DNA from: Escherichia phage SR02 | Direction: 5' to 3' (one strand) | DNA length: 64,000 nucleotides | Sequence record: OQ870566.1 | Shown: positions 1 to 64,000 of the stretch, piece by piece | Layout of the letters: every line of letters starts with the position of its first letter | How positions within the stretch are numbered: the stretch's first letter is position 1 | Position numbers and translations under genes: made by a program | The notes under the pieces: generated by a model | Told to the model about the DNA's origin: nothing | The model's database searches: none | The model's input: only the letters and a program-made list of their open reading frames with translations

Positions 1-1492
1 AAGAGTAGTGACCAAGACTGCCTTCGGAAGTTTTAACATCGATATCACCAAATGCTTCAGATTTTCCATCACTCATCAGTCTGTATGTTGATTGGAAAGT
101 AGCAGACCCTCTAACAACCCCTGATACTTTATATTCAGACGATATTAAACCACCTTTCGCATACACGTTAGGTGTCGCTGTAGTATCACTGTTAATAACA
201 CTCCAAGAAGTATTAGCAGCAACAAACCCACCATTAGCACGAATAGTCCAAACACCAACAAAGTTACGAGGTACTACCTCAGAAGGGGAGCGACCATAGA
301 CAGAGCTAGAACGCGATGCGTTAAAGTTTGTGGATATATATTTACCCCCTGTCCCTACTGGAGCAACATTATCAGTAGAAGTGATTGATTGGAGTGCCCC
401 ATCAGTTGCCACTTGCCCAGGAGCAGAGGCGAGAGTTATCATTGTGTGAGGAGATGCGTATGTGATATTTGGTGCACCAGACTCTGATACAACCCCATTG
501 CTACCAGAAGAGCCAGCATCACCTCTCCCGAAGAGTCCTTGAACAGAACCGACCTGAACACCATTTCGGTCAGGGACGCGGAAAGTGGTTGTGCCGTTAC
601 CTAAAGAGTATTTACCTCGTTGGGTTGCGTCACTCAGCCAAACAGAATCGCTAATAGGGGTTAATAGTTGAGCGTAAGCCCACAAGTCTGGATAATCCGC
701 ACGGTTCAAAAGCTGTCCGTCAGACACTACTTCAAAAGCTGGAATAAAAGCTCGACTGTCACGTAAATGGAAATCACCAATACCGAAGTTAGAGATACCA
801 CTCATCGTAGGGCCGCCAGAACCGCCACCACTGTTTCGAAGCTGTCTCAAAGTGACTGCATCATAATCACCAACTGCATCAGGGACAGTTACTGGTTGAG
901 TGAAAGTAACTTTCTGTGTGAGCTGCTTGATATCAGAGTTAATCCCTGTACGAGTAACACCGATAGTCCGGCCTTTGGAGTCTTTAACATAAGAACCAAT
1001 CGCAGCGAAAGGTAGGTCATCAATCTCAGGACGATAGCGTTTAGAATAAACAGGGTACTTAGTTTCTACCCCAGAGTCATTCTGGTCAACAACCTGAAGA
1101 CGACCAGCAGAATGAATCTCTACACCTTGAACTGAAGAGGCATAACTACCAATCTTGATTGAGTTATCAGTAGTAACTTTCATCATATCCACAGACTCTA
1201 CACCATTAGCACCAGTAGAGCGGAAGGGGGTATCGTTCACAACCCAGAGATCTTCTCGGAACAAAGCACCAGACATAATAGGTTGAATTGAATCCAGCAC
1301 AAAATCCTTAGATGCGCCTTCTGTTTTAGTCTGGTATGTAGCAGCTGCGTCAGTTTTCTGTAGATACTTTCCAGTGAGGTCAATAGCCCCTGCCTGTCCA
1401 TCTACGGTAGAAACACCAACAACAGCCGCATCTCTGGTTACAACCACATGAGGCATCATTATACCAGATTTGGGCATTAATTCTCTAGCCAT
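1..1492 (-). CDS. tail fiber protein with tail-collar-like domain; partial, C-terminal part lies beyond window start
   Basis: Minus-strand ATG at 1492 with GGAG RBS; manual translation (MARELMPKSG...) continues to position 1; contains IPAFEVVSDGQLLNRADYPDLW...TFRVPDRNG, matching the phage tail-collar signature. Confidence 0.6.
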   Translation of the reverse strand, partial: MARELMPKSGIMMPHVVVTRDAAVVGVSTVDGQAGAIDLTGKYLQKTDAAATYQTKTEGASKDFVLDSIQPIMSGALFREDLWVVNDTPFRSTGANGVESVDMMKVTTDNSIKIGSYASSVQGVEIHSAGRLQVVDQNDSGVETKYPVYSKRYRPEIDDLPFAAIGSYVKDSKGRTIGVTRTGINSDIKQLTQKVTFTQPVTVPDAVGDYDAVTLRQLRNSGGGSGGPTMSGISNFGIGDFHLRDSRAFIPAFEVVSDGQLLNRADYPDLWAYAQLLTPISDSVWLSDATQRGKYSLGNGTTTFRVPDRNGVQVGSVQGLFGRGDAGSSGSNGVVSESGAPNITYASPHTMITLASAPGQVATDGALQSITSTDNVAPVGTGGKYISTNFNASRSSSVYGRSPSEVVPRNFVGVWTIRANGGFVAANTSWSVINSDTTATPNVYAKGGLISSEYKVSGVVRGSATFQSTYRLMSDGKSEAFGDIDVKTSEGSLGHYS

Positions 1493-1507
1493 TTAAATCT
1501 CCTTAAA

Positions 1508-1523
1508 GCTCCCCGAAGGGAGC
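1508..1523 (-). other. intercistronic stem-loop with UUCG tetraloop (GCUCCC-UUCG-GGGAGC)
   Basis: Perfect 6-bp inverted repeat between the two fiber genes, directly upstream of the RBS of the gene starting at 1492; no long U-run. Confidence 0.4.
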
Positions 1524-1532
1524 ATTGTTAAT

Positions 1533-4175
1533 TTACTTAGAAGGCATTTCAACACGAACCGAAATGAACGCATCCTTAGGAATGTCAACAGGGTCTCCGT
1601 CAGAAAAACCTTCCAACTCGTTTCTAGCAAAAGATGGGGATGTTGAATGGGTTCTATGATAAGTTTTAATTAAAAGAGAACCATCCTCTTTAACCTCATA
1701 ATCCAACCAAACTCTAGGCTGTTTGTTACGATCTATTGGGATTTCAAAACCTCCATCTACCCCACCCCATCCTGCATCAGAATTAAGACCAAGGCACCCT
1801 AAAATTAAATAAACCCCGGTGGAGACTTTCTTAACACTAACTCCATCGGATTGTTCATTTGTTTCAAAACTTCCGTCATGGAATACCTTAACTATTGGTG
1901 ACGCTGCTTTAATAAAACCGTTGACGTCAACAGTTGTATTTACAGTATCGTATATCGTCCTTGAGGTCCTCCACCCACTGCCTGCTGCACCACCAAAAAC
2001 TTTTATCTTACCGGCAGACTCAAACGGAATACTTATCATACTGTATGTGTCTCCTGCCCTAAAGAAGAGGTTTGAGGAGTAGTTCCATATATCCCAAGGT
2101 GCTGCTATTTGTTGGTTATTCCTAAACACACACAGCCCATAAGTGTCAAGTCCAGCAAGAAGTTGGTCTTGTGAAGTAGTATCAAAAACAAGAGCACCAT
2201 CAGGTCTTCCAATTCCAAAATCACCAACCTTAAGAACATTACCGCTGGTAGTTCCAGTGTTTAGAGTAGCTGAACTCCCCAACCCTAGGTTAAACCTTGC
2301 ACCAGCAGCATCCCCAGCACCTGTCCCACCGCTAGCAATAGGGACGTTATCTAGAGTAGAAACACTCCCAAGACCTAAGTTGGAACGAGCACCAGCAGCA
2401 GTAGTTGCTCCAGTACCTCCATTGGCTACGGGTATATTGTTTAGTGTGGACACTGAACCCAAACCGAGATTGCTTCGTGCACCAGCAGCATCCTTAGCTC
2501 CTGTACCCCCTTGAGGAATACCAAGAGCAATAAAACCGCCATCTGTTACGTTCTGGCACCCCCAAGAACCACCAGTATTGTCAACATAAACACGACGGGC
2601 ATAATCAGGAGAATATATCAAAGTCTGCGAGTTGTCTTGTTGAAATCTTTCAAGATTCAGGTTTGCCCTAGCTTCAGATGGAGTTTTCCCTCCTGTACCA
2701 CCCTGAGCGATAGAGAGAGCTGTAGTGAGTCCTGTCAGGGATGTTATATCAGAGTTTGCACCAGAAGAAGCTGCTCCCAAGATAGATCTGGAGAGGGTTA
2801 CGTTCCCTGTAATCTCATCAGGAGCTTGATTATTTACCGTGACAACATAAGGTTTCTGAGCCTGTACAGACCCATTGTATTGAGAATCTTTATCAGAATC
2901 TGGTGCTCTTATTGCCTCCCCTCCAGTCCAATCAGGAAGTCGAATATTGATGAAATTAGTAGAATCCGCATCAGTAATCCCATCTGCTAGCTTACCCCAT
3001 GAGAAATATTGTTTAGACCCTGCTTGCCATTCAGTTTCAGAGACTACAGGAAGCTGACCACTGACAAGAGATGGGCCTAAGTCGAGAGCAGATTCTTTTG
3101 ACACTAGACGACCGTCCGCAGGAAGAACTCCTGGGTAGGAGATATTCTTAGTTGGGTCATAAGGGAACATCACCATTTCACCAAGGTACAAAGAGGGGTT
3201 CCCTGTTGGAATGGTGATATCAATGTTGCCACTGGAGTCTGGAGAACGGGAGTTAACGGTAAGGATTCTACCTTCAGTTTTAACAGGAGTTAGTGTTTTG
3301 TTAGCAGCAACAGTATAGAATTCATACTTAGTAGCTTCCCAAACTAAAACTTTCTCACCTACTTGACGATACTGAGCATCAGCATCAGCTTCTGCTTTTG
3401 ATTGGTATGTCTTGGTAGTCTTGTCAAATTTGTCATTAATCTCTTGACGACTGTACTGAGCAACGTTCAGAACATTCCCTAAACCTACTGTCTCTTTGTT
3501 GATTGTTAGAGCTACCTCTCCATCAAGAGCTGGTCCCCCATTAACAGAAACAGAACGAACAGATGGGATTAAGTTAGCAATATTCTCTAGAGTAGTTTTA
3601 TGGACGGTATTGTCATCTTTGTCAACATAGAAACCCAAGTCACCTAGCTCTGGAACACCTGTAGGTGCTGTATCTAAGTCTTTAACAGAACCATCTTTTC
3701 CGGGTTCACCTTCTGGGATACCTAAAGAAATTACACCAGTGTTAGGATTAAAAGAACCAGTAGCCGGAGTTCCCGGAGGGAGGGTTGTTACATCAACAGA
3801 CATTCCTAACAGAACATCAAGCTGCTTCTGGACTTCAATGAGTTTCTGGTTAATCAGGGCGACTGCGTTATTTGCATCAGAGACTGCTGCGTCAGTTTGA
3901 GCAATTAATGTCATTAGACGAGCATCTTGATCTTTAAAGTCCTGTTTAAGATCTTCAATATCTTGCTTCATCAGAACACCCTGTTGATACAGACGTTCTA
4001 CTTCAGCGATCAAGTCATCAATTGTACCAAACTTAGACTCCGCTAGCAGTGCCCAATATTTGGAGTCAGCTGCATATTCTGCTGCTTGCTTGTAAGCTCC
4101 GATAGAGCCTTCCGTAGCACCAAACTGCCCAACGTTATTCACTGCATCAGGTGCTTGGTTATTATAAACGATCAT
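1533..4175 (-). CDS. tail fiber / receptor-binding protein (880 aa)
   Basis: Long ORF with AAGGAG RBS; N-terminal coiled-coil-like region; three tandem Gly-rich repeats (AAGARSNLGLGS...); position in late block next to another fiber gene. Confidence 0.7.
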   Translation of the reverse strand: MIVYNNQAPDAVNNVGQFGATEGSIGAYKQAAEYAADSKYWALLAESKFGTIDDLIAEVERLYQQGVLMKQDIEDLKQDFKDQDARLMTLIAQTDAAVSDANNAVALINQKLIEVQKQLDVLLGMSVDVTTLPPGTPATGSFNPNTGVISLGIPEGEPGKDGSVKDLDTAPTGVPELGDLGFYVDKDDNTVHKTTLENIANLIPSVRSVSVNGGPALDGEVALTINKETVGLGNVLNVAQYSRQEINDKFDKTTKTYQSKAEADADAQYRQVGEKVLVWEATKYEFYTVAANKTLTPVKTEGRILTVNSRSPDSSGNIDITIPTGNPSLYLGEMVMFPYDPTKNISYPGVLPADGRLVSKESALDLGPSLVSGQLPVVSETEWQAGSKQYFSWGKLADGITDADSTNFINIRLPDWTGGEAIRAPDSDKDSQYNGSVQAQKPYVVTVNNQAPDEITGNVTLSRSILGAASSGANSDITSLTGLTTALSIAQGGTGGKTPSEARANLNLERFQQDNSQTLIYSPDYARRVYVDNTGGSWGCQNVTDGGFIALGIPQGGTGAKDAAGARSNLGLGSVSTLNNIPVANGGTGATTAAGARSNLGLGSVSTLDNVPIASGGTGAGDAAGARFNLGLGSSATLNTGTTSGNVLKVGDFGIGRPDGALVFDTTSQDQLLAGLDTYGLCVFRNNQQIAAPWDIWNYSSNLFFRAGDTYSMISIPFESAGKIKVFGGAAGSGWRTSRTIYDTVNTTVDVNGFIKAASPIVKVFHDGSFETNEQSDGVSVKKVSTGVYLILGCLGLNSDAGWGGVDGGFEIPIDRNKQPRVWLDYEVKEDGSLLIKTYHRTHSTSPSFARNELEGFSDGDPVDIPKDAFISVRVEMPSK

Positions 4176-4184
4176 ATTATCTCC

Positions 4185-4937
4185 TTATACACGAGAAGTA
4201 CGAATACCATAAATATCAGGCAAGCTGCTCTGAAGTCGAGTCATGTTATTCGGAATTGCGATAGGTGAACCTGAGTACTCTTGTTTCTTATTCTGCTCTA
4301 CCATTTCATCAAGGATAGCTTTTCCTAATGCTGACCATTTCTGAACACCGTTATCATCTTGAACAAATAAGCAAGCATGACGTAGAGTGAAATACAGAAG
4401 AAGTTCTGGTGCAATAGTAAGGATAGCACTGGTATCTGCATCTTCATGGAATTCCGGTGGGTCTGCATAATAGCTAAGAATTACTGAGTTTTCTGCTGGA
4501 ATCAAAGGACTTCCATCATCAGGGTAATACGGAGTATCTGCTTCGATACTAGGGTAGAAAATGAAACGACTCCCGAAACGAGCAAAGTTAACAGGTTGGT
4601 TATTCCAGTGAGATGGGCTAATTGTTCCATGCTGTCTCCGATAGCTAATCTCTTCAGGAGAGGTTACTTGGAAGATTGTACCATCTTTGGCTCTCATCAT
4701 CCATTGAGCTTCTAAGTAATCAGGAGGAATATAAGCTACTCCATCTTTAATATCTAAATACACTTCTTTTTCCAGAGGAGGGATACGTAAGTTACGATAA
4801 ATCTCTTTCTCTGCAAAGTTAATAAAGTTTGGAATTTGATTAACAAATTCGTCATCGTCCCTATCTGCCCAGAGGGCCACGGCCTTCTTTAGCCACCCAT
4901 AGGTATTGATGGGGTATTGAACATCTGGCATTGCCAT
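4185..4937 (-). CDS. hypothetical virion protein (250 aa)
   Basis: ORF in late minus-strand block; TAATGTATA motif on the same strand about 34 nt upstream; no recognisable domain. Confidence 0.5.
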   Translation of the reverse strand: MAMPDVQYPINTYGWLKKAVALWADRDDDEFVNQIPNFINFAEKEIYRNLRIPPLEKEVYLDIKDGVAYIPPDYLEAQWMMRAKDGTIFQVTSPEEISYRRQHGTISPSHWNNQPVNFARFGSRFIFYPSIEADTPYYPDDGSPLIPAENSVILSYYADPPEFHEDADTSAILTIAPELLLYFTLRHACLFVQDDNGVQKWSALGKAILDEMVEQNKKQEYSGSPIAIPNNMTRLQSSLPDIYGIRTSRV

Positions 4938-4970
4938 AGGTTGTCCTCCTTGTTATATGTAGACAAAGAA

Positions 4971-4979
4971 TATACATTA
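4971..4979 (-). promoter_or_regulatory. candidate phage-sigma promoter element TAATGTATA
   Basis: Exact 9-mer on minus strand upstream of the gene starting at 4937; same 9-mer recurs at 48977 and 56403 (plus) and 56343 (minus). Confidence 0.4.
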
Positions 4980-5036
4980 CACACTAGCTTGTATAGGTCT
5001 TAAAACAAGAAAAGCCACCCGAAGGCGGCTTTATTC

Positions 5037-6311
5037 TTATGCACCAGATTTAACAATATAAGTACGGAATATTGTAGAAGCTGGGTCAGTTCTCATTGTT
5101 ACTTTAGTGTCTTCACTAGTGATAGGAGCTGACAACGTGATTGTCAATACCTGACCAGAAAGAGACAATTCCATCAAACCTGCATCAGTACCTTCTACAT
5201 CATACATCAGTTTGCCGGTAAGAGCACCCTGAGGTACACCATCAAAACGAACAACACCCGGTTGAGCTGGGTCAGTGATTGTGATGGTATCTGTAGCAAG
5301 TGGGTTTTCTGGAACACCTACAACAACTGTATTAGTTACTTTTGATGCAACAAGTCCCATCAGCTTAGGAGTCGCAGTAAAACTGCACGTTGCTTGAACA
5401 GAAGGTACAGTTTTATGGACAGCTTTAACTGAAATCATTTCATCACCCGGATCAAGAGCAAGTGTCACATCACCATCAGCTGGGTCAATAGTACCTGCTT
5501 CTGCTGGAGTAATTGTGACAGTGTAATCACTAGGAGAGGAATTACCAAAGAGGAACATAACACCGAAGTTTAACAGAGAACCACCAACCTGAGGTGGTAG
5601 CTCACTAGCCCTAATGTCAGGCTTAGGAACTACACCGTTAACGTTAGCTGTTGCTGTAACAGAAGTTTGAACCTTATGGGTTGCTTTAACCTCATAGTTA
5701 CCACTAGCATTGTTAGTCAGGGTGAGAAGTCCGGTGTTAACATTCATAGAGGTGTTAGTGTTAGGGGTTACGACATAATTAAACTCAGAAGCTGGTTTGT
5801 TACTAGTGAACATTTCAGCAAATGTTACCGTATCTTCTCCAATTTTACCAGTAACTGTTTTACCAGTAATGGTAGCTTTAGCAGTAACTCCTGTAAAGGT
5901 TACAGTGGCCTCTACACCAATCTGAGTTTTGTGAGTAGCTTTAACAGTTACTGTCCCAGATGCGTTATTACTTAGAGTAAATACACCCGCTGTACTTACA
6001 GATCCTGCTGAAGTGGGGGAAACAACAAAAGAATAATCTTCTGCTACTGAGTTAGTTGCTGTAAACATTGTAGTGAAAGCTGTGGTGCTGCCACCCACTT
6101 TCCCTGTGATATTAGCTTTAGCTTCAATAGTGGCTGGCTCAAAAACAGACTGAACTGTAGCTGTCCCTGTCTTACCACCTTTAGTTGCCGTAATAGTTGC
6201 TGGGGTTTCTTGCGACGTACTCGGTGCAGTATATAGCCCAGAAACAGAAACGGCCCCACCGCCTTCAACGGACCAATTAAATCCAGTTGTGCTTGTGGAG
6301 CCGTCGCTCAT
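5037..6311 (-). CDS. Ig-like domain repeat protein (candidate head decoration); probably also made as a -1 frameshift extension of the capsid protein
   Basis: Thr/Val/Gly-rich beta repeats with recurring TLTNNASG...VKATHK motifs; weak RBS at its own ATG; reading frame stays open upstream into the capsid gene 3' end. Confidence 0.6.
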   Translation of the reverse strand: MSDGSTSTTGFNWSVEGGGAVSVSGLYTAPSTSQETPATITATKGGKTGTATVQSVFEPATIEAKANITGKVGGSTTAFTTMFTATNSVAEDYSFVVSPTSAGSVSTAGVFTLSNNASGTVTVKATHKTQIGVEATVTFTGVTAKATITGKTVTGKIGEDTVTFAEMFTSNKPASEFNYVVTPNTNTSMNVNTGLLTLTNNASGNYEVKATHKVQTSVTATANVNGVVPKPDIRASELPPQVGGSLLNFGVMFLFGNSSPSDYTVTITPAEAGTIDPADGDVTLALDPGDEMISVKAVHKTVPSVQATCSFTATPKLMGLVASKVTNTVVVGVPENPLATDTITITDPAQPGVVRFDGVPQGALTGKLMYDVEGTDAGLMELSLSGQVLTITLSAPITSEDTKVTMRTDPASTIFRTYIVKSGA

Positions 6312-6394
6312 TTCTGCTGTAGCTGTAAACTGCTGAGTAGCCCCCGTCGGAAGGCTTTCAACCGACGAAGGACTAACAGTTACGGTATCTACTG

Positions 6395-7456
6395 TTACGC
6401 CGCCGCTACCTTTCCCGCAGCAGTGAACAGAACGCCGGAAGCATACGGGTTGCGGTGACGCAGACCAACTTCCATCTCAATCATCCACTTCTCGTAAGAA
6501 CCATCTTTCGCCAGTTCAGTACGTTTCGGAGCACGCAGAACCATCTGGGTCCAGTCAGCGCTACGGAAGAAGTAAACTGCATCGGTAGGCATCCAACGGT
6601 TAACGATGATTTTGTAGCTCTGGCCCAGCGGGTCAGTGATGCTGTTAACTTCGTAGATGAACTGCTTGGTGTTCTCAAAGATACGCTTACGTGAACCCTG
6701 AGTATTTTCTTGCAGGCCAGCGAAGATCTTAGCATGAGCTGGGTTAATCATGATGATATCTGCTTCAGAACCAGCGGTGTACAGTTGCAGAGTCATATCA
6801 AAGATATCAGCTTCATCAAAACCAATGTTAGTGGTCGGGTTAGAAGCATTCTGTGCAACTTTAACAGTTACTGCACCAGTATCCGGGTCAGCAGGACCAT
6901 TCTTGGTTTTGTCAACAACAGCACCAGCCAGACCACCGTGAGCACACAGGAACTGGAATGCACCAGTCTTACGAGCTGCATGGGTGTCGTTCAGCCCAAC
7001 AGTTGCAGGATCAGTTGCAGAGTTAGTCAGGTATTGGTCAGCCAGAACGTCGGTACGAGCCTGACCGGACAGAAGGATTTTCTCGAGGTCACGCTTGATC
7101 TCTTTACCTTTCTTCTCCAGCTGATACATCAGTTCACGACCACGACCGTAGTTAGCGGTGGTGTTAGCGGTATCAGAAACTTTAACAACCTTACGCAGAA
7201 TCTGAGTAACGTTGGACTTGATTACGGTAGGTTGCATTTCACCATCAACCGCACGAGAACCTTCAACGTGTGCGTTATTAGCGTCAACGCTTGCCAATGC
7301 ATCGGTCTGCCAGCTAAAGATAGTCTGGTTGATAGACTCTTTACCGGTCATAGATACGAACGGAGTATCCTGAGGGGACAGAACAGAAATCCAGTTAGCA
7401 AAAGAAAGTTTTTTACCATTCTGGTCATACGATACAAATAAAGTTGGATTAGCCAT
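6395..7456 (-). CDS. major capsid protein (353 aa)
   Basis: GGAG RBS; located directly downstream of an acidic scaffold-like gene and upstream of the Ig-like ORF; assigned by size and position, not by a recognised motif. Confidence 0.65.
   Translation of the reverse strand: MANPTLFVSYDQNGKKLSFANWISVLSPQDTPFVSMTGKESINQTIFSWQTDALASVDANNAHVEGSRAVDGEMQPTVIKSNVTQILRKVVKVSDTANTTANYGRGRELMYQLEKKGKEIKRDLEKILLSGQARTDVLADQYLTNSATDPATVGLNDTHAARKTGAFQFLCAHGGLAGAVVDKTKNGPADPDTGAVTVKVAQNASNPTTNIGFDEADIFDMTLQLYTAGSEADIIMINPAHAKIFAGLQENTQGSRKRIFENTKQFIYEVNSITDPLGQSYKIIVNRWMPTDAVYFFRSADWTQMVLRAPKRTELAKDGSYEKWMIEMEVGLRHRNPYASGVLFTAAGKVAAA
6410..6416 (-). other. candidate -1 programmed frameshift slippery heptamer G_GGA_AAG
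   Basis: Canonical X_XXY_YYZ heptamer in the capsid frame, 4 codons before the capsid stop; the -1 frame is open for 457 codons; hairpin AACAGU...ACUGUU 13 nt downstream. Confidence 0.5.
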
Positions 7457-7497
7457 GTTATGTTAGCTCCTATACTATTAAATAATTAATTTGTCGA

Positions 7498-8583
7498 TTA
7501 ATCTACGAGGAATTTGAATGCGTCTTCGTGACTAACGCGACCCTCTGCGAATGCCTTGGCAACCTTAGCGTTGTCTGGCTTATTGGAAGTACGAGACTTT
7601 GCAGCATCAGACTTCACAACCTTGCGTGGAGCACCGGGACGTTTAATCTTAGCCATCACCTGCTGCTTACCTTTATCAAATTGGTATGCTTTGTGGAGAG
7701 CTAGGAAAATGGACGGACGGTTTTCCTTCAATACTTCTTCTTCAGTAGCACCTAAGTCAATTGCGTATTGCATTAAGTTTTGATATAAGTTTTCATCCCA
7801 ATTTGGAATCTCACGTTTCAGAATATTAACACATTCAATGCTCTTGGCTTGGAAAGCTTCCTGCTCTTTAGCTGCTGCTTCCTGCTTAATACGGACCTGA
7901 GCCTGTTCAAGCTGGTTACGACGAGCTGTGTACTTCTCTAGGAAACGTTTGTTTTCAACATATGCTTGAGGATCTTCTACTGCAAGCTTGTCCCAATCAA
8001 AACCGTTGTAATCTTCAATTACTCGGTCTGCTTCTAAAGACGCTAATTCTAATACATCCTTCAAACCTACTACACGTTCCTCAAATGCTTCCATGTGACG
8101 CTGAAGAGTTGTTTCTCGTTCAGTCATGTCAGCACCAGTAAGATAGCCATTGGAGAGTTCTTCAATAGTCATCTCACGTCCATCAGGAAGGGTGATAACG
8201 GTTTCGTAGTCTACATCAAAGATTTCACCTTCACCATCAGCAGAATCATCTTCATATCCTGCATCGCTTGAGTCTTCCTCTTCTGCTTCAGTGTTTTCAT
8301 CACCTTCATCAGAGTCATCCCCATCTTCTTCGACTTCGCCTTCCTCATCATGATCTTCCCAACCATCTTCATCTTCGAACTTAAGCTCATCGCTTTCACC
8401 GAGAAGGTCGGTATCAAAGTCAAATTCGTCACCGGTTTGTTCCGGGAACTCATCGTCAATGTCCACTTCTGGTTCTTGTTCAGATTCTAATCGACCAAGC
8501 TCTTCTTTAAAAGAACCTTTCAGGTCATCCAGTTGGAGGAAAGATTTAAAATCGTTCGGGTCAATATAATTATCTTGTGGCAT
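7498..8583 (-). CDS. scaffolding protein (acidic, helical)
   Basis: 361 aa, very rich in Asp/Glu, predicted helical C-terminal half; sits between portal and capsid genes. Confidence 0.55.
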   Translation of the reverse strand: MPQDNYIDPNDFKSFLQLDDLKGSFKEELGRLESEQEPEVDIDDEFPEQTGDEFDFDTDLLGESDELKFEDEDGWEDHDEEGEVEEDGDDSDEGDENTEAEEEDSSDAGYEDDSADGEGEIFDVDYETVITLPDGREMTIEELSNGYLTGADMTERETTLQRHMEAFEERVVGLKDVLELASLEADRVIEDYNGFDWDKLAVEDPQAYVENKRFLEKYTARRNQLEQAQVRIKQEAAAKEQEAFQAKSIECVNILKREIPNWDENLYQNLMQYAIDLGATEEEVLKENRPSIFLALHKAYQFDKGKQQVMAKIKRPGAPRKVVKSDAAKSRTSNKPDNAKVAKAFAEGRVSHEDAFKFLVD

Positions 8584-8819
8584 TATGAAACATCTCCTGC
8601 ACTATTGATAGCAGCTTTTATGACCTCTTTTAAGCTACCCACCATTTTATATTTTTGATAACAATCTTCGCGTTTCTTATTCTCATGAGGTTCAGTTTGA
8701 ACTATCTCTGTCATGAGTCTTTCTTTCAATGCCTCTAATGCTGCGTCAAGACTGCCGTTAAGATTGAGAGCCGCCAAAGCGGCGGCGTGCTCTTTATTGA
8801 ATTGATGCCTAATGTTCAT
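8583..8819 (-). CDS. hypothetical protein (78 aa)
   Basis: Start overlaps the stop of the downstream gene (ATGA); lies in the late operon. Confidence 0.4.
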   Translation of the reverse strand: MNIRHQFNKEHAAALAALNLNGSLDAALEALKERLMTEIVQTEPHENKKREDCYQKYKMVGSLKEVIKAAINSAGDVS

Positions 8820-8828
8820 TCGACGTCC

Positions 8829-11072
8829 TTACTTTTTACTTCCAAGACGTTTGCCTGGAATCCGTGAATCTTTGAGAGAAGCTTGTTGCTCTTTCTTAGT
8901 TACATTAGCTTCTTTCTTTTGGAGTTCCAAAGTTTTGTCCTGAACACGAGCTTGCTGAACAATCTTCTCTTGGTCTACCTGATGAGACATAACCATCTGC
9001 AATTCTTTCAGTACAGATTCGTACTGACGGACCTGCTGTTGCATAAGAGCTAACTTGTGCTTAGCTTGTTCCAGAGTAGCATTGTTATCTTCTTTACGGT
9101 TTTCCAGAGTCATTGCATCTGCTGCATTTTCTTGCTTGAACTGCAACTCTTCCTGACGCAGACTTAACTCATCCGCAGCTTTCTGCTGTTCGAATGTAGT
9201 ACGTTCACGTTGGTCGAATGCATCAGCAATCATCTTCTGAGAAGAAGCCTGTACGTTCTCAACCTGAGCTTTAGTCATCTCTAGCTGGAGGATTTCCATC
9301 GGAGAAGGTTCAGGAGGCTGATACTGTTCCAGAGGCAGAAGGTATTTATGTGTATCTTTAATACCCATCAACTCAAAGATCTGTGCAGTCATGTAACGGT
9401 CTTGCTCCAAACCAAAGAGAGGTGCTAACTGTGCATCTGCTGCAATCAGCTGTTTCAAGCTAATCAGTTTCTGTGCACGTTCTGCTTTCTCATTAGGAGA
9501 GATAGCTACAACAACTTGAAGATTATGACGAGCTGGCAATTGTTTCGGATTTACCTGAATCATACCACGAGGGGTTTGTACCTCAATAGGAACTTCACCG
9601 TTTTCTCTGATAAGACTATAAATGCCACGCATCAATTCAACCATACCGTTGTGAGCGATGTTACGACATACCATACGGAGACGGTTCTGTGCAGCATTCA
9701 TCATCAAACCTACGGTTGCATAAGCGTTATCATTCTTAAACACATCAGGGTTGATACCCATGCCTAGTTTGGTTACACCTGTACGTGTCTCTTTAAGCTC
9801 CTCAGACATGCCTAGGAGGCCATCAATACCTTGAGGTAGGTTATGGTATGGGAACAGGTCAATAGCGTCCTGACGTTCCATTTCAACCACTCCACCGGGA
9901 CGGTTATCAAGCAGAGAGCGACGATCGTATGCACCAACAAGAGCTTTATATCGACCATAGTTAGCATTGTTGACGTTATCAATATAACCACGAACTAACG
10001 CGGTACGTAAATCTTGAATATCTTTCGTAATGTCATAAACTGATTGACCATAGAAGGAACCAGGAATCGGATACGGACAGAAGGTTACAAACGGAATGTG
10101 AGTTACTTCTTCAGTGTGAAGGATATGCTCACCAGCTTGAATAACCTGATAGAGTTTAGACTCTTTATTCTTATCTAGAACACCAGTACGAATGTAGTGC
10201 TCATAAACCCAAACCATAGAAGCGATATCTTCAGTATCTGTACCAATGTCAGCATCAATGTCCTGACGCCAGTCAGTACGAGACCAAGCAACTGTAGATT
10301 GAGTGGTATCCATCGTGTCTGTCCAGTCGTTGAATGCTTCAATCTCATCTTTAGGGAAGCCCATAGCAACCAGATCTTCTTTAGAACGACGTACACGATG
10401 ACAGAAATATTGTGCATCTGCAAAAGAGGTAGCATGTTCATCAACAAAGATTTGCTCTGAAGGAACATATTCAACTTTCACACGTTTAACAGTTTGTTCA
10501 TAAGTAACTTTAACATCAACTGTACCATCTTCATTTTCTTCAGTGAAGATTTCCAGATTCTTGAGTCCACCAGCTTCTAATCCCTGAACATATGCAGCCA
10601 ATGCTTCCGGTGGTACACCTTCAGCTTCTTCAGTTTGAGTAGAAGTTTGTTCATCCCAATAATACTTGATAAAAGAGTTACGAGTTACCAGACATTCTTG
10701 TGCAGCAGAAGAGATAATATTGTATCCCGGATTGTCACGCAGAAGAATTTGGTTAACTAGTTTAGTTGCTACGTCAGCAGCATCAGAATCCTGTTGGTTG
10801 TCAGCTACGAAAGTAACTGCTTCATCACCAGAACAGAATACGTTAATAATATCTTGCAATGTACCGTTAACAGATTCCCAAACAGTACGATCTACCCAAC
10901 TAGAGCTGCCAGCAGTTACTGGTGCAGGTAAGTTACCGTAGAAATATTCCCAAGCTTCACGAGCATAGCCCTTAACAGCCATGTCAACGTAACCTTGAGC
11001 GTAATTAAAACGACGTTGAAGGTCAACACGTAACTCGTCCAACACCTCTTCACTATATTTTTGCTTAGCCAT
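8829..11072 (-). CDS. portal protein (747 aa)
   Basis: Large ORF immediately downstream of the terminase large subunit and upstream of the scaffold; assigned by size and position. Confidence 0.6.
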   Translation of the reverse strand: MAKQKYSEEVLDELRVDLQRRFNYAQGYVDMAVKGYAREAWEYFYGNLPAPVTAGSSSWVDRTVWESVNGTLQDIINVFCSGDEAVTFVADNQQDSDAADVATKLVNQILLRDNPGYNIISSAAQECLVTRNSFIKYYWDEQTSTQTEEAEGVPPEALAAYVQGLEAGGLKNLEIFTEENEDGTVDVKVTYEQTVKRVKVEYVPSEQIFVDEHATSFADAQYFCHRVRRSKEDLVAMGFPKDEIEAFNDWTDTMDTTQSTVAWSRTDWRQDIDADIGTDTEDIASMVWVYEHYIRTGVLDKNKESKLYQVIQAGEHILHTEEVTHIPFVTFCPYPIPGSFYGQSVYDITKDIQDLRTALVRGYIDNVNNANYGRYKALVGAYDRRSLLDNRPGGVVEMERQDAIDLFPYHNLPQGIDGLLGMSEELKETRTGVTKLGMGINPDVFKNDNAYATVGLMMNAAQNRLRMVCRNIAHNGMVELMRGIYSLIRENGEVPIEVQTPRGMIQVNPKQLPARHNLQVVVAISPNEKAERAQKLISLKQLIAADAQLAPLFGLEQDRYMTAQIFELMGIKDTHKYLLPLEQYQPPEPSPMEILQLEMTKAQVENVQASSQKMIADAFDQRERTTFEQQKAADELSLRQEELQFKQENAADAMTLENRKEDNNATLEQAKHKLALMQQQVRQYESVLKELQMVMSHQVDQEKIVQQARVQDKTLELQKKEANVTKKEQQASLKDSRIPGKRLGSKK

Positions 11073-11097
11073 CTATTCTCTCCCTCGGTTGATAGCT

Positions 11098-11127
11098 TAA
11101 ATAAAAGAAGGGAGGACAAACCTCCCC
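11098..11127 (-). terminator. rho-independent terminator or attenuator between terminase and portal genes
   Basis: Minus-strand hairpin GGGAGG-UUUGU-CCUCCC followed by UUCUUUUAUUU. Confidence 0.45.
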
Positions 11128-11133
11128 CTTACT

Positions 11134-12675
11134 TTAGTAGCTCTGATTCCATCTGCTTACGTTTGCCTCATACAAAGAAGCGCTTCCGAAGCTAACATCA
11201 TGCTTAGAGCGACCACGATGTGTAACAGAGCACGCTGAATAACGCATTGCGTCCATTAAGTCATCATGTTCTTTAATAATCTTACCAACCTTACGGTGAT
11301 ATCTAGCTTTCTCTTCGAATAGCTTAGCGTTAGCGGCTGTGTTAAAGACTTTAAAGCGTCCACTCATCATTCTTTCTCGGATATCTGTGATTCCCGGTTC
11401 TACAAAGAAGTTCTTTTTACCATCCATTCCAATTTTGTTGTAGAAGGTCTCACTCTGTACGTTAACTCCTGCATTCTTATAGAATTGAGCAACAGATGAA
11501 CCACTACCTTTCTCAATATTGTCCGCATCATGCGGTAGGATGACAGGAATCCACTGACCACGACCATTAATAGCTGGAGCATGATACACTGGAGTAAAGC
11601 CACCTTCTTTATATGAATCGTAAACATAGATAGTATCCGTGTTTGCGTCATAAGCTGTCCAAACAGCAGCAGTTGGGTGATCAATACCAATATCAATTGC
11701 ACAGACACGTTTCCACGTATCAGGAATTTCGAATGGTTCACATTTAATTGTGTCATCCGATACATCATAAATCAAACCACTTCCTAACAATGGCATACCT
11801 TTTGAACGCATCTCTAACTGCCACGCTGGAATACCTTCAGTCATATCTTTTATATCTTGGTCAGTGATGTGTCCACCTAGGTCTGCATGAGCATCCCACC
11901 AAGAAGCATTCTGGAAATATAGAGAACCTGTGTTCTCATCCCCTTCACCTTTCATAAATTTATCTACCAGTTCAGTTAAACCGTTCTCTGGTGTAGCTGT
12001 AATTGTAACTAGACCTTTAGTTGTGAGTGTACGTGTGACGCACTGTGCGAATATAGCCATAGACTCATATGGATCTTCTTCGTCTAACCAAATGTAGTCA
12101 ACTGTTGCACCCATCAATGTGTGTTCACCCTGTTGGGTTGAACGGAATTCTAATGTACTTAAACCGTCAAATTCTCCTCTCTCATTTTGATGTTTGATTT
12201 GTACGATTTGAAGTTTGTTACCATCTCGCTCTATCGTATCAATGACGATAGCATCACGAGGAATGACACCTGTCCCCAATAAGTTTGTATCCTTTCCGAT
12301 AGGTGTACCAAACAACTCCTTTTGCAATACTTTCCTTGTGGAATCCCCTGTAATACCAACTGCCCATGCTAAGATAGGTCTTTTAAATTTATATCCTGTC
12401 CACCAAGTTGGGTAGCGACCTGTGACATGACAAGCAAACTCGTATGCCTCGCTATAAGATTTACCAACACGGTTCGCTGCACACAAGAATCTAAAGCGAT
12501 GCTTCAATCCTGCTGCATAAAATTTCTTTTGGAAGTCATACGCCTTGAAAGACAAAATCCTATTATACTTCCTCCATTGGTCACGCTCTTTCAACATATT
12601 CAATAGTGCTTTCTTTTCGTCTACACTAAGATTGTTACCAGTTAGAGCTTCATAAATTTGTTTATCTAATGACAT
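11134..12675 (-). CDS. terL: terminase large subunit
   Basis: 513 aa; N-terminal ATPase region with P-loop-like AANRVGKSY; typical size and position ahead of portal. Confidence 0.8.
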   Translation of the reverse strand: MSLDKQIYEALTGNNLSVDEKKALLNMLKERDQWRKYNRILSFKAYDFQKKFYAAGLKHRFRFLCAANRVGKSYSEAYEFACHVTGRYPTWWTGYKFKRPILAWAVGITGDSTRKVLQKELFGTPIGKDTNLLGTGVIPRDAIVIDTIERDGNKLQIVQIKHQNERGEFDGLSTLEFRSTQQGEHTLMGATVDYIWLDEEDPYESMAIFAQCVTRTLTTKGLVTITATPENGLTELVDKFMKGEGDENTGSLYFQNASWWDAHADLGGHITDQDIKDMTEGIPAWQLEMRSKGMPLLGSGLIYDVSDDTIKCEPFEIPDTWKRVCAIDIGIDHPTAAVWTAYDANTDTIYVYDSYKEGGFTPVYHAPAINGRGQWIPVILPHDADNIEKGSGSSVAQFYKNAGVNVQSETFYNKIGMDGKKNFFVEPGITDIRERMMSGRFKVFNTAANAKLFEEKARYHRKVGKIIKEHDDLMDAMRYSACSVTHRGRSKHDVSFGSASLYEANVSRWNQSY

Positions 12676-12791
12676 ACTTCCTCCAGTTTAAAAATAGAAA
12701 AGGGAAAGTCCCTTCGTCAAAGAACCTCCCCTCTCTTATTCGCTGCATATCTGGTTAACTTAAAATCCAGCATCCATACAGCTTCCTTTAA

Positions 12792-13265
12792 TTAACTCTC
12801 GTCCGCTTCCTCCCCCTTTTCAGCGTCCTCAGAGTTGTCTTCTTCTGGAGGCATAACGTCGATACCAAGTGCTCCAGTCAAGAAGTCCTTGATTTGTGCA
12901 TTCAATGATTCTTCGTTGATTACATTCTCTTCCTCAATCTTAACTTCAACAGAGGCCGCCTTAGGATATACCAGATCTGCAACTTTTGATGCAGCCTTGA
13001 ATCTAAGATCAGGTGGAATATTAGGATCTTCGTAAATTTGAATTAACACTTCATCAGGAGACAAATGACTTGCAGCAACACGGTCCAACATTAATTGTGT
13101 CAGTTTACCTCTACTACCTCTGGGTCGTCCGAATTTATTTCCCTTTTGAAACTTCCCATTGCTTGGGTTCATACCACGGCTTTCAAGTTCTTCCGTTACT
13201 CCGGGTAATCTTCCTGTAATCTCAGCTACCTGTGCAGGCGTGAGTTCTCCGTTTTCTCCAAACAT
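12792..13265 (-). CDS. terS: terminase small subunit (putative)
   Basis: 157 aa directly upstream of terL; basic KGNKFGRPRGSRGK DNA-binding-like motif; acidic C-terminus. Confidence 0.45.
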   Translation of the reverse strand: MFGENGELTPAQVAEITGRLPGVTEELESRGMNPSNGKFQKGNKFGRPRGSRGKLTQLMLDRVAASHLSPDEVLIQIYEDPNIPPDLRFKAASKVADLVYPKAASVEVKIEEENVINEESLNAQIKDFLTGALGIDVMPPEEDNSEDAEKGEEADES

Positions 13266-13288
13266 TTTATACTCCTTCTACATTATCA

Positions 13289-13316
13289 ACAACACAAAAA
13301 GCCTCCCAAGGGAGGC
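13289..13316 (-). terminator. rho-independent terminator (minus strand)
   Basis: Hairpin GCCUCCC-UUG-GGAGGC followed by UUUUUGUGUUG on the minus strand. Confidence 0.5.
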
Positions 13317-13321
13317 AAACA

Positions 13322-13954
13322 TTACTTACAATTACTGACGGACAGGTTAAACATCTTACCTAAAGTAACTATCTCACCTTCCCACGGAAGTTCTACACCC
13401 TTCTCTTCCTCTAAAACAATAGAGCCGTCGACCAAAAATTTTTCGTAGTCTCGCAGTGCGTCGTCTACTAACTCACTCTTGTGAATCCACGTAATTGTTT
13501 CTGTGCCATCTTCTTCGATTCGAACATCACGATGCCATTCATCTTTGGAGGTAATGTAATCATGGAGCATTTCATATTCAGCTTCTTCAATCATCTCAAT
13601 CATTGCACGAGCATAGTCAGGGAGGTGATCATGTTTAGTAGATTCGTATTCAATTACTTCCAGAGTAGATGGTTGTGTTTTAGTTTTAGAATCAGGGCGA
13701 GTAGTATGAATCAAATCTAACATGTTTTTGTTCTCCGTAATATTTGGTTTAAGAATACTTCCACTATATAAATCTTGTACAGCTAACCCTGAAACATTTC
13801 CCATGGTTTCTAAATGCTGTAAGCTACAACCAGAGCGACATAGCTGTGAATTGTAGTCAACCATATCCATTGCTTTAATGTGGAAAGGAGAACCAGAAGG
13901 GAAACTACCTCCATAAACACCTTCCATATTCACTGCGATTATTTGATTATTCAT
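13322..13954 (-). CDS. hypothetical protein (210 aa)
   Basis: ORF in minus-strand block; no recognisable domain. Confidence 0.45.
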   Translation of the reverse strand: MNNQIIAVNMEGVYGGSFPSGSPFHIKAMDMVDYNSQLCRSGCSLQHLETMGNVSGLAVQDLYSGSILKPNITENKNMLDLIHTTRPDSKTKTQPSTLEVIEYESTKHDHLPDYARAMIEMIEEAEYEMLHDYITSKDEWHRDVRIEEDGTETITWIHKSELVDDALRDYEKFLVDGSIVLEEEKGVELPWEGEIVTLGKMFNLSVSNCK

Positions 13955-14201
13955 CTATATCTCCCTTGCTATAATCTTTGTATGTTTCTACTTTGTAAGT
14001 GCGGAATGCTCTGAAGAAGAGCCAACCTAAGCTACTCACATCAATTGTAATATCGAAATCTGTTTCATCATCTAGGTCAACAAGACGACCTAAGCATGTA
14101 GCTTCCATCCCTTCTTCAGAGTCACTATTGACTACGAAAGCGTATGTCTCTGTTCTGAACCGAGGCACCATCTCTGATAAAAAGTCTAATACTAAATTCA
14201 T
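13947..14201 (-). CDS. hypothetical protein (84 aa)
   Basis: First gene of the minus-strand block, overlaps the start of the next gene. Confidence 0.4.
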   Translation of the reverse strand: MNLVLDFLSEMVPRFRTETYAFVVNSDSEEGMEATCLGRLVDLDDETDFDITIDVSSLGWLFFRAFRTYKVETYKDYSKGDIDE

Positions 14202-15213
14202 AATTCTTCTCCTCTGAATAAGAGTATAAAGGGCTAGGCATATCTAACCCGTAAAGGCACCCTCATAACAACAACCCGTGTACGCTGAAGTAAAGGGGGC
14301 TTCATGTTAAGGCTTAGTCATAAAGGCCATGTCACGTTAAGGCCTATCCATCCATGTGCTGTGTTTAAGCTTACCACATTTACTACATCTCCAAGTGGAC
14401 TTATAAAGGGTGTGAACTCTTTCATCCCCGTAAGCTTTGCGTATCCGATAGTACTCATGATCACATTTGAATTGCTTAATGATTAACTTAATTTTCCACA
14501 TAAGTTCTCTTTCAACCTTATATATAAGAGTTTAAAATTCTGATTTGACCGAGTGGGGCTAGGCGCTCTGCGACGAATTGTTAAAAAGGGGGAGTCCTCA
14601 AATAAAAAAGGGTTATTGGCAATGCCTTTACACCTTCTTCCACGTTCCAGCTTTCCCCGTGCCTACTCCCCGTTATTCTTTCCCCGTGTATACCATCCTA
14701 TTCATTAGCTACCCGTTTATTTAGTTCCCCTTTAGAGAGTAAGAGAAAGGCTAGTCACTGATAATGATTAGATTAAGGCACTATGAATAAGCTAATAATA
14801 CCCCTAGTTACTACCCCATTCCCCCATAGTTTGAGTGTAAATAGTTTCAATAGTAATGATTATGAGTGCAATAATGATGTATGTATTAATTAAGTGGATA
14901 ATAGTAATTAACAGTTATTATATTCTTTTTACTCTTTTCTTTTTTTCAGCGTTCTGTTGGTCTTTTTCTTTTATGAGTTAACTAATTATTTAAGTGGTAT
15001 ATTATTACCGCACTATCTTGCTATGTTTCCCCGTGGTCTATCCTGCGGTTGTATACTCCCCGTGTCCTGGTCTGTTGGTCTGTTACCCGTGGTGTTATCG
15101 TTAATGTTATAAAGTAACAATAGCTAGTAAGTTGATGCTCTGAGTATGGAAAGTTTAGTAAATTAAATTCCTTTAGTATTCAGTGAGTTATGAAAAAGTT
15201 AGAAAATAAATGG

Positions 15214-15242
15214 TTGACAGGCTTTTCCTTTAATATATAGTT
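15214..15242 (+). promoter_or_regulatory. sigma70-type early promoter (TTGACA, about 16 bp spacer, TATAGT)
   Basis: Consensus -35 hexamer and near-consensus -10 read directly; about 45 nt upstream of the first plus-strand gene. Confidence 0.6.
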
Positions 15243-15285
15243 GCAATCGTATTTTGTAGTTTTCATCAACCAAAAGGAATATCAA

Positions 15286-16158
15286 ATGTCTAAAGTAGCA
15301 ATTAACCACTTGAACAAAGCAAACGAAAGCCTTTCCTCTTTGGGCTTGTCTGTTGGTAGTCCTGATGCGTGGATGGAAAACGAAAGTGCACGTAAAGGAT
15401 TCAAAAACTCTGTAATGCTGGCTTGCTTGATCATTAATTCTACTGCGAACGCCTTACAGTGTGAAGATGAAAGCACGTTCAAAGAGAATGGCTTTACCGA
15501 TATGCAGGACGCTATCAACTGTTACATTCAGGCAAATTTGGATAGCTGGAATCAGAAAGATTGGCCTGAGTCATGCCGTGATGTGAAAGCTGAATTATCC
15601 CGCTTGTCTGTCATGGTTGAAGCATGGAATAAGAAAAACAAGAAGCAACCTATCAAGCCTACTGTTGCAAGTAAGATTATGAAGTCTGTTAATCTGGCAA
15701 GTTATGCACTGGTTGCAGCGATCGGTGTTAGTGCACTGGTCACATCTCTTTCTGATAAGGCTGTTGCTAGTCCTACTCCTGCAACTGATGCGGCTAGTGT
15801 CTTCTCTAGTTCCATCAATAAGGGTTGGATGATTTGCAACGGTGCGGATAGTGACGGCAATAATACCGTGCTAAAGATGAAATTTAGCAACGTTACTAAT
15901 GATGGCGTTCTCTTTCAATCTAAAACGTTAGATAATCAGCCTAACAGTGATCTAGTTCTCAAGCGTACCGATAACGATGCGGATATGGTTACATTTGGCA
16001 CTGTACAACGTTACGAAGACGTTAAAGCTGTCACCAACCTAGTGAGTTATGGTCCGGTTAATGAGTCGATGATCGCCACTACTGTTTACAATAATGCCGA
16101 TAACGCTGTTTATACCGTTCACGTTAATTTAGCCAACTGCATTAAGGCTAGTAAGTAA
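15286..16158 (+). CDS. hypothetical early protein (290 aa) with one hydrophobic segment
   Basis: ATG with AAAGGAA RBS directly downstream of the promoter; the upstream TTG start in the ORF track is rejected. Confidence 0.6.
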   Translation: MSKVAINHLNKANESLSSLGLSVGSPDAWMENESARKGFKNSVMLACLIINSTANALQCEDESTFKENGFTDMQDAINCYIQANLDSWNQKDWPESCRDVKAELSRLSVMVEAWNKKNKKQPIKPTVASKIMKSVNLASYALVAAIGVSALVTSLSDKAVASPTPATDAASVFSSSINKGWMICNGADSDGNNTVLKMKFSNVTNDGVLFQSKTLDNQPNSDLVLKRTDNDADMVTFGTVQRYEDVKAVTNLVSYGPVNESMIATTVYNNADNAVYTVHVNLANCIKASK

Positions 16159-16184
16159 ATAACCTATTTTTGGGAGTGTAAATA

Positions 16185-16451
16185 ATGGCTATTAAAGAAG
16201 TTAAATTATCTAACGGTTTTTCTTGTTTTGTTGGTGGAAGCTCTATCCTGTTTAATACACTTGATGGTCAGATAACGTTACCTGTTATCACTTTTTGCAG
16301 GATGGAATTTCAACCTCTTAAGGATTGGTTAGCCTTTGCTAATTTTGAAATTACCCGTGAAGACTTCAAATCAATCTATATTGACGGTGATTTGTCACTG
16401 GCTAACCTGCTCAACCATGGGCTGAATGGGGATGATATTAATGGGGAATGA
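16185..16451 (+). CDS. hypothetical protein (88 aa)
   Basis: ORF in co-directional early array. Confidence 0.45.
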   Translation: MAIKEVKLSNGFSCFVGGSSILFNTLDGQITLPVITFCRMEFQPLKDWLAFANFEITREDFKSIYIDGDLSLANLLNHGLNGDDINGE

Positions 16452-16689
16452 AACTATCGCGTTAATTGATACGCATAATTACGGTGGCGTTACGCTATCC
16501 TTTGATGAATCAACCGACGTTGGATATTTATCTTTTCTTTCTAAAGGTGAGATACAAACTATCCGCTTTCCTATTGTTTGTTTGGTGCAAGATTATCTAA
16601 CTGTTGGGAAGTATTTAGCCCAACGTGGGATTCTTCTGTCGCTGGAAGAAGTGGAACAGGTTAGCGTAGCATTTTTTTGGCGAGGATAG
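16426..16689 (+). CDS. hypothetical protein (about 83-87 aa)
   Basis: ORF overlaps the previous gene end; alternative in-frame ATG at 16441. Confidence 0.4.
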   Translation: MGMILMGNETIALIDTHNYGGVTLSFDESTDVGYLSFLSKGEIQTIRFPIVCLVQDYLTVGKYLAQRGILLSLEEVEQVSVAFFWRG

Positions 16690-16799
16690 CAACTAGTGAT
16701 TCATGATTATTTTTGGCGTTGCTTGTTCGTTGTTACAGTGGCGTTATTCGTCGCTGATGTGCTTTATTCTTACGTTCTTTAATTAAGAGGTTTATTGCT

Positions 16800-17165
16800 A
16801 TGTGGTTTATTAAATTCATCGTTAAAACGGTTGTAGGCTTCTTTCTGGTCGTTCTTCTGTTGGGTGTCCTGCTATCGGCTATGGGTAGCGTTAAAGCTGC
16901 AACGTTTTCCCCTGCTACGGTGGAAGGTTTACAGTGCACCTATTTGATAGAAAACTATTCGACTGGTAAAAAGTCACCTAAGGTTATTATTTTACATGTA
17001 AATGATTTCGATCATGTACAATCATATGATAAAACTATTCAACTGGTAAATGAATCCACTGGTAAACAAATCACGGTCGATCACTTGATGCGCTCATCGT
17101 TAACGCTCTTTGATGAGTCCATGAATGAAATGGCATCCGGTTTAGGTCAATGTGTAAATCCATAG
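16800..17165 (+). CDS. hypothetical membrane or secreted protein (121 aa)
   Basis: N-terminal hydrophobic helix (VVGFFLVVLLLGVLLSAMG). Confidence 0.5.
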   Translation: MWFIKFIVKTVVGFFLVVLLLGVLLSAMGSVKAATFSPATVEGLQCTYLIENYSTGKKSPKVIILHVNDFDHVQSYDKTIQLVNESTGKQITVDHLMRSSLTLFDESMNEMASGLGQCVNP

Positions 17166-17241
17166 GCTTAATCTTTCTCCTTTATTGTGCCGTAGTCATG
17201 CCTATGGTCATAATTTATCTGATTCTCTAAATCCTTCCTGT

Positions 17242-17270
17242 AAGCCTCCTAGTGAGGCTTTTCTCTTTTA
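17242..17270 (+). terminator. rho-independent terminator
   Basis: Hairpin AAGCCUC-CUAGU-GAGGCUU followed by UUCUCUUUUAU. Confidence 0.5.
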
Positions 17271-17469
17271 TAGGGTGATTGTATTCCTTACTCCCTTTTA
17301 GCTCGTTGTGATGCGTTACAGGCCGTTAAATGGTGCTTTACAAGCCTTTTCCTACGATGTATCACGCGCGCCCGTTCCTTTACCTCCTGATTTCTTCCGG
17401 TGTCCTATCAACAATAAAATAAATTCCTTTATAAAACAGTGAGATATAAAATAATTTGAAAAAAGGGTA

Positions 17470-17497
17470 TTGACAGGGTTTTCCTGTATAGTAATAT
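17470..17497 (+). promoter_or_regulatory. sigma70-type early promoter (TTGACA, 16 bp, TAATAT)
   Basis: Consensus hexamers read directly. Confidence 0.6.
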
Positions 17498-17675
17498 GAA
17501 TCCCGTAGTAAGCAGTAAGTAACAACAAGTAGTAAAAACTCCTCGATAGGTGATTAGCATCACGGTAAAAGGCTTCAACGGGGAGCGGTAGGAATACCGA
17601 CAGTAAGACGCACAATGAAAGTGCTACGCTCTTTAAAAATCAGGCTAGAAAGTGAAAATATTCTTAAAAAGAGTA

Positions 17676-17704
17676 TTGACACCGAAAACAGCCTGATTCA
17701 TAAT
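17676..17704 (+). promoter_or_regulatory. sigma70-type early promoter (TTGACA, 17 bp, CATAAT)
   Basis: Consensus -35 with 17-bp spacer; near-identical in sequence to the promoter at 18127. Confidence 0.6.
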
Positions 17705-18126
17705 AAGCACTCAGTCAGCGATGACTTAAAACATCCCCGCTCTTTAAAAACTTATCATCTTGCCCTTTCGCAAAGATACACGCGAGATAAGGGAAAAGAA
17801 TAAAAGAAGATGATAAAAAAGAGATTGCAAACGTGGTTAAGATAGTCCATACTAACCACAAGTTAACAAAACAACGTTAACTAGTTCCCAAATCAACGTA
17901 TCGCGGGAAAGGTGGCACATAGTGCGGCGAGTAGTTCAGGGTTAGGCGTCCTGTTAATGAATCAGTAAGCCTTCAATGCCATAGTGATTAGCAGACACTT
18001 TAAAAGGCTAACGCTCTTTAACAATATGAATCATAAGTTAAGCCTCACCGCTTAATCTTCAACCCAATAAAGCGGGTTGATATATCCTCCCAATAGCGGG
18101 AACGACGAAAAAAGATTAAAAAGTGG

Positions 18127-18155
18127 TTGACAGCGAAAACAACATGATTCATACT
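18127..18155 (+). promoter_or_regulatory. sigma70-type early promoter (TTGACA, 17 bp, CATACT)
   Basis: Paralogous to the promoter at 17676 (TTGACA.CGAAAACA.C.TGATTCATA.T.AGCACTCA). Confidence 0.55.
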
Positions 18156-19079
18156 GAGCACTCACTAAGCAAATCACCGCTTCAGTGAAAAGCGTAACAA
18201 CGGCTAACAGTTGCATAGTGTGAGAAAGCACACTGATAGATTTACCGCTCTTTAATAATTTAAACATTCTCCTATATCGGTTGATTATGTTAGATGATAA
18301 TAACCATCGGATAACATACCAGATAAAACGGTGTAAGATTCTCTAAACTATCAGAGAAAACAATCTTACAATCCCTTACCGGAAACGTCACCACTGATAA
18401 ACGGATTCATTGAGTACACGCAACGACTGAAGCTAATCGCCCACGGTTAAGGGTAGCGGCGGTCATCGCTAACAAGGTGCTACAGTGAAAGAAGTTAATC
18501 AGGGTAGACAAGCCCGACGAATTAACGCTCAATTGAGAGCGGCGGTGAATGGTTAAAAAGTGGCAAATTGCTATTTAACAATAAGGTTTAGTGTGAACGT
18601 TTACGATGTGAACGGCTTGAGATTCATCACAAGATGAAAGTACATAGTCGGTTTATGTAGTAAACTTGCCGAAAGATATAAAACGTCAGAACATTAGACG
18701 GTCAATGACTCTTTCACAATAGCATCCCGTTGTGGGCGATGGCTAGTGATTGAGAGTTGATACAAAAGGATAGGCGAGAGCGAAAGCAAAGTAGACGATA
18801 TTGCCGACGGTTACAATAAACGTAACTAATTAGAGTCGGACGCACTGCCTTATTGTGATGATTGATCATCGCTATCAGGTCGGCTTCGTTTATAGCGACT
18901 AATTAAAGATACCAGATGAAACATCACGGATAAGGGGGCGGCAAGGTTAACTCCTGATAAGACCGCCCCGCTTACCTATAACTACTTAACAACGAGTGGT
19001 TATAGTTAAGTTAATAGTGACTTAAACAAGCTCATAGAGAGCGGGGCAATAGCGCCCTTACAATTGAAAGGTGAATATC

Positions 19080-19979
19080 ATGGCTAAAATCTTTACTCTG
19101 GTTAACGAATCCGGTTTTAATGCTCTGGCTAACAACATTCGCAGTAATAACGCGGCGATCAAACAAGATGTTTCTAACTTCCTGTTAGGGCACTTACAGC
19201 ACTTCCGCAGTAATGGTAAGAAGTTAGATGTATTGCAGGCGGCGGTTGACTTCCTGTTAACCGAACGTTTCCGTGATATGGATGTTATTGCTACCTCAAT
19301 TACTTTCTTAACTCCTATCAAGTTTAACACCGATGCGGCAAATGGTCGTAAAAAGTGGATTAATCTGGAAGGTGAGGCGAAAGCTAAAGAAGACGCGAAA
19401 GAAGCGCAAATTAAAACCAAAATGGAACAAAACCGCGCTCGATGGTCAAATGCTTTCGAAAACTTTGCTTTAGGCCGTGAAATTGAAGTTGATAACCCTA
19501 ACTTCTACAAGGGTTGCAATGACAACGTGGCGGCACACCTGCAAATCCCGGCGAAAAACAAGGAAGATTTTAACCAAGATATTTACTCTTTAGTTGAACG
19601 CTTGAATGCAATCCGTATCGAAGCCAAATTGCTGGCTGATGAGCGAAACGGCGCAACTAGTGATAACACTATCGCCCTGAGTGAAGAAGTTGGCAAGGTT
19701 AAAAAGTCCTTTGATTCACTCATCAAGAAAGTAACGGCCTCGACGGTAGCGATCTCAGACGATTATCTGATGAACGCATCAAGCAAGGAGCTGGAATCAC
19801 TCGATTCATACGCTGATGAAATGGAAAAAGCTGTTACAGCTATGCAGGAGAAGTTAGAGAGTCTGCGCGGTCGTATCTCTTCAACGGTTGCTACCCGTAC
19901 CGAACAAGCGGCTAAAGAAGAAGAGGAAGAAGTATTGCGCAAGGCAGCTGAAATTATGGCGGCACGTCAGGCAGCATAA
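19080..19979 (+). CDS. hypothetical early protein (299 aa), helical with Glu/Lys-rich C-terminus
   Basis: ATG with AAGGTGA RBS; followed by a strong terminator; no recognisable domain. Confidence 0.65.
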   Translation: MAKIFTLVNESGFNALANNIRSNNAAIKQDVSNFLLGHLQHFRSNGKKLDVLQAAVDFLLTERFRDMDVIATSITFLTPIKFNTDAANGRKKWINLEGEAKAKEDAKEAQIKTKMEQNRARWSNAFENFALGREIEVDNPNFYKGCNDNVAAHLQIPAKNKEDFNQDIYSLVERLNAIRIEAKLLADERNGATSDNTIALSEEVGKVKKSFDSLIKKVTASTVAISDDYLMNASSKELESLDSYADEMEKAVTAMQEKLESLRGRISSTVATRTEQAAKEEEEEVLRKAAEIMAARQAA

Positions 19980-20002
19980 GTAAGATAATTCAAATAAGCA
20001 TA

Positions 20003-20037
20003 AGGCGCTATCTTAACGGGTAGCGCCTTTTCTTTTA
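20003..20037 (+). terminator. rho-independent terminator
   Basis: Perfect 8-bp stem AGGCGCUA...UAGCGCCU followed by UUUCUUUUAU. Confidence 0.7.
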
Positions 20038-20090
20038 TCAGTGCATTGATTCAGTGCATTAATCAAAGAATCCAATCAAAGGTGACGATC

Positions 20091-20309
20091 ATGTTAATTA
20101 CACATACCACGATTTATCGGAATCTTGTCAACGGTCAACATTACCGACTATCTAAAAAGTATGGCGTTGAATGTAAATGTGTTATTACCGGTGAATGGTA
20201 TCCGTCGCCAATGAAGATTGAAACGTTGGAACGTGAAGCGATCAGCTATATTATCACGCAAGAAACAACGCTAGGCCGTGTCTTAAGAAAGTTGGGATTA
20301 AGAAAATGA
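20091..20309 (+). CDS. hypothetical protein (72 aa)
   Basis: ATG with AAAGGTGA RBS. Confidence 0.45.
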   Translation: MLITHTTIYRNLVNGQHYRLSKKYGVECKCVITGEWYPSPMKIETLEREAISYIITQETTLGRVLRKLGLRK

Positions 20310-20530
20310 TATTCAGTAATAATTTTGGCAAGTGTCCTATTTGTGAGAAACATCGCAGCACGGGAAACCATCGCAAATGTAGTAAGATATTACAGCGCCA
20401 ACGTGATAACAATCATTGGGATACTGTACACACTAACCAGCGTAAAGAAGAAGTTAGGAAAATGGCTGTTAAAGCGTCATTTGCTCAATCCACCCGTATT
20501 GAACACATTCAAAGGTATCAAGCATCATGA
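20306..20530 (+). CDS. hypothetical Cys/His-rich protein (74 aa)
   Basis: ATGA overlap with previous gene; CPICEKH...HRKC cluster. Confidence 0.4.
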   Translation: MIFSNNFGKCPICEKHRSTGNHRKCSKILQRQRDNNHWDTVHTNQRKEEVRKMAVKASFAQSTRIEHIQRYQAS

Positions 20531-20736
20531 TCACTAATATTTCAGAGTTTAAGAAAGCTCCCTCTCGTCTGTTAGGCCGTCGTGTAGTGTATCTTTATAG
20601 CAATAAAGGTAAATGTACAACCGGACGAATCACAACAGTAAGCAGTATCAACAAAAAACTATTGCAATTAAGCGTAGTTATGGACGATGGTACAATCCTG
20701 CTACGTAGTTGGAAATCGTTCGGTTTACTTGATTAA
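20527..20736 (+). CDS. hypothetical protein (69 aa)
   Basis: Overlap-coupled ORF. Confidence 0.4.
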   Translation: MITNISEFKKAPSRLLGRRVVYLYSNKGKCTTGRITTVSSINKKLLQLSVVMDDGTILLRSWKSFGLLD

Positions 20737-20805
20737 GTTATTTGTTCAAGCCTGTCGCCTTGATGGGCTTGCCCGATATAATTTATCACTGAAAGGAATA
20801 AGATT

Positions 20806-21249
20806 GTGGCTAAATCTAAAATCAGCATGAAGGGCGGGCGTTGTTTTGCTATCTCTGAACTAGAGAAAGAGAAACCGAAGGCAACTAATCACGTCAGTAA
20901 GCGTAGTTTAAAACGTCGTGCTGCAAAAGCTGAGGCTGAATCCCATGTCCCTTCCAGTGTGGCAAAACGTGTAGGTCATCGTGTCCATCGTGCTGATGCG
21001 TTGTTGTTAGCTGATCATAAACGTTCTTTGTTACAGAGCGGGGGCGCTAAAACAGAAGAAGAGAAGAAGTTAGAAATCTTCTGTAATGGTCGCACCCGTG
21101 GTAAACAGAAGTTTAAAGGTAGCACGAAAGACCCGCAAGCATTCCCTAAGACAAGTCAGTGTGCACCTGATGTTTTCTACGCAGATAGTAAACACAAGTG
21201 GGGCGTTGAAAAATACATTGACCCCATCAAGGAGGCAAGGGTTAAGTAG
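20806..21249 (+). CDS. hypothetical basic protein (147 aa)
   Basis: Lys/Arg-rich ORF with RBS. Confidence 0.5.
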   Translation: MAKSKISMKGGRCFAISELEKEKPKATNHVSKRSLKRRAAKAEAESHVPSSVAKRVGHRVHRADALLLADHKRSLLQSGGAKTEEEKKLEIFCNGRTRGKQKFKGSTKDPQAFPKTSQCAPDVFYADSKHKWGVEKYIDPIKEARVK

Positions 21250-21329
21250 TAGGAATATAGCCCCCTCTTTTAGTACTATGACGCTCTTTCTGTAGCGTCG
21301 TGCCCTCTCCCCATTTGAAGCTTCCGCAT

Positions 21330-21352
21330 AGCCGCCTTTGAGCGGCTTTTTG
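21330..21352 (+). terminator. rho-independent terminator
   Basis: Hairpin AGCCGC...GCGGCU followed by UUUUU. Confidence 0.5.
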
Positions 21353-21414
21353 CGTTGCTGTAAGTGCATTTGCGAGTGTATTTATAGCAACGGTCATGTG
21401 TTGCTTTCAGGTTT

Positions 21415-21441
21415 GCCCCGGCTACGGCTGGGGCTTTTTTT
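21415..21441 (+). terminator. rho-independent terminator
   Basis: Hairpin GCCCC-GGCUACGGCU-GGGGC followed by UUUUUUU. Confidence 0.6.
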
Positions 21442-21466
21442 GTATCTATTGTATAGGGAATTTTCT

Positions 21467-21766
21467 ATGAAAAACCCATTCGAGTTGATAAGTACAGACC
21501 CTGTAGAAATCAACATGCTTTCATTGAAGTCCAAGCTGATCATTATTCTTACGGAGTTGATCCGTGAGCAGGGGTGGTCACAACGTGTCGCAGCAGAGAA
21601 GCTAGGTGTTAGCCAGCCAAGGATTAGTAACCTTATGAATGGACAGCTTTCAAAGTTCTCCGTCGATATGTTGTTGGAAATGGTTTTCAAGATGGGGTAT
21701 AAGCTGGACATGAACTTCACTCCACTAAACACCAAGTCGCCACTGGCAATATTTGTAAAAAAGTGA
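21467..21766 (+). CDS. HTH (XRE/Cro-like) transcriptional regulator (99 aa)
   Basis: ELIREQGWSQRVAAEKLGVSQPRISNLMNG helix-turn-helix signature; start moved to the ATG after the terminator. Confidence 0.65.
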   Translation: MKNPFELISTDPVEINMLSLKSKLIIILTELIREQGWSQRVAAEKLGVSQPRISNLMNGQLSKFSVDMLLEMVFKMGYKLDMNFTPLNTKSPLAIFVKK

Positions 21767-21897
21767 TTGTGTAAGTTACAAATAGTAAGATAACACCTAT
21801 TCCGAAAGAGTAGGTGTTTCTATAAACATCTTTTCGAGGGTGTTTATGGAAACAACAAAACAGGAGGTAGCAAGTTCTGATAACAACGGCCCAGCTA

Positions 21898-22287
21898 ATG
21901 TTGACATTGACTATTTATTATGAGGCAGGGAATCAGCCAACCGCATGTAAAGCTATGGTTGCGGATACCGTGATAAATAGAATGGCCCAACGAAAACTGA
22001 CCGCTGAACAGGTGATAAGACAAAAGAACCAGTTTGAGTGGATTCCGGTACTATTAAAACAGGAGAAACCTTATAAACGTTATGTAAAGCTGATTCGTGA
22101 TAAAAATCCGATGACTAAGCAGGCCATTGGAGAAAGCGAGCGACTTGCTAAACGTGCCCTTAAAAAGAATTATGTTCCGCTGTACAGTGGGACTTACTTT
22201 CAGAGTAAGAGCGAAGGGGTGCCAAAATGGTATGCCAATCCTATGTATTGTGGTGATTTAGTGTTCGATAATAGCTCTAGGGAATAA
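21898..22287 (+). CDS. putative cell wall hydrolase (SleB/CwlJ Hydrolase_2-like)
   Basis: IYYEAGNQPTACKAMVADTVINR resembles the Hydrolase_2 EARGE...AVA.VVLNR motif; weak RBS. Confidence 0.4.
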   Translation: MLTLTIYYEAGNQPTACKAMVADTVINRMAQRKLTAEQVIRQKNQFEWIPVLLKQEKPYKRYVKLIRDKNPMTKQAIGESERLAKRALKKNYVPLYSGTYFQSKSEGVPKWYANPMYCGDLVFDNSSRE

Positions 22288-22486
22288 TCACTAGTGCCAG
22301 ATTTGACAAACTAAATTCCTTTATAAACCAACCACTTAGTAAATTTATTGAAAAAGATGGTAGTATTCTGGGACTATGGGTAATGCTCTGTATATAGACC
22401 CTTTGAAAATTTCTTAGAAAATAAGTTTACTAAATATAACTTACTTAAATAATATTACTTTTAATCTCTGATAAAGGGTAAATAAT

Positions 22487-22783
22487 ATGACTTTAGAGGT
22501 ATATAAATTCCTTTTTGTACTCTGTTTAACTGTCAGCGTTCTAGGATTTATTGTTCTAAGAAACAAAGCAGCAAGCTGGGAGAGAATGTATAAATCTCTA
22601 GTCCGAGTGGATGAGATGTATAATGAGAAAGTTAAAGCAACTCTTAACGATCTTATTATGCAAGTTGAAGACAGAAACAAACGTCTTCAGAATCTCAACC
22701 ACGAAGTGTTACGCCTTGCTCGTGCTAACGAAGACTTGCGAGTGGCGATTGCTAAGCAGCAGGAGATTAACAGTGAAAGTTAA
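22487..22783 (+). CDS. membrane-anchored coiled-coil protein (98 aa)
   Basis: N-terminal TM helix FLFVLCLTVSVLGFIVL followed by charged heptad region. Confidence 0.5.
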   Translation: MTLEVYKFLFVLCLTVSVLGFIVLRNKAASWERMYKSLVRVDEMYNEKVKATLNDLIMQVEDRNKRLQNLNHEVLRLARANEDLRVAIAKQQEINSES

Positions 22784-22820
22784 TATCATATCTGACCGAT
22801 CTATTATACGTTTGAATAAC

Positions 22821-23006
22821 ATGAAGCCTGGGCTTTTATTCTCTTTAAAAGATACGCTTTATATTCGAACCAATTCAACTACTGAAAACTATGTGAAGTG
22901 TGTCAATGTTATTAGTGGAACCTTACAACCTTTAGATAAGGATGCAATTTGCTGGGTAAGGGATGACCTTCACATAACCAATATAGAGGCTAAAGATGAA
23001 GATTGA
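22821..23006 (+). CDS. small protein, member of a paralog family (61 aa)
   Basis: Shares KxGDxF/xLxTG-type pattern with ORFs at 22996, 23255, 26973, 27224, 27475, 28185. Confidence 0.35.
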   Translation: MKPGLLFSLKDTLYIRTNSTTENYVKCVNVISGTLQPLDKDAICWVRDDLHITNIEAKDED

Positions 23007-23250
23007 TCTTAAGGTAAATGAACCCTCTCTGTGTGTTGGTGATCTTAAACTTGGAGATGTATTCCAAATAAGGGAAACACGAGCAGATTTCTACATGGTT
23101 GTTCAACTGTTTAGGTCACAGGTTGAGGAGACTAAACCTTCTGATGGTGGTTGTGTCGTCCTCAGTCTAACAAACAAGCAAGTCCTTAAGCTCAGCCCAA
23201 AAAGTAAGGTTGTTCTTCTTCATAACGTTGTAATTACCAATAAAGGGTAA
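22996..23250 (+). CDS. small paralog-family protein (84 aa)
   Basis: LKLGDVFQIR motif; see paralog family. Confidence 0.45.
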   Translation: MKIDLKVNEPSLCVGDLKLGDVFQIRETRADFYMVVQLFRSQVEETKPSDGGCVVLSLTNKQVLKLSPKSKVVLLHNVVITNKG

Positions 23251-23254
23251 GTAG

Positions 23255-23470
23255 ATGGAAATTAAAGTATCTGAACACAAGTATGCAAACATAGAAGATA
23301 TTAAGAGTGGTGATGTCTTCTCTTACGATAAACGTTTCTGGCTGATGCTAGATGATGATCTCTCTAATGGACTACGTAGGGCTGCTGATCTAAGCACCGG
23401 TCATGTTGGTAACTTCAACCCATCATCCACTGTTATGCCTCGTCCTGATTTGCATTTGACTCAAAAGTAA
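23255..23470 (+). CDS. small paralog-family protein (71 aa)
   Basis: IKSGDVFSYD and DLSTGHVGN motifs. Confidence 0.45.
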   Translation: MEIKVSEHKYANIEDIKSGDVFSYDKRFWLMLDDDLSNGLRRAADLSTGHVGNFNPSSTVMPRPDLHLTQK

Positions 23471-23977
23471 CACCGACTTATAGCCCTTGTGTCTATCAGA
23501 GGGCTATGTGAGGGTGTTCCTCATTAACTTATTAATTCAGGCATATGCCACACCGCTAGGGAGAGCTTGCTCAAACATCCGGTGCTAGACTAAAACCTGT
23601 TAATTTTCGAAAGACTTTCTGATATGTAGGGGTACATATTAGTTTGGGATTCAGGAGACTTCCTAGGGGTAGGGAGTCTTCACCAGTTGGAATAAGAGAT
23701 AGCTCTAGAACCTGAACTCTTAGGCAGAGAAGGTCGGCAATGAGTACGCGGTCAGGATTAGTCTACTGACTAGGGCTATCCCTTATATCAACTGGCAATA
23801 ATGCCTCCACTAACAAAGAGAGATAGGTATGAAAGTATCAACCAAACGTATGAACCGCCCTGAACGTATGGATGCAGTAGCTAACGGTGCTCTGAAACTG
23901 GAAGGCTTCTGGATTCATGCAATGTCAGCCATCCGTAGTAAGCAAGGTAATTGGACATATAACAGTTAATAATTAAA

Positions 23978-24009
23978 AGGCTGCCCAATCGGGTGGCCTT
24001 TGTTGTTTT
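23978..24009 (+). terminator. rho-independent terminator
   Basis: Hairpin AGGCUGCC-CAAUCG-GGUGGCCU followed by UUGUUGUUUU; near-identical hairpin at 50138. Confidence 0.6.
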
Positions 24010-24108
24010 AGGTAAATCACCTTTAATTGCTTTTCCCATCTGCATTCCACATGAATGAGTGCAGCAGTGATTGGGGTGGTTTACCTAAACTAACAAGAGG
24101 AAGCTAAA

Positions 24109-24285
24109 ATGTCTAAGCAAACAATCAAACATACGCAAGCTGGTTACTCTTATGTTAACTCTCCTTGCTGTGGTGCTCGTGTTAATCTGGTTAAAGAAGA
24201 GGTTCGTATCGTTCAGCGTGGCGCTACTGTTGTTCGTTCATGTTGCGTCTGTGGTAATGATATTTTTATTAAAGGTAAAGTATGA
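24109..24285 (+). CDS. small zinc-ribbon protein (58 aa)
   Basis: Manually translated; SPCCGARV...SCCVCGND Cys pairs; AGAGGA RBS. Confidence 0.4.
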   Translation: MSKQTIKHTQAGYSYVNSPCCGARVNLVKEEVRIVQRGATVVRSCCVCGNDIFIKGKV

Positions 24286-24533
24286 AAAACTTTCAAGCTG
24301 CACCAATCACTAAAGTGATCGAAGTTGACGGTGTAATGATGACTGTTCCTCTGAACACTCGTTACATTGCAATTGACAAGATGGGCTATGTATGGGCTTG
24401 GAAGATCAAGCCTAGTTATAACGCACTGTTTGATGAGTTTGTTTGTACTGGTACTTACAGTCCTACATTCTTGGGTTTATTTGGAGAGTTTGATGGTAAG
24501 CATAAAATCATCACTCTCCCTGCTTGTGCTTGA
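24282..24533 (+). CDS. hypothetical protein (83 aa)
   Basis: ATGA overlap with previous ORF. Confidence 0.45.
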   Translation: MKNFQAAPITKVIEVDGVMMTVPLNTRYIAIDKMGYVWAWKIKPSYNALFDEFVCTGTYSPTFLGLFGEFDGKHKIITLPACA

Positions 24534-24540
24534 GGTTATT

Positions 24541-24705
24541 ATGTTCAAGTGGTTTAAACGTTTCTTCCATCTCCATGATTGGGAGACAATAAAAGAAATT
24601 CGTTTACACATACATAATGAGATTGGTCAAATAGAAGACACAGGTACTCGTTATATACTTCGATGTAAAACATGTGGTCATATCACCAAGCGAGATATGA
24701 TCTAA
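24541..24705 (+). CDS. small Cys-containing protein (54 aa)
   Basis: ATG after TGAGGTTATT RBS context; CKTCGH motif. Confidence 0.3.
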   Translation: MFKWFKRFFHLHDWETIKEIRLHIHNEIGQIEDTGTRYILRCKTCGHITKRDMI

Positions 24706-24713
24706 ATAATTCT

Positions 24714-24789
24714 GCGCTCTTAGCTCAATGGATAGAGCAGTAGCCTTCTAAGCTATTGGTTACAGGTTCGAGTCCTGTAGGGCGCACCA
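24714..24789 (+). tRNA. tRNA-Arg (anticodon UCU)
   Basis: 76-nt cloverleaf folded by hand: acceptor GCGCTCT/AGGGCGC, D-stem GCTC/GAGC, anticodon stem GTAGC/GCTAT with loop CTTCTAA, T-arm ACAGG-TTCGAGT-CCTGT, encoded CCA. Confidence 0.85.
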
Positions 24790-24911
24790 CATTTAGGGCT
24801 AGTATGGGTGCGGCACCAGAGTTAGTGTATCCCTGTTGAGGCGAGTGCTTTTATAACAGTGGGAATTACTTTCTTAGTGAGCTTCTGGTTCGATTCCAGA
24901 TAGTCCACCAA
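24790..24911 (+). other. tRNA-like 3' element (canonical T-arm GGTTCGATTCC plus CCA) lacking foldable acceptor and anticodon arms
   Basis: T-arm UCUGG-UUCGAUU-CCAGA and ...UCCACCA read directly; no complementary 5' acceptor or anticodon stem found by hand. Confidence 0.3.
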
Positions 24912-24928
24912 ATTAAGTGAGAGGTATC

Positions 24929-25105
24929 ATGGGTAATAAACTTTTAGTTATCTCCATAACTGAAGTCAATCAAAAACTACAATCAAAAGTTAGAACCCTA
25001 GTCTTCTTAGATGAGGAAGAAGGTAGGGATTTTATTGAGAATTCCGGCAAAACAATAATCTCTGTTGAACTGGCCGAGGTTATGTGCTCTTACAAAGCTT
25101 TCTAG
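24929..25105 (+). CDS. hypothetical protein (58 aa)
   Basis: ATG with GAGAGG RBS. Confidence 0.35.
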   Translation: MGNKLLVISITEVNQKLQSKVRTLVFLDEEEGRDFIENSGKTIISVELAEVMCSYKAF

Positions 25106-25114
25106 GAGGTAATT

Positions 25115-25414
25115 ATGAGTTGGGGTGGTGTAATATCCTTAATCTGTATCTTCCTTGTCTGTATAGCCCTTACAGGCTGCGTACAGAGTCGTCCTGATGG
25201 ATGGTGTGCAGTAGCAGTGGAAGGTGTTTGTGTTTCTCGCTGGCATAAAGGTAAGAAGGTTCCTTCTGGTGAAATTGATATGCGCTGGAACGGAGCAACC
25301 TGCTCTAATGCTAACCCTTCTATCAACGAAGAGAAATCTACACCGGATAATGTTGTGATTGATACAGCGTTGTGGTGTGGTGGCTCTGTAACAACAACCG
25401 GTAAGGAGTGGTAA
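25115..25414 (+). CDS. Cys-rich lipoprotein (99 aa)
   Basis: Strong RBS TAGGAGG; signal peptide with lipobox LTGC (ISLICIFLVCIALTGC); several further Cys. Confidence 0.6.
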   Translation: MSWGGVISLICIFLVCIALTGCVQSRPDGWCAVAVEGVCVSRWHKGKKVPSGEIDMRWNGATCSNANPSINEEKSTPDNVVIDTALWCGGSVTTTGKEW

Positions 25415-25415
25415 T

Positions 25416-25664
25416 ATGACAGCTCATTATTGGAATACAAAGAAGCTTCTTGAAGAGATGGCTGGGGGTAGTAGAGTACAGCTAATCTCTATGCTTCGAA
25501 TGGATGCTCGCTCTTTACGTTTTCAAGTAAAGATTGGTAACTTTAGTGATGGTCTTTATTACACACTGAAGGAAAGAATTAAGAAGACTCACTTTATTAT
25601 GTACGGAATCAAACCGAGAACGTATGTTAACTACATGTATTGGGATACATGCTACGATAATTGA
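25416..25664 (+). CDS. hypothetical protein (82 aa)
   Basis: Tightly following ORF. Confidence 0.45.
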   Translation: MTAHYWNTKKLLEEMAGGSRVQLISMLRMDARSLRFQVKIGNFSDGLYYTLKERIKKTHFIMYGIKPRTYVNYMYWDTCYDN

Positions 25665-25671
25665 GGTTATT

Positions 25672-25893
25672 ATGTTATTTGAAGCTAAGCAAACATTACC
25701 AGTAGTTCCTTTGTCTACACTTCTTAGTGGGAGTGCTTTTAGACATGATAATGGTTTTTGGATTAAGGGCGACCAAGAGGTTGGAGGATATATTACCTGC
25801 ATCAACATCTGCAACGGCGTTGTTGACGGATTTCGTCCAGCCGCTGAAGTCACTCCTCAATCCAACGCAAAGGTTGTAGGTTTGGTATATTAA
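25672..25893 (+). CDS. hypothetical protein (73 aa)
   Basis: ATG after TGAGGTTATT RBS context. Confidence 0.4.
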   Translation: MLFEAKQTLPVVPLSTLLSGSAFRHDNGFWIKGDQEVGGYITCINICNGVVDGFRPAAEVTPQSNAKVVGLVY

Positions 25894-25902
25894 GGAGTTC
25901 AT

Positions 25903-26076
25903 ATGAGCTGTTTTGGTGGCGGTGAAGTAGATGACGATGATGACATGGAATCCAACGGTACATGTCCTGATTGTGGGTGTGAGACATGGGATGGGGTGTC
26001 TGTCTATCCTGTCTGTAGTTACTCACCAGTGATTTGTAAAACATGTGGAGATCAACCTTGTGATCAGTCCTGTTAG
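25903..26076 (+). CDS. small acidic Cys-rich protein (57 aa)
   Basis: AAGGAG RBS; CPDCGC...CKTCGDQPC clusters. Confidence 0.45.
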   Translation: MSCFGGGEVDDDDDMESNGTCPDCGCETWDGVSVYPVCSYSPVICKTCGDQPCDQSC

Positions 26077-26077
26077 T

Positions 26078-26293
26078 ATGTTAATTGTTTACCTGATAGG
26101 TGTGGTGTTATCAGGTGTGTTTGTTAAGGTTGTTGATATTAAAGATGATCAAGTCTTCAGACATTGGAGCGGATATCCAAACCTCAGCAAAATAGCAATT
26201 GTCCTTTTCTTGTGGCCTATCATTGTTGCGTTGCTTATAATTATAGGACTTTGGACTTTGCTATGGGAGTTAATTCTTCCTGTCAAAAAGTAA
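26078..26293 (+). CDS. small membrane protein with two TM helices (71 aa)
   Basis: Hydrophobic segments LIVYLIGVVLSGVFV and IAIVLFLWPIIVALLIIIGLW. Confidence 0.45.
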   Translation: MLIVYLIGVVLSGVFVKVVDIKDDQVFRHWSGYPNLSKIAIVLFLWPIIVALLIIIGLWTLLWELILPVKK

Positions 26294-26652
26294 GAGCTTA
26301 TCGTGAAGGATTCTTACGAGAGTCCTTTGAGATAGGACTTCAGATCTCCTATCAAACTAACATTCATGTAACTAGCCCATAAGGGCGTTACCCTTTAATA
26401 ACCCAGCCCACTAAGGGGGCGGGAGTTTAGTGCTGGATTGGCTTTACGCTTATTCCTACAAAGGCAACCGATTGTTAGATCTTACATGCAACATTAATTA
26501 ATAGGATAAGGGAGGATTCGTCCCCTCCCCCTATTCATAAACTATTAGGAGAGTACATTAGCTGATTAGCTGTAGAAGGTAGGCCGATATCTACAGCGTG
26601 GCCCAGAGCTAGTGTGCTCCCCTGATAGTTTTAACATTTAATTGGAGGATGT

Positions 26653-26964
26653 ATGAAAGCACGAAGAACTATATGGACTCCGATGCAGATTGAAAATCTT
26701 CGGAGACTAATCAAAGAGTACTCGGTTCAAGAAGTTGCTCAGATTATGAATGTAACGGAGAATGCAGTTAATACAGCTTGCACTAAGTTCGGAATATCAA
26801 GAGCTGTAATCCGAGTTAAGTGGTCTAAAGAAGAGGACCAGTTCCTTATCCGTAATGCTGGGTTCATGTCTATTCAGAGAATGGCTGACATGCTCGGTAG
26901 AAGTTATGCTGCTGTACAGAACAGGGCATGTATGCACCTTAACATTAGCCTCAAACTTAAATAG
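26653..26964 (+). CDS. putative DNA-binding protein with duplicated HTH-like motif (103 aa)
   Basis: Two W/S-anchored helix-turn-helix-like repeats (WTPMQIENLRRL...; WSKEEDQFLIRN...). Confidence 0.5.
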   Translation: MKARRTIWTPMQIENLRRLIKEYSVQEVAQIMNVTENAVNTACTKFGISRAVIRVKWSKEEDQFLIRNAGFMSIQRMADMLGRSYAAVQNRACMHLNISLKLK

Positions 26965-26972
26965 GAATCAAT

Positions 26973-27227
26973 ATGAAAGTTAACGAATTGAACAAAACTA
27001 CCAAGACAGTGAAACTGCACACTCTGAAAAAGGGTGATACATTCCGTTTAGAGGAGAATGGACCAATCCACATGGTCTGCACTGCTGAATCTACTAATTG
27101 GGTGGAAGTTGCACGAGATCGAGTAGTGTGTGTCAGGCTGGAAGATGGTAATCTGAGTGGTCCGGTCGAGGGTATTCCTGTTATCCCTGTTAAAGTTGAA
27201 GCTAACGTTATTAAGGGTTCTAAATGA
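26973..27227 (+). CDS. small paralog-family protein (84 aa)
   Basis: LKKGDTFRLE motif. Confidence 0.5.
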   Translation: MKVNELNKTTKTVKLHTLKKGDTFRLEENGPIHMVCTAESTNWVEVARDRVVCVRLEDGNLSGPVEGIPVIPVKVEANVIKGSK

Positions 27228-27469
27228 AAATCATCCCTAAGAAAAAGGATAATACAGTAAAATTGGAAACAATTATTCCTGGAAATCCTTTCGTGGTTCA
27301 GAACGGAAGCGCCTCTCCTCAGTATTACATGAGGGTTGAAAATGCTTCTTGTAACATCCGTATAGCCAGTGGTTGGGTTCCTGTGGTAAACCTTTCCACA
27401 GGTGTACTATCTGTTAAAGGTCTTGACGATCAGGTAGAAATGATTCGTATGTCAGTGGTTCAGGAGTAG
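27224..27469 (+). CDS. small paralog-family protein (81 aa)
   Basis: VVNLSTGVLSV motif. Confidence 0.5.
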   Translation: MKIIPKKKDNTVKLETIIPGNPFVVQNGSASPQYYMRVENASCNIRIASGWVPVVNLSTGVLSVKGLDDQVEMIRMSVVQE

Positions 27470-27474
27470 TGCAT

Positions 27475-27723
27475 ATGAGCATTATTAACATTAAAGTTAA
27501 AGACAAAGAGGAAAAAATCCTCCGTGTCAGAGATCTAAATATGTCAGATGTGTTTACTCTCCAAGAGTGCCAGAATCAAAAGGTTTATATGATGACAGCT
27601 AAAAGCAGGGGTTGTCAACCTGCTGGAGCTGTTAACTTAGGCACTGGAGAACTGCGTGTCATCTCTGGTGATATGGTTGTTGGTGAGAAGTTTATTAAGG
27701 CTGAAATCATCTTAACTTCGTAG
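27475..27723 (+). CDS. small paralog-family protein (82 aa)
   Basis: AGGAG RBS; VNLGTGELRVISGD motif. Confidence 0.5.
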   Translation: MSIINIKVKDKEEKILRVRDLNMSDVFTLQECQNQKVYMMTAKSRGCQPAGAVNLGTGELRVISGDMVVGEKFIKAEIILTS

Positions 27724-27954
27724 GAAAACAAATGAGACGTAAAGCATATTCTTATGACGATATGATTAACCAGAAAGGCTTCGGTCAACGACAGCCTGAC
27801 GGTTCAATTATCTGGTTCGTAAACGGACAGAAAAAGGTAGCTAAATAAGCCCTCTTCTCTCCTCCTTTTAGTACTATGACGCCTCTCTGTGGGCGGCCCA
27901 ATTTGCGTAGGGAATTCCCTCTACGCAGCCATGACTTTTTAAGGAATTTCCCAT

Positions 27955-28188
27955 ATGTCTAAAGTAAGCGCAATCAATGCAATCCGTCAACCGTTCCAGT
28001 TCCAATCCAAATCAACCCAAACCTTCAGTGAGCCTAAGCAGATTCGCTTGGGTGGCACGGAGAAAACTGTGTTCGATCTGGCTAAAAACAAGAGCGTTAC
28101 TGTAGTTGATGGTGGCACTCTGGTTAACGTTTCACATCGTATCCGTACTGGCAAAACTGCCAAAGATCGTGCCAAGAAAGGTGAATGA
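27955..28188 (+). CDS. hypothetical protein (77 aa)
   Basis: ORF after a conserved intergenic element. Confidence 0.45.
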   Translation: MSKVSAINAIRQPFQFQSKSTQTFSEPKQIRLGGTEKTVFDLAKNKSVTVVDGGTLVNVSHRIRTGKTAKDRAKKGE

Positions 28189-28454
28189 TGAAAGTAAAAA
28201 GAGCAAATGCTCCAATACCAAAAAAGGTCAGGATTGATCAAACGAAACCAGGTGAAGTTGTTCGATTTATTGATAGTGAAAAACTCTACCTTGTGAGTAA
28301 ACTGACCAATTTAGCATCTATCAGTGTTAACGATCCACTGATGCCACAACTCGTATACATAACCAATCTTGATACTGGTAATGTTATTGACCTACGACCA
28401 GATACTCAGGTTGTTAGAGTTAAAGCTGAATGTGAATACATTGAGGATGTATGA
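28185..28454 (+). CDS. small paralog-family protein (89 aa)
   Basis: KPGEVVRFID and NLDTGNVIDL motifs. Confidence 0.5.
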   Translation: MMKVKRANAPIPKKVRIDQTKPGEVVRFIDSEKLYLVSKLTNLASISVNDPLMPQLVYITNLDTGNVIDLRPDTQVVRVKAECEYIEDV

Positions 28455-28918
28455 TGATCAAGATTAACAAGAACGGATGGTTGCATAAGTTCAACAAAAC
28501 CATGTCAGGTTTACCCAACTCTCATTGGGATAATATGACTAACTTTTGCGAATACTTCTGGCGTACAGTGATGCACTTCATTGCACTGACGCTGCTGTTA
28601 GGGGTTGTATACGCTGCACTGTCCATGATTGGTGGCTCTTTCCTTGGACATGAGAATTTTTTGTCATTCAATTGGTGGACATGGTTCACTGCTCCTGCTC
28701 TTGGTGCCTTATCTTTGGCTGCTTTGGCTGGTGTAGTGTTTGGTGGTGGTTGGGCATTTTATGAACTTCGTGGAATATACCGTGACCACCGAACTAGCAC
28801 ATATGAAACTCGTGCTGAAAAGAAACGACGTAAGAAAGAGCGTCGTGATTCAAACTGGATTGTTGTGATGTATCGTAGCAAGAAAGAGAAATACTGTCCT
28901 TCAGTTAGGGTAGAGTAA
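28451..28918 (+). CDS. membrane protein (155 aa)
   Basis: Three hydrophobic helices; basic C-terminus. Confidence 0.5.
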   Translation: MMIKINKNGWLHKFNKTMSGLPNSHWDNMTNFCEYFWRTVMHFIALTLLLGVVYAALSMIGGSFLGHENFLSFNWWTWFTAPALGALSLAALAGVVFGGGWAFYELRGIYRDHRTSTYETRAEKKRRKKERRDSNWIVVMYRSKKEKYCPSVRVE

Positions 28919-29133
28919 TGATAACACTTGTGTCGATCGTTTATAGAATACACTATCGTCTAGACAAAGGTAAAACCTATAAGTGCAAGAGTAAGACAGG
29001 CAATAGATGCTCTGTAGAAAACAACTCTGGTCAATGGGTGGATGTACCTTGTTGTTGGTTCAGGAAAGATTTGACTAACAAAGAAATTGACGAAATCCTT
29101 AGTGATGATTTTGTAAAATCAGGTGATTTTTAG
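28918..29133 (+). CDS. hypothetical protein (71 aa)
   Basis: Overlap-coupled ORF. Confidence 0.4.
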   Translation: MITLVSIVYRIHYRLDKGKTYKCKSKTGNRCSVENNSGQWVDVPCCWFRKDLTNKEIDEILSDDFVKSGDF

Positions 29134-29368
29134 TTGTAGTAACGCCTATAGCCTTCTTCGGAGGGCTATGTGAGTTATTCTGACTCAACTAACCTAATCT
29201 TAATATATTTCCCGTATGGGGCCGATGCTAGGGCGAGGAATACTCCTCAAACATCCGTCGGATAGATATTTTAAGAGCAGGTTATCCACAGATATTGGGT
29301 AATATCTTTTTGGATTTAAAGCTTGACTCTTTTCGGAGAGTCCTTTTTTAAATTCAATGAGAGGAAAT

Positions 29369-29521
29369 ATGTCTAAATTAGATTTAAAACTGCTAGCAGC
29401 AGCGGTAGTGATTTGTGCACTAGCACTGGTAACGCAGAGAACATCTGGATTTATTCAGTGTTTCTTTTCTGGGCAATCCACTTATCAGTGGGTTATTGAC
29501 GAGTGTAAACAACAGGAGTAA
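29369..29521 (+). CDS. small hydrophobic protein (50 aa)
   Basis: GAGAGGAAA RBS; N-terminal hydrophobic helix. Confidence 0.3.
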   Translation: MSKLDLKLLAAAVVICALALVTQRTSGFIQCFFSGQSTYQWVIDECKQQE

Positions 29522-29523
29522 GT

Positions 29524-29886
29524 ATGAATACACGTCCCATCAAGGGCAACGTTAATATTGAAACTCTGAACAAGGTTGCATCAAACCTCGGTGGAATGTC
29601 CAACGATGAGCTTGAGCAAGAACTTGCTTGGATTGCAAATGGTATCAAAGTTGCTAAAGGTAAGATTACTCGTGAGCAAAGCAACATGAAAGCTCACAAG
29701 TATATCATCCGTCGTGCAAATGTGTTACCAGAGCGGGTTGTACATCTTGCCCGTAAAAACTATGCAGAAGCAAAGAAAGCTCTGGAAGAAGCTACTTTCC
29801 AGAAGCATCAATTTATGAACAACTATAGAAACTTCCGAGATATTCTTTATATCCGTAAGTCGATTGAGTTGATTAAAAACCAATAG
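29524..29886 (+). CDS. hypothetical protein (120 aa)
   Basis: ORF with RBS. Confidence 0.5.
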   Translation: MNTRPIKGNVNIETLNKVASNLGGMSNDELEQELAWIANGIKVAKGKITREQSNMKAHKYIIRRANVLPERVVHLARKNYAEAKKALEEATFQKHQFMNNYRNFRDILYIRKSIELIKNQ

Positions 29887-29897
29887 AGGTTGGTATA

Positions 29898-31097
29898 ATG
29901 TTTCCAGTAACATTAGAAGATACTGAAGGTAATGTTTTAACGGTCAACCCTCCTTGTTATGGGTTCCTTCAGCTTCGCAACTATAACGGTGGCGTTGATG
30001 AAGACGATGACGAATATGATGACTACTTCGACCCTAACATGTATGAGGCAACTCATGGGTGGAATATGCACGTTCGAGTGTGGCATGAAGAAGCTAACGT
30101 TCGTAGTGCTGATGGGGAAGAGTTCCTGTTAAGCCGAGAGATGGATATGTGTAAAATCAAGCATATCTGGAACTCTGGAACTCATATGAAGATGTTAGGT
30201 TTTAGACGTTGGCGTGATGAAAAGCATGTAGCTGAAGCTTTAAGTTGGTGTTCGTATGAAGATGAAGACACACCTCCCAAGAATAACATTGAACGTTGGA
30301 ACGACAAAAACCCTGAACATCGAACCACACCTCGTGCTGTACTGGAAGCTATGGAAGCATTTGTGGACAAAGGTCGTCCCTCCTGTTTACGCTGGCACGA
30401 TAAAGGTTTTATGGGGGTAGCAACTGAGAACATTCCTGCTGATCGTTGTCTGTTCTATTTAATGTTAGACCGAACCTTCTATTGTGAAGATGAAGAGAGT
30501 CAAGTTGAAACCTTCCTTCATAAATGGTTGGTTGAGGGCTGGACAATCCTTCAGGCTTATGTTTACTCACGAATGGTTAGCACTTACACTAACCTCTTAG
30601 GGGAAACGAAAGCAACTCTGGTTGGTAATGATTGGGATGCTTGTATTTTCCCAGCGTCACTGTTTACAGTCGGCATGGCTGATAAATACGCTGAAGCATT
30701 TCAAGTTCCTTGGCGTCAACAGTCATATAGAGATGGGTGTGGTCATTTCCGTGATGAAGATTTTAAGTGGATTCATTATGAGAATGATGAAACAGCAGAG
30801 TTACGAGTGAACAACTCAATGTTCTTGCCGGTTATGCACCCTGATCTAGTAAAAGATGAGTCAGAAATACTCAAAGGTGACAACCTTCTGGTTACCTTTG
30901 CTCGTCGGGTATCTAAAGATGAAAGAACAGCTGACAGATTAGTCTACGCTTATCGCGCTGAGACTAAAGATATGTTCAACATCTACAACATTATTCAGCG
31001 ATTTAGTAGTGGAACTCTGGACCAAAGTTCGGAGTATTCAGTGATTCCATCCTCTGAGTGGGATGGTATTATGAGCGGATTATTTTTAGGAAAATAA
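29898..31097 (+). CDS. hypothetical protein (399 aa), first gene of the amidoligase island
   Basis: Long ORF; acidic N-terminal segment; no recognised motif. Confidence 0.6.
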   Translation: MFPVTLEDTEGNVLTVNPPCYGFLQLRNYNGGVDEDDDEYDDYFDPNMYEATHGWNMHVRVWHEEANVRSADGEEFLLSREMDMCKIKHIWNSGTHMKMLGFRRWRDEKHVAEALSWCSYEDEDTPPKNNIERWNDKNPEHRTTPRAVLEAMEAFVDKGRPSCLRWHDKGFMGVATENIPADRCLFYLMLDRTFYCEDEESQVETFLHKWLVEGWTILQAYVYSRMVSTYTNLLGETKATLVGNDWDACIFPASLFTVGMADKYAEAFQVPWRQQSYRDGCGHFRDEDFKWIHYENDETAELRVNNSMFLPVMHPDLVKDESEILKGDNLLVTFARRVSKDERTADRLVYAYRAETKDMFNIYNIIQRFSSGTLDQSSEYSVIPSSEWDGIMSGLFLGK

Positions 31098-31107
31098 AAG
31101 GTTAGTT

Positions 31108-32079
31108 ATGTCAATCTCCACAACGATCGTACCTCTGAATCTTCAACAAGATTTAGGGGAACAGAAGTTCTTAGGTCGTGGGTGCTTCGGTATCCACAAC
31201 TACATGCAAGGCCAGTGTGTAAATGATATTAATGGTGAAGTTATAACTGAAGAGGGGCGTTATAGACGCTTCAACCGTGATATCAACTTGCAATTGGAGA
31301 TGTTGAATTACTGGACTCACTCTTTTCACGGTCATATTGCATCTGATATTGAAAAGAACTTGGTTGAAACAGCAGACATTATGAACTCTATGTCTTGCTA
31401 TCGTGATGTATTTACGATCACTTCAGCGAATAGTGTTGCTGTCAACCTTCGTGAGCATCCAGCAGATCAGATCTTCACAGGACTTATGCTCTTCCGTAGT
31501 ATTCTGGAAGGGCAATATCGTGGAATGGATTTCCTAGCAGAAGGAATTGAAGACAGGGAAGAGTGGCTGAAGCGTAAACGCATCGGCATCGCTCTAGTGT
31601 TAGCTGGGTTGGGTCGTGACTTCTTCGGTGGATGGTCTCAACGAGGAAGAGCCAATGGGAGTAGTGAGAGCACCTCTATTGTTATTAACAACAATATGTC
31701 AGCAGCAGCATTCCTTCCTTTGGTTGTAGACTCTGATGAATACACGAAGCAAGTGTGGGTTCAAAACCCCTTCGGTGTTGGCGACAACGAGAATGGTTAT
31801 GTTCGTAACCATAACCAAGATGCCTTACGAAGATTTGCTCGTGCTAAAGATCAAGACCCGGACGAGTATGAAACAATGTCAGAGTGGTTAAGACTCTGGT
31901 CCAACTGTTATGGTCACAAACGTGAAGCAATAGACGACAAGTTGGGAAACATTACAGTACAAAACTTTACAGCCCGACTAATTCAGCGTACTGGTCCAAG
32001 CTCTGGCCTTACTACTGAAGAAGTTGGTAACACAATCTCATCTCTCTTTTCTGAACTAGTGGAGTATTACAATGACTAA
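31108..32079 (+). CDS. hypothetical protein (323 aa)
   Basis: Long ORF in the island; no recognised motif. Confidence 0.6.
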   Translation: MSISTTIVPLNLQQDLGEQKFLGRGCFGIHNYMQGQCVNDINGEVITEEGRYRRFNRDINLQLEMLNYWTHSFHGHIASDIEKNLVETADIMNSMSCYRDVFTITSANSVAVNLREHPADQIFTGLMLFRSILEGQYRGMDFLAEGIEDREEWLKRKRIGIALVLAGLGRDFFGGWSQRGRANGSSESTSIVINNNMSAAAFLPLVVDSDEYTKQVWVQNPFGVGDNENGYVRNHNQDALRRFARAKDQDPDEYETMSEWLRLWSNCYGHKREAIDDKLGNITVQNFTARLIQRTGPSSGLTTEEVGNTISSLFSELVEYYND

Positions 32080-32878
32080 GCGCAAATTCCTTATCGGCTC
32101 TGACCCTGAAATGTTTGTTCGTACCAGCAATGGTATTATCACCTCTGTGGCTGGTCTGTTAGGCTGTTCTAAGGACGATAAGATCACTCTGGCTAAGGAT
32201 GTTCGTCTTCAAGAGGACAACGTACTGGCTGAGTTTGATATTGACCCACAGAGCGGCTTTGAGGCGTTTAACGATAACATGCAACGTGGTATCGATCTCA
32301 CCAACAATGTCCTGAACAAACTGGACATGGAAACAGCTCCGGGTGTTAGCTCTCACATCTTCACTGAAGAAGAGATGAAGACTTTCAACGAATCAGCGTT
32401 CATCTTCGGGTGTACTCCTGATTTCAACGCTTTCACTGGTCAGAAGAATCCATCCCCGACTTCTCAGAATAAAGGGCTTCGTACTGCCGGTGGTCACGTA
32501 CATCTCGGCGTAGTTGGTGCTTTGGATATTACTTTGCAAACTCAGATGATGCTGGGTGTGCTGTGTGACTACTTCCTGTCCCTCCCAGCAGTTATTATGG
32601 ATAAAGATACTCGCCGTAAAGAACTGTACGGCAAAGCTTCTGCAATCCGTTATAAAGACTATGGTATTGAATACCGTTCACTGTCTAACTTCTGGATTAG
32701 TGATCGTGAAAACCGTAAGTTTGTTTACGATCAGGTTGACAAGGTTGTTCAGCAGTGTGATATGTCCACTCTGATGGCATTGCACTCTCGCCTTCCGATT
32801 GAGAAGCTTCATGAAATCATTAACGGCAACAACGTTAAAGAAGCGGACCAGCAGATCAAACTCCTTCAGGTAGCATAA
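32072..32878 (+). CDS. putative carboxylate-amine ligase (amidoligase-like paralog)
   Basis: GSDPE...RTAGGHVHLGV...EYRSL motif set resembling the HVH box and acidic metal ligands of the glutamine-synthetase-like fold; tentative. Confidence 0.4.
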   Translation: MTKRKFLIGSDPEMFVRTSNGIITSVAGLLGCSKDDKITLAKDVRLQEDNVLAEFDIDPQSGFEAFNDNMQRGIDLTNNVLNKLDMETAPGVSSHIFTEEEMKTFNESAFIFGCTPDFNAFTGQKNPSPTSQNKGLRTAGGHVHLGVVGALDITLQTQMMLGVLCDYFLSLPAVIMDKDTRRKELYGKASAIRYKDYGIEYRSLSNFWISDRENRKFVYDQVDKVVQQCDMSTLMALHSRLPIEKLHEIINGNNVKEADQQIKLLQVA

Positions 32879-32887
32879 GAGGTTATC

Positions 32888-33505
32888 GTGAGCTTAGTAG
32901 CTGATTTTTCTCATTACTATAATGGTACATGGATTGCTAAACGAGCAGGTAATATCAACCTTCCATGTTTTGTGATTGGTGTTGAGCAGAGCGGTAACTT
33001 CCGCAGCGATGACTTCTCTCACGAAGCAGAGCAGGCTCTGTATTTTGTTGTAGAGCAGTGGTACAAGAATGAGCAAGGGAATCTTCGAAACACTACGATG
33101 AATATTCCAGTGTTCGACCCAACCTTGATTCTTGAATCACCTGATGTTGGTTATCTGTTCCATAACGGTAACACTGTAAGCTGGACTCATATTAACCCTG
33201 TTCGTCAGAGAGCAAAGGGTTTGATGGGTAATAAGATTCGAAATGCTCCGGGTGTTGGTCGTGCCATCTCCGGGGAGATGGTTTACAGCCTGTTCAATCC
33301 TGAATTCGAGGGATTGGTTACTCGTTATATTTACATCAACCCTACTGATGGTAAGGTGCATTATAAAGGTGCACTGGTAGGACAAGTAGATCTGGAAGCA
33401 CCTCGTGACTCTTACGGTCAGCAATCAATGCGACTTCTGGAACACTTTCATCACATTTCTGAAAACCTTAGCAATTACAATATTACGTTGGTGGATTCGT
33501 TATGA
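32888..33505 (+). CDS. hypothetical protein (205 aa)
   Basis: GTG start, overlap-coupled. Confidence 0.5.
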   Translation: MSLVADFSHYYNGTWIAKRAGNINLPCFVIGVEQSGNFRSDDFSHEAEQALYFVVEQWYKNEQGNLRNTTMNIPVFDPTLILESPDVGYLFHNGNTVSWTHINPVRQRAKGLMGNKIRNAPGVGRAISGEMVYSLFNPEFEGLVTRYIYINPTDGKVHYKGALVGQVDLEAPRDSYGQQSMRLLEHFHHISENLSNYNITLVDSL

Positions 33506-34605
33506 CAACTGTAGCGCAAACTTTTGGATATCGAGAAGGTCGTTTAACTGAGGCGCATAGTTCAATTGCACTTCAGTGCGGTGTCGGTATTGAACTTGAA
33601 CTCGAAGGTTCCGATCATATCGAAGCAGATATGTGGGATTGTACAGAGGATGGTTCCCTGCGTAATGGTTGTGAAATGGTATGTTCACGACCTTACAACG
33701 GACAGGAGTTGTTAGACGCTATCAACAACCTGAGTGAAGCAGTAGCTGAATCGCACGCCGAGGGGACTTGGCGTTGCTCTACTCACGTTCATATGGATAT
33801 GAGGGATGCTGATAGTAATATCCTCAAGAAAACCATTCTCGCTTGGACCTTCTATGAAAAGATGTTGTTCAAGTGTTCAGGCTATCATCGTTACCGTAGC
33901 AACTTCTGCCCTGCGTTTGCAGTGGTACAAGCACAGGTAATGAATGCCTCTGACGCATTTAACTACGACGATGAAGAGTTCTTCAACCGTCTGGTTCGTT
34001 CATGGGATAAGTATACATCCCTGAACCTTCTGCCACTTGCCCAATACGGTTCGATTGAATTCCGTATCAGTGAGCCTAAGTGGAAACGTGGTCAACTTCT
34101 CAATCTGGTTAACCGCTTCTTGATGTTGAAGAAGCTGGCTTTAGATAACGCAGAGATGAGCAATGATCAGTTTATTGAGCATTTAAATACTGTACGATTT
34201 GCCCCAATGCTTCCTTACCTTCCTCTGGATTACAATCTGGACGAATCGGATTTGCATTCAGGGTATTGTATGGCCCGTGATGTTTTGTATTGCCGTTCTC
34301 ATGGAGTAGAGCAGTCTGGTCGTATTCGTTTACGTCGAACCAACTCCAACGGAGAAGTTCTTGTTGACTTACGTCTTATCTCAGACTTCTACGGATTCCT
34401 TGGATATGTACGAGGGAACGCTAACAACTTGTACCAAGAGATTCTGGTTATGCTTCGTACAACTGACCTATCTACTGTACGATCTGCACCAGAGCAACGT
34501 ATCCGTGCTATTTTTGACTTACTGCGTGAGTCAGGTCACAGTGATAGCAATATCACAGGGTACATTCCAGATCATCTGGAAAATCAGTTAGAGCAAGCGC
34601 TGTAA
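33502..34605 (+). CDS. amidoligase (Amidoligase_2-like carboxylate-amine ligase)
   Basis: GVGIELELEG...CSTHVHMDMRD...FRISEP motifs; genomic context with GAT-like and AIG2-like genes matches the family's known neighbourhoods. Confidence 0.6.
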   Translation: MTTVAQTFGYREGRLTEAHSSIALQCGVGIELELEGSDHIEADMWDCTEDGSLRNGCEMVCSRPYNGQELLDAINNLSEAVAESHAEGTWRCSTHVHMDMRDADSNILKKTILAWTFYEKMLFKCSGYHRYRSNFCPAFAVVQAQVMNASDAFNYDDEEFFNRLVRSWDKYTSLNLLPLAQYGSIEFRISEPKWKRGQLLNLVNRFLMLKKLALDNAEMSNDQFIEHLNTVRFAPMLPYLPLDYNLDESDLHSGYCMARDVLYCRSHGVEQSGRIRLRRTNSNGEVLVDLRLISDFYGFLGYVRGNANNLYQEILVMLRTTDLSTVRSAPEQRIRAIFDLLRESGHSDSNITGYIPDHLENQLEQAL

Positions 34606-34684
34606 TCAATGGGTGCCTCTGATAAAGGGGCACAATTTAAAGGTTAATTAGATGAAAGGGTTTACCCTTCAGGTGGATTAGAAA

Positions 34685-36715
34685 ATTTGTGGCATCGTAT
34701 TAGCTGGCGGTAATCTGTCAAGCACTGATTTAGATGTATTCAACCAACTCTTTTATGCTGGAGTGTTCCGAGGACAACATTCCTCTGGTATCTTTGGTCA
34801 GCGTAAGAGCACTAAGGAAGTCTTCACCTATAAAGAAGCCCTTCCTTCTTTCGCATTCATCCTTCAAGATGAGTACAAGAAGCACACCACTGGTGAAACA
34901 GCTTACACTGTAGCACCTTCATGGATTGTTGGTCATAGCCGTCATGCAACGAAAGGTGCAGTTAACGCCAAGAACGCCCATCCTTTCCAACATGGTAACA
35001 TCACTCTGGTTCATAACGGAACCTTGATGGACCAAGATCTGTTACCTGACAGCAAAAACTTCGAGGTAGACAGTGAGAACATCTGCCACTCTATTAACAC
35101 TATTGGTGCAGCAGAGACTATTCAAAAGCTGGATGGTGCTTTCACCTTAATCTGGCATGATGCTTCTGACAACCGTCTTCATATCATCCGTAACGAAGAG
35201 CGTCCATTCCATCTCGCACGTTGTAACAGAGATTGGTTTGGTGCTTCTGAAGAAGACATGTTGATGTGGATTCTGAAGCGTTCTAAGTCTCACAAGAACC
35301 GTATTGATGAGCACTTTGAATGTAAAGTTGGTACAGAGTATATCTTTGACATGTCAAACAACAGTATGACTCTAGTTGAAGAGGTCGCCCACGAGCTTCC
35401 GGTTTTTACGGTAATCAATCGTTGGGGCAATTACTACTCGAACAACTACAGCCAAAGCAATTATCAAAGTTCCTCAAAAAGCAGTACAAGCAATCCTTAC
35501 GACACGAAGCCGGGAGTGACAGCGGCAGACGTTCGTCGAAGAAACGCAGTGGTAAGTCAAAACAAAATCGCAAGCGATCGAAACATTGATATTCGCCGCG
35601 ATATGACTGTGGAAATCACACCACATGAGTTTATTCCTTATGCAACTGCTGGTGCTGTTCCTTCTCGTGGTAAGATGATCGGTTATATCTACGATGAGAA
35701 GTCTCAAGAGTATATCGAAGGTGATGTTCATAACGTAGACATTAAGGCTTATCAGGATGCCCTGAAAGACCCTAAAATTGTTTACCGTGGGACAGTATCC
35801 TGTATCTCCGAAGTTAATGCTATGGTTCGTTTAGTGATCACAGCAGGTCGTTTTGTTGACCCATCTCTGGAGAAAAAGGAGCCTGAGTCTACTACTGCTG
35901 ACTTTGATGATGATATCCCTTTTGATATGAATGATAGTTTCGTCAATAAGAATGGCGTTACTATCACTCGTAAATTCTGGGAAGCACACTCTCATGGCGA
36001 TTGCGGTGGTTGTGACAAACACATTGATTGGAAGGATGCACCTAAAGCAGTCTTCGCATATCAGTGCTATTGGCACCCTGAATGTCTGGAAGGTTTGACT
36101 AAACCTAAAGATGAAGAAGAGGAGGAAACTCCTATTGGTGTTTGTGAAATCTGCGGTGAAGTTAAAACAGAGAACGAGTTCGATGATGAACTTAGTCGTC
36201 TTCGTGGTGAAGATATCTGTAAAGTCTGCGCTGTAGATGTAAAGAAGAAAGTATCTAATGCTACAATCAAAGATGGTTATGTCTGGATTAAAGCAACAGA
36301 TACAACAAACGCCCGTCGTCCTGAATTTGCTTTACGTGTAACTGAAGATATGATTGGTCGTATGACTGTATTACCTTCCTCAGCGAAACAGACAGGCATC
36401 ACTCTGGAGGATGTTGTTGACGCTTATGTTGAGAAACGTAGCAACAGTATTTTTGCAATCTCAACTAAGCCAAAAAAGGAGGAACCTGCTGAGAAAGCAG
36501 GTGTGTTTCCTGAATCACGAACAGCTCTCCGCAAAACTGTTGTCAGCTTCGACGGAAACCGAAGCACTGACTTCACCAAAGCCATGTGGTCAACCCTCGG
36601 CTACTGCTCAGAGTGTTTTAAGCAGATTCCGTGGCGCGATGCTGAAAGTTGTACGCTTGGTTCTATGAATCAAGTTTATTGTAATTCTCCTAAATGTTCA
36701 TTGAATAGAGGTTAA
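34685..36715 (+). CDS. class II (Ntn-type) glutamine amidotransferase with C-terminal Cys-cluster domain; predicted AUU start
   Basis: Translation from 34685 gives (M)CGIVGLAG...GHSRHATKG...HNGTL...DSE; no in-frame ATG/GTG/TTG between the upstream stop and the catalytic Cys codon; AGGTGG 8 nt upstream of ATT. Confidence 0.7.
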   Translation: MCGIVLAGGNLSSTDLDVFNQLFYAGVFRGQHSSGIFGQRKSTKEVFTYKEALPSFAFILQDEYKKHTTGETAYTVAPSWIVGHSRHATKGAVNAKNAHPFQHGNITLVHNGTLMDQDLLPDSKNFEVDSENICHSINTIGAAETIQKLDGAFTLIWHDASDNRLHIIRNEERPFHLARCNRDWFGASEEDMLMWILKRSKSHKNRIDEHFECKVGTEYIFDMSNNSMTLVEEVAHELPVFTVINRWGNYYSNNYSQSNYQSSSKSSTSNPYDTKPGVTAADVRRRNAVVSQNKIASDRNIDIRRDMTVEITPHEFIPYATAGAVPSRGKMIGYIYDEKSQEYIEGDVHNVDIKAYQDALKDPKIVYRGTVSCISEVNAMVRLVITAGRFVDPSLEKKEPESTTADFDDDIPFDMNDSFVNKNGVTITRKFWEAHSHGDCGGCDKHIDWKDAPKAVFAYQCYWHPECLEGLTKPKDEEEEETPIGVCEICGEVKTENEFDDELSRLRGEDICKVCAVDVKKKVSNATIKDGYVWIKATDTTNARRPEFALRVTEDMIGRMTVLPSSAKQTGITLEDVVDAYVEKRSNSIFAISTKPKKEEPAEKAGVFPESRTALRKTVVSFDGNRSTDFTKAMWSTLGYCSECFKQIPWRDAESCTLGSMNQVYCNSPKCSLNRG

Positions 36716-36717
36716 GT

Positions 36718-36951
36718 ATGGAAATTCGTAAGATGATGCTGGATAACGTTGTAACTACTCGACGTATCCCGATGACGAGCACAGGATGTGATAACCTTCG
36801 TGCAATCCAGAAGTGGATGCAAGCTGGTATTGGTCAAGTACTTGAGACACAGGTTGAGGTTCCTTTCCCAACGGTGATCAATAACGTACTTGCTGATTAT
36901 GTAAAAATCAAAGGCATTAAGGTAGAACCTCATGTCAAATCTGGTTCCTAA
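36718..36951 (+). CDS. hypothetical protein (77 aa)
   Basis: ORF in island. Confidence 0.4.
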   Translation: MEIRKMMLDNVVTTRRIPMTSTGCDNLRAIQKWMQAGIGQVLETQVEVPFPTVINNVLADYVKIKGIKVEPHVKSGS

Positions 36952-37156
36952 GAAACCGAAGATCACTCTCCTACAATATTACATAGGAGTTCATATCGAA
37001 TTAGTAACGGAGCAGCGAAAGCTGTATCCGTTCGCTTTCGGTCTGATTGATGCACCATCCGATGAAGTAGAGAACGACGCGTTCAACGACTACTTCGAAA
37101 TTGAAGCTCAGATTCAAAAAACTCGTAACGAAATTCTTAAACTTAAAGGTATCTAA
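36932..37156 (+). CDS. hypothetical protein (74 aa)
   Basis: ORF in island. Confidence 0.4.
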   Translation: MSNLVPKKPKITLLQYYIGVHIELVTEQRKLYPFAFGLIDAPSDEVENDAFNDYFEIEAQIQKTRNEILKLKGI

Positions 37157-37158
37157 CA

Positions 37159-38355
37159 ATGACTACTCGTATCCGTGTTCTTCCTTATGGCCCTTCTGAT
37201 TCAGTTCGTGAACTTACTTCTGCAATTAACACTAAGATTCAGGAACTTCGACTAAATGCTAACGTAATGTCTCTGGTATCAGAAGGCTCTCGTTATCGTT
37301 CTCGTGTTGGTGATATTGTTGTCAACTACGGAAACCGTCGATACAACGACTCTTTCTTTGGTGGCGCAACTGTGTTGAACTCTGTGGTTGCCTTGAACCG
37401 AGCGGCTAACAAAGTTGCAGCATTTAACGCACTGCGTTTAGCTGAAGTCAAAACTGTTGAATACACCGTCGATCGTGAAGTAGCTCAGAACTGGAACCGG
37501 AATGAAATTGTTTATGAACGTGGAACCTTAACTGGTCACTCTGGAGAAGGTATTACTGTTCGTCTTACGCGAGAAGGTGTTGCGGATGCTCCTCTATACA
37601 CCAAAGGCATCCAAGGCCCACGTCGTGAATGGCGTGTTCATGTGTTCGAAGGTGTTATCACTTACGTTCAGAAGAAGATTCGTCGTAATGGTTATCGTGA
37701 ACTGGAAAGTTATCGTGAAGATATTCGTAACCATCACACTGGTTGGGTTTATTCTAACTCCTTCACTGAAGCGCCTCCTGATCAAGTTCTTATTCAAGCT
37801 CACAAAGCTGTATCTGCTCTGGGTTTGAACTTCGGTGCTGTTGACCTGATTAGCAAAGGTACTAACGCATGGGTTCTGGAAGTTAATACAGCTCCGGGCC
37901 TGACTGGCACAACTCTGGAAACCTACACTCACAACATCGTTGAGTTTGTTAAGAGTTTCTCTGGTGTTGATCCTGACTACCGCGTTGCTTACGAACTGCC
38001 TGTTGAAGAAGTGGAAGAAGAATTTGCTGAATCGGCAGATGACGAAAACTTTGCATTGGCAGCTGAGCCAGTTGCTGAAGAGTCTTCGGAGCCTGTTCCT
38101 GAAACAATGCAAGTTGAAGAACAAGGGTTAGAGATCAACCCGGTAACCCGTCGTAATCTGCGTCGTGGTTATTATATCGCTAACATCAAGCATCCTGAAA
38201 ACGGTTCGACTGTAGCAAGTAACGTGATCTTGTTCTTCTGTGGTCGTAACTTCTACCGCTCTGGATGGAACGCACCAATTAGTGATCGTCAGCTTGGTCG
38301 TGTGTTGCAGATTAATAGCCTTACCCTGAATGATGGCACTGTTGTAAACTACTAA
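37159..38355 (+). CDS. ATP-grasp family ligase
   Basis: GAVDLISKGTNAWVLEVNTAPGLTG ATP-grasp signature; acidic C-terminal tail. Confidence 0.75.
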   Translation: MTTRIRVLPYGPSDSVRELTSAINTKIQELRLNANVMSLVSEGSRYRSRVGDIVVNYGNRRYNDSFFGGATVLNSVVALNRAANKVAAFNALRLAEVKTVEYTVDREVAQNWNRNEIVYERGTLTGHSGEGITVRLTREGVADAPLYTKGIQGPRREWRVHVFEGVITYVQKKIRRNGYRELESYREDIRNHHTGWVYSNSFTEAPPDQVLIQAHKAVSALGLNFGAVDLISKGTNAWVLEVNTAPGLTGTTLETYTHNIVEFVKSFSGVDPDYRVAYELPVEEVEEEFAESADDENFALAAEPVAEESSEPVPETMQVEEQGLEINPVTRRNLRRGYYIANIKHPENGSTVASNVILFFCGRNFYRSGWNAPISDRQLGRVLQINSLTLNDGTVVNY

Positions 38356-38361
38356 GGATAT

Positions 38362-38610
38362 ATGGATATGTTTTCATTGGAAGATCTAGTACAAAATGGA
38401 ATGATGGAACAAAAAGAGCCTCTGATTGTAGGCTCTCGTAAAGAGTTGCGTAAATTGTGTGAGGAGTGGGGTATTACTAATCAGCGAATGATTGGTAATC
38501 AATTCTCTGCAATTGTAACTTTCCTAAAACGTGGTGATAAGTATTCTATGGAATGTGTAGAACGTATCATCGCTGAAGCACAACAAGATAAAGGAGTAAC
38601 ATATCTGTGA
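38362..38610 (+). CDS. hypothetical protein (82 aa)
   Basis: ORF in island. Confidence 0.45.
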   Translation: MDMFSLEDLVQNGMMEQKEPLIVGSRKELRKLCEEWGITNQRMIGNQFSAIVTFLKRGDKYSMECVERIIAEAQQDKGVTYL

Positions 38611-38813
38611 ATAAGTATAAAGTCCTGTTTAAAGATACCAATGCAGCTGGCGAAATGCGAGCAATGGATATTGACGCTGAATACTTCCGAAGTGAGCTTG
38701 ATCAGATAGTATTCTATGAGCGCGGTAGTCGACCTGCTAATGAATCAGAAGTTATTGCTTCATTCGGTAAAGAAGCAATCTGCGGTGTAATCAAAATCTT
38801 TATTACAGAGTAA
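38607..38813 (+). CDS. hypothetical protein (68 aa)
   Basis: GTG start overlapping previous stop. Confidence 0.35.
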   Translation: MNKYKVLFKDTNAAGEMRAMDIDAEYFRSELDQIVFYERGSRPANESEVIASFGKEAICGVIKIFITE

Positions 38814-38882
38814 TCTGCTCTAGTCTCTTCGAAAGAGGAGGCTAGTTCGGATAAACTAAACAAACCAACAAAGGTATAGATA

Positions 38883-39302
38883 ATGTCAGAAGTAATTTAC
38901 GTAGCAACTTATGGTTCTCTTCGTCGTGGTCAAGCTAACTATCTAGTTAATGACCGAGCTGGTGCTAAGTCAATTGGTGAAGGTTGGACTGAAGACAACT
39001 TTGATCTGTTCCGCTATGGTGGTTCCTACTTCCCAAGCATCTCTCTCGCACACAGCAATAACAATAAGCCTGTTCGTGTAGAAGTGTTTGCTACTGACAA
39101 AGCAGGTCTGGAAGGTCCATACGATCGTCTGGAAGGTTACAATAAACGTAGCCCTGAAGATAGCTTCTATCAACGAACTCAGATTGCCGTTAAGCTGGAC
39201 TCAGGTGAAACTGTTATCGCTTGGATTTATCACATTGACGAAGAACAAGATGTTCTGGTTGAATCTGGCGACTGGTCAGAGTATCTGAAAAGTGAATCTT
39301 GA
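38883..39302 (+). CDS. gamma-glutamyl cyclotransferase-like (AIG2/GGCT family) protein
   Basis: N-terminal YVATYGSLRRGQANY matches the AIG2 YGSL/TL motif; 139 aa size typical. Confidence 0.6.
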   Translation: MSEVIYVATYGSLRRGQANYLVNDRAGAKSIGEGWTEDNFDLFRYGGSYFPSISLAHSNNNKPVRVEVFATDKAGLEGPYDRLEGYNKRSPEDSFYQRTQIAVKLDSGETVIAWIYHIDEEQDVLVESGDWSEYLKSES

Positions 39303-39495
39303 GAAAAGACAGGCTCTTCGGAGACTTGAAGCCAAATACTTAATGCTACGGTGCAAAATCAACCGACATGAACGTTTCGTTGAAGCTGCACAATCTAAAA
39401 ACTTTGAATCATCAGTGGAGATGTTCAAGACCCAACTTTCTTTTTATAGGAAAGAACAGGAACAAGTGTGGGATGAAATTCGTTCGTTCTACTAA
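39292..39495 (+). CDS. hypothetical protein (67 aa)
   Basis: GTG start overlapping previous gene. Confidence 0.35.
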   Translation: MNLEKRQALRRLEAKYLMLRCKINRHERFVEAAQSKNFESSVEMFKTQLSFYRKEQEQVWDEIRSFY

Positions 39496-39521
39496 GCTCA
39501 AGGATTCCAAGGAGGAAGAGC

Positions 39522-41312
39522 ATGTCAAAGATCATTTTGGGAGACACAGGTTGTAAGGAATGTATCTCTCATGGTCGTGATAAAACCCACAACCACATGA
39601 TTCTCTTCCGTAACGAAGAGACAGGTGAGGAGTGGGGAAGTTGTAACCGTTGTGGGAATTACGAAGTGTTCGAAAAGGGCACTACACCTACTCCAAACGA
39701 GAAGAAAGAGTTGTCCCCTGAAGAGTTAAGAGAAGTCTTAGATGATTGCTTAGAGCTTCCTCAGGGTGAACTCACTCGACGTTTAATCCCTAAAGCCGTA
39801 TCAGAGCGTTTTGAGTGTCGCATTGGTCTAAGTCAGACTGATGGTCAGACTCCAGACAGCTACTTCTTTCCTCGTGAACGTGATGGAAACATTGTCGGTT
39901 ATGAGGTTAAGCTGCTTGACAGTAAGAAGTTCTATTACGTTGGCAGTGTGAAAGAAGCAGATTTATTTGGTATGGCACAGGCTCAGCGTGGTGATGTGTA
40001 CAACAAGAAGCTCTTCATTTTTGAAGACCCGCTATCTTGTATGTCTGGTTTCCATGTCCTTACAGCTTTTACAAATGCAACAAACATTAAACCAGCATGT
40101 GTTTCTTTACCGTTCGGTGCAGGTTCAATCTCTTCTGTGTTGTCTCGTAATCGAGACTTCGTAAATGGTTTTGAGGAGGTTGTGCTCTGCATGGACAACG
40201 ATGATGCAGGTGAGATAGCTTTAACAAAAGGTCGTTCTTTATTCCCTCATGTTAAATTTGCTCGTATCCCTAAAGGAACTTTCCCATACAACGGTGTGGA
40301 GAAAGAGATTAAGGATGCGAATGACATGCTTCTGTCTGGTCGTGGTCAAGAGTTATTCAACATTCTCAAGTACTCAGCAAAGCGGGAATCTCCTGCTGGA
40401 GCTGTAACAATCTTTGATTGCCTTGATGATGCTCTGAAGAAAGCGGAGTGGGGTATCCCATATCCGTGGAAGACTCTGAATGAGATGACCTTCGGTATTC
40501 GATGGGGAGAGGTGGTAGCAATCGGTGGTGGTGTAGGTAGTGGTAAAACATTAATTGCTCACGAACTTGTTGCTCATCTGTGCTTAGAGCATGGTTTTAA
40601 TGGAGGTGGCTTCTTCTTGGAAGAGAAGGTAGGCATGTCTGTTAAGAATATCGCTGGTAAGTCAGCATCAATCCCTTTCCACCGACCTGATGTTGAATAT
40701 GACGAGGAGGATTTGCGTAATGAAGCACTTCGTTATGCAGACAAATTCTTCTTGTATGACAACTTCGGGCAGAATGAATGGGAAGACATTAAACAGTGTA
40801 TCCGTTTCTGGGTAGTTGAAAACCAGTGTAAGTTCATCATCCTTGATAACATTACCGCTCTGGTATCTCATTTAACACCTTCAGAAATTAACACCGAAAT
40901 TAGTAAGATTGCTTCCGAGCTTGCTGGTATGTGTAAAGAGTTAGACTTTACCGCTTTCGTACTATCTCACCTTAATGCTCCGGCAGGTGGTGCTCCTCAC
41001 GAAGAAGGTGGACAGGTACGTGAAGTCCAGTTCACTGGCTCTCGTTCTCTTATGCGTTGGTGTCAGTGTATCATTGGCTTTGAGCGTGACAAGCAAGCTG
41101 ATGGCTTAGCTAAGAACCTCTCAGTCATTCGATTACTGAAAGAACGTAATTACGGTCAGACGGGTGTCTGCTATACTAAGTATATCAGTGAAACCGGTAG
41201 ACTTGTAGAAAGGGAAGACTTTGAAGTTGATGAAGATAATCCATTCGTTTTAACTAACGGAGAGGATGCAGCTTCTCTCGTCAACCAAGCAGATGGAGCT
41301 TCACCGTGGTAA
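39522..41312 (+). CDS. DNA primase/helicase (T7 gp4-like)
   Basis: AGGAGG RBS; N-terminal zinc ribbon CKECISHG...CNRCGNY; central primase-like region; Walker [10 protein letters not shown] and IILDN Walker B. Confidence 0.9.
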
Positions 41313-41860
41313 AGAAAAAGAAAGTGTTTGCATTCGATATCGAGAGTAATGCACTGTACGATGACATAACTAAAGTGTGGTGTATTTACATCTTCGATGT
41401 TGAAACTGGTGAAAGGTGGGGCTATCGGCCTCACCAAATTGAAGATGGGATTCGTAAACTTACAGAAGCTGATGTGCTCGTAGGTCATAATATTATTGAC
41501 TTCGACCTTTGTGCTCTGAAGAAGATGTATCCCAATCTGATCGACTATCGTTTTAACGTCTTTGACACTTTATGTCTTAGTCGATATCTTAAACCTGACC
41601 GTATTGGTGACAGTCCTGAGTATCCGAAAGGCGACCCTAGACATGGCCCAAGAGGTCATGGCTTGAAGCAATGGGGTGAGTTCTTAGAGGAACTTAAAGG
41701 TGACTACGGTGAGCAAGAGGAAGCATGGGATGCTTTCACTGAGGATATGTTTACTTATTGTGAACAGGACGTTAACTTAACTGTTAAGGTTTATCTTTTC
41801 TTGTGTGAACTCACGGGATTTGACCCTTACGACCCACCTTCATTATATTGGAAAATGTAA
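41306..41860 (+). CDS. 3'-5' exonuclease (DnaQ-like), T7 DNA polymerase exonuclease-domain homolog encoded separately
   Basis: Exo [11 protein letters not shown], Exo [11 protein letters not shown], Exo [16 protein letters not shown]; by recalled T7 gp5 sequence aligns to its first ~190 residues; likely start is the GTG at 41324. Confidence 0.8.
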
Positions 41861-41861
41861 A

Positions 41862-43160
41862 ATGATTGTTATCCCGATTAACCGAATTGAAGATAAGGTT
41901 GCTCAACAACCTGATATCACTGTTGGTCGTCACTTTATTGAACAGTTGATTAACAACAACTTGATTCCAGATTGTATTTGTCCCATCATCACTGGTGGGG
42001 CTGTTCGTGATGCTGTTCTTAATAATAGAGCACCTCATGACATTGATATCTTTATTGTCAGAGGACAGGCACCAAGAACCCAAAATACTTTTATCCATCA
42101 TGACCAGTGGCAAGATCTCGGACGAGAGGTTGAAAGTAATGTGAAAGAGTGGCTCGAGTCTCAAGATATTGAGTACTCTTCCCTTCTTGCTGAATCTACA
42201 GATGAGCCGTATACTGGGACTTCTCAACTAACATTCACTGATATTATTGAGTTTCAGTGGAATGGGGTTCGTATCCAATTCATGTTTAACTATCCTACTT
42301 CTATTGAAGAGGTATTGGATAATTTTCCTATGATGTGTCGTGGTGCGATGACTCTTGACAAGCTGTTCATGACCCCCCATGGATATTTGTCTATGACCTC
42401 TCCTTGTCCAGTAGTTGTCTCTGGTCGTGAAATCAAGTATGTTCACAAGAAGTGGCCTAATTCACAGGTATTAAGATTCTCCTCTCCATCTGTTGCATAC
42501 CAATATATGGCACAATCTCGATATCTTCCTACACCTCAACCAGTTAATCATCTGGTCAACGAACGAGGTCAGGTTGCTCTTATTGAGGATACAACAAGTG
42601 CTCAGTATTGTGTTGACCGTGACATGAGTCGATTCTTTGGAATCCCTTATGAAGAGATTCAGTTAATGTCAAGCACACATGGCTCTAGCCAGATTCATGC
42701 GTATTGGTCTGAAGGGTTGACAAATTTAACAACTAACACGGGTGGTGATCTACTTGGTCGAGAAGAGGAACCTAACCGACACAATGCAATTGAAGGGGTG
42801 TTTGTAGCCCCTGCAATGCGTAGAGCACAAGAGTCACGAAGAGTAAGCCCTACTCGTAGAACATCTTTTGAAGAAGCTCTTGGTATTACAAGAGATTCTA
42901 TGGAGAGATGGATGGCTAGCACCTCTCGTGGTCGACCAAATGGTTTGACTGTCAGCCGTCATCAGTTCTCTGGTCAGGGCTTTGCTGTTGGCGATCTTGA
43001 TATTCCTTCTCATGGTGAGCTGGCTGAGACTGTCAGTCGCAGTCTCGCTGATCGCTTTGTTGCTAACAACCCTGAAGTATTAGAACCTCAAACCCGTACA
43101 GTTCGGTTTGCTGATGAAGCGGGTCGTGGAATCTCTTTTGACGTAGAAACAAATAACTAA
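41862..43160 (+). CDS. nucleotidyltransferase with CCA-adding-enzyme / poly(A) polymerase-like head domain
   Basis: IITGGAVRDAVLNNRAPHDIDIFIV matches the class II tRNA-NT/PAP head motif GGAVRD...D.D; remaining ~330 aa unassigned. Confidence 0.6.
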   Translation: MIVIPINRIEDKVAQQPDITVGRHFIEQLINNNLIPDCICPIITGGAVRDAVLNNRAPHDIDIFIVRGQAPRTQNTFIHHDQWQDLGREVESNVKEWLESQDIEYSSLLAESTDEPYTGTSQLTFTDIIEFQWNGVRIQFMFNYPTSIEEVLDNFPMMCRGAMTLDKLFMTPHGYLSMTSPCPVVVSGREIKYVHKKWPNSQVLRFSSPSVAYQYMAQSRYLPTPQPVNHLVNERGQVALIEDTTSAQYCVDRDMSRFFGIPYEEIQLMSSTHGSSQIHAYWSEGLTNLTTNTGGDLLGREEEPNRHNAIEGVFVAPAMRRAQESRRVSPTRRTSFEEALGITRDSMERWMASTSRGRPNGLTVSRHQFSGQGFAVGDLDIPSHGELAETVSRSLADRFVANNPEVLEPQTRTVRFADEAGRGISFDVETNN

Positions 43161-43169
43161 GGAATAAGA

Positions 43170-43724
43170 ATGAGTTTACTAGGAAGCCCAGAGTTACATA
43201 AACTAATTGATGATGGTGTTATTGATGCACCACACTCAGCTGTTAACTCCTCCAGCATTGACGTCCGTATTGGAGATCGTGTTCTGATGGAAGGTGCAGC
43301 TAATGGGGTTGTTGATATCTCTGCTAAAGAATCTCCTAACTTCAACGAGGTTATGATTCCAGAGGAAGGGTTGGTGATCAAACCGGGTGAGTGTTTCTTG
43401 GCTCATACAGTGGAGACATTCAATCTTCCAGACAACATTAGCTGTGACTTCATGCTACGATCTACTGTCGGTCGTTGCTTCTTAGAGCACATGCACGCTG
43501 GTCATGCAGATGGCGGTTGGCATGGCAGTCAGTTAACTATGGAATTCAAGAATGTCCTACAACATCACTCTCTTCTGATCAAGCCGGGGATGCGTATTGG
43601 TCAAATGGAGTTCTTTAAACACTCCTCATCCGAAGAGGACAGTTACGCAACGAAAGGTTCATATAATAACCAACAAGGGCCGACAAAAGCTTTTGGTGGA
43701 ACAAACCATGCTGATATGCTATGA
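43170..43724 (+). CDS. dcd: dCTP deaminase family protein
   Basis: SIDVRIGD, PGECFLAHTVE, LRSTVGR and MEFKN motifs in the order found in Dcd/dUTPase-fold enzymes. Confidence 0.75.
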   Translation: MSLLGSPELHKLIDDGVIDAPHSAVNSSSIDVRIGDRVLMEGAANGVVDISAKESPNFNEVMIPEEGLVIKPGECFLAHTVETFNLPDNISCDFMLRSTVGRCFLEHMHAGHADGGWHGSQLTMEFKNVLQHHSLLIKPGMRIGQMEFFKHSSSEEDSYATKGSYNNQQGPTKAFGGTNHADML

Positions 43725-44217
43725 TGAAGTAGTTGACCTCTTTAATATAGACATGTCAGCACCTTCAGGGCTTTCTTGGAAAAGGAAGCCTAGTAAGTTT
43801 GCTAATGATATAGTAGGTAAACCTGCTGGTAAGCTCACAAAAGATGGATATTATCAAATTCCCTTAGGAGGAGTTCGTGTCCATAATCATAGGATTCTTT
43901 TTGTTCTTTATACTGGTGAGGATTTATCGGATGAATATCAAATAGATCATGCTGACGGTAATAGAGAAAACCTAGAAGAAACTAACCTGAGAAAATGCTC
44001 TCACTCTGAGAATAGTCAGAATGCTAAGACAAGGGTTGATAACAAACTAGGAATCAAGAATGTCTACCGAGAGAAAGGTGGAACGTTCTGTGTATCTGTT
44101 CAAAAAGACGGTAAACGTGAGTCTGTATATGGGGTGAAAACTCTTGAAGAGGCTAAGATTTTGGCTAAGTCTATGAGAAGTAGACTTCATCTCTCCTTTA
44201 ATGTGGATGAAAGATAA
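43708..44217 (+). CDS. HNH homing endonuclease with AP2-like DNA-binding domain
   Basis: HNHRILFVLYTGEDLSDEYQIDHADGNRENLEETNLR HNH core; C-terminal AP2-like GKRESVYGVKTLEEAKILA; overlaps dcd 3' end. Confidence 0.8.
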   Translation: MLICYDEVVDLFNIDMSAPSGLSWKRKPSKFANDIVGKPAGKLTKDGYYQIPLGGVRVHNHRILFVLYTGEDLSDEYQIDHADGNRENLEETNLRKCSHSENSQNAKTRVDNKLGIKNVYREKGGTFCVSVQKDGKRESVYGVKTLEEAKILAKSMRSRLHLSFNVDER

Positions 44218-44412
44218 ATGAAAAAGTTTTGGTTAGTGAAGATTAAGTGGTCATCTGGTTGTACGACTATGACCGCACTACCTACTCGTCAACAGGCTCG
44301 AGATTTTAAAAAGTCTATGTTCCATGGAGATTTAACTAAGAGCGTTAGTATCCATAAGGCCAAGGAGTATTCTTCTGGTCGTGTTTATATCAGCGGAAAG
44401 GTACATTACTAA
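44218..44412 (+). CDS. small MKKxW-family protein (64 aa)
   Basis: Paralogs at 44412 and 45830 share MKK.W start and terminal Y. Confidence 0.45.
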   Translation: MKKFWLVKIKWSSGCTTMTALPTRQQARDFKKSMFHGDLTKSVSIHKAKEYSSGRVYISGKVHY

Positions 44413-44621
44413 TGAAAAAGATGTGGGCTATTCATGTTGTTTGGGATCTTGAGCAACACATGAGAAAAGATAACATCAAATTGTTTGACACTCGCAAAGA
44501 GGCTCGTATTGCTAAGAAACAGTTGAAGACTCTGGGCACAATAGTAAAAAGCGCTGACATACATCGCTGGTATGAAGACCCTAACACTGGTTCTTTTATG
44601 TCTAAAGTAATTTACTACTGA
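44412..44621 (+). CDS. small MKKxW-family protein (69 aa)
   Basis: Paralog of 44218 and 45830. Confidence 0.45.
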   Translation: MKKMWAIHVVWDLEQHMRKDNIKLFDTRKEARIAKKQLKTLGTIVKSADIHRWYEDPNTGSFMSKVIYY

Positions 44622-44693
44622 TTGGTAGTAGATATGATAACTCTCAAATGTATATAGAGTACAATAAGAATTTGTATTTTACAGGAGAGAGTT

Positions 44694-45023
44694 ATGTTAG
44701 ATTTGAGTAAAGTGGCCCCGCCCACTGAAGAGATTACAAAATCCAAGGTGATGCAACAGTTTTATCATCGTGATATGCTTGGTCGCTTTATCAAGAATCG
44801 TGATGTTGTTGCTTGGTCTATCGGTAATCAGGGATATCTGTTGAAGGTTCTTCAGGTCACAGGTTCAACTGCTAAGCGAGTTAAGGTGTATGACCCTGAA
44901 ATGGGGCGTTCTAAGTCAGTAGACCCACAGAACTGCATCGTAATTACCCAGCAGGTAATGGATAACATTGCACGTAACGTTGCTAACTCAGTTGAACTTG
45001 ATGGAGAAAACCCAAATGCATAA
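44694..45023 (+). CDS. hypothetical protein (109 aa)
   Basis: ORF with AGGAGAGAG RBS. Confidence 0.5.
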   Translation: MLDLSKVAPPTEEITKSKVMQQFYHRDMLGRFIKNRDVVAWSIGNQGYLLKVLQVTGSTAKRVKVYDPEMGRSKSVDPQNCIVITQQVMDNIARNVANSVELDGENPNA

Positions 45024-45579
45024 GAATGTCTTTGATTTACCTGAGATTGGTCGTGTCGACTACAATATGTTAGACCGGTCTGAGCTTTCAATCTCTCGCC
45101 TTGAAACAATGCAAGGCATGATTAGTGGAAACAGCCTAGAACACATCCTGAGCTGCTTACAAGCTAACATGGAACTCTTGCATATCAAAGCTAAAAACTA
45201 CCACTGGAACGTCTCTGGTGCAGGATTTCAGGGTGTTCATGGTATGTTTGATGAGCTTGAAGATTACGCACGACAAGTAGGAGATCGTATTGCTGAACGT
45301 ATGCGTTACCACTGTGTTAAAGTGGATGCTACAGCAGCCAATTATCTTTCTCATGCTTGGTTCTCAGAGGGTAATGCTGACCTAGACATGGACGGTATGC
45401 TCTCTGATATGTGCATGACCTTGATGTGTATTATTGAGAAGATGGATGAGTTTGATGGTGATTTAGCCACTTATCCAGTTGATCAGAGTATGCTTCAAGA
45501 AATTAATGAAGGTCTTGGCAAGTATTGCTACTTCGTCAAGAGCAACATGTCCCACTCAAGTGGTGATGTGTCTTATTAA
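45016..45579 (+). CDS. Dps/ferritin-like protein
   Basis: KAKNYHWNVSGAGFQGVHGMFDELEDYARQVGDRIAERM matches the Dps ferroxidase-site helix pattern (recalled E. coli Dps). Confidence 0.6.
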   Translation: MHKNVFDLPEIGRVDYNMLDRSELSISRLETMQGMISGNSLEHILSCLQANMELLHIKAKNYHWNVSGAGFQGVHGMFDELEDYARQVGDRIAERMRYHCVKVDATAANYLSHAWFSEGNADLDMDGMLSDMCMTLMCIIEKMDEFDGDLATYPVDQSMLQEINEGLGKYCYFVKSNMSHSSGDVSY

Positions 45580-45640
45580 AAACCTCCGCCCTGTCTCCTA
45601 ATCCGAGGTGGGGCGAACTCATTTATAAGGATATAAATAT

Positions 45641-45820
45641 ATGTTATCAGCAATCGTATGGGGTATTTGGGCTATCTTTATTGGTGGTGGTATCTATTGG
45701 GCTTCTGGCAAGCTTATTGAAGAAACTCCTGACAAGAAAGGTGAGATTCAAACAGCATCAACCATCATGGTTATCGTAGCTGTTGTTATCCCATTCCTGC
45801 TTCACCTCCTGACTGCATAA
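45641..45820 (+). CDS. small membrane protein (59 aa)
   Basis: Two hydrophobic helices. Confidence 0.35.
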   Translation: MLSAIVWGIWAIFIGGGIYWASGKLIEETPDKKGEIQTASTIMVIVAVVIPFLLHLLTA

Positions 45821-45829
45821 GGTTCTTAA

Positions 45830-46030
45830 ATGAAAAAATGGTCCGTAGTTTGTGTTGACCCTTCAGGTGCTATTCTATGGGACTTGACTGGTGATACAAG
45901 GAAAGAGATGCGTATTCTTAAAAAGATGCTCAAAGAAGATAACCCTCAAGGGGATGTTTTTCATTTAGTAAAAACAGAAATGTCCAAAAGTGGGAAGGTC
46001 CAACCTGACTTGAGTAAAATTTACTATTAA
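45830..46030 (+). CDS. small MKKxW-family protein (66 aa)
   Basis: Paralog of 44218 and 44412. Confidence 0.45.
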   Translation: MKKWSVVCVDPSGAILWDLTGDTRKEMRILKKMLKEDNPQGDVFHLVKTEMSKSGKVQPDLSKIYY

Positions 46031-46038
46031 GGAACCGA

Positions 46039-46314
46039 ATGTCTAAAGTAATTAAGTTTTATAGTGATCAGTGCGCTCCATGTAAAGCAATGGCTCCTAC
46101 CTTTGAGAAGGTTGTTAAGGAGTTCGATGTAGAAGTGGAAGAGATTAACATCCTTGAAGGTGATGGTCGTGAACAAGCTGTTAAGTATGGTGTACGAAGC
46201 ATCCCTGCTTTTGTTGTACCTGACCGTAACAGTGGTGCACACTACAGCCTCTCCGGTATGCAGACTGAAGCAAACCTGAAAGCATTTTTGGACACAGCCC
46301 TGAGAAATAAGTAA
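46039..46314 (+). CDS. thioredoxin-like protein
   Basis: Active-site CAPCK in WCGPCK position; downstream VRSIPAF cis-Pro motif; 91 aa. Confidence 0.75.
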   Translation: MSKVIKFYSDQCAPCKAMAPTFEKVVKEFDVEVEEINILEGDGREQAVKYGVRSIPAFVVPDRNSGAHYSLSGMQTEANLKAFLDTALRNK

Positions 46315-46329
46315 TAAGGATATTCACGG

Positions 46330-46986
46330 ATGAATGAACAACTACAAGCAACATTAATCGAAGCTATGGGAAGTGATCGTAGCGTAGTAAACGCAGCTCG
46401 AGTTTCCTTTGGCGTAACCCGTGAAGGTGATTTAAATGAACGTGATGAACGTCTCATCAACTTCCTCGCAAGAGAGAAGCATGTCACGCCTTTCAGGCAC
46501 CCGCAAGTCAGTTTCCGATGCAAAGCACCTATCGCAATTGCGAGACAGTTGGGCAAGCATCAGGTTGGATTCTCGTGGAACGAAATGTCCCGGCGGTATA
46601 AAGATGGAGCAGTTGAAGTCTTCATCCCTAAAGAGATTTTTGCGAGACCTTCGGACCTCCATGCAGGTTCAGGGATTCAACTCATCGACGGAGAGCGAGC
46701 TGAAGCATTAATGCTGATTAACGATGCATATGAAGCTTCTCTAGCAGCATATGACAAGTTGATTGAATTTATTGCACCAGAGCAAGCTCGATTTGTTCTT
46801 CCTCAGGGGATGATCACTGAGTGGGTATGGACTGGTTCTTTATATGGCTGGTTTGAGTTATGTCGTCAGCGACTCTCCTCTCACGCTCAATATGAAGTTC
46901 GAGTGTTTGCTAAATCTCTGGATGAAGAGATGGCTAAACTTTACCCAATCTCATGGGCAGCTCTGAAGAAAACTTTGGAGAATTAA
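46330..46986 (+). CDS. thyX: ThyX-like (flavin-dependent thymidylate synthase family) protein with variant signature
   Basis: HVTPFRHPQVSFRCKAPIAIARQLGKHQVGFSWNEMSRRY aligns to the recalled ThyX motif region, but RHR is replaced by KHQ. Confidence 0.6.
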   Translation: MNEQLQATLIEAMGSDRSVVNAARVSFGVTREGDLNERDERLINFLAREKHVTPFRHPQVSFRCKAPIAIARQLGKHQVGFSWNEMSRRYKDGAVEVFIPKEIFARPSDLHAGSGIQLIDGERAEALMLINDAYEASLAAYDKLIEFIAPEQARFVLPQGMITEWVWTGSLYGWFELCRQRLSSHAQYEVRVFAKSLDEEMAKLYPISWAALKKTLEN

Positions 46987-47174
46987 TGTTGGAAGAAGAT
47001 GACGATGTGTTCTGCACCAAGTGTGGGATGACAGTTGATGATGCATATGACCCAAGTGTAGAAATTTGCCCTTGTTGTGGAGTATGTGAATATTGCTGTT
47101 CCCATAACTCAGAGGATTAGCAGGAATTTCTGATGAAAATAAAACATATTACAGATATTCAGGAAGCATTCTAA

Positions 47175-47366
47175 ATGCCTCCTCGAAGAGAGAAGGATAA
47201 GATTAAAAAGCTTATTCAAGTTTATGGTCATACATCTAAAGATGATATAGACTATATGCCTTCTACTTTCGTAGAATGTGGGATTGCTAGCGGTTTCACA
47301 TTCGACCATAAAGTGTTTCAGCAATTCGTTGACCACTGGAGAAAAGATGGAAAAGAAGATCTGTAG
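47175..47366 (+). CDS. hypothetical protein (63 aa)
   Basis: ORF in early array. Confidence 0.35.
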   Translation: MPPRREKDKIKKLIQVYGHTSKDDIDYMPSTFVECGIASGFTFDHKVFQQFVDHWRKDGKEDL

Positions 47367-47532
47367 CTTCTGTAAGAAAGAGAAGCCTATCGCCAACTTT
47401 AAGCCCAATCCTGTGACTGGTCTGAATCATGTGATGTGTCACTCTTGTAGGATATATCTTGAAACAAAGCACACCATTAACAGGTTGCACTATTATCACC
47501 CAACAACATTCAAATTTAAGGTTGTGAAATGA
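47347..47532 (+). CDS. small zinc-ribbon protein (61 aa)
   Basis: CSFCKKE...CHSCR Cys pairs; start moved to internal ATG. Confidence 0.35.
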   Translation: MEKKICSFCKKEKPIANFKPNPVTGLNHVMCHSCRIYLETKHTINRLHYYHPTTFKFKVVK

Positions 47533-47852
47533 TTGACAGTAATACATTTAGGACTTCAAATGGAAGTGAAATAAGTCCTGCTGAAGTAATTAATCGGCAT
47601 AGAAGGCAATTGATCATCCATTCCTATTTGTATTACTGGTTGGATGACCCTATCTGGTCTGATGATAAATGGCAACAAGTTGCTAATGATTTGGTTGAGT
47701 TGCAAGCCTTATATCCAGAGCCTACCGGAGTCTTTGACAATGAGTTCAAAGATTGGGATGGTTCTACAGGAATGCACCTCCCACATAACGAAGCTGTTGC
47801 TTGTATGGCGACAGCTGTTTACAGACTTCATAAAGGGGTTAACTTCGCATGA
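47529..47852 (+). CDS. hypothetical protein resembling the N-terminal Ia domain of NAD-dependent DNA ligase
   Basis: HSYLYYWLDDPIWSDDKWQQVANDLVELQALYPEP resembles LigA Ia HEYLYH..D.P.I.D.EYD.L...L..LE...PEL; tentative. Confidence 0.4.
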   Translation: MIDSNTFRTSNGSEISPAEVINRHRRQLIIHSYLYYWLDDPIWSDDKWQQVANDLVELQALYPEPTGVFDNEFKDWDGSTGMHLPHNEAVACMATAVYRLHKGVNFA

Positions 47853-48049
47853 GCGTAGTTTATGTTCTAGAAAGATATGCTGAAGATCACAACAGTATTG
47901 TTGCCATATTTAAATATGCCCCGGATGTTGAGGATATTTTGAATGTGACTCACTTAACTGATGTTGATAAAATCAAAGACCTCATCAGGAATGACAATGC
48001 CCACATAGGTGACTCCCTGTGGTCTCTTACTGAATGGACATTGTGGTGA
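47849..48049 (+). CDS. hypothetical protein (66 aa)
   Basis: ORF in array. Confidence 0.4.
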   Translation: MSVVYVLERYAEDHNSIVAIFKYAPDVEDILNVTHLTDVDKIKDLIRNDNAHIGDSLWSLTEWTLW

Positions 48050-48231
48050 AGTGCTCTAAATGTGAAGGAACAAACCTTCATTTAAGTAACAAGGTTATCA
48101 GAGAGCTTGCCAAAGGCTCTCCAACCAAAGGGAAGAACAAACGATTTACTAATGTCAGGGTTTATACAGCAATCTGTAAAGACTGCTTAACTACTGAGTG
48201 TCATTACGAAGAAATTGGAGAGCGTAAATGA
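48034..48231 (+). CDS. small zinc-ribbon protein (65 aa)
   Basis: CSKCEG...CKDCLTTEC. Confidence 0.4.
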   Translation: MDIVVKCSKCEGTNLHLSNKVIRELAKGSPTKGKNKRFTNVRVYTAICKDCLTTECHYEEIGERK

Positions 48232-48965
48232 GTCGTCGTCAATCACGGAAAGAATCACGGAAAGATCTTCGTCGGGAAGCACTTGTTACTCGTAAGGGTA
48301 AGCGAGAGTATGAAGAGGTGGTTTTAGCAAAGCCTGTAGTCCCTCAGAACCAGTTTCAGTCTGAGCTACTCAATGCTATTAAGACTAAACAAGTTGTGTT
48401 CACAGACGCTCCTGCGGGCTGTGGTAAGACCTTTGTAATCACTTCCACAGTTATTGATGCACTGAAGAGTGGTAAGATTCAGAAGATCATTCTGAGTCGC
48501 CCTTCGGTAGGCATGGGTAATTCTCTTGGGTTACTTCCGGGAGGAATGCGTGAGAAGTTTGAACCATACCTGATGCCTATCATTGATGTTATTACTCAGC
48601 GATACGGTAAGGGATTCTATGAATGCCAAATCGGAAATGGTAACATTGAGTTTGTACCTCTGGAATATCTCCGTGGTCGTTCTTTCAATGATGCTATTGT
48701 TATTGTTGATGAGTTCCAGAACACAACTAAAGATGAAGCCTTCTCCATCATGACTCGATTGGGAGAAACCTCTCAGCTGTTCTGTATGGGTGATACAAAC
48801 CAGCATGATATGCGTGGTCGTGAGAGTGGTCTTACTTGGGCTACTAACTTTATTGATGAACACGATCTGTATGAGTTCGCTGAGATTGTAGATGGTGAAT
48901 CAGATGATATTGTTCGTTCTGGTTTCTGTAAGGCGATTGTTAAAGCAATGGAAAAGAAAGCTTAA
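48228..48965 (+). CDS. phoH: PhoH-like ATPase
   Basis: Walker A DAPAGCGKTF; IVIVDEFQN Walker B-like; 245 aa. Confidence 0.75.
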   Translation: MSRRQSRKESRKDLRREALVTRKGKREYEEVVLAKPVVPQNQFQSELLNAIKTKQVVFTDAPAGCGKTFVITSTVIDALKSGKIQKIILSRPSVGMGNSLGLLPGGMREKFEPYLMPIIDVITQRYGKGFYECQIGNGNIEFVPLEYLRGRSFNDAIVIVDEFQNTTKDEAFSIMTRLGETSQLFCMGDTNQHDMRGRESGLTWATNFIDEHDLYEFAEIVDGESDDIVRSGFCKAIVKAMEKKA

Positions 48966-48976
48966 ACAGTAACTTA

Positions 48977-48985
48977 TAATGTATA
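48977..48985 (+). promoter_or_regulatory. candidate phage-sigma promoter element TAATGTATA
   Basis: Exact 9-mer 37 nt upstream of the strongly RBS-equipped ORF at 49022. Confidence 0.4.
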
Positions 48986-49021
48986 CTCCTTAGTGTACAC
49001 TGATATATTAAGGAGTTTTAA

Positions 49022-49339
49022 ATGGCAGACCATGTAGGAAAGAGAGATTATGCACAAGAAAGACGTACCGCAATTGCCCGTGGTGAAACAGGCGTTGGGA
49101 GCAAGAGCGGAGATGCTCAGCGCCACCGTGCACGTCGCATCGTTGAAAAGCGCGATGGAAAAGCTGCTGTCAGAGGTAAAGATGTTGGACACAAACGAGC
49201 TGTCAAGTCTGGAGGCTCTAATGCGTCAAGCAACTTACGTGTTGAATCAGTCAGCTCAAACCGTTCAAACGGCGGCAAAAGTGGTGATCGAGCTGGAAAA
49301 GCAAACGGAGCTAGGAAGGGGGCGTTGAGTGGTTCTTGA
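49022..49339 (+). CDS. basic Gly/Ser/Arg-rich protein (105 aa)
   Basis: AAGGAG RBS 7 nt upstream; preferred over the overlapping 49050 ORF. Confidence 0.5.
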   Translation: MADHVGKRDYAQERRTAIARGETGVGSKSGDAQRHRARRIVEKRDGKAAVRGKDVGHKRAVKSGGSNASSNLRVESVSSNRSNGGKSGDRAGKANGARKGALSGS

Positions 49340-49679
49340 TGACACCCTATCTTATGATGCGGTCACAGGTAACCTATACTACACAAAATCTCCAAGCAAA
49401 GGAGTGATGTGGAACAAAAGCCATCCCGGAAAGATAGCTGGATGTAGGATATCGAAAGGCTATATCGGTGTGTATTTCCAAGGAAGACAATGGAGAGCGC
49501 ACCGGCTTATAGCTACACACTTTATACCAAACCCTAACAATTATCCAGAAGTCAACCACATAAATGGGGTAAAAGACGATAATCGACTGGAGAATCTTGA
49601 ATGGGTATCCGCTTCTGAAAACATACAACACTCCTTTGATACAGGGTTGAATAAAGGACATATTCGTGACAATAACTGA
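49329..49679 (+). CDS. HNH homing endonuclease
   Basis: KGYIGVYFQGRQWRAHRLIATHFIPNPNNYPEVNHINGVKDDNRLENLEWVSASEN HNH_3-type core. Confidence 0.8.
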   Translation: MVLDDTLSYDAVTGNLYYTKSPSKGVMWNKSHPGKIAGCRISKGYIGVYFQGRQWRAHRLIATHFIPNPNNYPEVNHINGVKDDNRLENLEWVSASENIQHSFDTGLNKGHIRDNN

Positions 49680-49820
49680 ATGACCAAGCTATCTTCTGAG
49701 GATGTTGTAAAGATTAAACAGATGTATGTGAAGGGTTCTAGGGATTTTGGCTCTAGAGGTCTTGGTAAGTTGTTTGGCGTGAGTCATACAGCAATACTTC
49801 ATGCTTTAAAGGAGCTTTAA
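49680..49820 (+). CDS. small HTH protein (46 aa), possibly a detached DNA-binding module of the upstream HNH endonuclease
   Basis: ATG overlaps the HNH stop (TGAATG); GSRGLGKLFGVSHTAILHALK helix-turn-helix. Confidence 0.35.
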   Translation: MTKLSSEDVVKIKQMYVKGSRDFGSRGLGKLFGVSHTAILHALKEL

Positions 49821-49838
49821 GCTCATAAAGAGGTTATA

Positions 49839-50132
49839 GTGTCAGCAGAAACAAAAAGATGTACAATTCATACTTATTGTAAATTCTGTAAAGCAGAGGG
49901 TGTAAAAAGAGTTGCAACTTTAATGACCAAGTATTCTCCAAGTAGAGGATACAGGGACCACTATAAGCACTACTCTTGTAGTGATCACTCCCATCTATTA
50001 GAAGATACAGACCCGAATAGAACAAGGAGAGAGCATAACATTGACCTGAGAGCTACTCTCAAGGAAATGAAAAACAACTCTCGAAACAACCATTACACTG
50101 AAGCTGACTATCAAACTTGGCTTCGTCTCTAG
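49839..50132 (+). CDS. hypothetical Cys/His-rich protein (97 aa)
   Basis: ORF followed by terminator. Confidence 0.45.
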   Translation: MSAETKRCTIHTYCKFCKAEGVKRVATLMTKYSPSRGYRDHYKHYSCSDHSHLLEDTDPNRTRREHNIDLRATLKEMKNNSRNNHYTEADYQTWLRL

Positions 50133-50137
50133 AACAA

Positions 50138-50169
50138 AGGCTGCCTAATCAGGTGGCCTTTTCTTTTAT
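50138..50169 (+). terminator. rho-independent terminator
   Basis: Hairpin AGGCUGCC-UAAUCA-GGUGGCCU followed by UUUUCUUUU. Confidence 0.6.
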
Positions 50170-50201
50170 ATAAACCAAATTAAACTTCTTAGGTAATAAA
50201 T

Positions 50202-50456
50202 ATGTCTATTGTAAAAATCGTAAATATCATTGATGTAACTCGTACCGGTAAAACTATCAGTTGGAAATTCACCAATAAGCATAGAGGTTCAGAGAACATC
50301 ATTCGTTATATGATTCAACAAAACCCAAATACAGCTCGCACTAACGTACTCCTTCGCGGAGCTGATGGAAAATTTATCTCTTATAAGAATAAGAACGTAG
50401 AAAAATCTTTCCGTGTTGCAGTAGAAAACCTCATCCCATTCCCTAAAGGAGTTTAA
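50202..50456 (+). CDS. hypothetical protein (84 aa), paralog of 50458
   Basis: Shares ...TARTNVLLRGADGKFISYKN...PFPKG with the next ORF. Confidence 0.5.
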   Translation: MSIVKIVNIIDVTRTGKTISWKFTNKHRGSENIIRYMIQQNPNTARTNVLLRGADGKFISYKNKNVEKSFRVAVENLIPFPKGV

Positions 50457-50457
50457 T

Positions 50458-50742
50458 ATGAATAAGTTAGCTATGGTTCAGATTCGAGACACATACCCCA
50501 ATCGCCCAGAGCAGAAACCACGTACTTGGTCTTATCTATTGGCTGAGAGTAAGACTATTGATAGTTTCTCTGTAGAGATTGACACTATCCCAAAAAGCAT
50601 CACGCTGCTTCCACATAAAACAGCAAGAACTCATGTGATGTTACGAGATAGCAAAGGTAAATTTATCTCTTATCGAGATGCTCGAATCAACAGTGAAATT
50701 AAAGCTGCTATGGAATCTTTAATGCCATTCCCAAAAGGTTAA
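50458..50742 (+). CDS. hypothetical protein (94 aa), paralog of 50202
   Basis: Tandem duplicate (KTARTHVMLRDSKGKFISYRD...PFPKG). Confidence 0.5.
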   Translation: MNKLAMVQIRDTYPNRPEQKPRTWSYLLAESKTIDSFSVEIDTIPKSITLLPHKTARTHVMLRDSKGKFISYRDARINSEIKAAMESLMPFPKG

Positions 50743-50745
50743 ACA

Positions 50746-50904
50746 ATGAAAGAGTATATTTACGTTGGTCAGCGCTGGTATGGTGATGAATGGGAAGGTG
50801 GATACTGCGTTGTGAAAGCTTTTAAGTCTGAAGAAGATGCCAAGGCATGGGTCTTAAAAGATGACGTTGGCGAGAGAACTTACATTGAAGTGGAGGTGGA
50901 ATAG
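50746..50904 (+). CDS. small protein (52 aa)
   Basis: ATG with RBS; no motif. Confidence 0.3.
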   Translation: MKEYIYVGQRWYGDEWEGGYCVVKAFKSEEDAKAWVLKDDVGERTYIEVEVE

Positions 50905-50905
50905 G

Positions 50906-51310
50906 ATGCCATTACCAGCTAGACACCAAAACCGTTTCCTAGTTCTCAAGTGGGATGATATTGAAATGAATCTCACTGAACATGAACTGGACTTGTTCCA
51001 TGAACTTTTATCAGAAATTCGATCTGGTATCCCTGAACGTCAGTATGTAGTTATCAGTGATAAACACCCTCAAGAGTTTGAAGAAGCTTGGGGCATGAAG
51101 CTGGCCTACATTCAGAGAGCTATTAGAGAAAGAGAGGAAGTTGCCCATCAGAGGGTCATGGCCCATCTGATCAGAGAGCAGCCTCTTGAAGTTAGGTCTT
51201 CACCCACACCAACTCCGTGGAGAGTTGAAGGTAACACTATCCGAGTATCTCCTAGTGACCTAGATGCAATAACTGACAACCAAGCATTCACAGATTTACT
51301 TTACCAATAA
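50906..51310 (+). CDS. hypothetical protein (134 aa)
   Basis: GGAGGTGG RBS. Confidence 0.5.
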   Translation: MPLPARHQNRFLVLKWDDIEMNLTEHELDLFHELLSEIRSGIPERQYVVISDKHPQEFEEAWGMKLAYIQRAIREREEVAHQRVMAHLIREQPLEVRSSPTPTPWRVEGNTIRVSPSDLDAITDNQAFTDLLYQ

Positions 51311-51326
51311 TTTAAAGGAGTATAAA

Positions 51327-53171
51327 GTGAGCAACCCGGACGCTCTCCCATTTTTGACAGAGATGACTGTCGCTGATATAATCTCTAAGCAAGCAAAGCA
51401 CGGAGTGAGTTTCAACCGAAGAAATGCTCGGTGGTATGTTCACCTCCTTAAAGAGATTATTGTTAATATTGACAGAGAGTTGATTCCTCTCTTACCTAAG
51501 ATGAGATTAGATGGCTCTACTTATATGAAGCCATTTAAGAAGTCTGGAGCTTTACAGAAGTGGCCCCAAGCCTATTGCGATAGGGTTGGCCTTAAGAGAG
51601 AAGACATTGGTGGAGCATTCACCTGTGTCGAATACGTAGACTTTGACCCATCGAAAGATGCACGAGTTAAAGAAGCCCTTATGGACGAGGGTTTTCTTCC
51701 TCCAGAGTTTAATGTATCAAAGAAACCTTGGAATACTTTTGAAATCAAGAAAGATATGAAAAAGTATGGAACATACCAAGCGTGGTATTCAGCTTGGATG
51801 CGAGGTAATGCTAAGCAGAAGCAGACAGCCGAGATGGTTGACGCTGATATTAGGAAGTTCTTAGAAAAGCATTTTAGGTTTAAAACTAAGAACTACATGA
51901 AGGCTTATGTATTTGGTTTAGGTTTAAACCCTAACCGACGTAGACCTATCACTTTTGATGAGATTAAGATAGCACTAGCTACCTCAAACAAGTGGCCTAC
52001 AGCTCCTACAAACCTCGAAGAGACTCTTGAAGAAGGGTTAGGGGGTGAGCTAGGGAGTGTCGGAAGTTTGCTTAAGAGACGCGTTGTAGCGGCTCACAGG
52101 TTAGGTCTTATTAGTGGACTCATAGCAAAGGAGCGCGAAGATGGTAAACTTTCGGCAGAAGCTAACAGCTGTGCTACGCCGACTTTTCGATTCAAACATC
52201 GTATCGTGGTTAATATTCCCTCCCGTGGTTTGTTTGGTCACGAGTGTCGCAGTTTGTTTGAATCTGACTATAACTCAGATGATGATCACTCTCGTCCTTT
52301 CGTTATTACTAACGTTGTTCCTGATGGTTGTTATATACGAAAAGGTACTAACGTAATTTATGAGAAAGGTAAGCCGGGGAAGAAAGACAAACCTGTAGGT
52401 GCTTACAAATATTACATACCCGCTGGTAAAGAAGTATTCTTAGGGTATGATGGTTCTGGATTAGAATTGCGTATGCTCGCACACTACCTCATTAAAGAGT
52501 GTAGGGACATGCTTGCTGAAGCAATAGAAGAGAATAACCCAGCTAAGAAAGCTCTGGCAGAACGTGGTTTAGCTTCTGCTATTATGTATCGTGATATTCT
52601 CCTTGAAGGTGATATCCACTCCCACAACCAGAAACTTGCTGGTCTTCCTACTCGCGACAACGCTAAGACGTTTATCTACGCATTCAACTATGGTGCTGGT
52701 GATGCTAAGCTTGGTTCAATTGTAGGTGGTGGGGCTGACGAAGGTTCAGTGATGCGAGCACGTTTCTTGGCAGAGAACCCATGTATTGCAATCCTCATTG
52801 ATCGTATGACAGAGAAAGCTGCTCAAGGATACTTGATTGGTGTTGATGGTCGTAAGATTACAATGAGACGGGATGCCACTGGTAAGGTTATGGTTCATAA
52901 AGCACTTAACACTCTCCTGCAATGTGCTGGTGCTGTTGTTATGAAATATGCTATGATGTTCCTTAACAAGTGGATTGAGAAAGATAAGGTTCGTTGTGCT
53001 AAGGTAATTGATATGCATGATGAAGGTCAATTCTCAGTGAACCGTAATGATGTACAGAAGCTAAAAGAGCACACCGAGCTTTGTGTTAAGAAGGCTGGTG
53101 AGTACTTGAAGATGGAATGCCCTCTGGCTTCTGATTGTCAGATTGGACTTAACTGGATGCACACACACTAA
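51327..53171 (+). CDS. DNA polymerase, family A polymerase domain (T7 gp5-like), lacking its own exonuclease domain
   Basis: Motif A YDGSGLELRMLAHY, motif B RDNAKTFIYAFNYGAGDAKLG, motif C IDMHDEGQF; close match to recalled T7 DNAP palm and fingers. Confidence 0.9.
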   Translation: MSNPDALPFLTEMTVADIISKQAKHGVSFNRRNARWYVHLLKEIIVNIDRELIPLLPKMRLDGSTYMKPFKKSGALQKWPQAYCDRVGLKREDIGGAFTCVEYVDFDPSKDARVKEALMDEGFLPPEFNVSKKPWNTFEIKKDMKKYGTYQAWYSAWMRGNAKQKQTAEMVDADIRKFLEKHFRFKTKNYMKAYVFGLGLNPNRRRPITFDEIKIALATSNKWPTAPTNLEETLEEGLGGELGSVGSLLKRRVVAAHRLGLISGLIAKEREDGKLSAEANSCATPTFRFKHRIVVNIPSRGLFGHECRSLFESDYNSDDDHSRPFVITNVVPDGCYIRKGTNVIYEKGKPGKKDKPVGAYKYYIPAGKEVFLGYDGSGLELRMLAHYLIKECRDMLAEAIEENNPAKKALAERGLASAIMYRDILLEGDIHSHNQKLAGLPTRDNAKTFIYAFNYGAGDAKLGSIVGGGADEGSVMRARFLAENPCIAILIDRMTEKAAQGYLIGVDGRKITMRRDATGKVMVHKALNTLLQCAGAVVMKYAMMFLNKWIEKDKVRCAKVIDMHDEGQFSVNRNDVQKLKEHTELCVKKAGEYLKMECPLASDCQIGLNWMHTH

Positions 53172-53176
53172 GGTGA

Positions 53177-53545
53177 GTGATGAAAGAAACTAATATAATC
53201 TATAGAACACTTAGGTGTTTATTCAAGGAGAGAGGGATGGAAGATTTCCTCCTCCAGTATTATCATATAACTCAAACAGAAGAGTGTCCTCCTTGGCTTA
53301 ACGAAGATCACGGACTATGCTTCAACTTCCGCTGTTATAAGAAGTATTATTATTTCACAAAACATCTAGACGTGGATGACATGAAGAATATGTTTAACCA
53401 AGATAAATTCTCGGACCATACATACCCTTTTGGCTGTGACCAATATTTCAGAGATAGGGATAACAGATCACACCACAAGAACCAAAAACGAATTACTTGG
53501 ATTAAAGATACACTGAAAACTTTATATAATATTGAGGTTGAGTGA
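53177..53545 (+). CDS. hypothetical protein (122 aa)
   Basis: ORF in array. Confidence 0.45.
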   Translation: MMKETNIIYRTLRCLFKERGMEDFLLQYYHITQTEECPPWLNEDHGLCFNFRCYKKYYYFTKHLDVDDMKNMFNQDKFSDHTYPFGCDQYFRDRDNRSHHKNQKRITWIKDTLKTLYNIEVE

Positions 53546-53736
53546 TGAGTGTTTGTGGTTATTATGAATCTTGGGCCGTCTTCAGCGGTGGCTCTACTCT
53601 CGTATCATTAAATGGTCAACTGTGTATCTTTGAGACAGAGAACTTAGCAATAACCAAAGCAGCAGAGCTAGTTCGAAAGTTTCCAAACAAGACATTCACA
53701 GTTAAAAGGATAGAAGTACCTGCATTGGTAGAGTGA
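53542..53736 (+). CDS. hypothetical protein (64 aa)
   Basis: Overlap-coupled ORF. Confidence 0.4.
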   Translation: MMSVCGYYESWAVFSGGSTLVSLNGQLCIFETENLAITKAAELVRKFPNKTFTVKRIEVPALVE

Positions 53737-53919
53737 ATAAATAAGACGAATGAACTATTCTTATTGATTGGTTCGTAACAAGGAGATAGAAGTGGAAGAG
53801 ATGCCATCGGATTGGTGTTATCGTCAAAGCGCCATCTGTAATGAACAAGGACGTCCTGATGAAGCTGAGTTTTATTTAGAACTTGCTGAACTATGGAAAG
53901 AGCGAGAGGAGAAAGAGTG

Positions 53920-54087
53920 ATGGAAGGTATTTACCGTAAGCCACCTCCAAAGTACAACATCCTTTATACTGATGCAACAGGTGAGTTTAGAAGTGTGTTA
54001 GTTTACACGGATGAAGAACGAAACCAAATGGTTGCTGCTATTGAAGCCAGTGGCGGTACAATCATGCGAATTTATAACATAACATAA
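53920..54087 (+). CDS. hypothetical protein (55 aa)
   Basis: ATG with GAGAGGAG RBS. Confidence 0.3.
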   Translation: MEGIYRKPPPKYNILYTDATGEFRSVLVYTDEERNQMVAAIEASGGTIMRIYNIT

Positions 54088-54096
54088 GGAATACTA

Positions 54097-54273
54097 ATGA
54101 CTGCTTCTGAATTAAAAGAAACCCTGTCCACTGAAGAAGGTAAAGCTTTCTTCTTATCTCAAGTACACTCTATGGGTAAAGATGCCCTTCGCCAAGCAGT
54201 CGTTGAGCTTACTGGCGTAGTGATTGACTTGAGTATCGAAAATGAAGCACTTGAAGCTAAAGTGAATAGTTAA
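54097..54273 (+). CDS. hypothetical protein (58 aa)
   Basis: AAGGAA RBS; followed by hairpin and T-run. Confidence 0.35.
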   Translation: MTASELKETLSTEEGKAFFLSQVHSMGKDALRQAVVELTGVVIDLSIENEALEAKVNS

Positions 54274-54278
54274 ATAAG

Positions 54279-54304
54279 AAGCTGCCTTAGGGCGGCTTTT
54301 CTTG
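54279..54304 (+). terminator. putative rho-independent terminator
   Basis: Hairpin GCUGCC-UUAG-GGCGGC followed by UUUUCUUGUC. Confidence 0.4.
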
Positions 54305-54319
54305 TCTAAAGGACTTGAC

Positions 54320-54712
54320 ATGAATATTGGTTTAGATTATGATGACACTTACACAGCAGATAGACGTCTGTGGAGAGATGTGATAGGCTTGATGAAAGAA
54401 TATGGACATGATGTAAGATTCGTGACTTTCCGTTTCTCAGAGCCTAATGGTTATGATAACGTAGATATCCTCTACGACGCAGAGACCCTGCAAATCCCTG
54501 TCATCTTTTGCAATGGTGTGCAGAAGGATGAGGTCTGTCGACAGTTAGGTTTCTTTGTAGATATCTGGATTGACGACTTCCCTGTTGGAATCCCCAAAAA
54601 GGACCACCTAGATGGGATGCTGAAGGGCGTAAGACTTAATGACCTTAGGGCAGCACCTCCTGTAGAAATAGCCGCTCCTGTGTACTCTGAAGAGCCTTTG
54701 GTGATTCGATGA
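54320..54712 (+). CDS. hypothetical protein (130 aa) with DxDxT-like motif
   Basis: IGLDYDDTYT near N-terminus resembles HAD motif I; tentative. Confidence 0.45.
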   Translation: MNIGLDYDDTYTADRRLWRDVIGLMKEYGHDVRFVTFRFSEPNGYDNVDILYDAETLQIPVIFCNGVQKDEVCRQLGFFVDIWIDDFPVGIPKKDHLDGMLKGVRLNDLRAAPPVEIAAPVYSEEPLVIR

Positions 54713-54885
54713 AGAAGATAATTCTTTGGGCTTTAGGTATAGCTCTATTCCTGTATCTGATTGATATCGGAGGAGATGCCAGTAGAGAAGACTGTGAAGT
54801 GAGATTGTCTCAGGAATTTAAGTCAGAGACAAAGTGGGTTAACGGTCGATGCTATGTAAAAGATTGGGGAAGAACTTCTCGATGA
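54709..54885 (+). CDS. small membrane/secreted protein (58 aa)
   Basis: N-terminal hydrophobic helix. Confidence 0.35.
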   Translation: MKKIILWALGIALFLYLIDIGGDASREDCEVRLSQEFKSETKWVNGRCYVKDWGRTSR

Positions 54886-55049
54886 AAAAGTATAGTGTAT
54901 GGTTTAACGAAGTAGAAGAAGGTTTTGATGAAGTTGGAGGATGGGTAAATATCCTAAACACTGACGACATAGAAGAGGCCGAGAAGTGCGCCCTAAACTA
55001 CAACTCTGGGTATTATGAAAGAAATTGGGAATATGAGGAAGAAGTATGA
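54882..55049 (+). CDS. small acidic protein (55 aa)
   Basis: Overlap-coupled ORF. Confidence 0.3.
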   Translation: MKKYSVWFNEVEEGFDEVGGWVNILNTDDIEEAEKCALNYNSGYYERNWEYEEEV

Positions 55050-55204
55050 TTTGGATTCACACTTATAAGATTGGAAAGAAAGAGATCACCGTTGTACATC
55101 ACTCTGAGGAAAGTGCAAATGCTTCTCAGGAAGTCTTGAAAGGTGAAGTTAAAACATACGTCGAAGTGAAAGTTAAATCTTGGTCATAATTAATAGGAGT
55201 AAAA

Positions 55205-55420
55205 ATGGAATACATTGATAAATATTCAAGTGAAGATTCAACAGACGCTGAAGTTTTATTTATACTAAAAACAGACTGTCTTGAACATGGTCAGCTTATC
55301 AATTTTATGGAATTGGCAAAACTTAAAGAAGAGATTGATCAACTGTACAGCGATGAGCAATCCAGATTACTTTCCCTGTCCCTGCTAGGTGACTTAACCT
55401 GTGATGGGTGTACAATTTAA
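55205..55420 (+). CDS. hypothetical protein (71 aa)
   Basis: AGGAG RBS. Confidence 0.45.
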   Translation: MEYIDKYSSEDSTDAEVLFILKTDCLEHGQLINFMELAKLKEEIDQLYSDEQSRLLSLSLLGDLTCDGCTI

Positions 55421-55429
55421 GAGGTCTTT

Positions 55430-55933
55430 ATGGCTGAAGTTTATTTTGCAGGAGATGGTCACTTAGGCCATCGCAACATCTGTAGTTTTCGTAAGCAATT
55501 TAAAAACATAGAAGAACATGACAAAGCAATTCTAGCTGCTTTTGACCATGTAACCAAACGTGATAAAATCTTCTTTACTGGTGATTGGGTGTTTGAAAAG
55601 TATGCCCTTGATATTATCGCTGAAGTAAAAGGAGAGAAGCATCTGGTCTTAGGAAACCATGACAGGTTAGAGCTTCTCCCTGATATGATGAAAGTCTTTC
55701 GTAGAATCTCTGGTGATTTTAAATATAAAGAGTTTTGGGTAACTCATATTCCTATTCACACTGATGAGATGAGAGGGAAGTTTAATATTTATGCTCATAC
55801 TCATAACCATGTAATTGATGATTGGAGATATTTCTGTACATCAATGGAGCAAATTAATTATAAAGCTGTTTCTCTGCAAGAGATTAGGAAGGTTTTCGAT
55901 GAAAGAAGAAAAGAACAAGATCTCATTATTTAA
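55430..55933 (+). CDS. metallophosphoesterase (calcineurin-like Ser/Thr phosphatase family)
   Basis: Ordered motifs GDGHLGH, GDWV, GNHD and HTHNH. Confidence 0.75.
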   Translation: MAEVYFAGDGHLGHRNICSFRKQFKNIEEHDKAILAAFDHVTKRDKIFFTGDWVFEKYALDIIAEVKGEKHLVLGNHDRLELLPDMMKVFRRISGDFKYKEFWVTHIPIHTDEMRGKFNIYAHTHNHVIDDWRYFCTSMEQINYKAVSLQEIRKVFDERRKEQDLII

Positions 55934-56342
55934 AGAACCTGTAGTTTATAAAGACTCTATCAGAGATCAATATAATGAGATGTTAAAGAAACAAGCTGAT
56001 TCTAATCTTCGTTATCAGAGGATAGTAGAACAATCTAACTTTAAGGGTTTACTTGAATGGTAACTTATATTCTTTACTTTTTGGCTTTCTTAGGAATAAT
56101 CTTTTTATCTATTATTCTTGAATTTGGTTTAAGTAAGTTAGTTAATTATTTAGGTAGTAAGTAATTAATATTCTTTTAAATAGAGAATCAAAGTCCCTAG
56201 GAGTCCCTACAACCTAAATCAAGGATTCCTTAATTCTCTATTTTTATCTCGCAGGTGGCTCCTGCCCTTCGGTACTTGCAAGGGATTCTGTGAATTGCCC
56301 AATGTACAAGCCTGCAAGAGTTATTCTCTAACTCTACCTTAT

Positions 56343-56351
56343 ATACATTAC
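56343..56351 (-). promoter_or_regulatory. candidate phage-sigma promoter element TAATGTATA, divergent from the one at 56403
   Basis: Exact 9-mer on the minus strand inside an ORF-free AT-rich region. Confidence 0.3.
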
Positions 56352-56402
56352 CATTAGTGAGTATCTACTACCAATAAAATGATACTTATCTTACAAAAGT
56401 TA

Positions 56403-56411
56403 TAATGTATA
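56403..56411 (+). promoter_or_regulatory. candidate phage-sigma promoter element TAATGTATA
   Basis: Exact 9-mer 60 nt upstream of the ORF at 56471. Confidence 0.4.
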
Positions 56412-56470
56412 TTATACATAACCGCTCAAAGAGAGCAACAATCTATCAAATTAAATAAGGAAATTAAAAT

Positions 56471-57217
56471 ATGTCTATGATTCCAACTATCGCAACTTCT
56501 TCCCGTAAATCCAACTACGACATTATCCCTGATGGTGAGTACGAAGCACGTATTGTTCGTGTAGTAGGTTTAGGTGTTCACAATCGTGACCCTTGGGTTG
56601 ACCCGAAGACCAAAGCAGTAACTCCTAAGAATCCAGCTTTCCGTATGGATTTGGCTTTCGAGCTGATTGGTGTTGATGCTACTGGTAAAGATTCCGATGG
56701 TAAGGCATTAGAACCGCGTCCAGCTTGCCAGTTCAAGAGCTATGATGTAAACCCACGAGCTAAGAACTCTGGTATTCTTGATCTTTGCAAGATGATTGAC
56801 CCAAGTATTCAAGCACTGAAAGGTGATCTGTCTTGGTTCAAGGATGTTCTGTTAGGCCAGCCTGTTAACATTCTGGTTAACTCTTACACTAACAAAGCTG
56901 GTGAAGTTAAAAACTCCATCAAGACCATTTCTCCAATCCCAACCAAATATCGTGCAGCAGTTGGTGAAGCTCGTAGTCCTCTGGTATTCTTCGAACCGTA
57001 TGCTGAAACCGATGAGAACGTAGCATCCTATCAACTGATGTTCCCGTTCCAGCGCAACCTGCTTACCCAAGCTAATGACGCTAAGAACATGCCTCTGGCT
57101 GGTCGTGAAATTACTCGTGCTTCTGAAACAGAACAGAAAGAAGCTACTCCTTCAATCCCTACGATTGATAGAGAGCCTACTTCTACTTACGAAGACGACA
57201 ACGATAGCCCATTCTAA
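56471..57217 (+). CDS. putative single-stranded DNA-binding protein (gp2.5-like acidic tail)
   Basis: 248 aa between a promoter motif and a strong terminator; C-terminus YEDDNDSPF is acidic and ends in Phe as in T7 gp2.5; no direct sequence similarity seen. Confidence 0.4.
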   Translation: MSMIPTIATSSRKSNYDIIPDGEYEARIVRVVGLGVHNRDPWVDPKTKAVTPKNPAFRMDLAFELIGVDATGKDSDGKALEPRPACQFKSYDVNPRAKNSGILDLCKMIDPSIQALKGDLSWFKDVLLGQPVNILVNSYTNKAGEVKNSIKTISPIPTKYRAAVGEARSPLVFFEPYAETDENVASYQLMFPFQRNLLTQANDAKNMPLAGREITRASETEQKEATPSIPTIDREPTSTYEDDNDSPF

Positions 57218-57238
57218 TAACTCTCCTTGTTATAGCTT

Positions 57239-57263
57239 AGCCACCTTCGGGTGGCTTTTTTCG
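57239..57263 (+). terminator. strong rho-independent terminator
   Basis: Perfect hairpin AGCCACC-UUCG-GGUGGCU followed by UUUUUU. Confidence 0.8.
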
Positions 57264-57274
57264 TTGGAGATAAC

Positions 57275-57625
57275 ATGCAAAACACGTTAAGTGATAACTT
57301 AGGGTTTATCATTTTCTCAGCTCTTGTGTTCTTTGGTGGTATGAAGTTTAACGAATATCAAACAGACAGCAGTAATCTGGACAAAGAGAAGCACCAGCAA
57401 GAGTTAGAGATTGAAAGAAGTAGGGCAGCTGATGAAGTTGCTCAGAGGGTTCTTACCGGTATATCTAACTGGAAGAAGAACACGGAAACCGTTTATAAAG
57501 AGATGCATTATGAGAAAACTAAACCAGTTTTTTATAATGTCTGCGCTAGTGATGAGTATGTCAGCTTGTTCAACGAGCGACAACAGCAGGCAATCAATGC
57601 CCTTACCAACAAACCTAAAAGCTGA
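57275..57625 (+). CDS. candidate i-spanin (Rz-like): N-terminal TM plus helical periplasmic domain
   Basis: GGAGA RBS; TM helix LGFIIFSALVFFGGM followed by charged helical region. Confidence 0.45.
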   Translation: MQNTLSDNLGFIIFSALVFFGGMKFNEYQTDSSNLDKEKHQQELEIERSRAADEVAQRVLTGISNWKKNTETVYKEMHYEKTKPVFYNVCASDEYVSLFNERQQQAINALTNKPKS

Positions 57626-57766
57626 GTGTAGGGTTGATCTACCTTTTTTAGGGAGTGCTCAAGGAAAGGCACTAGCCACTACGTTGGAGTGGTATCAGGA
57701 CCAGTACACAGAATGTGCTGCTAATCACAATGGATTGTTAGAAGCCCTTAAAGAGCGTGGAATAGA

Positions 57767-57770
<4 letters not shown>
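57510..57770 (+). CDS. candidate o-spanin (Rz1-like) lipoprotein, overlapping the previous gene in another frame
   Basis: Signal peptide with lipobox (FIMSALVMSMSAC); Pro-containing mature part with Cys residues; overlapping arrangement typical of Rz/Rz1. Confidence 0.4.
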
Positions 57771-59256
<1,486 letters not shown>

Positions 59257-59266
<10 letters not shown>

Positions 59267-60156
59267 ATGAAGAGGTAAAAGCTTTAAAGAAAGCTCTTGC
59301 AATTAAAATCAAACATTTAAATTTCGTCAGAGATGAGTTGGAGGAGCTATCCAACTTATCAGGATATGAGTTACAGAATGAGCTTGTAGAGTTTCAAATC
59401 AATATTGATGGCGGTAAATACGTAGAAACAACTAGAGCGATTTTACCTAAAGTTACTGGTAACAAAACTCCTCCAATAGACTACTCACATGACCACATGG
59501 AGCAATTAGAAATGGAATCTCAAGGCAATCCAGCACTGACCAATATGGTGGGAGGTTCTCACTATAAGCCTTTAGTAGTAATTCTTAATGGGCCTCCGGG
59601 TTGTGGTAAAGATACGATAGCCAATGCTTGGGTCAATGCACATTCATACCATCACAATCATTTAACCAAATCCTTCAAGGAGCCGATGTATAGAGTGGCT
59701 GCTGCTGCACTAGGAATGCCTCTAGAAAACTTCCTAGCACGCTATGAAGATCGTGAATGGAAAGAAAAATCTAGACCAGAGTGGGGAGGGAAGTCTGTAA
59801 GAGATTTGATGATTTCTACAAGTGAAGACTTCTTAAAACCTATGTTTGGCAACAATCATATGGGGAATCTCGCTGTAAAGAGCATCAAACAAGAGGAGTT
59901 AGGTCAGGATGACATTATTGTTTTTACTGACGGAGGTTTTGATGCAGAGGTACGAGAACTAGAAAAGAATTTCAATGTCCAAGTTGTCCAAGTGCTTAGG
60001 GATGGTTGTTCTTTCGATGGAGACTCTCGCTCGTACATTGAAGGGGAGCAGAGAAAAACATATCTGCTGTTTAATGACTCAACTATTGAATCAGCAGTGT
60101 CAGATTTAGATTGGATTATATCTCAAGCTCAGGATGATATTTATGGAAGACGTTAA
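59257..60156 (+). CDS. P-loop nucleotide kinase (dNMP kinase-like) with ~100 aa N-terminal extension
   Basis: Walker A ILNGPPGCGKDT of the GKDT subtype seen in phage dNMP kinases; C-terminal lid-like region. Confidence 0.55.
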
Positions 60157-60961
60157 GCTCCCTGAAGTAGCTATAGTGGATGCTGACGTTCTTCGATATG
60201 AAGTGGGTGCTCTTACTCAGGAGCATCCCTTTCTTGACACAGGACGTGTTCCCGTTGATTACAATTTCATGATTGAACGACTTCAGTACAAGATAGATAC
60301 TATCATTGCTCGCTCAGGTTGCAGTAAGGTTGTGTTCTACTTCAGCGAAGGTGGTAACTTCCGTTTTGATGTTGCTAAGCAGCAAGACTACAAAGCAAAT
60401 AGACCTCCCGGAGAAAGACCTTTTCACTGGCAAAACGTTGGTGATTATATTAAAGGTAAATATGAATACATAGATGTATTTGGTAGAGAAGCTGATGATG
60501 CACTAGCTGAAAGGCAACGTAGAGATAAGAACACTATCATCTGTACTAGAGACAAAGATTTGTTGATAACTCCCGGATGGCATTACCGTTGGGCTTGTGG
60601 AGAAAGACAAAAAGAGGTTCCTCCTCACTATGTATCTGATTTAGTTTCATGGCAAAACTTCTTCTATCAAATGTTGATTGGAGATGGTACGGATAATATC
60701 CCCGGATGTGGGGAACGTGAAGAAGTCATGTGGGGTGGTAAGCTTCAGCTTCGACGTCAAGGAGTAGGGAAGAAGGCAGCAGCTAAATTACTAGCTGGTG
60801 TTACAGATAAGTGGACCATGTATCATATAGTACGAATGGAATATTATAAGAAGTTCGATACTGAAGATGAAGAGAAGATGCTTGAGAATGCTCGGCTGCT
60901 CTTTGTTGGTCAGACTCCGGAAGACCTGTTCGACTGGACATGGTTAGATAAATCTTGGTAA
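60134..60961 (+). CDS. 5'-3' exonuclease / flap endonuclease (T7 gp6 / T5 D15-like)
   Basis: VAIVDADVLRY, YKANR, GREADDALA and ICTRDKDLLI motifs in FEN order; likely start is the ATG at 60143. Confidence 0.85.
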   Translation: MIFMEDVKLPEVAIVDADVLRYEVGALTQEHPFLDTGRVPVDYNFMIERLQYKIDTIIARSGCSKVVFYFSEGGNFRFDVAKQQDYKANRPPGERPFHWQNVGDYIKGKYEYIDVFGREADDALAERQRRDKNTIICTRDKDLLITPGWHYRWACGERQKEVPPHYVSDLVSWQNFFYQMLIGDGTDNIPGCGEREEVMWGGKLQLRRQGVGKKAAAKLLAGVTDKWTMYHIVRMEYYKKFDTEDEEKMLENARLLFVGQTPEDLFDWTWLDKSW

Positions 60962-60974
60962 TAAGGATATTATA

Positions 60975-61154
60975 ATGGGTAAATTTGATTATCGTTCATA
61001 TGATGAAAACTCCTCCAATCGTGAATCTCGTAAAGATCAAAAGATTAAACATCAACTGTTTGATCAGCGAACTGGTCGTATTCCTCGTGAGGGCAAAGTG
61101 AGCCATCGTGTAAACAAACGAGTTTGGGAAGAAGCTGATTATGGCGAAGTCTGA
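60975..61154 (+). CDS. small basic protein (59 aa)
   Basis: ATG with AAGGA RBS. Confidence 0.3.
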   Translation: MGKFDYRSYDENSSNRESRKDQKIKHQLFDQRTGRIPREGKVSHRVNKRVWEEADYGEV

Positions 61155-61542
61155 GAAGACTCGCTGTAGTGGAATGTGGACTGAAGCTCGTTATAACTCT
61201 TTCATCAAGTCAGGGATTCGTTCTCTGACTAGAAAGTGGAAGCCCATGTTCGATGCACTAGCAGACGCCAAGACAGAGCAGAAGATTAATCCAAAGACAG
61301 GAAGACTGGCAATGCACTTTAAGTGTGCCATGTGTGGTAATGACCACCCTGTAAAGGATATGGCTATTGACCACATAGAGCCTATAGTTCCCTTAGATCA
61401 TGAAGCAACTTGGGATGAAATCATCTCTCGTGCTCTGTGTGAGAAAGAGGGGTTTCAAGTTCTGTGTAAAGACCCTTGTCATAAGATTAAAACAAAAGAA
61501 GAGAATGATGCAAGAAAACAATTCAAAAAAGGAAATGAGTGA
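61141..61542 (+). CDS. HNH nuclease domain protein
   Basis: CAMCGNDHPVKDMAIDHIEPI...LCKDPCHKIK: the C..C...DH...P...C..CH..K HNH zinc-finger motif. Confidence 0.7.
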   Translation: MAKSEKTRCSGMWTEARYNSFIKSGIRSLTRKWKPMFDALADAKTEQKINPKTGRLAMHFKCAMCGNDHPVKDMAIDHIEPIVPLDHEATWDEIISRALCEKEGFQVLCKDPCHKIKTKEENDARKQFKKGNE

Positions 61543-61762
61543 TGATCAAAAATCTACGCAACAAGTGCTTCGCTTTCGCTATCGCAATTGGAGAGGCGAG
61601 GTTGCTGACCGGTCCGTTATTCCACTCCGAACCTCCATTGCTAGCTCCCGTTTTCATAACGGTGGCAAACCTTGTTGGATTATGACAGCGATAGATGTAG
61701 AGAAAGATGAGATTCGAGAGTTCAAACTCTCTGACATTATTCAGTATTACGATTTAATCTAG
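61535..61762 (+). CDS. hypothetical protein (75 aa)
   Basis: Overlap-coupled ORF. Confidence 0.4.
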   Translation: MSDDQKSTQQVLRFRYRNWRGEVADRSVIPLRTSIASSRFHNGGKPCWIMTAIDVEKDEIREFKLSDIIQYYDLI

Positions 61763-61770
61763 GAACTGAC

Positions 61771-61932
61771 ATGATCACACAAGCAGATAAAAATAAACTC
61801 TTCGACTTAATCCACGATCTATTAGAAGCTCAGAGCTTTATTAATAATGCCAATACTTGGGAGATGGAAGCAGCTGGAAAAGCTTTTGATGAAAGTGAAG
61901 AGAAACTTACTAATTTTATAAACGCAATCTAG
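61771..61932 (+). CDS. small protein (53 aa)
   Basis: Last plus-strand ORF before the bidirectional terminator. Confidence 0.3.
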   Translation: MITQADKNKLFDLIHDLLEAQSFINNANTWEMEAAGKAFDESEEKLTNFINAI

Positions 61933-62077
61933 GAGGGTGTATGAATGAAGAAGTTGTTATTCTTGGCAGTAAATCGGATTGGTTCTACGGAGGCATCTCA
62001 GGATGCTTTGAAGATGAACATCCAGACTTCTGAAGAGAATTGGGATGTATGACGAATTTGATGGTTTTTAAAACTTA

Positions 62078-62125
62078 GAAACAAATAAAGCCCTCTTGGA
62101 TTTCTCCTTGAGGGCTTTTCTTTTA
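62078..62125. terminator. bidirectional rho-independent terminator between converging transcription units
   Basis: Hairpin AGCCCUC...GAGGGCU flanked by an A-run on the left and a T-run on the right. Confidence 0.6.
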
Positions 62126-64000
62126 TCACTCCTTAGGTCGAACTCTTACACGGAGTCTCGATTGACGCTTACTGCGTTCAAGCTTCTCTGACAATGAGCC
62201 ACGTTTAATCTTCGGCTTCCCTTCGTCATTAAACTTCTCCAAGAACTGCAAATACTCAGTACGATTAGTTGTCTTGTAAGAAGGAATCTTAATATCAGGG
62301 TTCTCTTCAATCACACGTCTCATCTTCGCTACATCATCCCTACCAAGCAACTTACTCTTAGCCTGTTCAGCTGTAGAACCAAAGATCTTCTCCAGTGCTC
62401 TAGATTTGTTACCACCTGCGGAAGAAGCACCAAGTTTAGCAATAGCAGAGTAATCATCAGCACTAAACCAAGCTACTGGATTATCACCATACTTCTTCTT
62501 GTTTTCAGCAGCAGTCTGCAATGCACGTACAAAGCGACGGTTGTTACCAGCCTTATCTGCACCATGAACCCTGTCTAAAACTTCAGCCACACTAGCCAAC
62601 TCATCCAAGCTCTTCCCACTCAAGAAAGCTTTCTCTACTTTATCAGCAAAGACCTCTTCCTGTTGTTTAATGCTCTCCAAGATATCAGAATTTGCTTGAG
62701 ATCTTTCATCATCAGGCAGAGCAGAACGAATCTTCTCCATCTCCAACTCTTCCTCTTGCAGTTTCTTAATATCGGAGTCAACCTTCTGAGCCTCCTCAAT
62801 AGCCTTCCTAGTATCCGCATCCAAGTTATCAAGCTTACCTTCAGTATCTCCAGTAACCTTAACAATCTCTTTCTCGATAGGAGTCATTGATTCGTACTTC
62901 TTAGCAAACTTCTCAACATCAGCTTCGATACGAGAACGAGCATTCTGATGTTCAGTGGGAGTCATAGGCTTCTCAAGAAGTGCATAACGGTTGTCCATAT
63001 AGGAACCAGCAAATGCTTCAGCATCCTCTCTAGATATGCCCTTATCTTCCATAGTACGCATCAGGCGGCGATGAATGTCATCACGTTGACGTTGTACTGC
63101 CATAAGATCATTCTCACGCTCTTGGGCCGCTTTAAGCTCTTCACTGCGCTTAACTCTCTTGTCCACATCAAACTTACGGTTCATCTCTTCCGCTTGCTCA
63201 TACATCTTGTTCCACTTGGCCTGACGAGCATCTTCCTCTGCATCAGTTAAACGACGCTGACGATCAAGGTAATCTGACTCGGCGTTGTGGATACGTTCAA
63301 TGTAACTACGGAACTTCTCTGGAGGAACTGGAGAGTTCTTGTCATGGTGAGCAGCCAACTGTTTCAATGTACGAGATTCCTGAGCCTCACGAACAGGTTT
63401 AGGTAAACCTTCCATCATCTTCTCAATCTCACTCTTCTGAGCTGCAATAGCCTCTAGAGTTTTACGTTCATTCTCAACAGCAGCCTTAGCATCTGAACGA
63501 GCCTGGGCTTTGTTTTTCAGAGTGGCAAGACGTTCTTCACGAGCCTGTAAATGCTTAGCAGCAGCTTCATACTGAGAGTTCTTGTTAGCTTTGTTGAAGG
63601 CATTCACTTCTCTGTTATAGGTGTTAATAAACCCATCCCAAATATCCTTCATCTGACCAACTTCTAAAGCCTCTTCCCTACCAGCCTTCTCTGAAGATTT
63701 AAACTTCCCATCTACATAATCATTCATCAGCCTACGCATAGCATCTTTCTGAGCAGGACGTAAAGGTTCTGAATCAATCAAAGTATCAATCTCAGACTGA
63801 AGCTCTTTCTTCTGGTCAACCAGCTTAGGAGCATCCTTCTTATCAAAAGCTTTGTTCTCTTCTAGAGCTTGTTGATACAGTCTATCAAACTCATCCTCAC
63901 GCTGCTTCTGATACAACCTTTCAGCACGACGTTTCAGACCATCCAAGTTAGTTACGTTCCCACCTAAACCTTTCTCTTCAGCACGTAATGCCTTAGTAGC
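62126..64000 (-). CDS. large charged coiled-coil-like protein (over 620 aa), probable virion/internal protein; N-terminus beyond window end
   Basis: Frame stays open upstream of the listed TTG at 63946 to the window edge (checked by hand); Glu/Lys/Arg-rich heptad-like composition. Confidence 0.55.
   Translation of the reverse strand, partial: ATKALRAEEKGLGGNVTNLDGLKRRAERLYQKQREDEFDRLYQQALEENKAFDKKDAPKLVDQKKELQSEIDTLIDSEPLRPAQKDAMRRLMNDYVDGKFKSSEKAGREEALEVGQMKDIWDGFINTYNREVNAFNKANKNSQYEAAAKHLQAREERLATLKNKAQARSDAKAAVENERKTLEAIAAQKSEIEKMMEGLPKPVREAQESRTLKQLAAHHDKNSPVPPEKFRSYIERIHNAESDYLDRQRRLTDAEEDARQAKWNKMYEQAEEMNRKFDVDKRVKRSEELKAAQERENDLMAVQRQRDDIHRRLMRTMEDKGISREDAEAFAGSYMDNRYALLEKPMTPTEHQNARSRIEADVEKFAKKYESMTPIEKEIVKVTGDTEGKLDNLDADTRKAIEEAQKVDSDIKKLQEEELEMEKIRSALPDDERSQANSDILESIKQQEEVFADKVEKAFLSGKSLDELASVAEVLDRVHGADKAGNNRRFVRALQTAAENKKKYGDNPVAWFSADDYSAIAKLGASSAGGNKSRALEKIFGSTAEQAKSKLLGRDDVAKMRRVIEENPDIKIPSYKTTNRTEYLQFLEKFNDEGKPKIKRGSLSEKLERSKRQSRLRVRVRPKE

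Follow-up and report, generated by a model that had tools for sequence, protein, structure and literature searches.

A probable -1 frameshift fusion of the major capsid protein to Ig-like domains in Escherichia phage SR02, as in other Kuravirus-like phages

The major capsid gene of Escherichia phage SR02 most probably carries, at its 3′ end, a programmed -1 ribosomal frameshift of the kind that typifies Kuravirus-like (phiEco32-like) phages. The probability of this reading is put at about 90% on the basis of a window of 64,000 nucleotides, which is the whole stretch of sequence record OQ870566.1 that was analysed. The central claim of an earlier, sequence-only reading of this DNA, a frameshift fusing the capsid protein to an Ig-like protein, is supported by the continuity of the domains across the junction, the lack of an independent start, conservation, the dN/dS ratio, the presence of a single transcription unit and prior descriptions. 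The capsid-Ig frameshift is thus correct but already known; it is not a new finding because it has been described and annotated in the closest relatives.

In the proposed mechanism, ribosomes would initiate at the Shine-Dalgarno sequence and ATG of the capsid gene. Most of them would read through its end in the 0 frame and release the 353-aa capsid protein, and a minority would slip by -1, with the tRNA-Gly moving from GGA to GGG and the tRNA-Lys from AAG to AAA. The slipped ribosomes would read 457 further codons in the -1 frame, giving an 806-aa product that consists, in order, of capsid residues 1-349, a GSGG linker, a Big_2 domain, three Ig-like repeats of about 85 aa and a C-terminal beta domain of about 110 aa. 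This minor species would co-assemble into the prolate head by means of its capsid-fold part, leaving the Ig-like chain displayed on the surface. We infer both the shifting in phage SR02 and the outward display of the chain from the sequence. Weak adhesion to carbohydrate-rich surfaces is the likely role of the extension. The heptamer itself is probably the main determinant of shifting, and a downstream stem-loop may modulate the ratio of the two products. By analogy with the identical heptamer of lambda G-T, the efficiency probably amounts to a few percent; a value of about 3.5% for lambda G/GT is quoted at second hand in PMC9965538.

Capsid gene, slip site and extension

The capsid protein belongs to the Pfam family SU10_MCP (PF17236, E 5.7e-77), its residues 1-352 are near-identical to the solved major head protein of phage SU10 (gp9, 7z45, E 1.4e-231), and it is 100% identical to the capsid protein of phage Paul. 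Its AGGAG is the only ribosome entry site for both products. When the minus strand was re-read, the heptamer and the 3′ end of the gene (...GCU GCG GGA AAG GUA GCG GCG GCG UAA) were both found as claimed earlier (Table 1). The heptamer stands in the X_XXY_YYZ register of the 0 frame at codons 348-349, which makes tandem tRNA re-pairing possible, and G_GGA_AAG is listed among the highly shift-prone heptamers in E. coli (PMC5009743). By itself it is nothing special, with 9 occurrences of GGGAAAG in the window and 6.9 expected. Both strands of the window together hold 93 stop-to-stop open reading frames of 100 codons or more, and only in the capsid gene is an in-frame X_XXY_YYZ motif combined with a -1 frame reaching at least 50 codons beyond the stop. 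Inspection of the sequence upstream of the heptamer revealed no Shine-Dalgarno-like motif, and the sole tRNA of the phage, Arg(UCU), is irrelevant to a Gly/Lys slip.

Table 1. Features of the capsid-extension region (window coordinates)
Feature	Position	Strand	Basis or remark
Shine-Dalgarno AGGAG of the capsid gene	7467..7471	-	upstream sequence ...tataggagctaacataac ATG
Major capsid protein gene, 0 frame	6395..7456	-	353 aa, 38.7 kDa; UAA stop 6395-6397; ORF list
Slippery heptamer G_GGA_AAG, predicted -1 shift site	6410..6416	-	19 nt ahead of the capsid stop
-1 frame extension	5037..6416	-	459 sense codons and stop 5037-5039; translation
Hairpin 1, AACAGU-N10-ACUGUU	6375..6396	-	spans the capsid stop codon; 6/6 pairs invariant
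Irregular 20-bp stem-loop, 59 nt, conserved	6325..6383	-	RNAalifold consensus; 26 nt past the heptamer, 11 nt past the capsid stop
Hairpin 2, CGUCGG-N11-CCGACG	6345..6367	-	apical helix of the 6325-6383 stem-loop; 2/6 pairs covary
First Ig-like domain, Big_2 PF02368	6153..6392	-	transframe peptide residues 9-88
Internal Met codon, gene callers' start of the 424-aa 'hypothetical protein'	6309..6311	-	not a conserved start
Three tandem Ig-like repeats of about 85 aa	5367..6131	-	extension residues 96-350; all-beta in model
C-terminal beta domain of the extension, about 110 aa	5040..5366	-	beta strands at residues 354-457 (model)
Intrinsic terminator directly 3′ of the extension stop	5011..5032	-	9-bp stem, 5 G-C pairs, U-rich tail

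The open stretch of the -1 frame begins 20 codons ahead of the heptamer and, in agreement with the sequence-only reading, continues from the heptamer through the entire 424-aa Ig-like frame at 5037-6311. The translated fusion comprises 347 + 459 = 806 aa with a computed mass of 84.8 kDa, matching the size anticipated for the minor species (about 806 aa, roughly 85 kDa), and its junction reads ...FTAAGK/GSGGVTVDTV. The Glu-C peptide predicted to be diagnostic of the fusion is VGLRHRNPYASGVLFTAAGKGSGGVTVDTVTVSPSSVE.

The extension matches PHROG 13745, 'Ig domain containing protein' (E 8.7e-87). Its AlphaFold model is all-beta with a pLDDT of 89.1, and a Foldseek search with this model matched tandem Ig-like proteins as well as the 894-aa fusion of phage Paul. 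The whole 459-aa extension has no match in Pfam at E<=0.01; Big_2 is recovered when the first 100 residues are searched alone, with 25.2 bits against a gathering cut-off of 22.8 and coverage of profile positions 2-77 of 79. Without the 35 residues ahead of Met36, this threshold is not reached. Twenty-seven residues of the domain lie ahead of the ATG at 6311, and the modelled strands 9-15, 27-29 and 31-36 all precede Met36. The repeats that follow align with each other at scores of 170 (R1/R2) and 119 (R1/R3). With a dN/dS of 0.2-0.4 in the -1 frame, the extension is under purifying selection. There is no terminator after the capsid stop; a single one follows the extension, and the record of phage Paul has a terminator annotated at the same place. 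The capsid gene and the extension form one transcription unit, which is closed by this terminator.

The heptamer GGGAAAG is kept, together with a -1 frame that stays open for 180-547 codons, in all 26 Kuravirus-like loci examined, which were independently sequenced and come from isolates and metagenomes. Relatives lacking both, to which the sequence-only reading had pointed as possible counter-evidence, were not found among these loci. Of 68 stretches retrieved from metagenomes with an 18-base pattern, only 10 were Kuravirus-like, and the rest, which matched by chance, were left out.

The Ig extension has a modular build, and its length is 180 codons in phiEco32, 353 in SGF2, 545-547 in YF01 and Paul, and 459 here. 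Alignment of the extensions gives one to four copies of the ~85-aa repeat in the relatives, and Paul, YF01, EP335 and Bas87 share the C-terminal beta domain, which phiEco32 and SGF2 lack. More distant relatives have other slip sites with Ig-encoding -1 frames, or duplicated capsid genes. The variant heptamers of these lineages are G_GUA_AAG, C_CCA_AAA and A_AAA_AAG, the non-canonical G_GUA_AAG being backed by a canonical GC hairpin at a spacing of 6 nt. A tandem duplication of the capsid gene with an in-frame extension appears to be an alternative route in the phiEco32/7-11/Privateer supergroup.

RNA structures downstream of the slip site

Two hairpins had been noticed behind the heptamer in the sequence-only reading, and both exist. 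Hairpin 1 was recovered with the sequence and coordinates claimed, and hairpin 2 has a loop of 11 nt instead of the 12 nt claimed. Neither of them is close enough to the heptamer for a canonical stimulator. The spacer between the heptamer and hairpin 1 measures 13 nt (in phages of the phiEco32 type, 10 nt). Because hairpin 1 and the long stem-loop share an arm (3′ in the former, 5′ in the latter), the two structures are mutually exclusive. The pairs of hairpin 1 never vary, so covariation is uninformative and gives evidence neither way. Hairpin 2 is the apex of the longer stem, which has a spacer of 26 nt.

The long stem-loop itself is conserved, with 99.2% of the alignment cells paired against 93.5% in shuffles and with compensatory changes at three pairs (A-U/G-C; G-C/U-A/A-U; G-C/U-G). 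The fold of this region in the window has a free energy of -43.1 kcal/mol, corresponding to a z-score of -2.88 against shuffles. A search of Rfam over the region returned no family, only one chance miRNA match (E 0.44) on the other strand.

Whether the downstream hairpins act as stimulators that set the frameshift efficiency is doubtful. In favour of such a role stand the compensatory changes and the stability of the fold, together with the distant relatives, in which weaker heptamers are accompanied by a hairpin exactly 6 nt downstream. The frameshift of T7 gene 10 also relies on a distant 3′ element. On the other side, no canonical stimulator was found 5-9 nt downstream of the heptamer, the spacing typical in bacteria, and the conserved structures start at 13 and 26 nt. 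Hairpin 1, being invariant and in competition with the long stem, adds no support, and the drop in synonymous variation across the hairpin region is slight and not decisive (0.31 compared with 0.38). Moreover, the identical heptamer functions in lambda G-T with no obligatory downstream structure.

Two other structures were considered and rejected as stimulators. The closing helix GUAGC/GCUAC near +1 to +6, obtained when folding starts from the heptamer, is weak, lineage-specific and not conserved. The SU10-type stem was rejected because the slip site lies within it and the ribosome would unwind it.

A tentative proposal, which we consider possible rather than probable, joins two ideas: that the stem-loop at 6325-6383 is a cis-element tuning the proportion of short and long capsid protein, and that the phiEco32/7-11/Privateer supergroup has reached the pair of a short and an Ig-bearing long capsid protein repeatedly and by different routes (four slip sites and gene duplication). 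The stem-loop could stimulate frameshifting from an unusual distance, or it could act on termination or mRNA stability. No description of either idea was found in the accessible literature.

Earlier descriptions and alternative explanations

The records of phages Paul and YF01 contain an annotated joined CDS, in Paul with the note 'Frameshift at GGGAAAG', and the capsid frameshift of YF01 at GGGAAAG has been described (PMC9965538). Both capsid species were detected in virions of Privateer by SDS-PAGE and MS (PMC7881722), and later papers credit phiEco32 with both species in its virions. In SU10, a 55.4-kDa 9+10 product was identified by MS (PMC4281155), and both species have been reported for its virions. 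Cryo-EM and SDS-PAGE of SU10 contradict this: the map lacks density for additional capsid domains, and the long form gave no visible band. The fusion may therefore be incorporated or retained at a low or variable level. A premature stop interrupts the -1 frame of SU10 (PMC9965538), and therefore the extension can be lost while viability is kept. The SR02 paper does not mention a frameshift, and the SR02 record enters the Ig-like frame as a separate 424-aa hypothetical protein.

This annotation, which most GenBank relatives share, corresponds to an independent gene starting from the ATG at 6311. It would encode a free 424-aa, 43-kDa decoration protein bound non-covalently, and the heptamer would have arisen by chance from the coding of Ala-Gly-Lys. 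In the SU10 cryo-EM paper, gp10 likewise counts as a protein in its own right, with an Ig-like fold. Such a start is nevertheless very unlikely. The ATG had been credited with only a weak ribosome binding site; no Shine-Dalgarno motif was found upstream of it, while six of six neighbouring genes have AGGAG-type sites. It is the sole start-like codon in 300 nt, the corresponding alignment column in relatives holds ATG, AAA (Lys) or CTA (Leu), and the starts annotated for the Ig-like frame differ among the relatives' GenBank records. A protein beginning there would lose strands A and B of the first Big_2 domain, with three strands of the model lying ahead of Met36, and the ATG-started fragment has no match in Pfam without the upstream 35 residues. 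Every locus keeps the -1 frame open back to the heptamer, and the 9+10 product of SU10 points the same way.

Transcriptional slippage on GGGAAA, by which a one-base deletion in the mRNA would create the long product in place of ribosomal slippage, is less probable still. It would give the same protein architecture, and the two cannot be fully separated by sequence alone. However, known sites of transcriptional slippage need longer homopolymer runs (PMC5009743) than the G3 and A3 present here, and the tandem-tRNA rule X_XXY_YYZ is obeyed in the right register by all lineages, also by those with variant heptamers. Finally, although single-base indels near homopolymer runs such as GGG AAA are a frequent sequencing error, it is practically negligible that an indel conceals one continuous 806-aa capsid gene, or that the extension is a decaying pseudogene, given the identical frame arrangement in the 26 independently sequenced loci, the solved SU10 capsid structures built from the short 352-aa protein, the dN/dS of the extension and the assembly of the SR02 genome at >12,000x coverage.

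Significance and comparison with known systems

The main value of the programmed frameshift reading for SR02 lies in annotation, as the gene model becomes one capsid gene with two products. Phage SR02 is a candidate for therapeutic cocktails, and display of a five-domain Ig-like chain could affect mucus or urothelial adhesion, pharmacokinetics and immunogenicity. The shift site is also a natural position for C-terminal display, as in T7. To the biology of frameshifting the mechanism adds nothing new; comparative work could take modest leads from the modularity of the extension, the conservation of the distant hairpin and the different solutions found among related phages.

The closest systems are the Kuravirus-like frameshifts of phiEco32 (gp11/gp11-12), SU10 (gp9/gp9+10), Paul (CPT_Paul_009/010) and YF01 (gp8), whose capsid genes are of the same SU10_MCP family. 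The cassette is the same, with GGGAAAG at 16-19 nt from the capsid stop, then a GSGG or GGG linker and Big_2, and so is the order of portal, scaffold, capsid, extension, adaptor and fibre genes with a terminator after the extension. The content of the extension cassette is the only difference, apart from the frameshift being unannotated in the SR02 record.

Genes 10A/10B of T3 and T7 also use a -1 shift near the end of the capsid gene to make a minor form of the capsid protein with a C-terminal extension, which co-assembles into the head. The analogy with T7 drawn by the sequence-only reading holds, with a far larger extension here: that of T7, which slips on G_GUU_UUC and needs its distant 3′ element, has about 50 aa against 459. 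We know of no detectable sequence similarity between the T7 capsid lineage and the capsid protein considered here. T3 is a closer analogue than T7, its extension being Ig-like (PMC5009743).

The likeness to lambda G/GT also proved correct, since the heptamer G_GGA_AAG is identical and the same tandem slip of tRNA-Gly and tRNA-Lys occurs in E. coli. In contrast, the lambda product is a tail assembly chaperone and no component of the virion, and its extension is not an Ig domain.

The same general phenomenon is represented by Ig-like domains, often Big_2, on the C-termini of capsid and tail proteins, attached through +1 or -1 shifts and suspected to arise from promiscuous domain movement. Capsid genes of Lactobacillus phage A2 and Listeria phages A118, A500 and PSA are examples (Fraser et al. 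2006; PMC5009743). These cases belong to other phage lineages with other slip sites, and they usually carry one domain, compared with the five-domain chain here. T4 Hoc places Ig-like domains on the head surface too, and weak adhesion to mucus or glycans has been proposed for it (BAM model). Hoc is a separate gene product bound non-covalently at hexamer centres, whereas in SR02, as read from the gene, the domains would be covalently part of the capsid subunit.

The capsid slip site and its predicted fusion product

The 3′ end of the SR02 major capsid gene reads GCU GCG GGA AAG GUA GCG GCG GCG UAA. As the sequence-only reading had claimed, it holds the heptamer GGGAAAG in the X_XXY_YYZ register, from which a −1 frame (the extension) stays open. 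This frame has 459 codons, up to the stop at 5037-5039. The predicted fusion has 347 + 459 = 806 aa (84.8 kDa; junction ...FTAAGK/GSGGVTVDTV). GGGAAAG by itself is ordinary, with 9 copies found in the window and 6.9 expected. Among the 93 ORFs that reach 100 codons or more, both strands counted, the capsid gene alone has an in-frame slippery heptamer from which the −1 frame goes on for at least 50 codons past the stop. The slip site and the open −1 frame are confirmed, and a −1 frameshift fusing the capsid protein to the Ig-like extension is supported, except for the role of the hairpins as stimulators.

Features of the structural module and the slip-site region in the SR02 window
Feature	Coordinates	Strand	Source
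Portal	8829-11072	-	ORF list
78-aa ORF	between portal and scaffold	-	ORF list
Scaffold	7498-8583	-	ORF list
353-aa ORF (major capsid protein)	6395-7456	-	ORF list
Slippery heptamer GGGAAAG	6410-6416	-	
Hairpin 1 (AACAGU-N10-ACUGUU)	6375-6396	-	
Long stem-loop	6325-6383	-	
Hairpin 2 (CGUCGG...CCGACG)	6345-6367	-	
Extension (−1 frame)	5037-6416	-	
424-aa ORF (Ig-like)	5037-6311	-	ORF list
Intrinsic terminator	5011-5032	-	
Adaptor	4185-4937	-	ORF list
Tail fibre, 880 aa	1533-4175	-	ORF list
tRNA-Arg (anticodon UCU)	24714-24789	+	

The 353-aa protein belongs to the major capsid proteins of the SU10 type (Pfam PF17236, E 5.7e-77). It is almost identical to its counterpart in the solved SU10 virion (7z45, E 1.4e-231) and shows 100% identity to the one in phage Paul. 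The 424-aa ORF is entered in the SR02 record as 'hypothetical protein' (100% identical match). SR02 is a Kuravirus with uropathogenic E. coli UTI89 as isolation host, and the frameshift goes unmentioned in the paper describing it (PMC11997193). Elsewhere in the window, the central part of the tail fibre gene carries several near-identical short repeats (…GGTGA..AAGARSNLGLGS…), and the tRNA-Arg gene, the sole tRNA gene, has no relation to the slip-site Gly/Lys codons.

Capsid gene and extension among the relatives

The capsid/Ig frameshift was known before, and the closest relatives carry it as an annotation; the remaining value of the analysis lies in a corrected SR02 gene model and minor comparative leads. 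The records of phages Paul and YF01 both give one joined CDS, to which the Paul record adds 'Frameshift at GGGAAAG; Frameshift in PhiEco32 major capsid protein product as well (PMID 18294652)'. Published work on YF01 covers the heptamer, isoforms of 353 and 892 aa and the Ig-like extension, and also records a premature stop in the SU10 −1 frame (PMC9965538). Mass spectrometry of SU10 gave a 55.4-kDa '9+10' species (PMC4281155), and in Privateer bands of both capsid species were seen and the feature was called conserved among phiEco32-like phages (PMC7881722). In contrast to these two reports, SU10 cryo-EM gave no density for additional capsid domains (PMC9509320).

Among loci L088-L096 (GenBank records of PGN6866, SGF2, ES17, Ptacy1532, EP335, IME267, Bas87, E20-1), the frameshift is unannotated in most public records of the group. 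In these the Ig ORF stands as a CDS of its own, at start positions that differ between records, or is left uncalled (PGN6866); 'capsid and scaffold protein' is the name given to the capsid gene in several.

The comparison with related genomes agrees with the sequence-only reading, as GGGAAAG lies in frame with an open −1 frame in all 26 Kuravirus-like loci examined, 16 or 19 nt ahead of the capsid stop and with −1 frames of 180-547 codons. Residues 9-88 of the transframe peptide match the Big_2 domain above the gathering threshold, covering profile positions 2-77 of 79. No match to the profile was returned for the fragment begun at ATG 6311. The AlphaFold model of the extension, built from 30 homologues, is all-beta (mean pLDDT 89.1) and places strands 9-15, 27-29 and 31-36 ahead of Met36, the residue encoded by that ATG. 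Foldseek matched the model to tandem Ig-like proteins, and the viral protein that matched best was the frameshift product of phage Paul (894 aa). The supposed weak ribosome-binding site of ATG 6311 proved to lack a Shine-Dalgarno sequence, AGGAG-type sites being present at six of six neighbouring genes. Within 300 nt there is no other start-like codon, the column of this ATG is AAA or CTA in relatives in the nucleotide alignment of the region (A1), and the GenBank 'start' of their Ig ORF lies 12, 33 or 84 nt past the capsid stop. The dN/dS of the −1 frame is 0.2-0.4 in comparison with six relatives. A strong intrinsic terminator lies 3′ of the extension, and none was found after the capsid stop. 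Domain continuity, lack of an independent start, conservation, selection and the single terminator support one gene with two products instead of separate 353-aa and 424-aa ORFs.

The extension is built as a cassette of 180-547 codons, in which Big_2 is followed by one to four copies of a repeat of ~85 aa, with or without a C-terminal domain of ~110 aa; SR02 has three repeats and the C-terminal domain. Comparison of 5040-6131 (minus strand) with loci L001, L002, L003, L089, L093 and L095 showed this cassette-like variation next to otherwise near-identical capsid genes, which suggests that recombination within the repeats is frequent.

Hairpins and the conserved stem-loop

Both hairpins claimed downstream of the slip site are present, the loop of hairpin 2 having 11 nt rather than 12. 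The SR02 hairpin region folds at -43.1 kcal/mol (z -2.88). In A1 (18 distinct sequences; column n is window position 6446-n), RNAalifold predicted a long irregular stem-loop of 59 nt and 20 pairs at columns 63-121, inside the Big_2 coding sequence and with hairpin 2 as its apex. Its cells are paired in 99.2% of cases, compared with 93.5 ± 0.8% in shuffles and 27-50% with the partners slid. Three pairs changed on both sides, namely 65:119 (A-U/G-C), 83:97 (G-C/U-A/A-U) and 84:96 (G-C/U-G). One side of 83:97 is the third position of a Ser codon, where the changes are synonymous, and the other is the second position of a Pro/Leu/Gln/Glu codon; constraint on the protein does not account for their covariation.

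Hairpin 1 is invariant across A1 and thus uninformative on covariation. Since the long stem uses the 3′ arm of hairpin 1 as its own 5′ arm, the two structures are mutually exclusive. Bacterial frameshift stimulators usually stand 5-9 nt from the heptamer. Hairpin 1 is spaced 13 nt from the heptamer (10 nt in phages of the phiEco32 type) and the long stem-loop 26 nt, distances outside this range, and the stimulator role claimed for the hairpins is not supported, given these spacers and the invariance and exclusivity of hairpin 1. Synonymous variation is slightly lower in the hairpin region, and an Rfam search of it matched no family. In view of the pairing and covariation, the long spacers, the slight synonymous reduction and the Rfam result, we take the long stem-loop to be a genuine, conserved RNA structure with a putative function, not an established stimulator. 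It starts 11 nt past the capsid stop, at the expected leading-edge position of a terminating ribosome, and no description of it was found in the literature examined.

Distant relatives and the probable mechanism of the shift

Variant slip sites occur in more distant loci. In Privateervirus (L097/L098: Proteus P59 and Cronobacter 009, near 3447), GGGAAAG abuts the UAA stop and opens a 171-codon −1 frame, and E. coli phage PJNS034 (L103, near 3384) has C_CCA_AAA with a −1 frame of 134 codons; both variants occupy the same gene position as the SR02 site. Three metagenomic phages (L008-L010, about 4410-4440) and Aeromonas LAh_8 (L100/L011, about 3410) carry G_GUA_AAG, whose P-site codon is non-canonical, in a capsid gene ending ...CUG AAG GUA AAG GCG UAA with an Ig-like domain in the −1 frame. 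In L008-L010, a GC-rich hairpin (GCGCCC-CUAC-GGGCGU; fold z -3.9) stands exactly 6 nt past this heptamer. Contig L013 has A_AAA_AAG.

Some relatives without the frameshift have two or three tandem major-capsid paralogues instead. Examples are Salmonella SeKF_80 (L101; 1484-2422 and 2501-4270) and Cronobacter A24 (L102; 2492-3430 and 3511-4596), and L013 has three tandem copies ending at 2238, 3367 and 4430. The tandem genes include a long paralogue with an in-frame extension (589 aa in SeKF_80), and they appear to be an alternative genetic route to the short and long capsid pair. The Vibrio Vp_R1 locus lacks a slip site and has a single capsid gene.

The shift in SR02 would most likely be a tandem −1 slip, with tRNA-Gly moving from GGA to GGG and tRNA-Lys from AAG to AAA. 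The same tandem tRNA-Gly/tRNA-Lys slip takes place at the lambda G-T site, whose heptamer is identical to that of SR02. From the 715 capsid subunits of the SU10-type head (PMC9509320), an assumed shift of 1-10% with proportional incorporation would place some 7-70 long subunits in each head. Reviews count G_GGA_AAG as one of the heptamers at which E. coli ribosomes shift most readily, and they describe Ig-like extensions of capsid proteins via frameshifting, for example in T3 (PMC5009743).

Follow-up and report, generated by a model that had tools for sequence, protein, structure and literature searches.

Between its homologues of phiEco32 genes 125 and 124, Escherichia phage SR02 carries strong sigma70-type promoters alternating with boxA elements, followed by an untranslated RNA of 0.9 kb for which a multi-domain fold is predicted with extensive covariation. 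From the identity, order and conservation of these elements it seems probable that they constitute an rrn-like, Nus-modified, Rho-resistant transcription unit, which would yield a functional structured leader or non-coding RNA and then lead into a long early operon. The window analyzed here is a stretch of 64,000 nt of record OQ870566.1, and the phage belongs to the Kuravirus-type coliphages (phiEco32/SU10 group), of which phiEco32 and SU10 serve as references in phage therapy and in work on the takeover of transcription (gp36 sigma factor, gp79). The "spacer" that separates genes 125 and 124, to which the ORF-poor region corresponds, has already been published for phiEco32 and SU10, as have its three sigma70 promoters; the recognition of its boxes as boxA and of the downstream 0.9 kb as a structured RNA appears to be new. 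No mention of either was found in the searchable literature, to which the phiEco32 studies by Savalia (2008) and Pavlova (2012) did not belong. An initial annotation of this stretch had described tandem promoters, a recurring box and ORF-poor DNA, an observation that is real as a whole, with the corrections given below. It contained neither the identification of boxA nor the RNA structure, nor the earlier phiEco32/SU10 descriptions of the promoters and the spacer.

Promoters and boxA Elements

A consensus scan recovered on the + strand the four promoters previously placed at 15214, 17470, 17676, and 18127, all with a perfect TTGACA as -35 hexamer. Promoter-like matches as a whole are no more frequent in 14000-21000 than expected by chance (13 against 19.6); these four are the best + strand matches in that interval and are kept in relatives. 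Transcription start sites were predicted from the promoter consensus only. The elements of the promoter region are, in order:

15214..15241, + strand: promoter of the first small early operon, TTGACA-16-TATAGT (11/12)
17242..17268, + strand: terminator-like hairpin with T-run at the end of the first early operon, AAGCCTCCTAGTGAGGCTT TTCTCTTTT
17470..17497, + strand: promoter P1, TTGACA-16-TAATAT (10/12), predicted start near 17504
17628..17638, + strand: boxA 1, GCTCTTTAAAA, perfect match, conserved, about 124 nt after the P1 start
17676..17704, + strand: promoter P2, TTGACA-17-CATAAT (11/12), predicted start near 17711
17739..17749, + strand: boxA 2, GCTCTTTAAAA, perfect match, conserved, about 28 nt after the P2 start
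17825..17853, + strand: weak promoter-like site, TTGCAA-17-CATACT (8/12)
18013..18023, + strand: boxA 3, GCTCTTTAACA, perfect match, conserved
18127..18155, + strand: promoter P4, TTGACA-17-CATACT (10/12), predicted start near 18162
18247..18257, + strand: boxA 4, GCTCTTTAATA, perfect match

The promoter at 15214 serves an operon of homologues of phiEco32 genes 128-125, with an ATG at 15286 and hence near-immediate translation; at the place of the hairpin that ends it, a terminator is annotated in the SU10 and SU7 records. P1 is conserved in SU10, phiEco32, EK010, EP335, and WFI. P4 has an A-rich stretch upstream, and in each of the 16 genomes its position is taken by a promoter of 10/12 or better. 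At the weak site, EK010, TH34, PAS59, and SU7 have a strong promoter instead (TTGACA-16-TAGAAT), 52 nt upstream of boxA 3. The proposed paralogy of the promoters at 17676 and 18127 was borne out, and those at 15214 and 17470 form a second such pair, with a common upstream block and TTGACAGGnTTTTCCT.

BoxA is the RNA site bound by NusB/NusE(S10), for which we used the gamma-proteobacterial consensus GYTCTTTAANA (PMC5725501). The recurring box, reported near 17628, 17737, 18012, and 18246, is an exact CGCTCTTTAA at 17627, 17738, 18012, and 18246, and all four copies match GYTCTTTAANA perfectly on the transcribed (+) strand. CGCTCTTTAA occurs five times in the 64 kb window where 0.15 matches are expected, a number that none of 100 shuffles reached; the consensus itself also has five matches (0.64 expected), four of them within 630 nt on one strand. 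The remaining box-like matches in the window, GTTCTTTAATA at 11268 and CGCTCTTTAA at 57748, are both antisense within ORFs. Together with its flanking C and A, boxA 3 agrees at 12 of 13 positions with TGCTCTTTAACAA, which we take to be the rrn box. At boxA 4 a block of 27 nt (GATTTACCGCTCTTTAAnAATTTAAAC) is invariant in all relatives, and the distance from this box to the gene-124 ATG is about 834 nt here and 834-844 nt overall (873 in LAMP).

Each of the three strong spacer promoters has one boxA 28-124 nt downstream of its predicted start; boxA 3 follows only the weak site at 17825, 153 nt after the start predicted there. A boxA is found after every strong promoter that feeds untranslated RNA, and the search for boxA found none after the promoter at 15214, whose RNA is translated immediately. 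Candidate hairpins lie 5' of the boxes: a covarying one 11 nt upstream of boxA 4, and small ones, recognized from the sequence, before boxes 1-3 (GCACAATGAAAGTGC before boxA 1). A GU-rich boxC-like element was not found 3' of any of the four boxes. The weaker copy that had been suspected near 18706 (GACTCTTTCACA) can be dismissed as a box, since it differs from boxA at two positions and forms part of a covarying helix. The fifth copy is better represented by TGCTATTTAACAA at 18569, which has one mismatch and is conserved in 24 of 24 sequences except for one C/T position; since it carries an A at boxA's fourth base, a C, it is probably not a functional box.

The suggestion that the boxes bind a host or phage factor is supported by their perfect agreement with boxA as far as a factor site is concerned, with the difference that binding would take place on RNA and not on DNA. 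A role as double-stranded DNA sites is unlikely, as the motif is asymmetric and its approximately 65 copies in 16 genomes all lie on the transcribed strand behind promoters. Because boxA is a site on nascent RNA, the EMSA with host extract proposed earlier would, if done on DNA, be the wrong experiment. Terminators can be ruled out, since no stable hairpin with a T-run occurs at the boxes.

All 15 relatives, down to ca. 74% DNA identity, possess 3-5 perfect boxA elements in the homologous spacer, without exception on the transcribed strand, and the alternating order of promoters and boxes is kept in the 16 genomes, with a spacer length of 1850-2280 nt across relatives. The spacer is not, as had been stated, literally free of ORFs of 60 aa or more, since it holds three mechanical ones:

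17615-17803, + strand: ORF of 62 aa, split or frame-broken in every relative
18052-18267, - strand: ORF of 71 aa, intact in about half of the relatives
17352-17615, - strand: ORF of 87 aa, intact in only three relatives

A hidden or frameshifted gene can nevertheless be ruled out, since these ORFs are mostly broken in relatives and no + strand ORF of more than 54 codons occurs within the conserved 0.9 kb in any of 24 sequences.

A Structured RNA Upstream of the Gene-124 Homologue

For the stretch between the last promoter and the start codon of gene 124 (18162-19079), RNAalifold predicts a multi-domain fold of 239 pairs, with 99.1% of the cells paired. The input comprised 24 distinct sequences, which are close relatives (mean column identity 87%) from few lineages. 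Compensatory double changes occur at 80 pairs, compared to 36.2 ± 3.0 in shuffles (0 of 500 reached this number) and 8-10 in slid controls, and compensatory cells number 330, compared to 14-22 in slid controls; prediction and counting on the same alignment inflate the comparison with the slid controls, though not by this margin, and many compensatory cells are inherited rather than independent because the sequences are close relatives in few lineages. The structure contains 656 G·U cells and only 18 A·C cells, which indicates a structured RNA read from the + strand and rules out a structure on the opposite strand, though the complement, too, gives a good fold (z = -6.9). The single-sequence fold has an MFE of -279.4 kcal/mol (z = -7.9). 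The parts of the RNA are:

18216..18235, + strand: covarying hairpin UAGUGUG-AGAAAG-CACACUG (helix 2), ending 11 nt 5' of boxA 4
18259..18557, + strand: RNA domain I (helices 4-17), closed by the long-range helix 18259-18272 with 18544-18557
18558..18581, + strand: hairpin holding the boxA-like TGCTATTTAACAA (18569-18581), predicted to be base-paired (helices 18 and 19)
18578..18856, + strand: RNA domain II (helices 19-31), closed by 18578-18595 with 18841-18856
18857..19058, + strand: 3' hairpin run (helices 32-40)
19066..19082, + strand: Shine-Dalgarno region and ATG (19080) of the gene-124 homologue

Helix 2, in which three of seven pairs show compensatory changes, one of them appearing as UA, CG, and GC, occupies the place that boxB has in rrn leaders. 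In domain I the covarying pairs number three in helix 4, five in helix 11, and four in helix 12. Domain II has nested helices in which every pair covaries, e.g., 18665-18670 with 18773-18778, and covariation extends to 6/6 pairs of helix 24 and 8/12 of helix 23. The 3' hairpins at 18935-18969 and 18976-19005 have five covarying pairs each, and 8 nt separate the end of the last helix from the Shine-Dalgarno region of gene 124. The GGUGAAU of that region is predicted to pair, as helix 3, with AUUUACC at 18240-18246, just 5' of boxA 4; no pair of this helix has changed on both sides, so it is without covariation support. In TH34 the corresponding GGUAAAU is a perfect complement, and the single-sequence MFE likewise pairs these ends. 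The segment between boxA 3 and P4 gave only two covarying pairs when folded alone and carries no evidential weight.

The identity of this core to the window (0.71-0.96) is higher in every relative than the third-codon-position identity of the adjacent gene (0.55-0.87), and the constancy of the spacer length and of the stretch from boxA 4 to the ATG also speaks for selection. A folded RNA under purifying selection points to a functional RNA and not to filler. The idea of an abundant early ncRNA, raised in the initial annotation, is supported as regards a structured + strand RNA with strong covariation over 0.9 kb, while its early abundance stays a prediction. Covariance models of Rfam 15 gave no match at E ≤ 1 in 14000-21000, and a permissive scan of 17450-19100 reached only 15-21 bits against thresholds of 34-100. 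Known RNA families (GOLLD, ROOL, OLE, HEARO, 6S, RNase P, tmRNA, introns, riboswitches, and others) were rejected in the absence of a gathering-score match. The sole tRNA of the window lies at 24714.

A Putative rrn-Like Transcription Unit

From what is known of rrn leaders, the nut sites of lambdoid phages, and CRISPR leaders, we infer the following course of events. Host sigma70 RNA polymerase would start at 17470, 17676, and 18127, and also at the weak site at 17825 (strong in some relatives), and the nascent RNA would display a boxA 28-153 nt from each predicted start. This boxA would bind NusB-NusE(S10) and nucleate a NusA/NusG/SuhB complex on the polymerase. BoxA recruits NusB/E and makes rrn and lambdoid transcription Rho-resistant (PMC12360218), and untranslated CRISPR arrays also use boxA for Rho resistance (PMC7665894). 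In the phage, the Nus complex would allow Rho-resistant elongation on RNA that is not protected by ribosomes and, by tethering the 5' end, may help the long-range helices to form. In rrn, where the elements are ordered boxB-boxA-boxC, the complex is mainly boxA-dependent, boxB is dispensable, and long-range RNA pairing is chaperoned by the complex (PMC8632103). The polymerase would transcribe the structured RNA of ca. 0.9 kb (18162-19079) and, as no terminator intervenes, proceed into the gene-124 homologue and the long early operon that begins with it. The folded RNA may be a cis-acting leader by which the early mRNA is protected and gated, or it may be processed and act in trans.

The long early operon itself suggests a need for processivity: it would have to be transcribed for at least 20 kb without a further strong sigma70 promoter and past several terminator-like hairpins. 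No + strand sigma70-like site above 9/12 was found in 19000-38900, and strong + strand terminator-like hairpins occur at 20002, 21330, 21415, and 23976 (32 on both strands, 13.1 expected). Complexes of the rrn type counter Rho but have much less effect on intrinsic terminators, so that read-through at 20002 and 21415 may need more than boxA. The sign of the effect is also not given by the sequence, since boxA can also promote Rho termination or repress translation, as for suhB and hisG (PMC12360218). It has moreover been argued that rRNA is intrinsically a poor Rho substrate owing to its structure (PMC5725501); if this holds for structured RNA in general, anti-termination may be secondary to a role in folding. 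BoxA offers a concrete and cheaply testable answer to the question how host polymerase may cross an untranslated stretch plus an early operon of ca. 20 kb without a lambda-N-type protein.

A possible alternative, to which we assign a distinctly lower likelihood, is that the 0.9 kb RNA is a stand-alone trans-acting RNA cut from the early transcript, with the feeding of the early operon being secondary. It might serve against host defence, act as a decoy or scaffold for a host protein, or assemble with itself as an 'ornate' RNA in the manner of ROOL or GOLLD, and the promoters and boxA elements would serve its bulk synthesis and folding, as for rRNA. Its multiple domains, long-range helices and long invariant single-stranded blocks exceed what a Rho shield or mRNA stabilizer needs, its sequence is under purifying selection, and its length from boxA 4 to the ATG is fixed. 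Other large structured RNAs associated with phages are known. The design also resembles rrn, whose complex is an RNA-folding machine (PMC8632103). However, there is no terminator or obvious processing site between the RNA and the gene-124 ribosome-binding site, the last helix runs to within 8 nt of the Shine-Dalgarno region, and no partner is known. Furthermore, the RNA is confined to ca. 100 Escherichia/Shigella phages of one subfamily, without a match in 185,579 bacterial and archaeal genomes.

A bolder and rather doubtful version of this idea is that the phage hijacks the rRNA machinery to make its own 'ornate' trans-acting RNA of ca. 0.9 kb. A Nus/SuhB/S4 complex recruited by the promoter-boxA modules would fold this RNA, which might be a decoy, a scaffold or an anti-defence RNA. 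Its very abundant early transcripts, with 3-5 boxA copies, would also deplete the seven rrn operons of the host of NusB/S10/SuhB and thereby contribute to host shut-off. If true, phage RNAs would gain a new class, and boxA a new use, independent of N, in a virulent phage.

It is quite improbable that the array is essentially a genome-entry motor like T7 A1-A3, as was suggested earlier, in which host polymerase pulls the rest of the genome in, the non-coding stretch acts as a timing spacer, and boxA makes untranslated pulling fast and Rho-proof. As in T7, several strong host promoters lie near a genome end and point inward, here at a distance of ca. 2.8-4.8 kb to the right end in the records of SU10 and phiEco32 (the 77554 nt of phiEco32 have the spacer at 72787-74730 and the end of gene 128 at 76816; the SU10 layout is the same), and the first small operon with its own promoter and terminator would fit a few proteins made before the remaining genome enters. 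A timing spacer, however, needs no conserved sequence, yet covariation and selection at the RNA level are present, and transcription is not mentioned in the SU10 genome-delivery paper.

Least probable of all, and by our estimate very unlikely, is a negative role of boxA, either as a suhB-like brake that represses gene-124 translation and triggers Rho termination or as a sponge by which abundant transcripts titrate NusB/S10/SuhB away from host rrn and aid host shut-off: such negative action is known at suhB and hisG (PMC5725501, PMC12360218), helix 3 is predicted to put the flank of boxA 4 on the gene-124 Shine-Dalgarno, and 3-5 boxes per genome stand behind strong promoters, but boxA 4 is about 834 nt from the start codon where suhB-type sites lie within 50 nt (PMC5725501), the juxtaposing helix lacks covariation support, a lytic phage would hardly be expected to repress its sole access to the early operon, and titration is pure inference.

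Comparison with Known Systems

The putative rrn-like unit shares with the E. coli rrn leader its tandem strong sigma70 promoters with A-rich upstream DNA, boxA elements of the same consensus (box 3 of the phage reads CGCTCTTTAACAA) preceded by a candidate hairpin, and a long RNA that is not translated and is highly structured, with long-range helices. It differs in that the phage has a boxA for each promoter, 3-5 in tandem, whereas the rrn promoters share one, in that no boxC was found in the phage spacer, and in that its product is not rRNA and continues into protein-coding genes of a virulent phage. Like the lambdoid phages with their nut sites, SR02 would use a phage boxA and host Nus factors early, in a long operon containing terminators. 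In contrast to nut sites, the hairpin precedes boxA, and no boxB hairpin follows any of the boxes; AAUUUAAACAUUCUCC, 3' of boxA 4, pairs with distant segments and forms no local hairpin. Moreover, an N-like protein or family was not found among the five neighbouring early proteins, and this virulent phage is unrelated to the lambdoids.

In CRISPR leaders and the suhB 5' UTR (Stringer, 2020; Baniulyte, 2017), a consensus boxA likewise heads an untranslated RNA and deals with Rho; these have a single box, followed by a repeat array or an ordinary mRNA and not by a covarying fold of 0.9 kb. T7 A1, A2, and A3 are three very strong tandem host-type promoters near a genome end as well, with an untranslated leader ahead of the first gene of the main early operon. 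The early leader of T7 measures a few hundred nt, whereas that of the phage measures 0.9-1.6 kb and has boxA elements and a conserved fold. With GOLLD, ROOL, OLE, HEARO, and raiA, the RNA has in common the size class of ca. 0.9 kb, many covarying helices, several domains and an association with phages, and it is unlike them in being continuous with an mRNA, restricted to one phage subfamily and without an Rfam match.

The uses of boxA described in the searchable literature are those of rrn, lambdoid phages, suhB, hisG, and CRISPR arrays, and they would be extended to a virulent podophage. An RNA of ca. 0.9 kb with 80 covarying pairs would be among the few large structured RNAs in a cultivable and genetically tractable E. 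coli phage, so that its function, its folding (including the proposed chaperone role of the Nus factors) and its three-dimensional structure are accessible to direct tests. The promoter-boxA modules could serve as ready parts for the expression of long non-coding RNA in E. coli.

Distribution

No homology was found with the non-coding leader of ca. 1 kb in Salmonella phage 7-11, which has no boxA and gave no nhmmer match; gene 151 of the same phage has no detectable relation to gene 124. A GC-skew profile, looked at for a replication origin, had no distinctive signal. In IMG/VR only five loci were found, four of which are isolates already in the set of relatives or in the blast lists, and a metagenome search returned eight close relatives. 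Homologues of gene 124 occur in 97 phage records, all of Escherichia/Shigella phages, and the invariant blocks of the spacer provide markers for this phage subfamily. The spacer amounts to ca. 2.5% of genomes of the phiEco32/SU10 type, in which it has so far been annotated as unexplained; the records of relatives examined have either no annotation there or only small 'hypothetical' calls.

Promoters and boxA Motifs of the Early Spacer

The spacer of ~1.9 kb (17166-19079) between the homologues of phiEco32 genes 125 and 124 is matched by 95-99 phage records at 74-96% identity, all of them Escherichia or Shigella phages of the phiEco32/SU10 group (Gordonclarkvirinae: Kuravirus, Suseptimavirus, and Nieuwekanaalvirus). 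Its counterparts are an unannotated gap between genes 125 and 124 of phiEco32 (72787-74730 of 77554) and the gap between CDS121 and CDS120 of SU10. Homologues of gene 124 were found only in 97 Escherichia/Shigella phage records. A consensus scan recovered the four promoters listed in the initial annotation, i.e., those at 15214 (first small early operon), 17470 (P1), 17676 (P2), and 18127 (P4; predicted start near 18162), all with a perfect TTGACA and spacers of 16-17 bp. A paralogous block of ~60 nt (aaattccttta..cagtgag.., within 15150-15241 and 17410-17497) lies upstream of both the 15214 and the 17470 promoter, which also have the core TTGACAGGnTTTTCCT in common; these two make up a second type of promoter, unlike the pair at 17676 and 18127.

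The motif said to recur in the spacer is indeed present as four exact copies of CGCTCTTTAA, and the window contains five matches against 0.15 expected. Judged by its sequence, this motif is boxA: all four copies fit perfectly the gamma-proteobacterial consensus GYTCTTTAANA, which is based on the boxA of ribosomal RNA operons (rrn) and suhB and on mutational data (PMC5725501). This consensus has five matches in the window against 0.64 expected; the one that is not among the four boxes (11268) lies antisense within an ORF, as does the remaining exact copy of CGCTCTTTAA (57748).

boxA motifs of the spacer (position of the exact CGCTCTTTAA copy, strand, sequence, fit to GYTCTTTAANA)
Box 1: 17627, + strand, GCTCTTTAAAA, perfect fit
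Box 2: 17738, + strand, GCTCTTTAAAA, perfect fit
Box 3: 18012, + strand, GCTCTTTAACA, perfect fit
Box 4: 18246, + strand, GCTCTTTAATA, perfect fit

The homologous spacer carries 3-5 perfect boxA matches in all 15 GenBank relatives compared, always on the transcribed strand. When boxes were mapped together with promoters scoring at least 10/12, promoters and boxA alternated (promoter, boxA, promoter, boxA) in all genomes mapped, with ~50-185 nt between every mapped promoter and the following box. Upstream of box 3 the window has only a weak promoter-like site (17825-17853; 8/12); EK010, TH34, PAS59, and SU7 possess a strong promoter 52 nt upstream of this box. The 15214 promoter, the transcript of which is translated from 15286 onward, lacks a box, as would be expected if boxA is required where no ribosome trails the polymerase.

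Indels are frequent in the left part of the spacer (~17366-18005), where modules have been gained or lost, as have small genes in some lineages. Total spacer length is held at 1850-2280 nt across the relatives. Two lineage-specific insertions occur in this variable part: a gene for a 66-aa protein (SU7 gp104, L004 2207-2407; also in PAS59 and TH34), 94-100% conserved in the three phages and preceded in SU7 and PAS59 by a boxA 65 nt upstream, and a 107-aa ORF of XT73 (L014 1181-1504) with a signal-peptide-like N-terminus.

A Conserved Non-coding Core

The stretch from box 3 to the start of gene 124 (18006-19079; the core) aligns nearly without gaps in all relatives, with 76-97% column identity. 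In each comparison with a relative, identity over the core (0.71-0.96) is lower than that of codon positions 1+2 of gene 124 and exceeds that of its third codon positions (0.55-0.87); the core is therefore under purifying selection. A block of 27 nt around box 4 is invariant and lies 834-844 nt from the gene 124 ATG in all genomes but one. An invariant 24-mer of the core had no match among 185,579 bacterial and archaeal genomes.

The core has no coding potential; none of the 24 sequences aligned (see below) contains a + strand ORF of >54 codons. The initial annotation reported no ORF of at least 60 aa in the spacer, which is not literally correct since ORFs of 62, 71, and 87 aa are present. 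None of the relatives has the first of these whole (it is either split or frame-broken), the second is intact in approximately half of them, and the third in only three. The Rfam search proposed at that stage gave no family match at E ≤ 1 over 14000-21000, and a permissive scan of 17450-19100 also matched no family (best score 20.8 bits vs. a threshold of 36). A tRNA search found none in the spacer; the sole tRNA of the window is a tRNA-Arg (anticodon TCT) at 24714-24789, in the early region.

A Structured Early RNA

We aligned 24 distinct sequences (the window, 15 GenBank relatives, two further IMG/VR loci, and six metagenome loci) over the interval between the predicted P4 start and the gene 124 ATG. 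As modeled from this alignment, the core is a structured RNA (18162-19079, predicted to read on into the long early operon). RNAalifold predicted 40 helices with 239 pairs, 80 of which show compensatory double changes, and 99.1% of 5729 cells, counted on the alignment, are paired. Against these 80 pairs changing on both sides, shuffling of columns yielded 36.2 ± 3.0 (0/500) and sliding of partners by 1-3 columns yielded 8-10; compensatory cells number 330, compared with 14-22 in the slid controls. As the fold was derived from the same alignment and the 24 sequences are close relatives from few lineages, these cell counts overstate the number of independent events. Long-range helices are supported between 18259-18272 and 18544-18557, 18578-18595 and 18841-18856, and 18665-18670 and 18773-18778 (covariation at all six pairs). 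G·U cells number 656 and A·C cells 18, which identifies the + strand as the folded strand; pairing on the complement would drop to 87.9%. The window sequence itself folds to -279.4 kcal/mol (z = -7.9).

A hairpin at 18216-18235, ending 11 nt 5' of box 4 and covarying at three of its seven pairs, occupies the position of boxB in the boxB-boxA-boxC order of rrn leaders (PMC8632103). A further predicted helix joins AUUUACC, just 5' of box 4, to GGUGAAU in the Shine-Dalgarno region of gene 124; it lacks covariation support because both sides are nearly invariant. The "weaker copy" of the box noted near 18706 turned out not to be a box but part of a covarying helix. A better extra copy, TGCTATTTAACAA (18569-18581), matches rrn boxA at 12 of 13 positions, A replacing the fourth base C; all 24 sequences retain it, varying only at a single C/T site, and the model places it in a base-paired part of the fold. 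Possible readings are a relic box, a box that is masked or regulated, and a coincidence arising from the structure. Just 3' of box 3, UAUGAAUCA (18025-18033) is complementary to UGAUUCAUA (18145-18153), the spacer and -10 region of P4, a double change preserving the pairing in two relatives and an A·C mismatch occurring in four; read-through transcripts from upstream promoters could fold across P4.

Salmonella phage 7-11, related but distinct, also has strongly folding non-coding DNA before its first early gene: ~1050 nt between the genome end and gene 151 (L021 8862-9917, - strand), folding to -338 kcal/mol. This stretch contains no boxA consensus and does not detectably resemble the Kuravirus RNA. 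Long, structured early leaders may be more widespread among these prolate podophages.

The Downstream Early Operon

No terminator-like site was found on the + strand between a site at 17242 and the gene 124 ATG (19080), so transcripts should run into gene 124. Over 19000-38900 there is no + strand sigma70-like site scoring >9/12, and 32 terminator-like sites occur on both strands against 13.1 ± 3.7 expected. With no strong downstream promoter and with hairpins on the sense strand, the early operon appears to need both the promoter array and processive elongation.

Strong terminator-like hairpins with a T-run inside the early operon
20002-20029, + strand
21330-21347, + strand
21415-21434, + strand
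23976-24001, + strand

Proposed Mode of Action

For the promoters and boxA motifs, sequence, strand, order, and conservation are directly established, as is the lack of coding potential, and we also count the modeled RNA fold among these points. With moderate confidence, we favor an rrn-like transcription unit that relies on Nus/boxA and makes a functional structured leader. NusB-NusE(S10) reads boxA on nascent RNA, and Nus complexes nucleated by boxA render the transcription of rrn operons and of lambdoid early genes Rho-resistant (PMC12360218; PMC8632103); untranslated CRISPR arrays use boxA for the same purpose (PMC7665894). By analogy, NusB-NusE would bind the boxA of each nascent transcript and the polymerase would gain NusA, NusG, and SuhB, becoming Rho-resistant on untranslated RNA. 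Tethering of the transcript 5' end would favor the long-range helices, and the modified polymerase would carry on into the early operon, passing the intrinsic terminator-like hairpins either by the rrn-type modification alone or with an added phage factor. The folded RNA may act in cis, by mRNA protection or gating of gene 124 translation, or in trans after processing. A variant in which it is a stand-alone trans-acting product seems possible but rather unlikely. That the promoter array serves as a genome-entry motor is improbable, and the same holds for boxes acting as a repressor or sponge, although both are compatible with an rrn-like unit.

The array promoters and the spacer have already been published for this group. 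Outside the primary phiEco32 papers, our search found no discussion of the nature of the spacer in the phiEco32/SU10-group literature, no use of "non-coding" or "intergenic" for it in that on Kuravirus/phiEco32, and no mention of boxA in top-ranked phiEco32, Kuravirus, SU10, or Gordonclarkvirinae literature. In a review of Rho termination from 2025, the boxA roles listed are limited to rrn, lambdoid N, suhB, and hisG (PMC12360218), and according to the Salmonella phage 7-11 paper the anti-termination strategy of that phage "remains to be defined." While boxA as a signal and the rrn-like unit as a design are known, what appears to be new is their setting: a virulent phage with tandem boxes, in which no N-like protein was identified among the five neighboring early proteins, and a coupling to an RNA family outside Rfam.

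Predicted Genome End

The ~1 kb upstream of the first early promoter (14250-15213) has no convincing ORFs; CCCGTG / GGTCTGTT motifs are repeated there, at about 15030-15100. In the linear SU10 record the genome ends 722 nt before the start of CDS125. By this comparison, the physical end of the genome and its terminal repeat are expected near 14560, in which case the window spans a permuted-assembly junction.

Follow-up and report, generated by a model that had tools for sequence, protein, structure and literature searches.

The window analysed here, a stretch of 64,000 nucleotides from Escherichia phage SR02 (sequence record OQ870566.1), shares 88-94% identity with Kuravirus genomes and thus belongs to a phiEco32-like podophage. 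A dispersed array of small genes occupies a region of the early-gene block that is the counterpart of phi32_92 to phi32_116 of phiEco32. In phiEco32-like phages this block has been assigned to the early, σ70-transcribed class (PMC8948821, PMC9965538, PMC12276001), which agrees with the designation of the genes as early in a preliminary description of this DNA. The array and its immediate context comprise the following features:

22308..22355, + strand: third copy of a 48-nt element, preceding the gene at 22487 and the first cluster (tentative context)
22773..23006, + strand: member 1, 77 aa, GTG start; phi32_115 orthologue; phrog_16423; leave-one-out E-value 7e-4
22996..23250, + strand: member 2, 84 aa; phi32_114 orthologue; phrog_9955; leave-one-out E-value 2e-4
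23255..23470, + strand: member 3, 71 aa; phi32_113 orthologue; phrog_6570
23976..24001, + strand: terminator-like hairpin, 11-bp stem and T-rich tail, about 500 nt 3' of the first cluster (tentative)
25672..25893, + strand: member 4, 73 aa; phi32_104 orthologue; phrog_6570 (E-value 2e-24)
26973..27227, + strand: member 5, 84 aa; phrog_7832; orthologues in SU10, Bas91 and ev_rybdy8; leave-one-out E-value 9e-8
27224..27469, + strand: member 6, 81 aa; phi32_96 orthologue; phrog_7431
27475..27723, + strand: member 7, 82 aa; phi32_95 orthologue; phrog_12612
28185..28454, + strand: member 8, 89 aa; recognised by leave-one-out HMM and PHROG profile

The eight genes are located at four fixed positions, or slots, within the early block (3 + 1 + 3 + 1 genes). 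They are tightly packed or overlapping, as in the ATGA shared by the stop of member 5 and the start of member 6, and each has a Shine-Dalgarno site. The second three-gene cluster is always preceded by the gene for a small double-HTH regulator (26653-26964, phi32_99). The other copies of the 48-nt element, at 15160 and 17416, are located just upstream of near-consensus σ70 promoters (TTGACA-16-TATAGT at 15214 and TTGACA-16-TAATAT at 17470). phiEco32 lacks an orthologue of member 8, the slot of which is occupied in other relatives by a different family member with 28-29% identity.

The preliminary description listed seven open reading frames, all of which were found on the + strand at the positions reported for them, and every motif quoted from them was present in the sequences. 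All seven are true paralogues, but the eighth one at 25672-25893 had been overlooked. A GAGG Shine-Dalgarno sequence precedes its ATG at 25672, and it was recovered both by leave-one-out and by independent profiles (E-values of 2.5e-4 and 1e-5, respectively). A profile search for a ninth member across the 64-kb window gave no hit at E≤0.01. The first listed reading frame is likewise real, but the ATG at 22821 from which it had been read is internal. Judged from the sequence, its start is most likely the GTG at 22773, 16 codons upstream. This start is preferred because it restores the N-terminal 'MKVN...' strand that is typical of the family, has a GGAG Shine-Dalgarno sequence upstream, and results in a length similar to the 78 aa annotated for phi32_115. 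Furthermore, the match to phrog_16423 starts at profile position 17 if the gene begins at 22821, and the extended reading frame runs across the stop codon of the preceding gene, which is also the case in phiEco32. For member 7, the ATG at 27475 is preceded by AGGAG, and a GTG at 27469 is an alternative start.

The eight proteins share only 13-27% pairwise identity. Pairwise comparisons are individually weak, with BLASTP E-values mostly between 0.001 and 2 and several hhalign probabilities below 10%, and the case for paralogy therefore rests on profiles. When each protein was withheld in turn from an HMM trained on the other seven, it ranked top among the non-training ORFs in a set of 793 stop-to-stop ORFs, with E-values of 7e-4 to 9e-8 as compared to 0.07 or more for the best non-member. 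The withheld proteins scored 15-28 bits, whereas their shuffled versions scored 0 ± 2-3 bits and reached the real score in 0-1 of 1000 cases each. An independent HMM, built from five metagenomic proteins that all lacked a BLASTP match to proteins of the window, retrieved exactly these eight ORFs (E-values of 2e-10 to 1.3e-5; next ORF 1.3). All eight proteins also had significant PHROG profile matches (E-values of 4e-6 to 5e-42), each matching its own PHROG strongly and several PHROGs of the other members weakly. All profile tests thus singled out the same eight among about 640-790 ORFs, which shows that the similarity exceeds what composition would produce. The view that the resemblance is due to chance or composition, or that the ORFs are not genes, draws on the weak pairwise values. 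It is, however, contradicted by the profile and shuffling results, as well as by the agreement between two structure models, the presence of Shine-Dalgarno sites, the purifying selection on these genes and the existence of 1692 cluster representatives of related proteins. We therefore reject this view, the probability of which we consider negligible. Judged by these profile comparisons, the eight genes represent a lineage-specific expansion of one widespread phage protein family.

The 1692 cluster representatives were obtained in an exhaustive search and include N4 gp21 and PaP3 ORF65. The family is real and widespread in lytic phages. No relatives were found in Pfam, NCBIfam or the PDB. The array proteins had no match to the PADLOC models of defence-system proteins (E≤0.1), and Pfam and NCBIfam gave no match that would identify them as anti-defence proteins. 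Each of the eight genes encodes one free-standing domain of about 70-90 aa; elsewhere in the family there are two-domain tandem fusions and, in a Tenacibaculum MAG, five tandem copies behind an SprT-like protease. Near-invariance is limited to five columns, namely M1, G21, F24, G59 and V70 (numbered as in the 26973 protein), the last four of which are conserved in at least 90% of 71 sequences. G21 and F24 belong to the motif 'L-x-x-G-[DES]-x-F' and G59 to 'L-x-[TS]-G', and one motif position deviates in each of members 1, 2, 4 and 8. Length varies in one segment only, which is flanked by 'Y-[MIL]' and 'C-V-N-L' and is also variable in sequence. Most family members are acidic, with a median pI of 5.0; the copies in the window have pI values of 5.6-9.0 and net charges of -2 to +3.

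The predicted fold of the family is a five-stranded SH3-like β-barrel. AlphaFold models were obtained for member 3 (pLDDT 85, a five-stranded barrel) and member 5 (pLDDT 84, pTM 0.74), and model confidence was lowest in the variable segment. The structural neighbours of these models belong to the SH3-like small β-barrel class. The best matches among solved structures are domain I of EF-P/eIF5A and the C-terminus of ribosomal protein L2, barrels that are associated with translation and nucleic acid. Since SH3-like barrels are very generic, the fold says little about function.

Among eight Kuravirus-like genomes that were compared, the family is represented by 3-11 copies per genome and at least 20 orthogroups. 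Seven of these are common to half or more of the genomes and many are singletons. The small-genome phage LAMP has 3 copies and lacks the entire first cluster, whereas KBNP1711 and ev_rybdy8 carry side-by-side duplicates with 56-59% identity. The positions of the slots are kept across genera, and the same slot is occupied by different family members in related phages. As these genome comparisons show, the copies are subject to gain, loss and duplication and are exchanged among related phages, which bears out the earlier view of repeated duplication and deep divergence.

Diversifying selection had also been proposed, and this could not be upheld. In pairwise comparisons of orthologues, gene-wide dN/dS values were 0.09-0.22, within the range of 0.03-0.33 observed for neighbouring early genes. 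Conserved columns gave a value of 0.12 and variable ones 0.27, and no pair exceeded 1. Orthologues of the family are thus under purifying selection. At the level of these pairwise comparisons, the diversity of the family stems from old divergence combined with gene gain, loss and replacement, and not from detectable positive selection. The mean dS of family orthologues (0.44-1.11) tends to be above that of neighbouring genes (0.17-0.88), which suggests an exchange of old alleles.

What might these proteins do? We consider it about as likely as not, with a probability of roughly 0.5, that they are individually dispensable small binding modules that act early on host factors. The conserved positions can be read as turn and core residues, and they would therefore maintain the fold and not make up a catalytic centre. 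Host RNA polymerase would transcribe the genes in the first minutes of infection, and each product would then use the conserved barrel as a scaffold, with the variable loop and surface giving every copy its own partner. These partners would most likely be host proteins, in the context of host takeover or the neutralisation of host defences. The acidic nature of the family is more in keeping with the binding of proteins than with that of nucleic acids, and the tandem fusions and tandem copies elsewhere in the family speak for use as a module. The copy number of 3-11, the absence of a cluster from LAMP and the swapping of slots indicate that the copies are fluid and, individually, probably accessory rather than essential. 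We infer the host-takeover or anti-defence role solely from position, dispensability and turnover, and the literature searched contained neither functional data nor an anti-defence assay for family members. It should be noted that a binding module is close to the default reading for any 9-kDa protein that lacks catalytic residues.

Binders that take part in an arms race often show positive selection, of which this family shows no sign. A single placement connects family genes to an anti-defence locus that is already known: Klebsiella phage 05F01 carries two copies between genes for Prs-like and Nampt-like proteins, with a third approximately 200 bp upstream of this pair. However, no family members were found near the corresponding pair in four other phages. 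This lack of recurrence counts against the proposal. An extended version of the proposal, in which each barrel of a 'binder library' neutralises a different host defence or factor, thereby explaining the broad resistance of Gordonclarkvirinae to restriction-modification and most of the other defence systems tested, and in which the scaffold shared with N4 gp21 and PaP3 ORF65 is a general, hitherto unrecognised anti-defence fold of lytic phages, is in our opinion improbable.

The 05F01 locus can be read differently, since the two copies split NAD-salvage genes that are normally adjacent, and Felix O1 has an HNH endonuclease at this position. Together with the high turnover, the many singleton orthogroups and the elevated dS, this is what would be expected of mainly selfish or near-neutral cargo that spreads between phages into intergenic gaps and is only loosely kept. 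On the other hand, the low dN/dS and the conserved fold-defining residues reveal selection on the protein, a 9-kDa barrel has no nuclease or other mobility function, and the slots are conserved across genera, so that we regard this as the least likely of the functional alternatives. Somewhat better placed, though still unlikely, is a role in the phage's own processes, with the copies acting as adaptors or regulators of transcription, replication or the early-to-middle switch and specialised by partner. This role would fit with the invariable presence of the phi32_99 regulator before the second three-gene cluster, with the seven widely shared orthogroups and with purifying selection. It is difficult to reconcile with viable relatives without whole clusters, such as LAMP, with unrelated members sharing slots, and with the single copies in the unrelated phages N4 and PaP3, which have different transcription strategies. 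Moreover, when RNA polymerase from phiEco32-infected cells was analysed by mass spectrometry, only gp36 and gp79 were detected (PMC12276001).

We attach a similarly low probability to the possibility that the proteins are nucleic-acid- or ribosome-associated barrels of the KOW, EF-P domain I, Sm or cold-shock type, which tune phage or host translation or RNA/DNA metabolism. The closest solved structures point in this direction, and EF-P has the loose 'L-x-T-G' hairpin motif in common with the family. In addition, the variable loops of the Tenacibaculum copies are rich in Lys and Arg, as expected of the DNA-binding arm of an SprT-like protease, and weak matches to EFP_N were obtained for one giant protein and for 1 of 71 family members (E-value 0.095). 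Yet none of the eight window proteins matches Pfam PF08207 (EFP_N) at the gathering score, and an hhalign comparison of the family profile with E. coli EF-P domain I (query sequence checked against PDB 6enj and 3a5z) showed no significant similarity (0.39 over 6 columns). The 'PGKG' loop of EF-P, with Lys34 at the β3-β4 tip, is absent from all eight sequences, and the acidity of the family and the modest net charges of the window copies also argue against this possibility. The reading as host-directed binding modules is the one that we favour.

The early block of phiEco32-like phages contains about 40 small genes, nearly all of them 'hypothetical', of which 3-11 per genome can now be assigned to one family. 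This unites at least eight PHROG families annotated as 'unknown function' and ties them to genes of the model phages N4 (gp21) and PaP3 (ORF65). It also provides a defined gene set for deletion and expression, for which Kuravirus relatives that infect K-12 exist (Bas86-94). The so far unexplained resistance of Bas86-94 to restriction systems is a question for which the array genes could be tested. If these 9-kDa scaffolds turn out to bind specific targets, the proteins would be of use as tools as well; should they have no measurable effect, they would simply be another expanded ORFan family.

With respect to known systems, the N-terminal KOW-like domain of EF-P/eIF5A is part of a three-domain factor, whereas the array proteins are standalone. 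Tudor and PWWP domains, barrels that interact with RNA polymerase (CarD and the C-terminal domain of UvrD) and the antitoxin VapX have scores that reflect no more than a generic similarity of fold, and an aromatic cage cannot be deduced for the array family. Identity with a VapX-type antitoxin was rejected, as no cognate VapD-like toxin gene was found near the array. The phiEco32 protein gp79, a transcription factor for middle genes that has 82 aa and displaces σ70, is of the same size class and from the same phage group, and it exemplifies how a very small phage protein can rewire a machine of the host. However, its sequence looks helix-rich and is missed by the family HMMs, and it is encoded in the middle block, outside the array. 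A gp79-type RNA-polymerase-binding factor was therefore rejected, the sequence being unrelated and the family being absent from the phage proteins detected on the RNA polymerase of infected cells (PMC12276001). The closest counterparts are PHROGs 6570, 7832, 8365, 7431, 12612, 16423, 9955 and 29867, which have the same length, motifs and predicted barrel as the array proteins; in the PHROG classification the family is spread over at least eight groups, all annotated as 'unknown function'. N4 gp21 and PaP3 ORF65 match the family HMM (E-values of 1.5e-16 and 9e-10, respectively) and were also matched by Foldseek in BFVD; scans of the first 30 kb of N4 and of the complete PaP3 genome showed a single copy in each, as compared to eight copies here. 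A likewise multiplied small domain is the zinc ribbon of Bacillus phage G, with about 35 copies in one lineage (PMC7824862), from which the present array differs in its fold, its smaller scale, its very diverged copies and its location in four slots of the early block.

The preliminary description of this block listed seven short ORFs sharing an N-terminal K..(L/V)K.GD.F motif and a central (N/D)L(S/D/G)TG motif, and all seven ORFs and every motif quoted for them are present in the window. The similarities between individual pairs of these paralogues are weak, with identities of 13-27%, BLASTP E-values mostly between 0.001 and 2, and hhalign probabilities ranging from below 1% to 87%. Nevertheless, we accept the paralogy, because profile tests settle the question. 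When each member was left out in turn and an HMM of the other seven was searched against the 793 stop-to-stop ORFs of the window, the left-out member ranked first among the non-training ORFs with E-values of 7e-4 to 9e-8, the best unrelated ORF having an E-value of at least 0.07. The similarity also goes beyond composition, as the real scores of 15-28 bits were reached by 0-1 of 1000 shuffles per protein. Furthermore, an independent HMM, whose five metagenomic training sequences lack BLASTP similarity to the proteins of the window, recovered exactly the family ORFs (E-values of 2e-10 to 1e-5; next ORF at 1.3), and each protein matched its own PHROG strongly and the PHROGs of other members weakly. 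HMM building, which had been proposed as a check, thus confirmed the relationship and enlarged the array, since the profile tests brought in an eighth member at 25672-25893 that was absent from the original list. The observation is therefore confirmed and extended to eight genes. All eight are preceded by a Shine-Dalgarno site, and several overlap a neighbouring gene by 4-11 nt. The start of ORF 1 is most likely the GTG at 22773, because this start would restore the N-terminal strand of the family and fits the 78-aa annotation of phi32_115.

Window positions 22400-28900 matched 142 phage records, the top matches being Kuravirus and other Gordonclarkvirinae podophages with identities of 88-94% (SU10, PGN6866, phiEco32 and others). 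The array lies within the stretch of phiEco32 genes phi32_92 to phi32_116, the phiEco32 record being in the reverse orientation relative to the window + strand. Two of the eight proteins share 100% identity with proteins of Escherichia phage SR02. The block has been assigned to the early class, which is transcribed by the host RNA polymerase-sigma70 and whose genes have been described as 'mostly of unknown function' (PMC8948821, PMC9965538, PMC12276001). A consensus promoter scan returned fewer sites than were found in shuffles, and no convincing promoter 5' of the clusters. The following features are relevant to the setting of the block.

Repeat, promoter, gap and tRNA features of the window
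15160-15232, 17416-17488 and 22308-22355: three copies of a repeated element of 48-74 nt ('AAAxTAAATTCCTTTA...')
15214: near-consensus sigma70 promoter, TTGACA-16-TATAGT
17470: near-consensus sigma70 promoter, TTGACA-16-TAATAT
23471-23828, 26383-26652 and 29134-29356: three long gaps without coding sequence, the rest of the block being tightly packed
24714-24789: tRNA-Arg (anticodon TCT), mid early block, separating family slots 1 and 2

The repeat copies at 15160-15232 and 17416-17488 lie directly 5' of the near-consensus promoters, and the copy at 22308-22355 precedes the gene at 22487 and the first paralogue cluster. The repeat may act as an upstream element for early promoters. The tRNA-Arg is conserved in relatives and was the sole match in an Rfam search of positions 21000-30000, which returned none for the three non-coding gaps. 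At the start of two of these gaps, 23471-23828 and 29134-29356, lies a similar hairpin ('TATAGCC...GGGCTATGTGAG'), and about 100 nt past it both contain 'CTCAAACATCCG'. The product of 22487-22783 (98 aa, the phi32_116 orthologue) is labelled 'DNA helicase' in several GenBank records. Pfam revealed no helicase domain in this product and only a sub-threshold match to DUF4446; the label seems to be a mistake copied between records.

None of the eight window proteins matched a family in Pfam, NCBIfam or PADLOC, a Pfam scan of 71 family members gave scattered noise only, and a PDB sequence search with profiles from two family alignments (A1 and A4) returned nothing below an E-value of 0.1. Two runs of a word-indexed protein search retrieved hardly anything but orthologues of the proteins in the window. 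When 1.84 billion cluster representatives were searched exhaustively with a profile, 1692 matched at E≤1e-3, and 125 of the best 150 of these were standalone proteins of 54-100 aa. Among predicted viral structures, Foldseek identified proteins of this kind in N4 (gp21) and PaP3 (ORF65), as well as in phages of Dickeya, Serratia, Vibrio, Proteus, Erwinia and Klebsiella. The family HMM confirmed gp21 (E = 1.5e-16) as the only copy within the first 30 kb of N4 and ORF65 (E = 9e-10) as the only one in the complete PaP3 genome, and two metagenomic contigs carry one copy each. By annotation, PaP3 31903-37655 and phiEco32 phi32_77 to phi32_86 have a run of middle genes in common, which includes genes for a gamma-glutamyl cyclotransferase/YtfP, an ATP-grasp protein or amidoligase, and a glutamine amidotransferase. 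This run and the small-barrel family, both held in common, suggest that the PaP3 and phiEco32 groups are more deeply related.

The barrel domain also occurs in two-domain tandem fusions. Five tandem copies form the C-terminus of an SprT-like metalloprotease from a Tenacibaculum MAG (P0088, MFV0249145.1, 478 aa), and their variable loops are Lys/Arg-rich ('KGEKKRTRY'). No other named bacterial member and no other enzyme fusion occurs among the best 150 matches. In addition, the 'L-x-pGD-x-F ... NL-x-TG' motif recurs in 2-6 weak copies in each of seven giant metagenomic proteins of 1600-3200 aa (P0096, P0100, P0103, P0107, P0189, P0209 and P0221), which have almost no Pfam match; one of these proteins, encoded on a 123-kb phage-like contig (L007:10001-18004), adjoins genes for a peptide deformylase and a Gp80-family protein. 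The NHL-repeat protein P0091 was discarded as a motif-only false positive of the profile, and gp79, the RNA polymerase-binding transcription factor of phiEco32, was rejected as a relative because the sequences are unrelated.

AlphaFold predicted five-stranded small barrels for two distant paralogues, those starting at 26973 and 23255, with pLDDT values of 84 and 85. Foldseek against the PDB matched EF-P/eIF5A domain I only, at E-values of at least 5e-3; homology to EF-P, which these matches and the likeness of the 'L-x-T-G' motif had prompted us to consider, was rejected by hhalign at the sequence level. Near-invariance across 71 diverse members is limited to the initiator Met, both Gly and Phe in 'G-D-x-F', the 'T-G' Gly and a single Val; we interpret these as residues of turns and of the core. 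The length of one segment, located between conserved blocks two and three, ranges from a few to about 17 residues. The family sequences contain no candidate active site. The pI of the window copies ranges from 5.6 to 9.0, and the median of the wider family is 5.0.

The same four slots hold the family in all seven relatives in which the homologous block was scanned, with 3 (LAMP), 6, 8, 9, 9, 9 and 11 (ev_rybdy8) copies. Grouping of the Kuravirus-like members at 40% identity yields at least 20 orthogroups; of these, seven are common to at least half of the eight genomes, and many are singletons. KBNP1711 and ev_rybdy8 have two side-by-side copies in slot 2 with 56-59% identity; one type is kept in the window and the other in LAMP and PAS59, which reflects duplication and subsequent differential loss. 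In three relatives, the slot of window member 8 is occupied by a family member with 28-29% identity to it, and in phiEco32 this slot is empty. Conversely, the phiEco32 genes phi32_109 (L001:3526-3750) and phi32_98 (L001:6408-6638) have no counterpart in the window. Their products are divergent, matching the family profile in the N-terminal half only (E-values of 2e-4 and 1e-6, respectively) and lacking the 'NL-x-TG' hairpin.

Pairwise Nei-Gojobori comparisons of orthologues in eight genomes gave dN/dS values of 0.09-0.22 for seven members versus 0.03-0.33 for eleven neighbouring genes. Conserved columns had a value of 0.12 and variable columns one of 0.27, and dN/dS exceeded 1 in none of the orthologue pairs. 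Purifying selection therefore maintains these proteins, the variable part being more relaxed, although a few positively selected sites could still be compatible with pairwise values from only eight genomes. Thus, the earlier interpretation was half right: duplication, divergence and an early position hold, but the proposed diversifying selection was not found.

We found no study of any member and no mention of the paralogy in the literature covered, the original phiEco32 papers (Savalia 2008, Pavlova 2012) lying outside it. The reading that we consider most likely, with a probability of roughly one half, is that the eight proteins are small binding modules for the start of infection, each of which would bind a different partner, in all probability from the host. 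This reading is based on their early position, small size, and conserved core that is structural only and accompanied by one hypervariable segment, and on the modular reuse in fusions, the dispensability of whole clusters and the rapid turnover under purifying selection. Binding of each putative module to its host partner would then serve takeover or counter-defence. The resistance of Gordonclarkvirinae to restriction systems, for which no inhibitor is known (PMC11990801), makes the family genes reasonable candidates but is not evidence.

The sole genomic link to a known anti-defence pathway is found in Klebsiella phage 05F01 (LC483177.1), where three family copies lie within 2 kb (L011:8415-10192), two between a Prs-like and a Nampt-like gene and one just upstream. 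Pairs of this kind have been shown to rebuild NAD+ against NAD-depleting defences. However, PHB05, VLCpiM5b, Bullseye and Felix O1 have no family member within 5 kb on either side of the pair, whose genes are adjacent or split by an HNH endonuclease, and no close relative of the 05F01 copy was found in other phage records. The association is therefore not general, and an NAD-reconstitution (NARP1-type) locus was rejected as the functional context. Alternatively, the small barrels could have a nucleic acid- or ribosome-associated role, as would be consistent with their fold neighbours and with the basic loops of the SprT fusion, or the family might act in the phage's own regulation or represent near-neutral mobile cargo. 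A stable association with RNA polymerase is unlikely, given that the enzyme of infected cells carried gp36 and gp79 alone (PMC12276001). Beyond the array, the gains are that the family is large, that its fold prediction is confident and that it includes genes of model phages. The array itself, a small phage ORFan family expanded within one lineage, is a well-defined new example of a familiar phenomenon.
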